Below are positions 1-64,000 of a stretch of 64,000 nt of DNA, piece after piece. A model generated the notes under the pieces. The model saw nothing but the letters and a program-made list of their open reading frames with translations, did not search any database and was not told the origin of the DNA. Position 1 is the first letter of the stretch. Each line of letters starts with the position of its first letter. The position numbers were made by a program, and so were the translations under genes. Origin of the DNA: Hormiphora californensis (Eukaryota > Animalia > Ctenophora); contig CM035357.1 in assembly GCA_020137815.1 (NCBI GenBank), positions 6,138,001-6,202,000 on the forward strand, written 5' to 3'.

Positions 1-2116
1 TGAAAGGTGTGAATGGGCACTGACAACAGAGGGAGGGAATTATCTGATATACCACAGTAGACTGCGGGAAATATCAGCAGGGGGGGTGGTTTATAAAACG
101 CTATAACTCTTGTGATATACTGATAATAATACTGATAACTGCCTACACCTGATACCTCAGGTACCACTACCCTGTGCATCACCAACACCCTCCCTTGTGA
201 TGCCAATACCAAATACTAACTAATATATGGCCTCAGGTACCACTACCCTGTGCATCACCAACTCCCTCCCTTGTGATGCCAATACCAAATACTAACTAAT
301 ATGGCCTCAGGTACCCCTACCCTGTGCATCACCAACACCCTCCCTTGTGATGCCAATACCAAATACTAACTAATATGGCCTCAGGTACCCCTACCCTGTG
401 CATCACCAACACCCTCCCTTGTGATGCCAATACCAAATACTAACTAATATGGCCTCAGGTACCCCTACCCTGTGCATCACCAACTCCCTCCCTTGTGATG
501 CCAATACCAAATACTAACTAATATGGCCTCAGGTACCCCTACCCTGTGCATCACCAACACCCTCCCTTGTGATGCCAATACCAAATACTAATTAATATGG
601 CCTCAGGTACCCCCTACCCTGTGCATCACCAACTCCCTCCCTTGTGATGCCAATACCAAATACTAACTAATATGGCCTCAGGTACCCCTACCCTGTGCCT
701 CACCAACTCCCTCCCTTGTGATGCCAATACCAAATACTAACTAATATGGCCTCAGGTACCCCTACCCTGTGCCTCACCAACTCCCTCCTCCCTTGTGATG
801 CCAATACCAAATACTAACTAATATGGCCTCAGGTACCCCTACCCTGTGCCTCACCAACTCCCTCCTCCCTTGTGATGCCAATACCAAATACTAACTAATA
901 TGGCCTCAGGTACCACTACCCTGTGCATCACCAACACCCTCCCTTGTGATGCCAATACCAAATACTAACTAATATGGCCTCAGGTACCACTACCCTGTGC
1001 CTCACCAACTCCCTCCCTTGTGATGCCAATACCAAATACTAACTAATATGGCCTCAGGTACCCCTACCCTGTGCATCACCAACACCCTCCCTTGTGATGC
1101 CAATACCAAATACTAATTAATATGGCCTCAGGTACCCCTACCCTGTGCATCACCAACACCCTCCCTGGGGGAAGCTAAGGAATTTAGCGAGGAAATGACA
1201 AAGATATCACAGCGATACGAACCACTGCTGCTTAACAACACTCAACACAGCAGTGAACCTAGAAACACCACCTCAGAGCTGCCCTTTCCCCAGGTGATTA
1301 CATTAGAGTCTCCTTCTTCGTAGGTTCAATAAATTCTGCAATTGTTTCATCACGTTGCTAGATGTTTATAAACCACCCCCCCCCCCCCCCCCCGCCAGAT
1401 AATATTTGACAACCTGATGTTTATAACCCCCCTAGATAATATTATTTCCACTCATCCCCCCCCCCCCAGATAATATTTGACAACCTGACGGATGATGATG
1501 GTATAGCGTGTGGGAACACTGTTCAGGAGGATGAGGAGGAGCAGGCAGTGAGGTGCAGTGATCACGTTGCACCCGCACTAACCCCACCACCACCCATCAG
1601 GGAATGGGACGGGAAGGAATGCCCTGCTCTACCATTTGATACGGTATGTAAGGGACCAACTTACAAAAAAGTACCCGGGTTAGTTAACCATTTAAGTACT
1701 CAGGTATGTTTGTATCAAAATACGTGTGAGAGCCGCGCAAGGGTCAACTTACTCGTGCGAACAACCCAATCAAAATACGTGTGGTGGTGGTGCGAGGGTT
1801 AGTATACCCCAAACACATAAATACCCGAACTTTTTTGTAAGTTGCTCTGTTAAGAGAGTTGTAGCTTTTGTAGCTTTTTCAGTCCCTCTGCAGCAACCCC
1901 TATAATATGTTAACCCCCATCATCCCTAATCAGGACGAGGATGAACCGATGAGAAGAATGCCCCAATTTGATTTTGAGCCCGTGAGGTGCATGCCAAGTT
2001 TCGATTCTGACCCTGTTCCTATGAGCTACCGACCCTGGGAGGCTGCCACATCAGATGACCTTCCCTTCTTGTCTCTTGACCTTGGACATCGCACACCCCA
2101 CACGGATTCGGATTAG
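1..2116 (+). CDS. 3' part of an unknown spliced gene (acidic/Pro-rich C-terminus); exons <1-85, 1132-1293, 1470-1643, 1883-2116
   Basis: All three introns are GT-AG and phase 0. They join one open frame (ERCEWALTTEGG... | VPLPCASPTPSLGEAKEF... | IIFDNLTDDDG...LPFDT | SLCSNPYNMLTP...HTDSD*) that includes track ORFs 1548 and 1907. No recognisable domain. Confidence 0.65.
155..1165 (+). repeat. 74-bp tandem repeat, ~13.5 copies, spanning a 3' splice site
   Basis: Unit cctcag|gtacc(a/c)ctaccctgtgcatcaccaacaccctcccttgtgatgccaataccaaatactaactaatatgg starts at 155, 231, 305, 379, 453, 527, 601, 676, 750, 827, 904, 978, 1052 and 1126. Confidence 0.97.
1657..1844. mobile_element. Intronic MITE-like element
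   Basis: Terminal inverted repeats caacttacaaaaaagt / acttttttgtaagttg; no clear TSD. Confidence 0.55.
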
Positions 2117-2860
2117 GAAACGATGCCAATAGGATATCAATTGACAATAGGATGATTTTTATAGAATTTATGAAGACTGTTTCTGCAGTGTGTTTGGGAA
2201 TATTACAGTACTGTTACTTGTTTGTAGCACTTGTTGAGTAATCAGTAAGGGGTAGGACTGCATGCTAGCTAGATTATTGGACTGTTTGATACGCACCGTT
2301 AGAATGAGTTGTTGATAAATACTAGATGCATGTTGGAGTGATTTTTGGTTACTAAATGCTAGATGCATGTTGGAGTGATTTTTGGTTACTAAATGCTAGA
2401 TGCATGATGCCTCACCAGATGAGCTATGACAACGGGTAAAATTCTCCCAAAGTTAGGTATTTAAATAGGAGTTTTATACGCGGGCTGTATCCAATGAATT
2501 TTTATTTTTTTCAGAGACAAAATTAATTTTTACTGCAAGCAAAGAACTATGTGTAACTTTTTTCAACGACATATTTTTCTAAACCCTTCCAAAACCAACG
2601 CCTTTTATGTTTTCCGTTTTATTGGACAGTAACTCCGGCTAAAGATGATGTTCTCACTAAAATGAACCTTCTGGAGAGAGTCCTAACTTCTTCATATCAT
2701 GCGACACATGCTGCCCCTGATTGCTGCAGGTTGTGAGACAGGGGTGAGACAACACTGCTGCAGGGGGTTTTGTAACTTTTCCGTGCTATGCAGGGGTTTA
2801 GTCATGGACCAGGGACTGTCACATAAACCCTTATCACCGGAATTACTGTCCTGCAGAAGG

Positions 2861-3025
<165 letters not shown>

Positions 3026-3027
3026 CT

Positions 3028-4583
3028 ATGATTTTGGAAGGTCAGTTCCTCATTTCCACATCTACCATGTTGTTGCCGTTATTATTCTTGTTCTGTGTTG
3101 TTGGACCCTCTGATGCCAGCTACTGGTTCAGGAAGGTCAGGGGCACTCTTAGCAGCTCCTATATCTGGTATTGGTGTTGTCCATCGTGACCTGTCTGGCG
3201 GCGCCAGGCCCCGATTAGATTCTCAGATGGGGTCTGCGGCGCCAGACAGATCGAGTGACTGTCAAAATTACCCATAAAAACAGTACTGTCTCACTGTCCT
3301 GGACCATCAAATGTGTCTGTCCCCTGCATATTCAATATGATCTGTCTGTCCTAGTCCACCTACTGTCTACTGTCTGGCACCACATTGAATCTGTCTGCCC
3401 CTTTCAGACTCGGATGACAACATGGTTGCCGAGGTGACTGGAGACGCTGTTGTTGTGGCGGATGTCTTGACTGTTGATGTAGTAGATGCGAAACTAGAGG
3501 CACTCAAAGCGGAACTGGAAGAGAAAATTAACAGACTTGATATGCTCATCAAGTTTTATAACCCAGGTGTGTGCTGTTTCCCTGGATCACCCTCACATGT
3601 AGACACATAGTTAGAAAACCGATTTTGCTACCTTACCAGTACCACACACTACATTGGGACGTTACAAAACCCATTTCCAAAGACTAAACGAAAGGGTTTT
3701 CAGTCATCTTGCCTCACACCTCACACACCCTAACAGGTTGGGGATGGACACCATCTCGGGAGTGTGGGATCGATTGTCCCTACAATGTAGATGTGACCCA
3801 GTACCAGGCGGTACAGTGGCAAGTTGACACCCAGTACATGGACGGTATCTTTGATTTGGAGTTCGTTGATGAAAAGGGATGGTGGTATGGAAACATGGAC
3901 TTGTAAGTATGAAGTATGAAACGTTCTCCCCCGGTTCCAAGTTATACATTTTCCCACGGTGTGTATTAATACTGTGTACTCTCGCGCGCGCGTGTACAAA
4001 ATCACGTGATCAATCACAAAATCTGTTCCGCGCGTCACAAACATGAGTCATGACTGTACCGGATTTGTGACATTTTACACTCAAATGGGGCATTGTCACC
4101 AAATCTCTCTACTCTCAGTTACGACTCTCACATGTGGCTAAGAGGTTGTGGGTGGGTTGAGTATCTTGACGCTGCACCCCGGCCCGAAAATGGAACTATC
4201 AGAACTTGGGCATACTCCAAAACTGACACCGGATTCCAGTTGTGGTGTGAGAGGACTCTACTGGTGGATTTCACCTATACCCAAGGTATACTGATTTTTT
4301 GATTTACTGATTTTGTGTCAGGGAGAGAGGGAGAGTTTACTAGAACTGGATTTTTGAATGGTTTTAAGTTTTAATAATTAAATGAGAATCCATTATTTTA
4401 TCCTTACCCTCTTAGCTAAATTGATAATTTGATGTAATTTCCTACCTATCCTTCATTACAGGTCGGTGTATGGATGTATGGGGAGGGGCGACTATTGGGT
4501 TCTTCTTTGAGACCCAGCCCCAGGGTGTTCACCTACTACAACATGGAGGTGATATGTTTTGGTGGGATAATCAGGAGGAATAG
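3028..4583 (+). CDS. Secreted protein, paralog A (signal peptide, short coiled coil, Trp/Cys-rich globular domain); exons ~3028/3067-?, 3408-3566, 3704-3902, 4119-4285, 4462-4583
   Basis: Signal-like MLLPLLFLFCVVGPSDA. Exons 2-5 are GT-AG, in phase and collinear with paralog B (...GWGWTPSRECGIDC...RTWAYSKTDTGFQLWCER...MFWWDNQEE*). I found no phase-1 donor for exon 1 in the signal-peptide frame, so a frameshift or a missing exon is possible. Confidence 0.75.
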
Positions 4584-5285
4584 GAACTGATACAAGCACT
4601 AAAATCAGGAATAGGAGCTGATACAAGCACTAAAATCAGGAATAGGAGGATTGGGTGGAGGATAAGATACATGAATGAGGAGATTGTTGGTTTGGGTTTT
4701 GTTTTGTTTCGAATGAGGAGATTATATTGGTTAGATAGGTCATAGGATCGATCCATATTATTTCTTTAAAGGGACAATATGTGCGAGCAAAGAACTGTGT
4801 AATTTTCATGGATACATTTCTAAACTCTTTCTAAACTTAAACATTTTCCGTTATATATTTGCCGTGAATAATATTCTCACCAAAACAAATCCCTATTTCC
4901 TAATCTACTACTAAATGCAGGGCACCCTTGTCTCACAGGTGACACAGGTGTTCTACCATCTAGTTACCACGGGTTCCCAAAAGAGCGAGAGAGAGAGAGT
5001 TAGTGAAAGGGACCTATAAGAGGGAGAGTGAAAGAAAGGGATATCTGAGTTAAAGATACGTTCGTTTATAAAATTATAGCGCTATTATAATAGCTAAACA
5101 GGTGCAAAGCAGCAAGTAGCAATTATTTTGGTGTGTGTGTGTGTGTGTGTTTTGCACCGCCCGTCATTCCTCCCAATTATTTTGGTGTTAGCAGCTTATA
5201 GCAGACTTAGAGCATATAGATTTCATGAAACAAGTTAACTCTCCGTCTCGAGTATTTGAGAGTTACTAGTCTCCAGTCTCGAGGG

Positions 5286-5394
5286 CAGGAACCGACCGAA
5301 ACAAGTAAACAACCAATCAAAACTCGCTATTTAGGTCACGTGACTGGTTATCAGCCAATCAGGGACCAGTATTTCCTGATTCGGTCGGTTCCTG
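5286..5394. mobile_element. 109-bp hAT-type MITE
   Basis: TIRs caggaaccgaccgaa / ttcggtcggttcctg; perfect 8-bp TSD ctcgaggg (5278-5285 and 5395-5402); second copy at 44141-44249. Confidence 0.9.
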
Positions 5395-5417
5395 CTCGAG
5401 GGGAGCCCTATACTTAC

Positions 5418-7248
5418 CCAGAACATTACAAGTAGGAAGTGGGGTTTTCCAGGTTCCATCTGTGTTGCATGTTAGGTATTGTGTTGCAAGACCGCCCTCA
5501 CTGCACACTAACTCGACAGTTGTTCCTATTGCTACTTCCGAGTAAGTTCCAGCGTTGGTGATGGCAACAGTTGGGCAAACTAAAGATGGAAGAGTGTGAA
5601 GAGTGGATATATGGTGTGTTATCTAGTGGGTTGTTATGTTGTACAATTCTGTCAATGCTCTGACCGCGGTTTGAAAGAATTAAGAATACTATTATAATAG
5701 GGTCAGGCCAACTGCCTGGTACATACAACTAGTTTACATCTTTACCGCATTTGGGAAGATTTGAGAAGGTGCCATCCAGAATGCAGGTAGCAGTGACACT
5801 TTCACTCTCACTCTCACACCTCACTGCCACCTCAGATCCACCCTCCACGGGTAAACTAGCCTCTGTCAGAATGATACCTTCCTGTATGCTTGTACATTGT
5901 CCTGCGATAGAGAGAGAGCGGGGGAGATCTCTGATCTCAGATCTTAAGAAGTCAGAGAGGGAGAGCTGTCTATATTATATGGGTGCATTTTTTGTGTATT
6001 CAAATTTTGAATACACAAAAACGCACGAATTTCAAAATGATTTCAAACACCTTAATTCCTTGATTCCTATGTCAGGAGTCAACTTTTCACGCTCAAAAAT
6101 TCCCTAACTCACAAATTCCCACGTCATGTGTCTCAGACACTGCATTGAGTACCTAGTACTAGTACCGTACTACCTACAGTGTCTTTGTACTCTCCATCAA
6201 TTAAAACTGACCCGTGTTTATGAGGGCGTTATAACAACTCATTTTCATACTGGACATATCTCGATTAGTGGGATTATTTTCTGTCCACCCTGATGCATGT
6301 TTCAAGTGACAGCCATCGTCTGCAACTCCGGTGTGTGCTACCTACAATAGTACAATAGTGAGAGGGTGGGTACTACCCACAATAGTGAGAAAGTTGAGTT
6401 CAAAAAGCTGTCATTATCATGGGAGAGGGTTAATCAAAAGTTAGAAACCAGTAACTTACCCATGTAAAAGCGTGGCATAGGGTGGGGATAGAGAGGCATG
6501 CCCTTAAACATGACCCGATGGTACTATAGACATTAGAATAATCCCTATAATCAAAACCGGCCAAACTAGTTCCCAGATCACCGCTGTAGTAGTCTGTGTA
6601 GGTCTTCAAACAGTCAGATTGTGGGTAATCTGAGGAAGTTTAAAGTGAGAGTGGACAGAATCAGAATTGGACAATTCTGTGTGGCAGCGGCGACGACCTG
6701 ATCCGAGCGCCAGACGGTGAAAATAGAGTTGAGTCTAGGTCCTAGACTAAAACACACATCATACCTATAACGTAGAGCCGGGGGTATACAGTTTCTTCAC
6801 CGTTACTGCAACTATACGCTACACTGGAACTAGCTGTGACGACCACTGATGACGTCATCCCCTCTGACGTCACACCCTCCACTGTACCTCCATCCAGGGT
6901 CATCCACTGTAGGGTGTCTGATGGGTCGGTGGTGGAGCAGGACAGGGTCACACTGTACCCCGTATCCAGACCCGTCTCAACTACTGAACCTAATGGAGGG
7001 AGAAAGGGAGAGAGGTGCGTGCTACAGAAATGAGTCTAGAGAGTGGAGCGAATTGAGCTTGAAATTTAAAGGCTCAATTTAATTGGCACAAACCCGCTGT
7101 GAGCGAGATATGCAGGACTAGGGTATAACTGCCACGATTGAGTTGGATTATTACCTGTTAGTTGTGGCGTTGATGAGTCTGTCAAAGTTAACAATGCAAC
7201 TCCAATTAACAACCAATTAGAGCTAACCATAGCTAACCAGCTAACCAT
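5418..7248 (-). CDS. Secreted/cell-surface protein: signal - Ig-like - PAN/apple - Sushi - Sushi; exons 7248-7155, 6989-6765, 6629-6460, 6341-6212, 5901-5746, 5579-5418; last exon unresolved
   Basis: All junctions are GT-AG and in phase. Ig motif VTLSC...LQW...YSC; PAN motif CLRACLSIPTLCHAFTW...CHLK; CCP motifs VAVRC...TCILDGTFSNLPKC and VELVC...LTCNTDGTWKTPLPTC. Confidence 0.85.
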
Positions 7249-8663
7249 ATAATATCTGGTAAAGATAACTGTTATCATGCTTCCACGGAACAGAGCAGAA
7301 CTAAAACTTGCAGCATCTAAACTACTAGGTCAGCCTGTCAGAGCATTGGCCTGAGAGTGTGTGAACTGTGGTCAGAGCATTTGCCTGACAGAGTTCAACT
7401 GCTAATTGCTGTTTAAAGGCCATGTTGGTTGCCATGGTCTCCCGGAAACAGCTATTATAACTCTAAAGCAACTCAGAACGAATGGGTATTATACTGGTAA
7501 AACCTTTCTAATATAATGCTGTTTGGAGTGAGAAAACAGTTAAGTAAGTAATCATAAAACTGTTTCGGTCACGTACAGCAAGATGACATGCATTGACGGT
7601 TATGTAGCAGACTCTCAACACTGTAAACAATACAATAGAAGTCGAAGTGAACAGTTGGCGATGGTACTAATACAAGTATATCGTGAGGTTGCTCTCTCTC
7701 GCTCTATCCCTAACAGCGAGAGTAATAGAGTCGACTGTGAAAACTAACAGCTGTTAGAAGTACAGACTAATGACTTGTTCATGTTGTTCATTGTTGAGTT
7801 TAGTAAGGGGTGGAACTCACCAACTAATGACAGTTCAAGTGTGTACTGGAAGACAGGGGAGAGGGAGGAAGAACAGGGGGAGGGGGCTTCGAACTATAGA
7901 CAGAGAGAGGATTGTTTACTATTTACGAGGAAAAGTATTCGGATGTTTGTTAAATTATTCTGAATATATTTCTGAATTTTCCCTTCGCCTCGCTGTCAGG
8001 CCAATGCTCTGACCGCGGTTAGTTAATAATATTTAAACATTCCCAGAGGCAAAAAGAGCAACTTACATAGTGAGTTACAAAAAGAAGTGAGAATAAGGTT
8101 AGACCAATGCTCTGACAGCCGCCTCATGAATAGTCTGTCAGGCCAATGCTCTGACCACAGTTCTTGCACGCTCCGAAATGAGAATATGCCGGGGCCAGAC
8201 CAATGCTCTCCAGAGGCAAATAGTGCAACTAACGATTTATTTTTCTCCCGTGAGGGTAAAATAATTATGGTACGTCGGTACGAAATCGAGTTTTGTCAGT
8301 TGGTCTCAAATATAAGTTATATATCACTCCCATATATAAATCACTCTGGTCGAGTGTTTGAACTTAACTACAGCAATTATCTCTTATGTAAGTCTTACAT
8401 ACTCCTCATAAAGTGTAATTGATATTTTAACTGCAGCACGTACTTGTTGAGTAGGGAGTACTATACTCTATAAACAAGAGTGTTATACTCTATAAATATA
8501 ACAAAAGTGCACATTTATGTGTTGCTTGTTATTATAGGGATCAGCACCCTCGTATAACAGGGACAATTCAAGTACACAGTGAAATAATGAAATATCGAGA
8601 AAGCTCAATCGTCGGTGCGAGAGCAAGTGCACCATATGATATACAGATACTTGGGACATATAT

Positions 8664-8844
8664 CACGGTCGCTTGTAGTGGGAAAACGGTAATGGAAAAC
8701 GGAGATACAGTAAGACGACGCGCAACCGTGGCCAATCAGGGCGCTAGTACGTGCTGAACACATGCACTTTTTGCCGCGCAATATGCAACGTGCGTGTCTC
8801 CTTACTGTATTTCCATTACGGTAATACGACTACAAGCAGCACTG
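8664..8844. mobile_element. ~180-bp MITE (Tc1/mariner-like, TA-flanked at one end)
   Basis: Imperfect TIRs gcttgtagt / actacaagc; closely similar inverted copy at 18081-18260. Confidence 0.75.
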
Positions 8845-9278
8845 TACGTATTGATATATGCATTATGCAGGTGTAGTAATCATAAGTCCCCAGCTCAGGT
8901 GCAATAAATTCAGTAGAGATTGTAGTTGTAGAGACATAACATTTGTTGAGTATTCAACATACATTTGTTGTGTAACTCATAGGGAGAAACACTTGATCTC
9001 CATCCGAAGTCCGAACCCTCATAGAGCGCGGTGTGATTCACACAAAGAAACATAATACCGTAGTAAAATTATTTTGTGAATACTGTACCTAGGAGCTAGG
9101 ACCTAAACAGGTGTAGTTATAAGATGGGATAATCACTACTCTACAATTGGGGGAACACCTACAGAACTCTCACAGAACAAATGAAATGACGTGTGAGCCA
9201 CACAGGTGTGAACACTATACTAATAGTAGTGTCATGAGGGAACTCGCAGCTTTATTTAAAAACTCATCAGCTGCCCTG

Positions 9279-9395
9279 AAATTACGTTGGATAGAGTTTC
9301 TATCTTACTAGATTAGAAACAAGATCGGAACAAGATTAAATCTTTTTTTGATCCTTTTTCTAATAGTTAGATAGAAACTCTATCCAAAGTAATTT
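9279..9395. mobile_element. Short palindromic (foldback) element
   Basis: Inverted arms aaattacgttggatagagtttctatct ... agatagaaactctatccaaagtaattt. Confidence 0.6.
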
Positions 9396-9795
9396 TCCCA
9401 AACTAGCGGCCTATATAATAGAGTGGACTGCACCTGGTGCTATACTAACACCTTTAATAATAGCCCCCCTGTTATCACTGTGTCAGCTAGATTGTATCGC
9501 CATCTGTCAGATCATTGGTCGGGGGAGGGAGGGAGGGAGGGGACAAAATCTCCTCTCTTCTTGTAACTTACCAACGCCCCACCCTTTATAATCAACAACT
9601 CTCTCTCCTGGAGATGTGACTATGACAGTTCACATCTGGTCCAAGGGGAGCTGGGGAGCGGGGTGATGAGGCCGAGGCTCAAGACTCAAGAGTTAAAAAA
9701 CACAAATATGACATTTCTCTTTTACATAGCGCCCTTTCAATCCTCCACTTATAATGGAACCTTTCGAACGGTCGGCACTATATCATATACTCCAG

Positions 9796-10438
9796 TTGGT
9801 GACATTGACACCTAGTGCGTGCGAGATCGAGCTCGCACATAGGTGTCCGCTCCGCCCCCTAAAAAAGGGTCGTGTCTTTCAAGCCAAATTGCACGTGATC
9901 TACTGGACCGATTTACATCCCGCTTGTTTCATGAGACTGCAAATTGGTCGTAGTTTACTGGAAAATACCCGAGAAGTTTGTCTGTCAACAGGAAGTGGGT
10001 CAAAATTGACACTGAAGTCAAATCTATAATCTGGCTTCCGAGCCTTTTTGCACCACTCCCAGACGGTTTAGAATGAATCTGAGGGTATCAGAAGATAGGT
10101 TGAACTCTTGTGAGTACTGGAAAATACCCGGCATAAATAGCTGATGCCAATTGCATCAACATATCTCCCAATATCTTCTAAATCGCATGGGCGTAGTGCA
10201 GAAACTCTCGGAAGGTTTGACTTCAGTGTCAATTTTGACCCACTTCCTGTTGACAGACAAACTTTTCGGGTATTTTCCAGTATATTAGGATCATTTGTAG
10301 TCTTTTGCGACAAACCGGATGCAAATCGGTCCAGTGGATCGCGTGCAACATCCCTTGAAAGAAACGACCCTTTTTGAGGCGGAGCAGACACCTGTGTGTG
10401 AGCTCAATCTTGGTCGCGCACGGTGTCTATGTCACCAA
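9796..10438. mobile_element. Non-autonomous MULE/foldback-like element with ~230-bp TIRs
   Basis: Termini ttggtgaca / tgtcaccaa; arms ~9796-10025 and ~10214-10438; perfect 9-bp TSD atactccag (9787-9795 and 10439-10447). Confidence 0.85.
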
Positions 10439-10773
10439 ATACTCCAGTACCGATGATATCACTTCCCTATGGCAATTCTGTGGCACTCAGAGAAGAAGGT
10501 TCAGGGACTTAAGTCGCATGACACTGTACGTCAGTATGAAAAATTCATCCGGGTCGCCCTTTTTTAAACTGTTTTGTGTAGCCGCGAGATTGTTGAAAGC
10601 AGCTAGTAGGGACGAAAGTGGCCACTATCGCCCCTACTAAGTAGCATGAACTGAATTTGAAGAGCTGATTGCAGTGATAACAAGGCAGAGGTTTTAGTAA
10701 CATAATTACTATATTTAACTTATCCGTGCTATGCTATAACAGAGGATAAAAATGGAGGGAGCGAGGGAGACAT

Positions 10774-13723
10774 ATGATTCTTGGAAGGCGAGTCTCCACT
10801 TCTACCCCTACCATGATTTTGTTGTTTTTATCCTTCTTTTTATCGGCGCTAGCCGGGCAAACTATGCCCTGGGACTATTGGGGGTATTATAATTGGGGTC
10901 ACCGCGGGTCCCGGTCAGTACCAAACAGGCAAACTGATTTAGATGATAACAGACGTAAGTACAATCAGTTCAATTATCTGCATCTGCCAGGCGAGGGGTG
11001 TGGTCAGGCATCACGCTGTGCACTTTATATACACATCGCTTTAATTTTAAGATATTATAATACTTGCCTGGCTAGACTGTGTTTCGGAAGCCCCAAATGT
11101 AAAGGGAGGGTTAGAACATAACAATATAATACATATCCTGCTACAGATCCTGATACTACCGTTGCCTCAGTTGACAAGACGGTAGCCGTGGTGACTGGAG
11201 ATGTAAATGGAGATGTGACTGAATATGTGACTCCTCCCAGCTGGTCCTGGGTTGATGACTGGGTGACTGGAGGTGTGACTGGAGGTGTGACTGGAGATGT
11301 GACTGAAGATGTGACTGGAGATGTGACTGGAGATGTGACTGAATATGTGACTCCTCCCAGCTGGTCCTGGGTTGATGACTGGGTGACTGGAGGTGTGACT
11401 GGAGATGTGACTGAAGATGTGACTGGAGATGTGACTGGAGATGTGACTGGAGATGTGACTGGAGGTGTGACTGAAGATGTGACTGGAGATGTGACTGGAG
11501 ATGTGACTGAATATGTGACTCCTCCCAGCTGGTCCTGGGTTGATGACTGGGTGACTGGAGGTGTGACTGGAGATGTGACTGGAGATGTGACTGGAGATGT
11601 GACTGGTGATGTGACTGGAGATGTGACTGGTGATGTGACTGGTGATGAGACTGGTGATGAGACTGGTGATGTGACTGGTGATGTGACTGGTGATGTGACT
11701 GGTGATGTGACTTCGCCATCGTAGATTTTTTGTGATTTTGTTTTTGGTGATTATAGGGACCCATATGGACCAAATAGTGAAGGAATTAGCTTGTTACACA
11801 TTTTTCCATAGTTTCGGTCCTTTCTTAGCTAAAATTCCCTAATTCCAGGATATTGGAGTTTAGCTTTTGCCCTTTTCATGAAATTTGTTTTTCGCAATTA
11901 CAGCAAAAACGGTTGAAGTAGGAGCAAAATGTCTCTCAGAAGACCCCCCCCCCCCCAAAATCGGACCTTCTGAATCGTTTCAGCATAGTCTCAGGTCTCT
12001 ACGATCAGCTGTTTTTGAGATACAGGGAATTTATTTATTTCTGAAATGACGGCTTTCACAAAAAAAACTCTGTACTGCTTATCTCAAATAAGGACACGCC
12101 CAAAATTTATGGCCACTTAGATAATCGTTAGACGCAACTTTTCACCAATTTACAGCTTTCACATGTTTTCGGAACTTTGCCAAATAGGGCGTTAAAGTGG
12201 AAAAAAAGAAATCCATCTCAGGACCGGAAATCAGCTCGGATTGCGAAAAAAAATTTTTTGTGGTTATTCACCTTTATGTCCTCTTCAAATCCCCAAATTT
12301 TCATGCTCCTATCTTCAAAAAAAATTTTTTGAGATGCCAAAAACGTATTTACAGGACATTTTTTAAACAGCTGTAGCAAAAATAAAATTGCATATTTGAG
12401 GTCTCCTTGGTATGGCCTACAACCCTACGGTGAGAGATTTCCCTGCACTCGAAAAAAAAATCGGTCGGCGTACCCTTAAGTTCTTATTATACAATATACA
12501 TATTCTGCTACAGATCCTGATACTACCGTTGCCTCAGTTGGCAAGCCGGTGGCCGTGGTGACTGAAGATGTGACTGGAGATGTGACTGGTGATGTGACTG
12601 GTGATGTGACTGGAGATATGACTGGAGATGTGACTGGAGATGTGACTGGAGATGTGACTGGAGATGTGACTGGCCAGATAGGCCAGGCCGCTACTCCGGT
12701 GGGAGAGAAAGTTAACAAACTTGACATGCAACTCAACAGCTTACAAAACCCAGGTTTGGACGCTGTTAGTTTCAGTTTCACCTACGCTTTATCCCCTGGT
12801 GGATGCGAAAAAAGAGTACCAAATAGCATTAGTATTACTTTTCTCTTGACTTATTGCAATCCAACTACCATCCTAATAACTAAAAACGTTTAAAACAGAT
12901 CCATTTATCAAACCCTCACACACCCTCACAGGTTGGGGATGGACACCATCTCGGGAGTGTGGGATCGATTGTCCCTACAATGTAGATGTGACCCAGTACC
13001 AGGCGGTACAGTGGCAAGTTGACACCCAGTACATGGACGGTATCTTTGATTTGGAGTTCGTTAACAAAAAGAGGCGGTATCGTCGCCTTGACAACATGAA
13101 GTAGTGAGTATCACGACACCACTGACCACATCCGTAACGCCTTATCAGTCTGTTTAACGGCGCTGACTCGATCTTAGGGCACGGGGGAGCCAAAAACGTG
13201 ATCGGCGCCGTCAGACAGGCAACAGCCGTCAGGTATCTGACGTGCACTCGAGGTATAACAGGTCGATGTCTTGTTTTAACTTCCTATTATTCAGCTACAA
13301 CTCTCACATGTGGCTCAGAGGCTGTGGGTGGGTTGAGTATCTTGATGCTGCACCCCTGCCCGAAAATGGAACTATCAGAACTTGGGCATACTCCAAAACT
13401 GACACCGGATTTCAGTTGTGGTGTGAGAGGACTCTACTGGTGGATTTCACATATACCCAAGGTATACTGATTAAGAAAATCTGTCTGGCGGCACTGCAGA
13501 TTTCGGTTTGAATTGTCACTGTTCTCAGCAATCCCGCTAGTTTTCTCTTACAATTTGCTCTGCCCTCTGGTTTATGTTGTAGTAATCTCCTATTTGTTCA
13601 GGTCGGTGTATGGATGTTTGGGGAGGTGCTACTATTGGGTTCTTCTTTGAGACCCAGCCCCAGGGTGTTCACCTACTACAACATGGAGGCGATATGTTTT
13701 GGTGGGATAATCAGGATGAATAG
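10774..13723 (+). CDS. Secreted protein, paralog B: signal - (VTGD)n repeat - coiled coil - Trp/Cys-rich domain; exons 10774/10813-10954, 12514-12753, 12899-13103, 13295-13461, 13602-13723
   Basis: Signal MILLFLSFFLSALAG; all junctions GT-AG and in phase; ends MFWWDNQDE*. An extra truncated copy of exon 2 lies at 11147-11724. Confidence 0.85.
11147..11724 (+). pseudogene. Duplicated exon 2 with an expanded 12-bp (VTGD) array, truncated by a transposon fragment
   Basis: Same acceptor and start (ctgctacag|ATCCTGATACTACCGTTGCC) as 12514. The gtgactggagat array contains three EYVTPPSWSWVDDW inserts and runs into TE sequence at 11711; stop at 11722-11724. Confidence 0.75.
11711..12475. mobile_element. 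Right half (spacer plus one TIR) of a Kolobok-like non-autonomous element
   Basis: Matches 47513-48290; ends cgtaccc|TTAA; left TIR absent. Confidence 0.85.
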
Positions 13724-14323
13724 AGAATTAAGCAGGAGGATTAACTGAAGTGAAGAGTGTGGATGATTTACCATTGATAATTGAATAATTGATTAATCAG
13801 TAATTTTTCTGGGAGTGGCTTGTCATATCATTAATTAATGAATGAATAATCGATATACAAATAAAACTAGAGCCTCTAGTTTGTATCGATTATCTAGTAG
13901 AGGGTCAACAGGAGAGTTTTTACCAGAAAATTGTTCCAGTTTCTAAAGGTTCTAGAATGTATTTCGCATGACCTGTGATATGTGTGTGTTACGAATTGTG
14001 GTTGATTAGTCTCGTGTACTGGATGGTGTCAATTTACTGAAAATACTTCTCGTTTCATAAACCTTCTCTCTTTCTTGAGTTCCTGCCTTATCCCATAAAA
14101 CGCATTCATTCATTCTCCTCCCTGTATAATATCAGCCTGGCCTTGTTTTACCCCCCCCCCCCTGTCAGAGTGCTTCAGCTTGTTGGCCCAATTTCACCAT
14201 AAATCCTAATATGTATGCAAGTTAGGTCATAACTGCCCTCTCTTGACACTTTGTATGTGTGGCATTTACGAATATATTACGAGCTCCGTACTTCTGCTAA
14301 GCAAACAATCTTGTAACCACATC

Positions 14324-14743
<420 letters not shown>

Positions 14744-15251
14744 TCTATCTACCTTCCTCTTGCCTAGACTATAGACACACTAACGGTAGTATGGCCATTT
14801 TCCGAGTGGATAGTTTCCTTATTTTGTTGGTATGATCGTGATGTGTCGTGGTATGATCGTGATGTATCTTATCGGGGGAGATAAGGCGACCCTGTTTTGT
14901 CTCGAGTCTCTTTACAATCGTCTATAAATCCTTTACTATTTTCAAAGGGTTTTCTTCTTTTCATAAGTTCTCATAGTGCTCCACGGGAGGGGGGGGGTCC
15001 TTTCACACCCGCCCTATCCAGACCGTCCCTTTTTGTCTGTACTTTTTCTCACACTCAATTGGCCGTTCTTTGTAGCACCCCTACGGAGCTGCTGCACGGG
15101 GAAGGGACGTGAAACAAAGGGTGCTTTGTCTTACTGCTGCACTGATGTCACAACCAACCACTCACACAGCTACCATTTGGACCCCCGTCCTGCTGTCTTC
15201 CTGTCTCTTTTTCTCACAGACATGCTAACGGAAGTTTGGCATGGTCTCTTG

Positions 15252-15800
15252 TTGGCCACATTGATGCCTGAGTGAGATCGAGGTCGCGCAGCGACCGAGA
15301 TCGATCTCACATCTAGGCCTCCGGTCCGTTATTGATTTTAGAGCAAACTTTTTCAAAGACCTGGCTGCAAGGAACTACTGAACCGATTTGCATCTCGTTT
15401 GTTGCTCCTGGCAGATAATTATCTCTAGTTTTACGGAAAATACCCGCGAGTATCAGCATTTGAGGAATAGTGGGTCAAAATTGACGCTAAACATGAGCAA
15501 TTCTTTAAAGATCTGGCTGCAAGCTCCTACTCGGTCCTGGGACAATCTGCGGGTACTGGGGGAATCGTCATGGCCTTGTGAGTATGGGAAAATACCCGCC
15601 GATTCATCACGATGCGAAATGAGGCCATAATTGACCTTTGAGTAGTGCTAGGTCAGCTAAAAAGGTCTCCAAAAACGGTCTATCACGCGCGATCTGCTGA
15701 AAACGTGCTTTATATCGCGCGCACGTGAGTTCTTGCTCTCAACGGACCGGGATCCTATTATTCGCGGAGCGAGAATAGGATGCGATGGATCCAAGGTCTC
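15252..15800. mobile_element. Diverged relative of the 9796-10438 element
   Basis: Shares accgattt(a/g)catc, ggaaaatacccg and gtgggtcaaaattgac blocks; partial inverted arms (ccggtccgtt / aacggaccgg). Right boundary approximate. Confidence 0.55.
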
Positions 15801-16767
15801 TTGTAGGTCCTTCTTTTTCTTCTAAGAGTGTCGGGTATGATACCCTAAAGAACTATCGCGACTTTCGTCATTGCGATTTGGTCGACACTGTGTGAGTGCT
15901 CGTGAGTGACCCCCTCGGGTGTGAGCCCTTAGGTGGAACCCTCGTGGGTAGCTTGTAGGTCCTATGAGTATGATGTCGCTAGCCTTATGTTCAAGAAAGT
16001 ATCGCCAGATTTTTCTAGTATTCTCTATCGGCAAAGTGACACGCCCTCTAACCTCTTGCAGCTCTCTCACTCTCTCACTCTCTCACCCTATCTTATTCCA
16101 TTTCTCTTACTTTCTTTCCCTTTCCCTCTCGGCTCTCACTTATTCAATAATCAATTTCTCTTACTTTCTTTCCCTTCCCTAGACGGCTTTGGATTAACAG
16201 TGTCTGAAAACCCTTCCTTTGGACACATTGTATAATGAGTGAAACCCCTAAACTGAGTTTAAACTGCGTTCATCACAGCTGTTATGGGACGTCAGAGAGG
16301 AGAAACATGTTCTAGGGATTTTGTGCTAGAAAACATGTCTAACAAGACCTGATTTTGAAAGTATTGTGGTTTAACAAACTGCAATGTCTTGTTAGTATAT
16401 TTCTAACCAACCCACACAAGAAAGAGGAAATCCATACAATATGCATCCAGTTGCTGCATCTTCGGACCAAGTGTAACCTTGTACAGTCGGCGAATCTGCG
16501 GATATTTCAAGTTGACTCTGAGTCGCTATGTCGCCGTGATATAATATCTCATACTGAAATGTTGTCAGGATGTTGTAGCAAATATATCCTTATGTTGCAG
16601 CTTAGAATAATGTTTAAATTTCCATTTTTCATCTTGAGTTTTGAATTTACGAGAAAATACTTTTTCGTAAGTTATTCAGTGAGGTCAGGCCTTGTTGAGT
16701 AACCCCTTACTCAATAAGTAAAACCGCAATAGCCTTATTGACACGTTTCAACATGCTATTCCCCCTG

Positions 16768-17057
16768 TTAACGATAGCAAGCTTCACACACCACAGTCAT
16801 TGAGTGCATGAGTCTGAACACAAGCTCCAGTGTGGTCGACTCCATGCCACAGTATGGAGTCCAGTAGTCCACACCCTGCTGCAGCTTCGTAGTGCATGTC
16901 GGAATTTGCACAGCTCTTATAGTTCCAAAGCTGTTAATGAATCTGTCGACAGGATATGTATTCCCTGTAAACAACACGGGTAGTTATAATAGTGATGTTG
17001 TTGCAGTTCGCAGTAACTAACTAAGTGAGTGAAAAGTATGGCGATGGGTAGGACAGA

Positions 17058-17094
<37 letters not shown>

Positions 17095-17793
17095 GAAGTT
17101 TGTGATGTTGTAAAGTTGAAAATAAGTTTGTGCAGCAGCCCACATATATTAGCGTGACAATGCCACTCACTGAGGTCAGTGGTAAAAACGAGGATTTAAT
17201 CCCACCCGAGCTGTGATATATATGTTTCTGGCATGAGGATATATTCAGAAATATTTAGAAGGAAAATAGCAGCTTTATTTGGCCGCAGCTTTGTGAGAAT
17301 GATTTGTGTTAAATTGTCATATTATTTTCCTAAGTCCTGGCATTGTCTCTAACTACTCTGCAGCTCTATCATCAGATAGAGAGCTATATTTAATGCACTG
17401 GAGCTATCTGCTGTTGACAGCTTGTTGTACTACCCAAAAACTCCCGGAATCTCTCTCCCTCTCTCCCCTTTCTTTCTCTCTATCTTCCTCTATATTTCTG
17501 TATCTCTCTTTCTTTCTCTATCTCTCTCCCTCTCCCTCACCGGTTGACACTATAATTTGCATCCAAAGTAGTCCTAACTCCTGAGCGCTAATGCTAAAGG
17601 CACTGCCCAGGTTTCTCGGCACGCTGATTTTTAATCTTCCTTCTTTCTTCCAGCTTTCAGATCTTAACCGCTGTATCTGTTTCGTATACATCTGCACAAT
17701 CCCAGATCTTGACAGTATATTGTCTGCGGCATTGACAAAGCTCCATGTATCAGATTTAGCACTATAATACTCCAGTGCGGGATGATAGGTCGT
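16768..17793 (-). CDS. Two putative terminal coding exons of an unknown gene (17793-17541, 16964-16768)
   Basis: Open 253-nt exon between ctgttag| and |gtgagg (TTYHPALEYY...MQIIVST), phase-compatible with ttacag|GG AAT (GNTYPVDRF...MTVVCEACYR*). No start exon found and no domain recognised. Confidence 0.45.
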
Positions 17794-18080
17794 CTAACAG
17801 GATGATAACATTTTAGACGGTTCCTTTCTGACGGTCCGATCAGAGCTGGGGGAGTATAAAGCCATCTGGAACATGTGTTGGAGCACGCTAAAACGCATTG
17901 AATGCCTTTAGACTCCGCTGAGTTGTGATTCAAGTGACATTTTCCATTGTTGAGTAACAACAAACAATTATTATTTCTCTGACTTCCTCTTCGCTTGGAG
18001 ATAGGATTGGTCATGAAATTACTGTCAGGCCAATTCTCTGTCGATCGCCGTTCTCGCAAGCTGAAATGAAAATAGGGATA

Positions 18081-18260
18081 CAGCGCCGCTTGTAGTCGTA
18101 TTACCGTACTGGAAATACAGTAATCAGACGCACACTTTGCATAACGCACGGCAAAAAGTGCATGTGTTCAGCACGTACTAGCGCCCTGATTGGCCACGGT
18201 TGCGCGTCTTCATACTGTATCTCCGTTTTTCATTACCGTTTTCCCACTACAAGCGACCGG
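18081..18260. mobile_element. MITE, inverted copy of 8664-8844
   Basis: Reverse-complement match across ~180 bp. Confidence 0.75.
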
Positions 18261-19281
18261 GTCAATACATTGCAATGGCACTGTGACAGTGAAATTATGA
18301 CTGTCACAATTGCGTTACACCTGCCATGAAGCTGCATGTGTGTGTGACACGCTCCGTCGAGATAAACACCTAGTACATACTGCATAGTTGCACAAACTTT
18401 TTAATTACCAACTATCTCTCTCCCTCTCACTCTCTCTAACTATCTTTCACACTCTCTCTCTCTCTCTCTCGCAAACAGAAGACAGGGGCGCCTTGTCATA
18501 TTTTGAAATTACTTGAAATTGACGTCAGAAAACTCTCATGAAGTGCAGATAGTATGTTCTGTTATACCCTGTTAACTATCTCACTAAATTAATGTTTCTG
18601 TCTCTTCTAAAGTCCGGTCTAACTATCCGCTATCTATTTCAGTTCTAACTGTTTCTTTTCCTCGTTTTTCACAGGACTGTACCAAGTTGTGCCTTGAGTC
18701 TTGAGTCAATGGTCTATCGATTGTTCTCTGTTTAACCTAGCTCTCTCTCTCTAGACGGTCGACCAGCAGCTACTACAGTATGCAGCAGTTGGAGTGTTTA
18801 AAAAACAGAGAGAAGGATTATAGCTCGCGTGGGTTCAAAACACGGATCAAAATTCGTATGTGATTGACTTTGACCTTCGTACTACAGTACAACACGCCAT
18901 TACATCATTCATTTGGTTGGTTATCAGCCCACTTTTTCATTTATTCCCATTTCTTTTGATGGACCGCGAATGTGTTAATTGTTACACAAATGAGTTAAAG
19001 TAACTGAAACCCCGAGCCGAGTAGCCGATAACACACTCCAGTTTTATTGTGTAAATTACCCATATTTTTATTATTTGAGCAGCATTTCTTTCCCGGGCAG
19101 CAGCTTGTGCGACTCTGAGGAAAGCACTGGAAGGCGGGAGCCCAGTCTATTTTTGTTGTAGCTTCACAATACATATATACAAGTCAGTGCCAATAAATTA
19201 GCTGTCTTGTTTAAGACGAAGCCTTTTACTGTCCGCTCTAATGATACTTTTTGTAGTAAGACTTGCAACTAATCCTGTATA

Positions 19282-19792
19282 CTGTAAAACTAGATATTTT
19301 CGTGAGATTTTTATTTTCGCTCTTTATTTTTGGCTGGAAAATCCGCGAAAATTAATTCCGCGAAAATATTTTGGACGATTTTTTACAGAACGGGAACTTG
19401 CTGGCCATCTTTGAGCTTGTAGAGAAACTTGAGCATTGTAGATGGGAGTAGTGTTAATAATGGTCATGTTCACTCGACCACTGCTCTTATACGTGGCAAG
19501 GGATTCAGTAGGAGTTGTAAGCCAATGAGATGTGAGCCTTTTCTGTCTCATCCCTGATTGGCTATCTCTTAGAGCCAATCAGCAATGAGAAAATGCTCAC
19601 ATTTCATTGGTCTACGCCAAGCAGGTCTGGTATCTCATGGCAATGATGACTTCACTCTTGGCGTAATTAGACAATAGACTAGGACCGTGAAATGGGGGTA
19701 GCAGTGGGATTAGCGAAAATTAAAATCGCGAAAATAGTAAATTTTGATCGAATCGCGAAAATTAATTGCCTCGAAAATATCTAGTTTTACAG
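19282..19792. mobile_element. Tc1/mariner-type MITE
   Basis: TIRs ctgtaaaactagatattttcg / cgaaaatatctagttttacag; TA on both sides; internal cgcgaaaatt repeats. Confidence 0.85.
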
Positions 19793-20449
19793 TAATCAGA
19801 ACTCAGAAGCATGATTCAAGGTACCCGAATAATTAACTCATTTAATTTGCATCTCCATCTTGCCCTAAGTTCCTCCCTCTCTCTAATTTTCATTTAACTC
19901 CCTTTGTTCATTGGCGACTACCTGACCCTACACAAGCAATTAACCTCAAAGCATCCCTAAACACTGAGACTCACATTTTGCAACAAGAAATCATTCTCTA
20001 ACCTCCGTGCACTTTTCTATCATTCTTGACTCTTAAACAGGCTCTTGTTATTCTAATGAAGTGAAATATTTAGGGTTTTGCTGGACCATTATTACAGGGA
20101 AACTATATCTCGTGCGTTCTAGGACTCCCATATATTTGCTATCTAAGTTCTACAAGTTCTACAACAACTCAGCGTTTCATCGCGATCCTTGGATCATGCC
20201 AACTTCTTGGAGCCTGGATTATGCACAAGAGTTGCCTTCAGTCCTGTCTACCTTGTCTACCAGGGGGAGCTAGGGACTGAGAGTGAGAGAAAGGGTCTGG
20301 TAGAAGGGAAGAGAGTGAGAGAAAGGGTCTGATAGAAGGGAAGAGAGTGAGTGGGAAACCATTAAATTTAGTTACAGACAGGGGTGCCTGTGATATCCTA
20401 ATAAATGTGATGATAGATCCATGTTTATCTCTGATCAACTTGTCTCGTT

Positions 20450-21130
20450 ATATGAGGCATAAACTCTGGCCACTGGCGCGTTATTTCAGATAACTTTCTC
20501 CCAGCGCGCCGCTGGGAGAAGTTAGCTGGAGTTTATCCGCCGCTGGCGGATAAACTGGTTTAAATCACGACGACGATCCCGAGGCGGAGCCGAGGGAGAG
20601 GCGGAGGGGTTTAAACCTATAACGTGCCAGTGGTCAGAGTTTATGGGTTATATACCCTGCTTTAGTTGTTTATTTCAAGTATTACACACCAACAAGAGAG
20701 AGAACACTAATCAAAACACACAAAGAGAACTGAGAAATAGTTAAAAACACCTCACAATTGAGTGTACACTGTTTGGTAACAGTTACTAAGCAGTTGCTAA
20801 GGAAAGAGAGTGAAAGAAATAGCCTGATAAGGGGCATGTCACACATAACACAGAGAAAGAGATAGTGAGACAAAAGGGGAGAAAAGAGAGAGTAATTGAC
20901 GGAATGTGTCCTTTCTTTCTCTCCAATGTAGTGTGTAAGTGTTGCACATAGTGTTCCCTCTGTATTTTAGTAAGAACTGATCATTTACACACACTTTGAA
21001 TGTTACGTAGGAGTTAAAAATAAATAACCTGCCAGTGGGAAATAATCTGCCGCTGGACTGGCTGTTTACTGAGAGCGCGCTAGTGGGACTTCTCGCCACT
21101 GGCGTATTATTTAAGTTAGCAGGGTATATA
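20450..21130. mobile_element. Probable non-autonomous element with nested hairpins
   Basis: ataaactctggccactggc / gccagtggtcagagtttat arms enclose two smaller palindromes and ccgaggcggagccgagg; a tatataccctgct / agcagggtatata pair lies further right. Confidence 0.55.
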
Positions 21131-21699
21131 TGTTAATATATGTCCCGAGTCCCCATATGAAGCCTGTTCGATGCGAGTCTGCAAGTAGGCAGCCCTACTG
21201 AGCTGCAATAGTACGGAACTCTGAGTTCTATCGCGGCATTTATCAGTTACCCTAGTAACGTGTATTGGTGATGAAGCAGCTAGAATTCAATTCAGACGCG
21301 AAATCATCATGTGAGATGGGAATTGGACAGACGGCATAATATTTATGATTCGGACTGTAAATTTTCTCACATAATTTGTAAAAGTTCACTCTTTTTCGAC
21401 CTTTTCCTATATGACATAAAGTCAGTGTAGTTAGTGAGTCTAGAGCTGGTGTACAAATTTCTCTCGGACCGCTAGACAACTTTTCACGGGTTAAAACTCA
21501 TTTCAAACTCTCTTTCAAACACTTTCTCTCCCTCTCTTTCTCTCTCTCTGTTTACATCTTTCCTCTCAGTCTATTTAGTCCCTCTATCTTGCTCTGTCTT
21601 TCTCTATTTCGCTCTGTCTCTCTCTCGGTTCCTGTTGACAGGACTTTGTGTCGCGGGGTCGGCGTCGAACTATCCTGTTTATACGCAATTGAGACAGAG

Positions 21700-23040
21700 C
21701 ACGGCGTGCCTGGTGAAATTTTAACACGACCTAGCATGCAACGGGAAACCACCACTTGTACGTGGTAGCTGAGGGTCTACAGAATGGCGCTACGGTGCGG
21801 GAAAAAACATTCCATTCCCTAAAATCGTTTTTTTCACTTTTATTTGATTTGGGTCAAAATTGGCTATATCAAACGTGGTCCCGAAAAATCCATAATGACT
21901 TAGCAAACGAAATAAGTCACCCCTACCTATTTTTGCACGTAGAATCGATTGCCGTTGAAGTCGAATCTCTAAAATGACTGTAAAATGGTCAAAAGTTGAT
22001 TTTTTACCATTTTTTGGAGGTTTTTGGCCCCTAAACCATTGAAAACGTTGAGATAGGAATTTGAAACTAGTGCCAATCGTTAAAATGGTCATTTTTCTAC
22101 CAAGAACCAAGTTTTCGTGTATATCCGATTTATGGTTAGATTTGGGCAAATTGTTGAAATCTGCCAACTAGGAGAACCGTAACTTGATTTTCTTGTTTTT
22201 TGGATTTTGGCATTTTTGAAAAACTTCTGATTGAAATGGCCAGTCGGGACCATGCTTAAGTTGTTTATGGGACAATTTTCGACTAAAATCCAAGATTTCA
22301 TACCAATCCAATAACAGATCGTTGATTTATAGAAAATTTGCGTAGGCAAAACGGTCAAAATAACAACTTTTCTTGCTTATTTTGACCGTTTTGCCTACGC
22401 AAATTTTCTATAAATCAACGATATGTTATTGGATTGGTATGAAATCTTGGATTTTAGTCGAAAATTGCCCCATAAACAACTTAAGCATGGTCCCGACTGG
22501 CCATTTCAATCAGAAGTTTTTCAAAAATGCCAAAATCCAAAAAACAAGAAAATCAAGTTACGGTTCTCCTAGTTGGCAGATTTCAACAATTTGCCCAAAT
22601 CTAACCATAAATCGGATATACACGAAAACTTGGTTCTTGGTAGAAAAATGACCATTTTAACGATTGGCACTAGTTTCAAATTCCTATCTCAACGTTTTCA
22701 ATGGTTTAGGGGCCAAAAACCTCCAAAAAATGGTAAAAAATCAACTTTTGACCATTTTACAGTCATTTTAGAGATTCGACTTCAACGGCAATCGATTCTA
22801 CGTGCAAAAATAGGTAGGGGTGACTTATTTCGTTTGCTAAGTCATTATGGATTTTTCGGGACCACGTTTGATATAGCCAATTTTGACCCAAATCAAATAA
22901 AAGTGAAAAAAACGATTTTAGGGAATGGAATGTTTTTTCCCGCACCGTAGCGCCATTCTGTAGACCCTCAGCTACCACGTACAAGTGGTGGTTTCCCGTT
23001 GCATGCTAGGTCGTGTTAAAATTTCACCAGGCACGCCGTG
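21700..23040. mobile_element. 1341-bp near-perfect palindrome; Chapaev/CMC-like non-autonomous element
   Basis: 664-bp arms with a 13-nt spacer (22364-22376); mirrored ORF pairs in the track; CACGG...CCGTG termini; 4-bp agag on both flanks (weak evidence in an AG-rich context). Confidence 0.85.
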
Positions 23041-23079
23041 AGAGGGAGAGAGAGAGAGGGAAAGAGGGGGAGAGAGAGA

Positions 23080-23157
<78 letters not shown>

Positions 23158-23575
23158 AATAAAGCTGAATGAGCCCTATTTCTTTAACCACCTTGTCAAC
23201 CAATGTCAGTTCTCTTTTACACCTTTCCTGATTGGTTCTTTCCGATGACAAGTCTACCTTTTTTCACAATTCGTCCCGCCAAAATTTTCTTTTCTTTGAT
23301 GCTGTCAGTCAACAGTATCCTATTTGAAACTGCAGTAGCCTTTTCAGTGGACGTCCTTTGTCTAAATTAGCTATTCTAGGGAGTAGGCCCGCTCAATTTA
23401 TTATTCTCCTCTACCATTCATGCTTTTAACTATTATTACTTTACTATTATGTGATGATGTTGGATAAAGCTGTCTGTAGCACGTGTCTGTAGCTACTTCA
23501 TTGTGTGGAGGAGTCACTAAACTTAGGGCCCAACAATTGAAAAACTGTGACATCATTATATAATGCTGGGATGGA

Positions 23576-23647
<72 letters not shown>

Positions 23648-23652
23648 GAGAG
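23041..23652 (+). repeat. (AG)n microsatellites at 23041-23158 and 23575-23652
   Basis: Directly visible. Confidence 0.95.
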
Positions 23653-25040
23653 AGCCCATTGTTTCGGCCCCAATGCAACACTACAGCTGCAGGGGACATG
23701 TCGGGGGAGCTGCAGTTCGCACAATTGTCCTTTATCCTCTTTCTCCACCTTCCGGGTGTTCTCTTTTTGTGTAAAACCTTGTCTCTTTTTTGTTTAACAC
23801 CCCTAGATCCATAGTCCCCTCTTTTTCTTCTCTACTTGTTGTACAGGCTACAGGTTTGTACCTGTGTCCATTGTGCAGTACTCCAAATATTGGCAACTCT
23901 ACCTCACACCCGAGCTCAGTAATTCTCTACTCCAGATGCTTGCATTGCTCGACCCTCTCTTACTGAGCACATAATACATATCAACTGCAGATGTTGCGTG
24001 ATGATGCATTCCCAAACAACACGTCCTTGTTCCAATGTCCATGTTCTAGTAAATAATGTTGTCTCGCGACATTCTGAATTCCAATATGATGATAGTATGT
24101 GTTGTCTTGCAACATTCCAATAGCTGCACTGCAGCAGCAGGTTGATGGCTTCATCTCGGGAACTATAATAGTGTCAAAACCCTTTTCAGATTGCACAGTG
24201 CCTTCATTCTGATATGATAGGAGATTCAGAACTGAGAACATGTTCTTATTGAGCTTCGTCGAATCATTCATTTTGTTGCATAAGTTCAAGCTCAACTGAA
24301 TACTTGTTTATCCCTTTATCTTGTTCCCACGATAAATCTCACATCAGGCCCTACCTCGTAGTCGTATCAGCAGAACAGAATAAGCCGAGACAGTGTCTAG
24401 AGTGAGTTAGACATGTGTCACATTTAAGAAGGGACAGCTGGTCTTACCAGAACCATGCCCTTACCAGCTGTTCATGTACTGGTATTTTGATGAGTCGCAT
24501 CACGTATGAACAATTCAAGTATTTTGTAGCATGGGTCATGGGATATAAACTAATTCTAAAGTCTATGTATTTTCCGACAAGCCAGTCAAAGGCCTTGGTA
24601 CAAATGTGAGACAAGAACTTTTCTGTAAACTTGATCCAGTGACTTTATTTCTCACTCCACACTACCCAGTGACTTGTTCTTCATTCTTCCGCCTGTTTTA
24701 TGTGTTTAGAACTGGTTGTTATTGAGGTTGACAGGTTTTCATTTGCACCCACACCCGTTATTACTAAAGCTAGCTCTCTCACTCACACTCTATATCTCTT
24801 CCAATAATCACGTAAAATCAACACCATTGTGTGTGCAGCAGTAGTCAACGTTTTATTTTGCCATCCTCATTTCCAACAGTCTTCTGTCTTTCCAGTATCT
24901 TAGCTGACTATTGCCTATCTTGTTCGACTTTTAAATCCTTTGTTAGCCCTCCAACTAACCCAAACCTAACTCCTAACGGCTAACCCCATCATATCTCCTA
25001 TTATAGCCTGCAGCTGTTTGATATACGACCTAGGACCACT

Positions 25041-28000
25041 ATGGATCTGCGGTACCTGCTACTTCAGATGACTATGGTATGGTTTGGTGGAGCAGTCTAC
25101 TCTTCCTCGATATGCAAGAAAAGGTACCCAATTTAGAAGCAGGACTGATCAGGTCTCAGGACTGTAAAATCAGGACAGTCAAATAGGAGGAGTAACCAGA
25201 TTGAAGCTGGTCGGTCAATTAACCCCACAAACTAAAATAATTCTACTCCTCAGTGACATAACGGTTACGGACGCTAAAGTGACGATCAAATCATTCACGC
25301 CCTCCCTGGAACTAACCAAAGATGACATAACCACCTCTAAAATGGTCGTGGGATGTCCTAAGGTAAAGACACTTCTCACCCTAGATTACATTGAATTGTT
25401 TAGGAAGCTCAAAGATTTAACTAAAATTGCTTGGATCTCGCGATTTAGTTGACAACCCTAACAGTTTATTTGTCAGCTCTATTTGACATTCCAACTCAGG
25501 GCTACCAAATGCGTATTGACTACGCATGGACCTATCAGACATATGAACAGCCCAATGGTAACACCCTTATTGAGGTGAACTGTTCCAATCTATACGCACT
25601 GGATAACACACAGATCTGCTTCAGAGGATGCTCGTAAGTTCCACGTGACATACCATATATGGGCATATCACACACGTGATATTTCAAGATTGATTTACAA
25701 CGTCACAGAAGACAGTCTCCAAAGTTTCAATATAAACTGTTTAACTATTGTTCATGTTCATTGATTCTCTACTAGTTAAACTGTTTTTGTAAACACTTGT
25801 GAAGCCAGCTAACTCTACTGCTGCAGTATTAACACTAAGATATAGTTAAAACAGTGTGATATTAGTCGTTGAGTGGTATTTACTGAGATTGTCAGAATTA
25901 AAGTAAATCAACAATCGGTTGAACAAAATAATCGAAATTTCACTTCGCAGGACGTTTTATGAAACCAAAACTGAATTGTTAACATTATTTTCTCACTTTT
26001 AGGTTGCCAAAGGTAGATAACAGTGTCATATCTCCTCTGCCATCTCGGTCCAAAGTTGGAGCACCCTACAATGAAGGAGAATCCATTGAGGTAAGAGAGA
26101 GAACTGTTCACATATTGCTCATGTTGTTAAGGTAGAATTTTTCATGTCGTTCATGTTTTCAGATCCCAGGACTTAGAAAAACAGGAGAAATAAAGGTTTC
26201 TCCTAATATATTGTGTGTATTTCAAGGAGTGTAGCATTGTTAAATGTTAGTGTGTTGTTAGTGTTTGTCAGTTTATCAGGTGATGATAGCACTTTATATT
26301 TCACTAAGACGATGGCTAATAGTCAACATGTCTCACATACTGTGAGCTTTGTAGAATATCGTATGCCAACTGAGGGTAAAATAAATTGTTCCAAGACAAA
26401 TATATGACCCGATTTCGGCCCGATTTCTTTTCAGAAGAGCTCCTCACATATCCAGTCTCCAACAACACCAGTATCCTAAACCTACTGTCCCTTTCAGTTG
26501 TGGTGTGGAGAGGACGTGATACGCAGCACGTGTAAGGGTAGTGAGTGGAGTAACCTGAGTGAGTATAGCTGTCCTACAAGGAACATTAGTGCCCGATCCA
26601 TGGCCATCGTGCTGGATACAACTACAAACATGGAACAGGAGATTAAACAGGTATAGGAAGAGGGTGCAGTGATAGACTGCAGGTACTGGGTATGTACTGT
26701 AATAAGAGGGGGAGTCGGACAGGAGATTAAACAGGTATAGGAAGGAATGTGATGCACTGGGTACTATATAGGTACTGTGATAATTATACACTGGGTACTG
26801 GGGGAGTCGGGAAGGTACTGGGTCCTGTGAAAAGAGGGGAGTCGGGAGCGTAAGCGACCACAACTAGTGAGACAGTTAGTGTGTGAATTTACGACCGTCA
26901 CTAAGAACTAATTGGATATTTTATGGGAGGCGGGAGCTGCATCATGATGTTACTATTTACCCACTACTATCAAACCACTATAAACCACTTCAAACCACTA
27001 CCGTATCCTGCAGGTGTATGATGTGGCTATCTCCATGCTAGATACCATCTCCAAGATGAACGACCCACCAATGGTTAACTACGTCCTCGTCCCATTCAAC
27101 GATCCCGACTTTTACCCCATGTTGGTGACCAACAATGGTTCCATTCTCCTCCGGCATCTTGCCATGATTGATGGGCATGGTGCCAGTGGGGGCAAGGATT
27201 GCCCCGAACTCACCCTGGCTGCAGTTCAACGGGCTATTACAGAGAGCTACCCTGGATCTGAAATATTCGTATTCACTGATGCAAGTAAGTATTGAGTTGA
27301 ATTAGAGTTTAATAAAATAGAAAGAGCTACTAGAACCCCCTATTCTTCTCCCATGGGCACACCAATTGAGGCCATGGGGCAATTAGGCGACAATATTTAA
27401 CCCCAGCTCCTTCCCCTCAGGCAGTAAAGAGGAAGACCGTAGGATAGTGATAATGGAGGAGGCAACGAGGAAGAGGATCAAAGTTAACTTTATACTGACG
27501 GGACATTGCAGTGACAACCAACTTGAGGAACAGGCGGTGTATTATGAGATCGCTGACGCTACATCGGGATTTGTAAGTGGGACAATGGGATTTCCTTTTG
27601 TGGGACAAGAGGGTAAGAATTAGTTACTGGTCTGGGATAAACACCGAATTTTCACCGATAGTTGGGGGCAAATGGCCAGTGCTATTTCATGTATAGTGGG
27701 ATCCTAACAACCTGATAACCTTTCAGTTGGTATCAGTTGACAAAGCCCAAGTTCGGGAGATATCCAGTTTAATGTCTGCGGCTCTAATGGCTAATGAGGG
27801 TGTGCTACATGAGGTGTTTACTGTTGGCAGTGAGAATCCTTCAGCAGTTGTCAAGGTAACGACCACACTATCGCCACCATAGCAACCGAGTTGCATTGTA
27901 GAACTGTGGATGGTAATCTCAATACATGAATTTTCATTGAGCCCCTAATAATCCTTGCCTTTAGATCCCGTGTGACAAGAGAGTACAGCGGATGACTGTG

Positions 28001-31000
28001 ACAGTAACATGCGATAGTGTCCGAATTATCAATGCACGGGATGATAAAGACAATGATGTCAGGTTTCACCAAGTCAGCACTCTCAGGGATATGATAACCA
28101 TCAGTCTGCAACCTTCCATCGCAGGTAGGAAAAACAATGAAATATTCCAAGTTCAATGCTATACATCCTATGACACCAGCCGTGCCACATTCAGTAGTTA
28201 CTGTAGGACCCCGATTTACCGGGCCCCGATATACCAGGAAGATACACTTCCCCCGAGAATCACGGTAATCGGGGTCCGACTGTATATCGAAAACTTGCAT
28301 TTCAAACTCTCGATGTATAATCTGATCTAATATTACTACTGTGTGATTCTATTGTGTTCCAGTAGCACCAACCGATTTGTTGTGTTTGTTAGGAGATCCG
28401 TTTTTGTGTCGCCGGCCACAATTGGGCCCCGGTAAGCAAACGTACACTGTGCAGTGATCTGTGAAACTCCTCCCTTCTCTTTGTTTTCTCGTGTTCAGCG
28501 TGTCGGTATAAAATATTTTCCGATAAAAACATGTGCATATTAAGTAAAGCTTCTCTCGTTCTTTCGTATTATTCATATCTTTCAGATTGTTTCACAACTA
28601 ACTTTTCACAACCTATATTGTGTATCGTATTGTCATTGGACACGTATTGTCTCTTGTGTTTGTTGCATGCTGTAACCAAACTGTTAATGTAGGGTGCTAG
28701 AAGTTCTCAATAATCGTGTTCTGTCTGGTGAACAAATTTGAGCGCACTGTTGCACGCTTTTGGGAATCAAAACGGGGCCTATTGCCGCCAGACAGGTTAT
28801 TAGTTTGAAATGCTTTTTGACCATCTCCTCCTTTTCAGAGCATGTCAAACTGAATGTCTCCTGCGTTGAACGAGGCACCGCAGTGGTATCTGCCCAGACA
28901 ATTACTGACATTGACTTCACCTACCAGTTCTACTTATACGAGGTATGTTGTCACCATGGCAACCATATGATGGTTTGGTAGCCATGGAAACCCAGCAGTA
29001 ATGGGCCATGGCACAATCATTGGGACGATCACTTTCAGCAGCTATACAGCTTACTAAAACAGTGAATTCCCTAGGTCCATGATACCCTAGTGGAGACAGA
29101 TACCCTGGTGGCGGGATCCACAGCAGTGATCTATGTCATGTTTGGTGCCCCTGTATACGATGTACAAGTTACCACGATGGTATCTAACCAACCAGATGGT
29201 ACTGTTCCTATGAAGGTGCGTTGTTATTTGGTTTAGAATAGTTTAGAGGTATCATTGAGAGGTATCATCAGAGTTTAGAAATGTTCGAATTCAAGTATAG
29301 AGGTGCAGAAAGTTATAAATGAGGGCTACCTTGACAAATAATATTGTCTCTCTCTCCATAACAGAAGTATCTGAGAGGTTTCATGGCAACGATTACAGTG
29401 CCAACGTTCAACTTCCATCTCCAATTTACCGCAAAGTACTCTGGCCAGACGGTGCAACGAGTCTCAACACCCATCATACCTAGATCTGGTAAGTTCCAAT
29501 AATCCACTGACCACTCCATGTGCTGGATAATTTAGAATATATTTCCCTGATCCCTCAACCTTCCTCTTACAACTATCGAGCATTATAATTTGAATCCGAG
29601 AGTCGGTTTGGGTCCGAGTAAAATAATTCTACCCCTCCATGAGGGAGTCAATTAATAACACGTCATATATCTATATCACCATGATATATTCCAGGTTGCC
29701 GGGACTTGCCCAGCAGTTCATCCCTGGTCAGCACCCTTCAAACCCACGAGGGGACGGTAGTGAGCTTCTCCTGTTCTAACGAGTGTCAGAGGTTATCCCA
29801 TGATAGGGAGTTGAGGTGTGAAGATGGGGTGTGGAGTGAGCAACCACCGACCTGTCATGATGCTGGTAAGAAATGTGAAGGGATATATGTCATGATGCTG
29901 GTAAGAAATGTGAAGGGTTTTGTTGCTCGAAATATTGGGTACAAGATGAGTGCTCTAAACCTTGTTCAAGGGTCTCAAATCATCACTATTTTCCGCGTTG
30001 GACGTTGGTGCCACCACCAACTTGGTGGGTTAGATTAGAAATCATCTAGGAGCTGTGTGTGTTTGACATGTAATATTCTACTCAGGCTATACATGTGGTA
30101 CACTGAAAGGACCGGGCAATGGAACACTCATGTTCAACAACCAGATCTTGTACACTCTTGCCAGCGCTAAATGTGGCCAATCTGCTGAGGTAACTAAATT
30201 TCTAGCTTGATAATTCAAGAGATATACCAGTGGCACTGTGTTAAATAGGGTGATCGGTCATTATATTTGCTAATTTTGATACTGATCTTTGATGTTTTTT
30301 TGACAGCACGTATTTCCCCTCCTCAGGTGCACTGCAATACATTCTTCAAGCTAAACGGGGAGGAGAGATCTACCTGTACACCCTACGGATGGAGTAACAA
30401 GGTTAACACTTGTGTAGGTATGTAACTCTCAATTAGTAGTCAATTAATTGTGCGAATGTGCGATTAGAACCAAATTACACATAGTTCATGCCGAGTGTAA
30501 TATCCAGATATTATTTGCTGACACGAACTATTATCACAAACAATCACACATTTATGCAAGTGTGTCATTCATTGAACACATGCAATGTTACACAATATTA
30601 TATTCTTGATATCTGACTACTAGATAGCATCTAACTCCTTAAACTCGCAGGCATCAAGAAAGAAGACAAGACTGATACCGATACGATTGATAACAAAGGG
30701 GAGGGTGCATCTGATGAGAGCCGAGAGGAGGTCACCAAGGTGCTTGGAGATTGGTGGATGTGGCTGGTGATCTGTGTTACTGGTGTTGTTACTCTATCTG
30801 TTCTATCGACAGTTATTTGCATCCTCGTTATAAGGGTACGTGTGTGGGTTCAGGGTTGGTTACAAAGTCACCCTTATTATTGCATATAGTGAGCTTGTGC
30901 GGAGGGGTAATTTCAATACCAACGTGTGTCGGAGGCTTCAAAAGAACCAGTTTTTGCACTTTGAGAAATTACTCAACCATTGCTATCTTGCAGCTTGTCA

Positions 31001-31600
31001 ATATCCTGCATAACTCATTTATAAGGCATATTGTTCAGCATGAATATTCAAATTGTCTGTTTACCAAACCCTGTGACGTGGTCCAATATATACCAGCTCA
31101 TGGGTAGCAAATTACCTGTTCTCAACAGGAACCTGCAAAAAAGCAGACAGAGAGCTCAGAGCAAGCTTTCATCACCATTTCATGTTCAACTAATTTAAAG
31201 AGAACAGAGAGCTTCCAATAATACCACCTCTCTCTCCAGAGAGTTTTTAATAAAAAAACTTCGACACGTCGAAATTCGAAAAGTCAACTAATTCTCATTC
31301 ACCTCAGAAGGGAAAACGGAAAGATCCTCTACGAATGGGATATGAACGAGCACCAATTCCAAGGATGGGGGATACAGATGCCCTAGCTATAACTGATGAT
31401 ATCTATGAAGTAGTTGATACTAGTGGTAACTACCCACCCGGTTGCTATAGCAACGGCCCAACATCATGTAGAAACAGCCGGCCACCACTACCTCCACCTC
31501 TGTCAAATCCTTATGGAAACCCCGCCCCTGGAAACCTAGCATCCAATCCTCTCTACAGTAGAACAGGTAAGCTTTGTGTGTTTACTGCCTGTGTGTTTAG

Positions 31601-31637
<37 letters not shown>

Positions 31638-31923
31638 TGTGATTAAAACATTTGTTTGATCGTTATGTGATCTTTGAATGCCTGATAAATCTTTGTAACT
31701 GTTCCTATATCTTATCTTGTAATATCTTTGTTCCTCTTCTTATTGTGAAGCACCCACTCTTCTCTCTACAGCATCCTCAGCAGCATCAAGCTCCTCATCT
31801 GGTCTACCCGGGAATGATTACATGCGCATGTCAGGTGATATACGAAGTACCAGCATTATCTATGAAGAGATGGCAGCTCGCCAACAACAACCCGAGTACG
31901 ACTATGCCACAGGACATGTTTGA
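25041..31923 (+). CDS. Type I membrane protein, ~869 aa: signal - Sushi-like - hemicentin/VWA7-type VWA - beta-sandwich region - 2 Sushi - TM - Tyr/Pro-rich tail
   Basis: 18 GT-AG exons, all in phase (2610 nt): 25041-25123, 25254-25362, 25500-25633, 26003-26090, 26498-26650, 27014-27284, 27421-27572, 27727-27855, 27965-28124, 28839-28942, 29075-29215, 29365-29488, 29695-29865, 30086-30189, 30327-30417, 30651-30835, 31308-31566, 31772-31923. VWA motifs NYVLVPFNDP, GGKDCPEL, IFVFTDASSK, VNFILTGHC; TM WWMWLVICVTGVVTLSVLSTVICILVI. Confidence 0.9.
28201..28282. mobile_element. Small pogo/Tc1-like MITE
   Basis: ggaccccgattt ... aatcggggtccgactg|ta; relatives at 40437-40611 and ~44270-44310. Confidence 0.65.
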
Positions 31924-32512
31924 AGGGGGGATGTTACATTTGAATATATAGGAGCTATGTGATCACTGTGATGTAAAGGAACGAACGTCGAACCTTGAGC
32001 TATGTGATCACCGTGATAAAGGAACGATATCTTGATGAGACCCGGAGAGTCAGATGAGATATATAATAAGCTCAGTCGCTGGATGACTTTGGTGCGTGAA
32101 TTGAGACTTGTGCGGGATGACAAACACTAAATATGTTCTAGGAATTAATACTTATTAGGTAGGAACTACAGACAATTATAAAATCTTTATCAATACATGA
32201 TATGTTTTAGGAAGTGTATTATAACCACTGAAAATATGCATGCTATTTGGTTCTTATTTCTTATTTGACACTGAAATTAGTTTAATTTAAGACTTTGTGG
32301 CTATAAACACAGGACATGACAAAAGTCAAACAATAGCGGATTCGGGAAAACTTTTTTAGAAAAGGAACACGTGTGCGGGTGTACCATAGGTATTGTGTTA
32401 GGACACGAAGATATGCAAGGGGAGAGACACAATATGAATGGCTGCACAATTCACCACTCATGGTACACCACGCAAATCCCTGGCGATCTATAATAATGGC
32501 AGAATCAATTAT

Positions 32513-33500
32513 ACAAATACAAATACAATTATAATTTATATCCCGCTTTTGGGCCTATGCATTGTTAGTGCTAGGAGGACGCCGTTTCAATCAGTCGATT
32601 GAAGCAACGCACCCACCACTAACAAGCCTTCTAAAGCGGCTCTTATAGGATTATAAGATCCTAAAGGCCTTAAAAAACCGTCGGCAGTCATTCGATATAA
32701 TATATATAAATGTAAGTAGAAAATAAGGGTTATAAAATATCTAATTAAGAAATAGCGTAATTAATTCGTTGAGTGATTAAGTAGTTAGATAATTGAGAAA
32801 TTAACTAGTTAGATAATTGATAATTAACTAGTTAGATAATAACTAGTTAGATAATTAACTGTTGATTAATAAGTACATAGTGTAAATACTAAGTAAGTAG
32901 TATAGTTTAATAATTAATTCAAGTAAAAGGCTAGTGATCTAAAAAGGAGGCGAATAGCTAAGTAATTAGTTAATGGATAAAGTAACTGTAACAGGATAAC
33001 CGATAAGGTAATACACACTAACCATATTAATTGCTATATAAGGTTATGATCTAATAAATGGCCTATGGAAAATTCTAAAGAAGCTGGTAATAAATTAACG
33101 AATAACGAGGTAGAAAAATAAAAAGCAAGAGACCAGAGGTCAGTCAGATAGGTTAAATACAAAGCTGTTAATAAATTAATTAATTGGAGCGGTAAAAAAT
33201 AAAAAGGCAGGAGACCAGTGCAATGGCCAGTCAGAATAAGTTAATTAATGCGGTTGGGTTTAAAATTTAATGTACGATAAAAACGTTAAGCTAATTAAAA
33301 TAAGCTGTAAGATAGATAACTGTACTAGACGTAAGTATTTAGGTTATAATTTAAAGTAATTTTAAGGTAACTAGGATAGAGAAGATAAAAATTAAGAGCT
33401 GCCCAACTTAGAAACTCTAGAGTCTATTCTCCAAACACACTCGTATAAAGTCCATCTATGTTTATCGTCTTGATGTCTTCGAGAACGTAATACCCTCCGT
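32513..33500 (-). mobile_element. Possible 5'-truncated non-LTR retroelement (AT-rich 3' UTR)
   Basis: (ATTTGT)n-like tail at ~32513-32528 next to a stem-loop (ttgttagtg...cactaacaa); short open frame ending ...CVWRIDSRVSKLGSS* near 33392-33500. No RT motif visible. Confidence 0.3.
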
Positions 33501-35013
33501 GATGTTCACTGAACATTGTTCAGGCTGGCTCACTCGCTCGCTCAAAGAACCTATGACTCTACTCTAGCCAGAAAGGAAAGAAACTCAACACACACTGTCA
33601 CAATACAACCAGAAAATATACTCAAAAAACTCGACACTCTTGACATGATATCAGACCCCTACTCTACTCATATGTTGGAGGAAAGGACTTCAGATGATGA
33701 TGTAGTTATAGGGGATGTAGTCAAAATAGGAATGTAGTAATGATAGGAATGTAGCACAGTAGAGGAATGTAGGACGTAAAAGGAAAGACCTCCCATCCGA
33801 GACTTCACCACAACACAGCCTTAATTAAGTCACTCTAAAGTCGATTTCGCTTGGCATTAATGGTACAACTCGCCTCTTAGTGCCCCTCAAAGCAGTAAGC
33901 ACCAAAGGTTTTTCTCAACAGGCAAAACCTCAACATTTACCTCATAAAAGATATCGTCTCGCTGAGTTCCTCGGTATTTAGAGCAGAATTTCAATCCTAC
34001 GACAAAAACCGATCAATTTCGGTCATGATACGGATGGCGTTGCTCACTGCTCAGTCAGTTGATGCACAGGGCGGTCAGACTCTTATCTATAGAGACTTGC
34101 TGAGACTCAGAACTCGCAAAGCAAACACAGAAAACAAAAATGCATGTCGAGTCAGTCGCGGAAATTCAAAATTGATGAATGAATAATTTTTAATTCATTT
34201 CCGCCACAGGCAAAACCGCGCACATATAAATCGATTTGCGCGTTTCCAGAAGCGCGTAGCAATTGGCGCGCGTATGTCTGTGTTGAGGCGGCCGCGCGTT
34301 CCAACCAGTTGAATTCCAATTTTAGCGAATGAACATGTCGAGCAGTTGTTGACAGCCGATCCACTCCTATTGCTCGGCTCGTCTCAGGAAACAAATTAAA
34401 ACGCAGAATTCTTCTCATTCAAAAAAAACAAAGGTCGGTAATTGAAAATGGATAACATTTTAAATAAGTCGCTTCACAAGTAAAGAGTGTATCTTACAGC
34501 AGACTGCTTTCTTTTATTTACTAATAAACTCGCTTCCATAGCAAAGCTGTAAATTGAAATGGTACACACACATGATACACACACGCAAGTCACAAACTCT
34601 TGTTGTATGTACACACAAAATTATGTAGGCTGTAGCACTCTCTATCTCTACATTCTCTCTCTCTCTTTCGATGCCTCTATCTCTATCCCTATTCCCTCTA
34701 CAATAAATGCCTCCGCCCTCTCTCTTTATAGCTTTCTAAATTTCCAACACTTCAAACCACTTTTCCCCAAGTTTTATTTCCACCTGCAGCAACGCTCTCT
34801 TTCTTTCTTTTTCTCTCTCCATCTATATCTCTCTATCTCTCTCGGCTCTCCCTCTCTCTCTCTCATTTCCTCCTCAATATTGCATATGCTAAAAACTAAA
34901 AGATACAGGGCGTTATGCACACATCTACATTCTACTCGCCATAACTCACAAATACACACACTAGACAAAGAGTCAAACTTGAAACACACAGTTACACACT
35001 ACAATAATATTTC

Positions 35014-57833
<22,820 letters not shown>

Positions 57834-58760
57834 CTGGAGAGAGAGGGGAGGGTTAGATTGAATAATACCGTCATAATAACTTTTAAGTGCTTGCTCCATA
57901 GATATTATTACTGCATACGTCGAGTGTTAATATATGTTGATGTAGTACATATAGCAAAGTATAGCTAGCAGGCTTAATCGTTCTCGATCTTTCTCTACAG
58001 AATGATTCTTCCAACCATCTAACCTCCCCGCCCGACACACCGATAATTCAATGGATTTATTCTTCGAGAAGAAATGTGTCATAAATAATGACACCTTTCT
58101 TGACATCATTATTATGTAATGATAATGCTGCAGTTATTTCTGTCAAAACCATGCAAGCGGAGACTGAATAGGTGTCCGCAGTGACTAATTTGAGACACAT
58201 ACAAACTTTCTCTCCTGTAATTGTGCTCTCTTCACACACGAACACACGGACACACTTCACCGACTTCACTCCAATCAATTTGCACGGTGTTTGTCTGATG
58301 CAATCGCTACTTCTCTCTCTCTCTCTGTTGAAAACAGGGTACGTGTGTACATTTGCCAGGCACAGCGATATTTGTGTGTGCGTTTCCGGATGTATACAAC
58401 AATTTGACTGCCGTACATTTCACAATAGCACTGTGTTTGTGTTGTTTGCATGTCTGTTTGTACTAGATCGTGAAAGTGAACTGCACTGTGTGGATGAAGT
58501 TGAACAATGGACAAACGAACTGTCTTTTACAAAAAAAGAGAGGGAGAGATAGAGATTGAGAGAGGGAGGATAGAAAGTGAGAGAGGGGAATTGAGAATGA
58601 TGGAAAGTTTTATACAGAGAATTTTAGAGAGAAGAATTATACGGAGATCTGTATAATCACTCCGCGGCAGGCAATACAGCGAAAGCTGTCTCATCAGAAG
58701 AATTATACATAAACCACATACACACACACAAACACAAACACCAATGCCATTCGATATCTA

Positions 58761-58763
<3 letters not shown>

Positions 58764-58803
<40 letters not shown>

Positions 58804-61800
58804 CCACTACACGCACCACTCCCGCATGGGGCCGTAAGGTCCCATGCGTGAGCAGGGTTAAATCCCCCGAGCCCGGATCCTGTTGGATCTGAGGGCCCGG
58901 AGGGCCTGCGGAGTAAAGGTTGGTAGAACAATGTACATAGGGGTAAGTTGAACAATGTACATATGGGTTAAAGTAAGGGAAAAATAATTAAGGGGGAATT
59001 AAAGCTCATGGAGACGGAGCATAAGACCTCCTATACTATCTGGAAAGAAGCCCAACCATCTGGAACGGAGTCTAAGAAGAGACAACTTATCAGGAACTGA
59101 AGAAGCAAACCGTCTGAATCTAGGGAAATCTAGGGGCAAGCAGGAACGGGTATAAAGTTGTGCTGTTACACCGAACGAAACAATATAAGAAAAACTGGTA
59201 TACAATTAAAATTACAATTACAGGGGGGATACAGCTCAGGAGGGTAATGACATGTCGAGAACTTTCCGGAGCGTGTTCATCGAGTTGAAGAGGACTGACT
59301 TTTGGAGCTGTGAGGGGTAAACTTGGCGGGTTATAGCAGTCAGATACTTCTCCAGTCGGGGGCTGACTCCGCCAAGAGCTCCGATCACGATAGGGATGAC
59401 CGTGGCCTTTTTAAGATCCCAAATTCGTGTGAGCTCCCTCCGTAGTTCTTGGTACTTCTCGATCTTCTCCATCTCCCTGTCCGAGACTGACCTGTCCTTT
59501 GGTACAGCGACATCAATCAGAAGCGCTTCCTTCTTTAGTTTATCTAGAAGGACCAAGTCAGGTTTACATGCCTCGATGGGGTTATCCGTCTGTATGTGGA
59601 AATCCCAGAGGATCTTGCAGTTCTCATTCTCGAGCACTTTCTCTGCATAGTGGCTCCACCACTTTGATTCGGTAGGAAATCCGTGGTCCTGGCACAATCC
59701 CCAGTGTAGGGCAGCAGCTACTCGATCGTGTCGGAGTTTATAATCTCCGTTGGCAAGTTTCGTGCATCCGTTTAGGATGTGTTCCACCGACTCGTTGTGT
59801 TGGTTACATATACGGCACTTCTCTGTCGCTCCATCCTCTTTCTCGATAGCAGCCTTCAGCCAGTTTGTGCGAGTGGCTTGATCCTGGGCAGCAAATACGT
59901 CGGCTTCGGTATATCTGCTGAGGCTCTCTTTGTTGAGCCAGGCCCAGGTCGCGTCAGGGTCGCAACCCCCTTCTTCAAGTTGCTTCAAGAATCTTCCATG
60001 TAACACTTTGCTCTTCCATTTCTCCAAGAGATCCGCCTGCAATCTTTCCTTCATGGCTTCTGCTTCCTCTGGGTCTGTCATTAGCATCTCTTCTCTCTGC
60101 ATCGCTGCGTGGAGGGCTAAGATCTTTGTATCAGTGGAGTTGTTGAAGAACGTCACGAGTCCTGTCTCTTCCTTCGCAATGACATCTTCAATCCGCTGGA
60201 GGCCCCTACCTCCCTTTTTCCTGGTGACATATAGTCGATCGACGTCACTGTTATGCTTGATTACCCCTCTTCTCAGGTGGCGTCGGGTAATGCTATCCAG
60301 CCCTCTGGCTTCGGAATTGGTCCAGTCCAGAATTCCAGCACCGTAACGGATCACAGGTATTGCCCATGTGTTGATTGCAGTGATAAGGTTCTTGCCTGAC
60401 AGGCTCGAGGACAACAGCTTCTTGACTCTTCGAGTGTACTCGATTTTGACCTTAGCTTTCATTTCTTGATGTAGAATACAGTCAATCTCCAGGATGCCGA
60501 GGTACTTGTAGCCTCCATCCTCCACTTCAGGTATTCTGTCTCCACTTGGAAGGTCTATTCCCTGCATTCGGCTTCTGACTCCATCCACGATGTCTAGTGC
60601 TCCACATTTGGATATACCAAAGGACATGTTGATGTCAGTACTAAACTTCTCGGTGACTTCTAAGAGTTGCTGGATGTCATCTTTCGAGTTAGCATATAGC
60701 TTAAGGTCGTCCATATAGAGGCGGTGGTTAATACTGATGTCTGTGTTTGGAGCATCTGGATTAGGTATGGTGTAGCCTCTCCCTTGGCTTGTGAGGAGCA
60801 TGGACAAGGGGATCAGTCCTATAATAAAGTGTATAGGGGAGACAGCGTCTCCTTGGAAGAGGCCTCTCTTGATGTGTATTTGGCCTAGGGCTGAGCCAGA
60901 TTGTACTATGTTGACAACACACTGTTGGAACGATGCCTCGAACAGCCGGATTATCTTGGGGTTTATCTTGCACATCTCCATGGACTTTAGGATCCAGGAG
61001 TGTGGGATCGAGTCGTAGGCCTTTTGGTAATCAATGAAGGCCATATACAAAGATGACTTTGTGCGTTTGCAATGTCGCAAGATCAGTTTGTCGATTGCTA
61101 GTTGCTCCTTACACCCTCTGCTCTTTTTCCGGCATCCCTTTTGCTCTTCCGGAAAGAGCTCGCTTACATCGAGGTGCTGGTAGATGTCTTCTGATAATAT
61201 TCCTGTATACAACTTCCAGAGGTTGGGGAGACAGGTTATGGGCCTGAAGTTCCCCGGGTTGGAGGTTCCCTTCTTGGGGTCTTTAACCAGGAGAAAGGTT
61301 CTACCTTCAGTCATCCACGCTGGGACCTGACTCGTAGCGAGGCTTTCATTTAGAAGCTCAGCTATCCGTCCATGGAGGCAGGTCGTGTGTTTAATCCAAA
61401 AGGCGTGGAGACCGTCAATACCAGGGGATGACCAGTTGGTCATTCCTTTCGCACGGGCTGTGACTCGTTCCGTGGTGATCTGGAAATCCTCCTGTTGGTT
61501 GACCGTTTCAAAATTCTCTTGGACACCGTCTAACCACTCTGCTGCAGTGTTATGGCCAGCTTCGTTTTCCCAGATGTTTTTCCAGAAGTTAAGGGTCCTA
61601 GTTTGGTCTTCTGGAGTGTATTCAAGTGGTATGGGATCCGATCCACGTTTCTCCAGTTTCCGGTAAAAGTTTCGCTGATTGTTCTGGAACAGGTTGTTGT
61701 CAGCGAATGTCTGCTGCTTCTTCTTGTATCTTTTAATCTTTCCGGCCTTTGCCAGCAGTCTCTGCTTCACTTCCTCTATCACCTGTTTATAGCCCTTCTT

Positions 61801-63110
61801 GGGTAGGAGCGGGTATCTTCTGTATATGATATCTATAGTTTGGAACTTTTGGGTGGCTCCTCTGCTCATTTCGGTCAGCCTGGAGAGGTCTGAGCGAAGC
61901 TTGGCGACACTCTCTTCGAGTCGTCGCAGCCACATAGGTTGTTTGTTTCTTCTTGGGGGGTTGCTGGTAGATTCACTCGGTGCCTCAATTCCCATTTGTT
62001 CTCGGACCACATGAGCTACGACCATCAGTAGCGTGTTCAGTGTGGTTAGGTCTGGGGTTTCAAACGATTTAATGACCGGACCTAGTCGATCGATTGCCAC
62101 ACGTAGTTTACCCCATGGGACTTGTCTCAAGTCAGTGACCTTGATGAGGCTCGGTTCATCAAGGAGTTTTTGGAACAGCTCTCTGGTTTCAGGGTCAGGC
62201 GCTTGTTCTTCGTTTTCCACTGGGTTTGTAGGTGCAACGGGTTCTGGAGGTGGGTTGTCCTCTGGCTCAGCCTGCCGGGCCGCGTTGTCTCTCTCACGTT
62301 CAGATGTGGCCGCTTCTCTGATTTCCATAAGCCTTTGTGGTGAGAGGAGTCCCGTATGAGTTATAGAATTCATTTGGGATCTGAGCTGGGTATCAGTCTT
62401 GGAGGGGTAGGTTGTCTTTAACCATCTCTCCTCCACTCGATTCCACACTCCTCTTATTTCCGGTTGTGAGTACCAGTGGATGAACACGAGCGTAGTGTTC
62501 ATTTCTGTGGTCCATTTCGTTCGTGGCGCTCTAGTTGGGGGAGGGGGCGGGGTGTCTGTGTTGTCCCCATTTGTTGTTGTACTCGGACCAGCGGTGTTAC
62601 TATTAACCGTGAGGTCCACTACCGGGAGTACGTTTAGGCCAGTTGCTAGGGCTTGCATATCTGTCATCTCCGTCGGAGTCACCATGTGTTCAGATTTCTC
62701 TATAGATCTGAACTGCCCAGCGAGTTTTTTACCTGGCAGTGGGTCATATCCTTTATCTTCCCACAGGCGTTCTAGCCTCTTCCAGGATCCGGATGTGCCT
62801 GGGTTACTGCGATAGTAGCAGTATACCAAGTCTAGGTTCTCTTGCTTAGACCAGACCTTCCTTGGTTTTCGGATGTTTGTACTCATGTCGGATAAGATGA
62901 GTAAGTTAGGGGGTGAGTTTCAAACCAATCACTGTGTATACATAGTCATCGGTTTGTTGAAAGAAGAGCCGGGTTTGGGGGTCTTAACACTGACACCGGT
63001 GAGCAGCGGTAACGGAATCCCACCGCCACATTTGGTCCGTTAGTAGATGGTTTGCCCGTCCATCCTTGCAGCTTTTCAGCACGAACCGACACTTTCAGCG
63101 TACGGGTGTG
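58764..63110 (-). mobile_element. Apparently full-length RLE non-LTR retrotransposon, R4/Dong clade
   Basis: Single intact ORF; ~224-nt 5' UTR; ~435-nt 3' UTR ending in two GC hairpins; (GA)n tail at 58764-58800; direct repeat tatctatat at 58755-58763 and 63111-63119 (candidate TSD). Confidence 0.9.
59236..62886 (-). CDS. Retrotransposon polyprotein: 2x Myb-like - RT - CCHC - PD..D/E-K restriction-like endonuclease (1216 aa)
   Basis: RT motifs SSPGIDG, NFRPITCL, EQKGCR, IDYQKAYDS, GLFQGDAVSP, LYMDDLKLY, YKYLG; zinc knuckle CRIC...HILNGC; YKLRHD; KPDLV...IDVAVP...EKIEKY. Confidence 0.97.
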   Translation of the reverse strand: MSTNIRKPRKVWSKQENLDLVYCYYRSNPGTSGSWKRLERLWEDKGYDPLPGKKLAGQFRSIEKSEHMVTPTEMTDMQALATGLNVLPVVDLTVNSNTAGPSTTTNGDNTDTPPPPPTRAPRTKWTTEMNTTLVFIHWYSQPEIRGVWNRVEERWLKTTYPSKTDTQLRSQMNSITHTGLLSPQRLMEIREAATSERERDNAARQAEPEDNPPPEPVAPTNPVENEEQAPDPETRELFQKLLDEPSLIKVTDLRQVPWGKLRVAIDRLGPVIKSFETPDLTTLNTLLMVVAHVVREQMGIEAPSESTSNPPRRNKQPMWLRRLEESVAKLRSDLSRLTEMSRGATQKFQTIDIIYRRYPLLPKKGYKQVIEEVKQRLLAKAGKIKRYKKKQQTFADNNLFQNNQRNFYRKLEKRGSDPIPLEYTPEDQTRTLNFWKNIWENEAGHNTAAEWLDGVQENFETVNQQEDFQITTERVTARAKGMTNWSSPGIDGLHAFWIKHTTCLHGRIAELLNESLATSQVPAWMTEGRTFLLVKDPKKGTSNPGNFRPITCLPNLWKLYTGILSEDIYQHLDVSELFPEEQKGCRKKSRGCKEQLAIDKLILRHCKRTKSSLYMAFIDYQKAYDSIPHSWILKSMEMCKINPKIIRLFEASFQQCVVNIVQSGSALGQIHIKRGLFQGDAVSPIHFIIGLIPLSMLLTSQGRGYTIPNPDAPNTDISINHRLYMDDLKLYANSKDDIQQLLEVTEKFSTDINMSFGISKCGALDIVDGVRSRMQGIDLPSGDRIPEVEDGGYKYLGILEIDCILHQEMKAKVKIEYTRRVKKLLSSSLSGKNLITAINTWAIPVIRYGAGILDWTNSEARGLDSITRRHLRRGVIKHNSDVDRLYVTRKKGGRGLQRIEDVIAKEETGLVTFFNNSTDTKILALHAAMQREEMLMTDPEEAEAMKERLQADLLEKWKSKVLHGRFLKQLEEGGCDPDATWAWLNKESLSRYTEADVFAAQDQATRTNWLKAAIEKEDGATEKCRICNQHNESVEHILNGCTKLANGDYKLRHDRVAAALHWGLCQDHGFPTESKWWSHYAEKVLENENCKILWDFHIQTDNPIEACKPDLVLLDKLKKEALLIDVAVPKDRSVSDREMEKIEKYQELRRELTRIWDLKKATVIPIVIGALGGVSPRLEKYLTAITRQVYPSQLQKSVLFNSMNTLRKVLDMSLPS

Positions 63111-63175
63111 TATCTATATAATATGTCTATATGGTGGATCTGGGACAGGGGCCAGTGTGAAGCATTATGATCAAC

Positions 63176-64000
63176 GGGAACGGGGTAAACTATCCTTTCT
63201 GGGACGGGGCAACTATCCTCTGTGAAGCTGGGTAAACTATCCTCTCTGGGACGGGGTAAACTATCCTCTCAGGAACGGGGTATGGGGTAGACTATCCTCT
63301 CTGGGACGGGGCAACTATCCTCTGTGAAGCGGGGTAAACTATCCTCTCCGGAATGGGGTAACTATCTTCTCCGAAACGGGGCTACTATCCTCTGTGAAGC
63401 GGGGTAAACTATCCTCTCTGGACCGGGGTAAACTATCTTCTCAGGAACGGGGTATGGGGTAGACTATCCTCTCCGGGGCGGGGCAACTATCCTCTGTGAA
63501 GCGGGGTAAACTATCCTCTCTGGGACGGGGTAAACTATCTTCTCAGGAACGGGGTCTGGGGTAGACTATCCTCTCCGGGACGGGGCAACTATCCTCTGTG
63601 AAGCGGGGCAAACTATCCTCTCCGGAATGGGGGAACTATCCCCTCCGGAACGGGGCTACTATCCTCTGTGAAGCGGGGTAAACTATCCTCTCCGGGACGG
63701 GGCAAACTATCTTCTCAGGAACGGGGTATGGGGTAGACTATCCTCTCTGGGGCGGGGCAACTATCCTCTGTGAAGCGGGGTAAACTATCCTCTCTGGAAC
63801 GGGGTAAACTATTCTCTCTGAACGGGTACAATCCTAACTGGATCGAGACCCTATTAATGAAATTAACTATCCTCTCTGGAACGGGGCTACTATCCTCTGT
63901 GAAGCGGGGTAAACTATCCTCTCTGGGACGGGGTAAACTATCCTCTCAGGAACGGGCTATGGGGTAGACTATCCTCTCTGGGGCGGGGCAACTATCCTCT
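63176..64000 (+). repeat. 23-24-bp minisatellite with ~102-bp higher-order structure (runs off the window)
   Basis: Monomers ggggtaaactatcctctctgggac, ggggcaactatcctctgtgaagc and ggggtaaactatcttctcaggaac plus ggggtat recur in ordered sets. Confidence 0.95.

What the first reader, a model, noticed from the sequence alone, without database searches (positions are those of the whole stretch)
155..1165. Array of 13 back-to-back 74-nt units, each shaped like a complete intron (candidate recursive-splicing ratchet or intron birth)
Seen: read from the AG|GT junction, each unit starts GTACC, carries a perfect TACTAAC branch-point motif (most copies) ~15 nt before a CAG, and is followed directly by the next GT, so the exons between units have zero length. 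Read as exon, the first unit hits TAA; only the last copy runs into the open exon 1132-1293. The upstream intron (86-160) is 75 nt, almost the same length. Known: AG|GT ratchet points mediate recursive splicing, and tandem duplication of an AG|GT proto-splice site is a proposed route to intron gain. Inference: the transcript must either skip 13 near-identical acceptors or remove the units stepwise as mini-introns.
Basis: partly seen in the sequence, partly recalled or inferred. Interest (0 to 1): 0.82.

Follow-up and report, generated by a model that had tools for sequence, protein, structure and literature searches.

The report
Comb-jelly splice-acceptor "mirage" repeat
In a comb-jelly gene, a 74-base piece that straddles the start of a working exon has been copied 13 times into the intron before it, a repeat type already known from lancelets ("mirages"), and splicing likely skips the extra copies rather than removing them one by one.

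Summary
The array is real: 13 full units (161-1131) plus a partial 14th that begins a transcribed, coding exon (1132-1293) of a ctenophore gene. Each unit is 35-39 nt of that exon's start plus about 38 nt of intron end (branch point, CAG). The "GT" is the exon's first codon (Val), also present in a second organism whose contig shows no unit before the exon. The claimed 75-nt upstream intron is unsupported: 1-97 is the end of a high-copy repeat. Of 26 introns mapped in this window none is under 105 nt, and the unit junction is a weak donor. The same window holds a second acceptor array (38-40 nt x 11), a two-copy acceptor and a two-copy donor. This matches amphioxus "mirage" minisatellites (PMC3087553). 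The scan has noted this class in other windows of this genome. Most likely (0.72, inferred) the upstream copies are silent and the last acceptor is used. No RNA junction across the array was seen, so recursive splicing (0.06) and in-frame micro-exon use (0.10) are unlikely but not excluded.

The parts
1..97 (.). End of a high-copy interspersed repeat; not shown to be an exon.
   Evidence: depth, loose ends at 95-100 in X1, X5, X8; donor score below 26 of 26
98..160 (+). Unique intron end before the array, with the first acceptor (CAG at 158-160). A second contig type in X1 has a 14-nt deletion at 115.
161..1131 (+). 13 tandem units; each = 35-39 nt copy of the exon start + 38-40 nt intron end with TACTAAY and CAG (13 further acceptors; the last, at 1129-1131, abuts the working exon)
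1132..1293 (+). Working coding exon, 162 nt, phase 0 at both ends; its first 35 nt are the 14th, partial copy
   Evidence: RNA contig covers 1137-1293; 7 of 8 listed variants are silent third-position changes
1294..1469 (+). Intron, donor GTGATT. Its acceptor is itself duplicated (1385-1417 and 1456-1488, 71 nt apart); the RNA contig joins to the distal copy.
   Evidence: table 5
1470..1643 (+). Coding exon, 174 nt
   Evidence: 9 of 12 listed variants silent
1644..1933 (+). Intron (donor GTATGT) holding a high-copy element at about 1649-1852 with inverted ends
   Evidence: 13-letter loose end of the RNA contig matches 1935 onward
1934..2116 (+). Likely last coding exon, ending in TAG
   Evidence: inferred from frame
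49340..49763 (-). Second acceptor-spanning array (10 extra 38-40 nt units before the working exon) in a phospholipase C gene; used as an internal control

Best explanation
The array is a minisatellite made of a splice acceptor plus the first 35 bases of a working exon, copied 13 times into the preceding intron, and the spliceosome likely ignores the 13 upstream acceptors and joins the upstream exon to the last one. Shown: unit anatomy; the last copy opens a transcribed coding exon; a second organism has an allele with no unit before that exon; three more splice-junction duplications lie in the same window. Inferred: origin by local duplication, then growth and mixing by unequal exchange between alleles; choice of the last acceptor by exon definition, because only it lies a normal exon length (162 nt) from the donor at 1294 and is followed by the whole exon; rare use of an upstream acceptor would give a stop within 21 codons and likely be cleared by nonsense-mediated decay. 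Every unit has a good branch point because the working acceptor uses the same sequence, so alleles without one would have been lost (inferred).
For: Unit = exon start + intron end. Exon 1132-1293 is transcribed and spliced and coding: 7 of 8 listed variants silent. A 96-nt contig of organism B has 39 letters before and 57 letters within the exon, and the 39 are not the unit's spacer (record 24), so GTACC is plain exon sequence. 0 of 26 mapped introns are 77 nt or shorter. 22 mapped internal exons span 63-224 nt; 162 fits, the alternatives (236, 310 ...) and 36 do not. Local copies of the junction: 3 of 27 acceptors, 1 of 26 donors, against 85 of 2896 random positions (P=0.044 for acceptors, but the 27 include the finding itself). 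In the next intron the RNA contig uses the distal of two acceptor copies (that individual's DNA is unknown). A predicted protein 99% identical over the PLC exon queried carries the peptide of the second array once. In amphioxus, RT-PCR suggests that such repeats do not disturb splicing although many keep AG/GT signals (PMC3087553, passages; PMC3902484, passage).
Against: No RNA junction into 1132 was seen: the only RNA contig starts at 1137. The upstream exon and donor lie outside the window, so the intron's length is unknown. With exon-side letters, the A-type junction CAG|GTACCA (4 of 13 units) scores above 5 of 26 real donors, so it is weak, not dead. All 3 substitutions among the units' exon parts are silent (chance about 0.034) and the commoner insertion there is 3 nt, which also fits translated micro-exons. 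Human donor-side minisatellites do leak to nearby pseudo-sites in 2 of the 5 genes named in PMC1557585 (passages). Introns here are short (median about 230 nt), where pairing across the intron could favour the first acceptor (from general knowledge). The 24 model-based introns come from predicted proteins, which may under-report very short introns.
Confidence: 0.72

Rival explanations
1. In-frame micro-exon array. Upstream acceptors are used, GTGATG at +37 acts as donor, and 36-nt (12-residue, Pro/Ser-rich) exons are added before the working exon, separated by new introns of 38 nt or, skipping one unit, 112-115 nt. This would be intron birth by the route drawn for mirages.
For: 12 of 13 units give an in-frame 36- or 39-nt piece before GTGATG. 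3 of 3 substitutions there are silent. GTGATG shares five letters with the RNA-supported donor GTGATT. 112 nt exceeds the shortest mapped intron, 105 nt.
Against: CTT|GTGATG scores below all 26 donors; all 5 mapped donors without G at -1 have GTRAGT. 36 nt is below all 22 mapped exons. The second array also varies only silently in its exon part (11 of 11 copies give the same six residues) although its 38/40-nt units cannot be in-frame exons, so silent variation is explained by exchange with alleles of the working exon. Unit 7 has a 1-nt insertion.
Confidence: 0.1
2. Leaky or harmful allele. The upstream acceptors compete well, many transcripts get an early stop and are degraded, and the array allele gives less protein; it persists because it is often paired with an array-free allele.
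For: 11 of the 12 inner acceptors have TACTAAC while the working one has TACTAAT. X1 unit depth is accounted for by one haplotype's worth of copies (rough). Leakage is reported for human 6-16 and CBS minisatellites (PMC1557585, passages).
Against: A second sample also holds many units. Junction copies recur at 4 of 53 junctions in this window, which suggests tolerance. Amphioxus mirages are reported not to give aberrant mRNAs.
Confidence: 0.1
3. Recursive ratchet. The upstream exon is joined to acceptor 160, the junction re-forms a donor at GTACC, and the 13 units are removed in 74-nt steps.
For: AG|GT, branch point and CAG are in every unit. CTAAY lies in the last 40 nt of 12 of 26 mapped introns against 6.6% of background YAG sites, so the acceptors look real. 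Recursive splicing has been found in smaller human introns too, as a stochastic, less frequent mode (PMC10156609, passages).
Against: The same junction forms at 1132 and the exon is kept. GTACCC scores below 26 of 26 and GTACCA below 25 of 26 donors on intron letters. 74 nt is under the shortest mapped intron. Fly recursive segments average 9.1 kb and nearly all exceed 1 kb (PMC6110457, passages). The second array has no GT after its AG, so GT is not a feature of these arrays.
Confidence: 0.06
4. Assembly artefact: the array is an expansion made by the assembler.
For: No contig spans the array (contigs cannot).
Against: Units differ in a patterned way; word depths in X1 match the assembled copy number and a second sample holds the units.
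Confidence: 0.02

Closest known systems
Amphioxus 'mirage' minisatellites (Adh3, globin BflGb6/BflGb9, troponin C, PGBD5). PMC3087553 and PMC3902484: passages seen; supplements not opened. The name came from an earlier scan note.
   Same: Tandem copies of an intron 3' end plus the 5' part of the next exon (BflGb6 has this layout); AG/GT signals kept in many units; copy number differs between haplotypes; units homogenised; proposed as a possible route to intron gain.
   Different: Ctenophore rather than cephalochordate; 13 extra copies at 96% (BflGb6: 6 and 3 units, 81-100%); every unit keeps a full branch point; the exon happens to start with GT; correct splicing was not tested here.
Human splice-junction VNTRs: F7 IVS7 (37 bp), CBS IVS13, LMNB2, PDGF, 6-16. 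PMC1557585: abstract and passages seen.
   Same: First unit spans an exon-intron boundary; identical pseudo-sites are mostly silent but can be used; the site next to the full exon wins.
   Different: Those repeat donors; this one repeats the acceptor with its branch point, so the used site is the last, not the first.
Recursive splice sites (ratchet points) of Drosophila and human. PMC6110457, PMC10156609: passages seen.
   Same: AG directly followed by GT, with branch point upstream.
   Different: Single conserved sites in long introns with segments mostly over 1 kb; here 13 young copies 74 nt apart, weak donor, and the same junction is kept intact in the mature RNA.
Intron gain by tandem duplication of an exonic AGGT (Rogers model; ATP2A1). 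PMC3265369: abstract and Discussion read.
   Same: Tandem duplication of a segment containing AG|GT.
   Different: There the AGGT lies inside coding sequence and the new intron splits an exon; here the copied segment holds an existing acceptor and the copies lengthen an existing intron.

Membership tests
Mirage minisatellite | Head-to-tail repeat whose unit spans an intron-exon boundary | tested here: met
Mirage minisatellite | One terminal copy is the authentic, transcribed boundary | tested here: met
   RNA contig covers 1137-1293; silent variants fix the frame. The junction at 1131/1132 itself was not seen.
Mirage minisatellite | Extra units keep splice signals | tested here: met
   13 of 13 end in CAG with TACTAAY
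Mirage minisatellite | Copy number varies between haplotypes or species | tested here: inconclusive
   One organism-B contig has no unit directly before the exon; X1 depth fits one haplotype's copies. No spanning reads.
Mirage minisatellite | Regular splicing is not disturbed | tested here: inconclusive
   No RNA contig crosses the junction
Recursive splice site | Acceptor directly followed by GT | tested here: met
Recursive splice site | Re-formed donor resembles the organism's donors | tested here: not met
   Intron letters score below 26 of 26 (C type) and 25 of 26 (A type) donors; with CAG in front, above 1 and 5 of 26. Small training set.
Recursive splice site | Segments long enough to be introns (mostly over 1 kb in flies) | tested here: not met
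   74-77 nt; shortest of 26 mapped introns 105 nt
Recursive splice site | Splicing intermediates or lariats at the site | not testable with these tools
   Only assembled contigs were offered
Intron gain by tandem duplication (Rogers type) | Duplicated AGGT lies within coding sequence | tested here: not met
   Sequence before the first AG is intron end preceded by a high-copy repeat; AG is the exon's acceptor
Intron gain by tandem duplication (Rogers type) | New donor-acceptor pair is spliced | tested here: inconclusive
   No such joint in the one RNA run that holds the gene, depth about 5

The most novel reading that the evidence does not exclude
Intron birth caught in the act: the units are phase-0 micro-exons. 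The upstream acceptors pair with the GTGATG donor at +37, so transcripts of array alleles gain a variable number of 12-residue Pro/Ser repeats separated by brand-new 112-nt (or 38-nt) introns that array-free alleles lack, with or without some 74-nt ratchet steps.
Probability: 0.1. Interest if true: 0.65.

Novelty: new member of a known kind. Interest (0 to 1): 0.24.

Why it matters
As a single locus it is a clean example of a known repeat type. Its value is as a natural test bed: 14 near-identical acceptors with full branch points in a row, likely present on some alleles and absent on others, in an early-branching animal with short introns. Reads across it would show directly whether ctenophore splicing picks acceptors by exon definition, and would test the proposed but unproven step from mirage repeat to new intron (model in PMC3087553). 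One search (ctenophore, minisatellite, intron, Pleurobrachia; 56 papers held three of the four terms, none of the 15 listed held 'minisatellite') and (2 papers, both amphioxus) showed no ctenophore report; the library lacks most subscription papers.

Tried and rejected
No whole genome was held, so no genome-wide count and no view of the upstream exon. Reads were laid on two stretches, 1058-2850 and 1-310, not on the whole array; all runs were contigs, so order, copy number per molecule and intermediates stay open. RNA run X7 gave no cover on 1-165, on the unit's intron part, or on 1058-1136, and no joint between units; its contig starts at 1137 at depth 5.3; a hole proves nothing. X13 (guessed RNA) gave only a 39-nt weak match. 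X5 has no cover at 111-154 and X8 none at 199-310: holes, not counted. Idea that the unit's intron part is a copy of the window's own intron end 98-154: not supported, 776 of 2000 shuffles reach the score and 1 of 26 other intron ends scores higher; its source is unexplained. Gene identity: exon 1470-1643 found no relative; exon 1132-1293 found one weak, repetitive hit, E 5e-4, rejected; exon 1440-1799 frame gave only a sub-cutoff Pfam hit. A 23-nt pattern found 0 loci in metagenome contigs. No Rfam match in 1-2500. Minus-strand reading of the array: stops in all three frames. The 18-nt inverted pair 80-97/1365-1382 was considered as ends of one element carrying the array; rejected because it would enclose a spliced, conserved exon, and 1-97 occurs with many unrelated flanks. 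Scan notes near this place and for 1-100: none. A search for classic duplicated-acceptor experiments returned only PMC1557585, whose passage says early studies gave opposite results.

Full report
Observation. The repeat is there. TRF gives period 74, 13.6 copies, 155-1166. Cut at CAG|GTACC it has 13 full units from 161 to 1131 (74 nt x 9, 75 x 1, 76 x 1, 77 x 2), TACTAAC in 11 and TACTAAT in 2, and a partial 14th copy at 1132-1166. TACTAAC occurs only twice more on the + strand of the window.

Organism. An exon at 26984-27292 has its best hit in the ctenophore Bolinopsis microptera (71%). Two predicted proteins with 'sb' ids match window genes at 99-100%; I recall that prefix as Pleurobrachia gene models, which is memory, not a call. 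The related Hormiphora has about 3.2% heterozygosity and many non-coding indels (PMC8527503, passages).

The gene. An RNA contig (X7, depth 5.3) covers 1137-1293, skips 176 nt at GT..AG, covers 1470-1643, and has a 13-letter loose end matching 1935 onward. Of the variants listed (64 more were not shown), 7 of 8 in exon 1132-1293 and 9 of 12 in exon 1470-1643 are silent in the frame that starts at 1132. So the array ends in a real coding exon. The protein has no relative in the searches run.

What a unit is. The first 35 nt of each unit are a copy of the exon's start; the rest is an intron end. GTA is the exon's Val codon. In organism B a 96-nt contig runs from 30 unrelated letters through 9 letters of intron end and 35 exon letters into the rest of the exon (record 24, depth 9.2, one of several allele types), so the exon exists there with no unit directly in front. 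The true upstream exon lies left of the window.

Is it an artefact? Two unit contigs in X1 have depths of 575 and 444; their words occur on average 10.5 and 7.2 times in the window, which gives 55 and 62 per copy, close to 66 and 57 for the two flank contigs. This is rough, and X1 may be the source sample, but it fits the assembled copy number on one haplotype. Sample X5, from another study, holds the unit too.

Splicing rules in this window. I mapped 26 introns: 24 from two predicted proteins, 2 from RNA (two gaps in the second model were left out). Lengths run from 105 to 2666 nt. Donors are mostly GTRAG. CTAAY lies near the end of 12 of 26, against 6.6% of 1850 background sites, so the unit's acceptor is of the organism's normal type; its pyrimidine share (0.55) equals the lowest real value. 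On intron letters GTACCC scores below all 26 donors and GTACCA below 25. Internal exons span 63-224 nt (22 exons). The set is small and partly predicted.

It is not alone. A second array of 38-40 nt units spans an acceptor of the phospholipase C gene (49340-49763, minus strand): ten extra copies, no GT after the AG, and the branch motif is formed at the exon-intron seam of the unit. The acceptor at 1469 and the donor at 29866 each have one local copy. In all 3 of 27 acceptors and 1 of 26 donors have local copies, against 85 of 2896 random positions. That is at most a mild excess, and the count includes the finding.

Silent variation. All three substitutions among the units' exon parts are silent (chance about 0.034). 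I took this seriously as a sign of translated 36-nt exons. The second array shows the same pattern in 11 of 11 copies although its units cannot be in-frame exons. Exchange with working alleles of the exon explains both (inferred). Earlier scan notes reach the same idea on other windows; that is not independent support.

Mechanism. Best reading (0.72): local duplication across the acceptor, growth by unequal exchange, and use of the last acceptor, which alone is followed by the full exon and a donor 162 nt away. Use of any other acceptor without further splicing gives a stop after 19-20 codons. Against the ratchet: the junction re-formed at each unit is the same as at 1132, where the exon survives; steps would be shorter than any mapped intron; fly segments are mostly over 1 kb, though smaller human introns can be spliced recursively at low rates. 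Not shown: any junction into or within the array.

Known relatives. Amphioxus mirages, above all BflGb6 (intron 3' end plus exon 5' part, 6 and 3 units on two haplotypes, splicing apparently regular), and human junction VNTRs. Three defining features of mirages are met, two are inconclusive, none failed. Two features of recursive sites and one of Rogers-type intron gain were not met. Supplements of PMC3087553 hold the unit alignments and were not opened.

Verdict. A new member of a known kind, already noted by this scan in other windows of this genome. Interest 0.24. The open question worth a bench test is which acceptor is used.

Noticed in passing
window 49340-49763 (-): Second acceptor array in a phospholipase C gene. 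The branch motif CACTAAC is made at the seam of exon and intron parts. Nine of ten extra copies carry a donor-like GTATGT 7 nt after the AG through silent changes; the working copy and one extra copy do not.
   Followed up: partly
window 1385-1488 (+): Acceptor of the next intron is duplicated 71 nt upstream (33 nt, 97%); the RNA contig uses the distal copy.
   Followed up: partly
window 29854-29910 (+): Donor at 29866 of the VWA7-like gene has a copy 35 nt downstream.
   Followed up: no
26 introns across the window: CTAAY branch-like motif near the 3' end of 12 of 26 introns against 6.6% background; fairly strong for an intron-rich animal.
   Followed up: partly
window 1-97 and 1365-1382: High-copy repeat end; its last 18 nt recur inverted in the next intron.
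   Followed up: partly
window 1649-1852: High-copy element with 24-nt inverted ends starting 5 nt inside the intron donor at 1644; an earlier scan note describes a MITE that sits just inside donors, not compared here.
   Followed up: no
window 3260-3289: Matches, 27 of 30 letters by eye, the loose end that precedes the exon's acceptor in the organism-B contig; no other copy in the window. Unexplained.
   Followed up: partly
window 3389-4600 and 11122-13720 (+): Two paralogous small genes with near-identical exons; both 5' parts of the second carry 12-nt coding repeats.
   Followed up: no
window 21735-23005 and 47024-48167: Mirror-image ORF pairs point to long inverted duplications (about 640-nt arms at 21.7-23.0 kb), likely foldback elements.
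   Followed up: no
window 59239-64000 (-): 1227-codon open frame with a reverse transcriptase domain, preceded by complex 24/102-nt tandem repeats; looks like an intact non-LTR retrotransposon.
   Followed up: no
window 5362-7329 (-) and 25497-31900 (+): A sushi/Ig-domain gene and a VWA7-like gene with sushi domains.
   Followed up: partly
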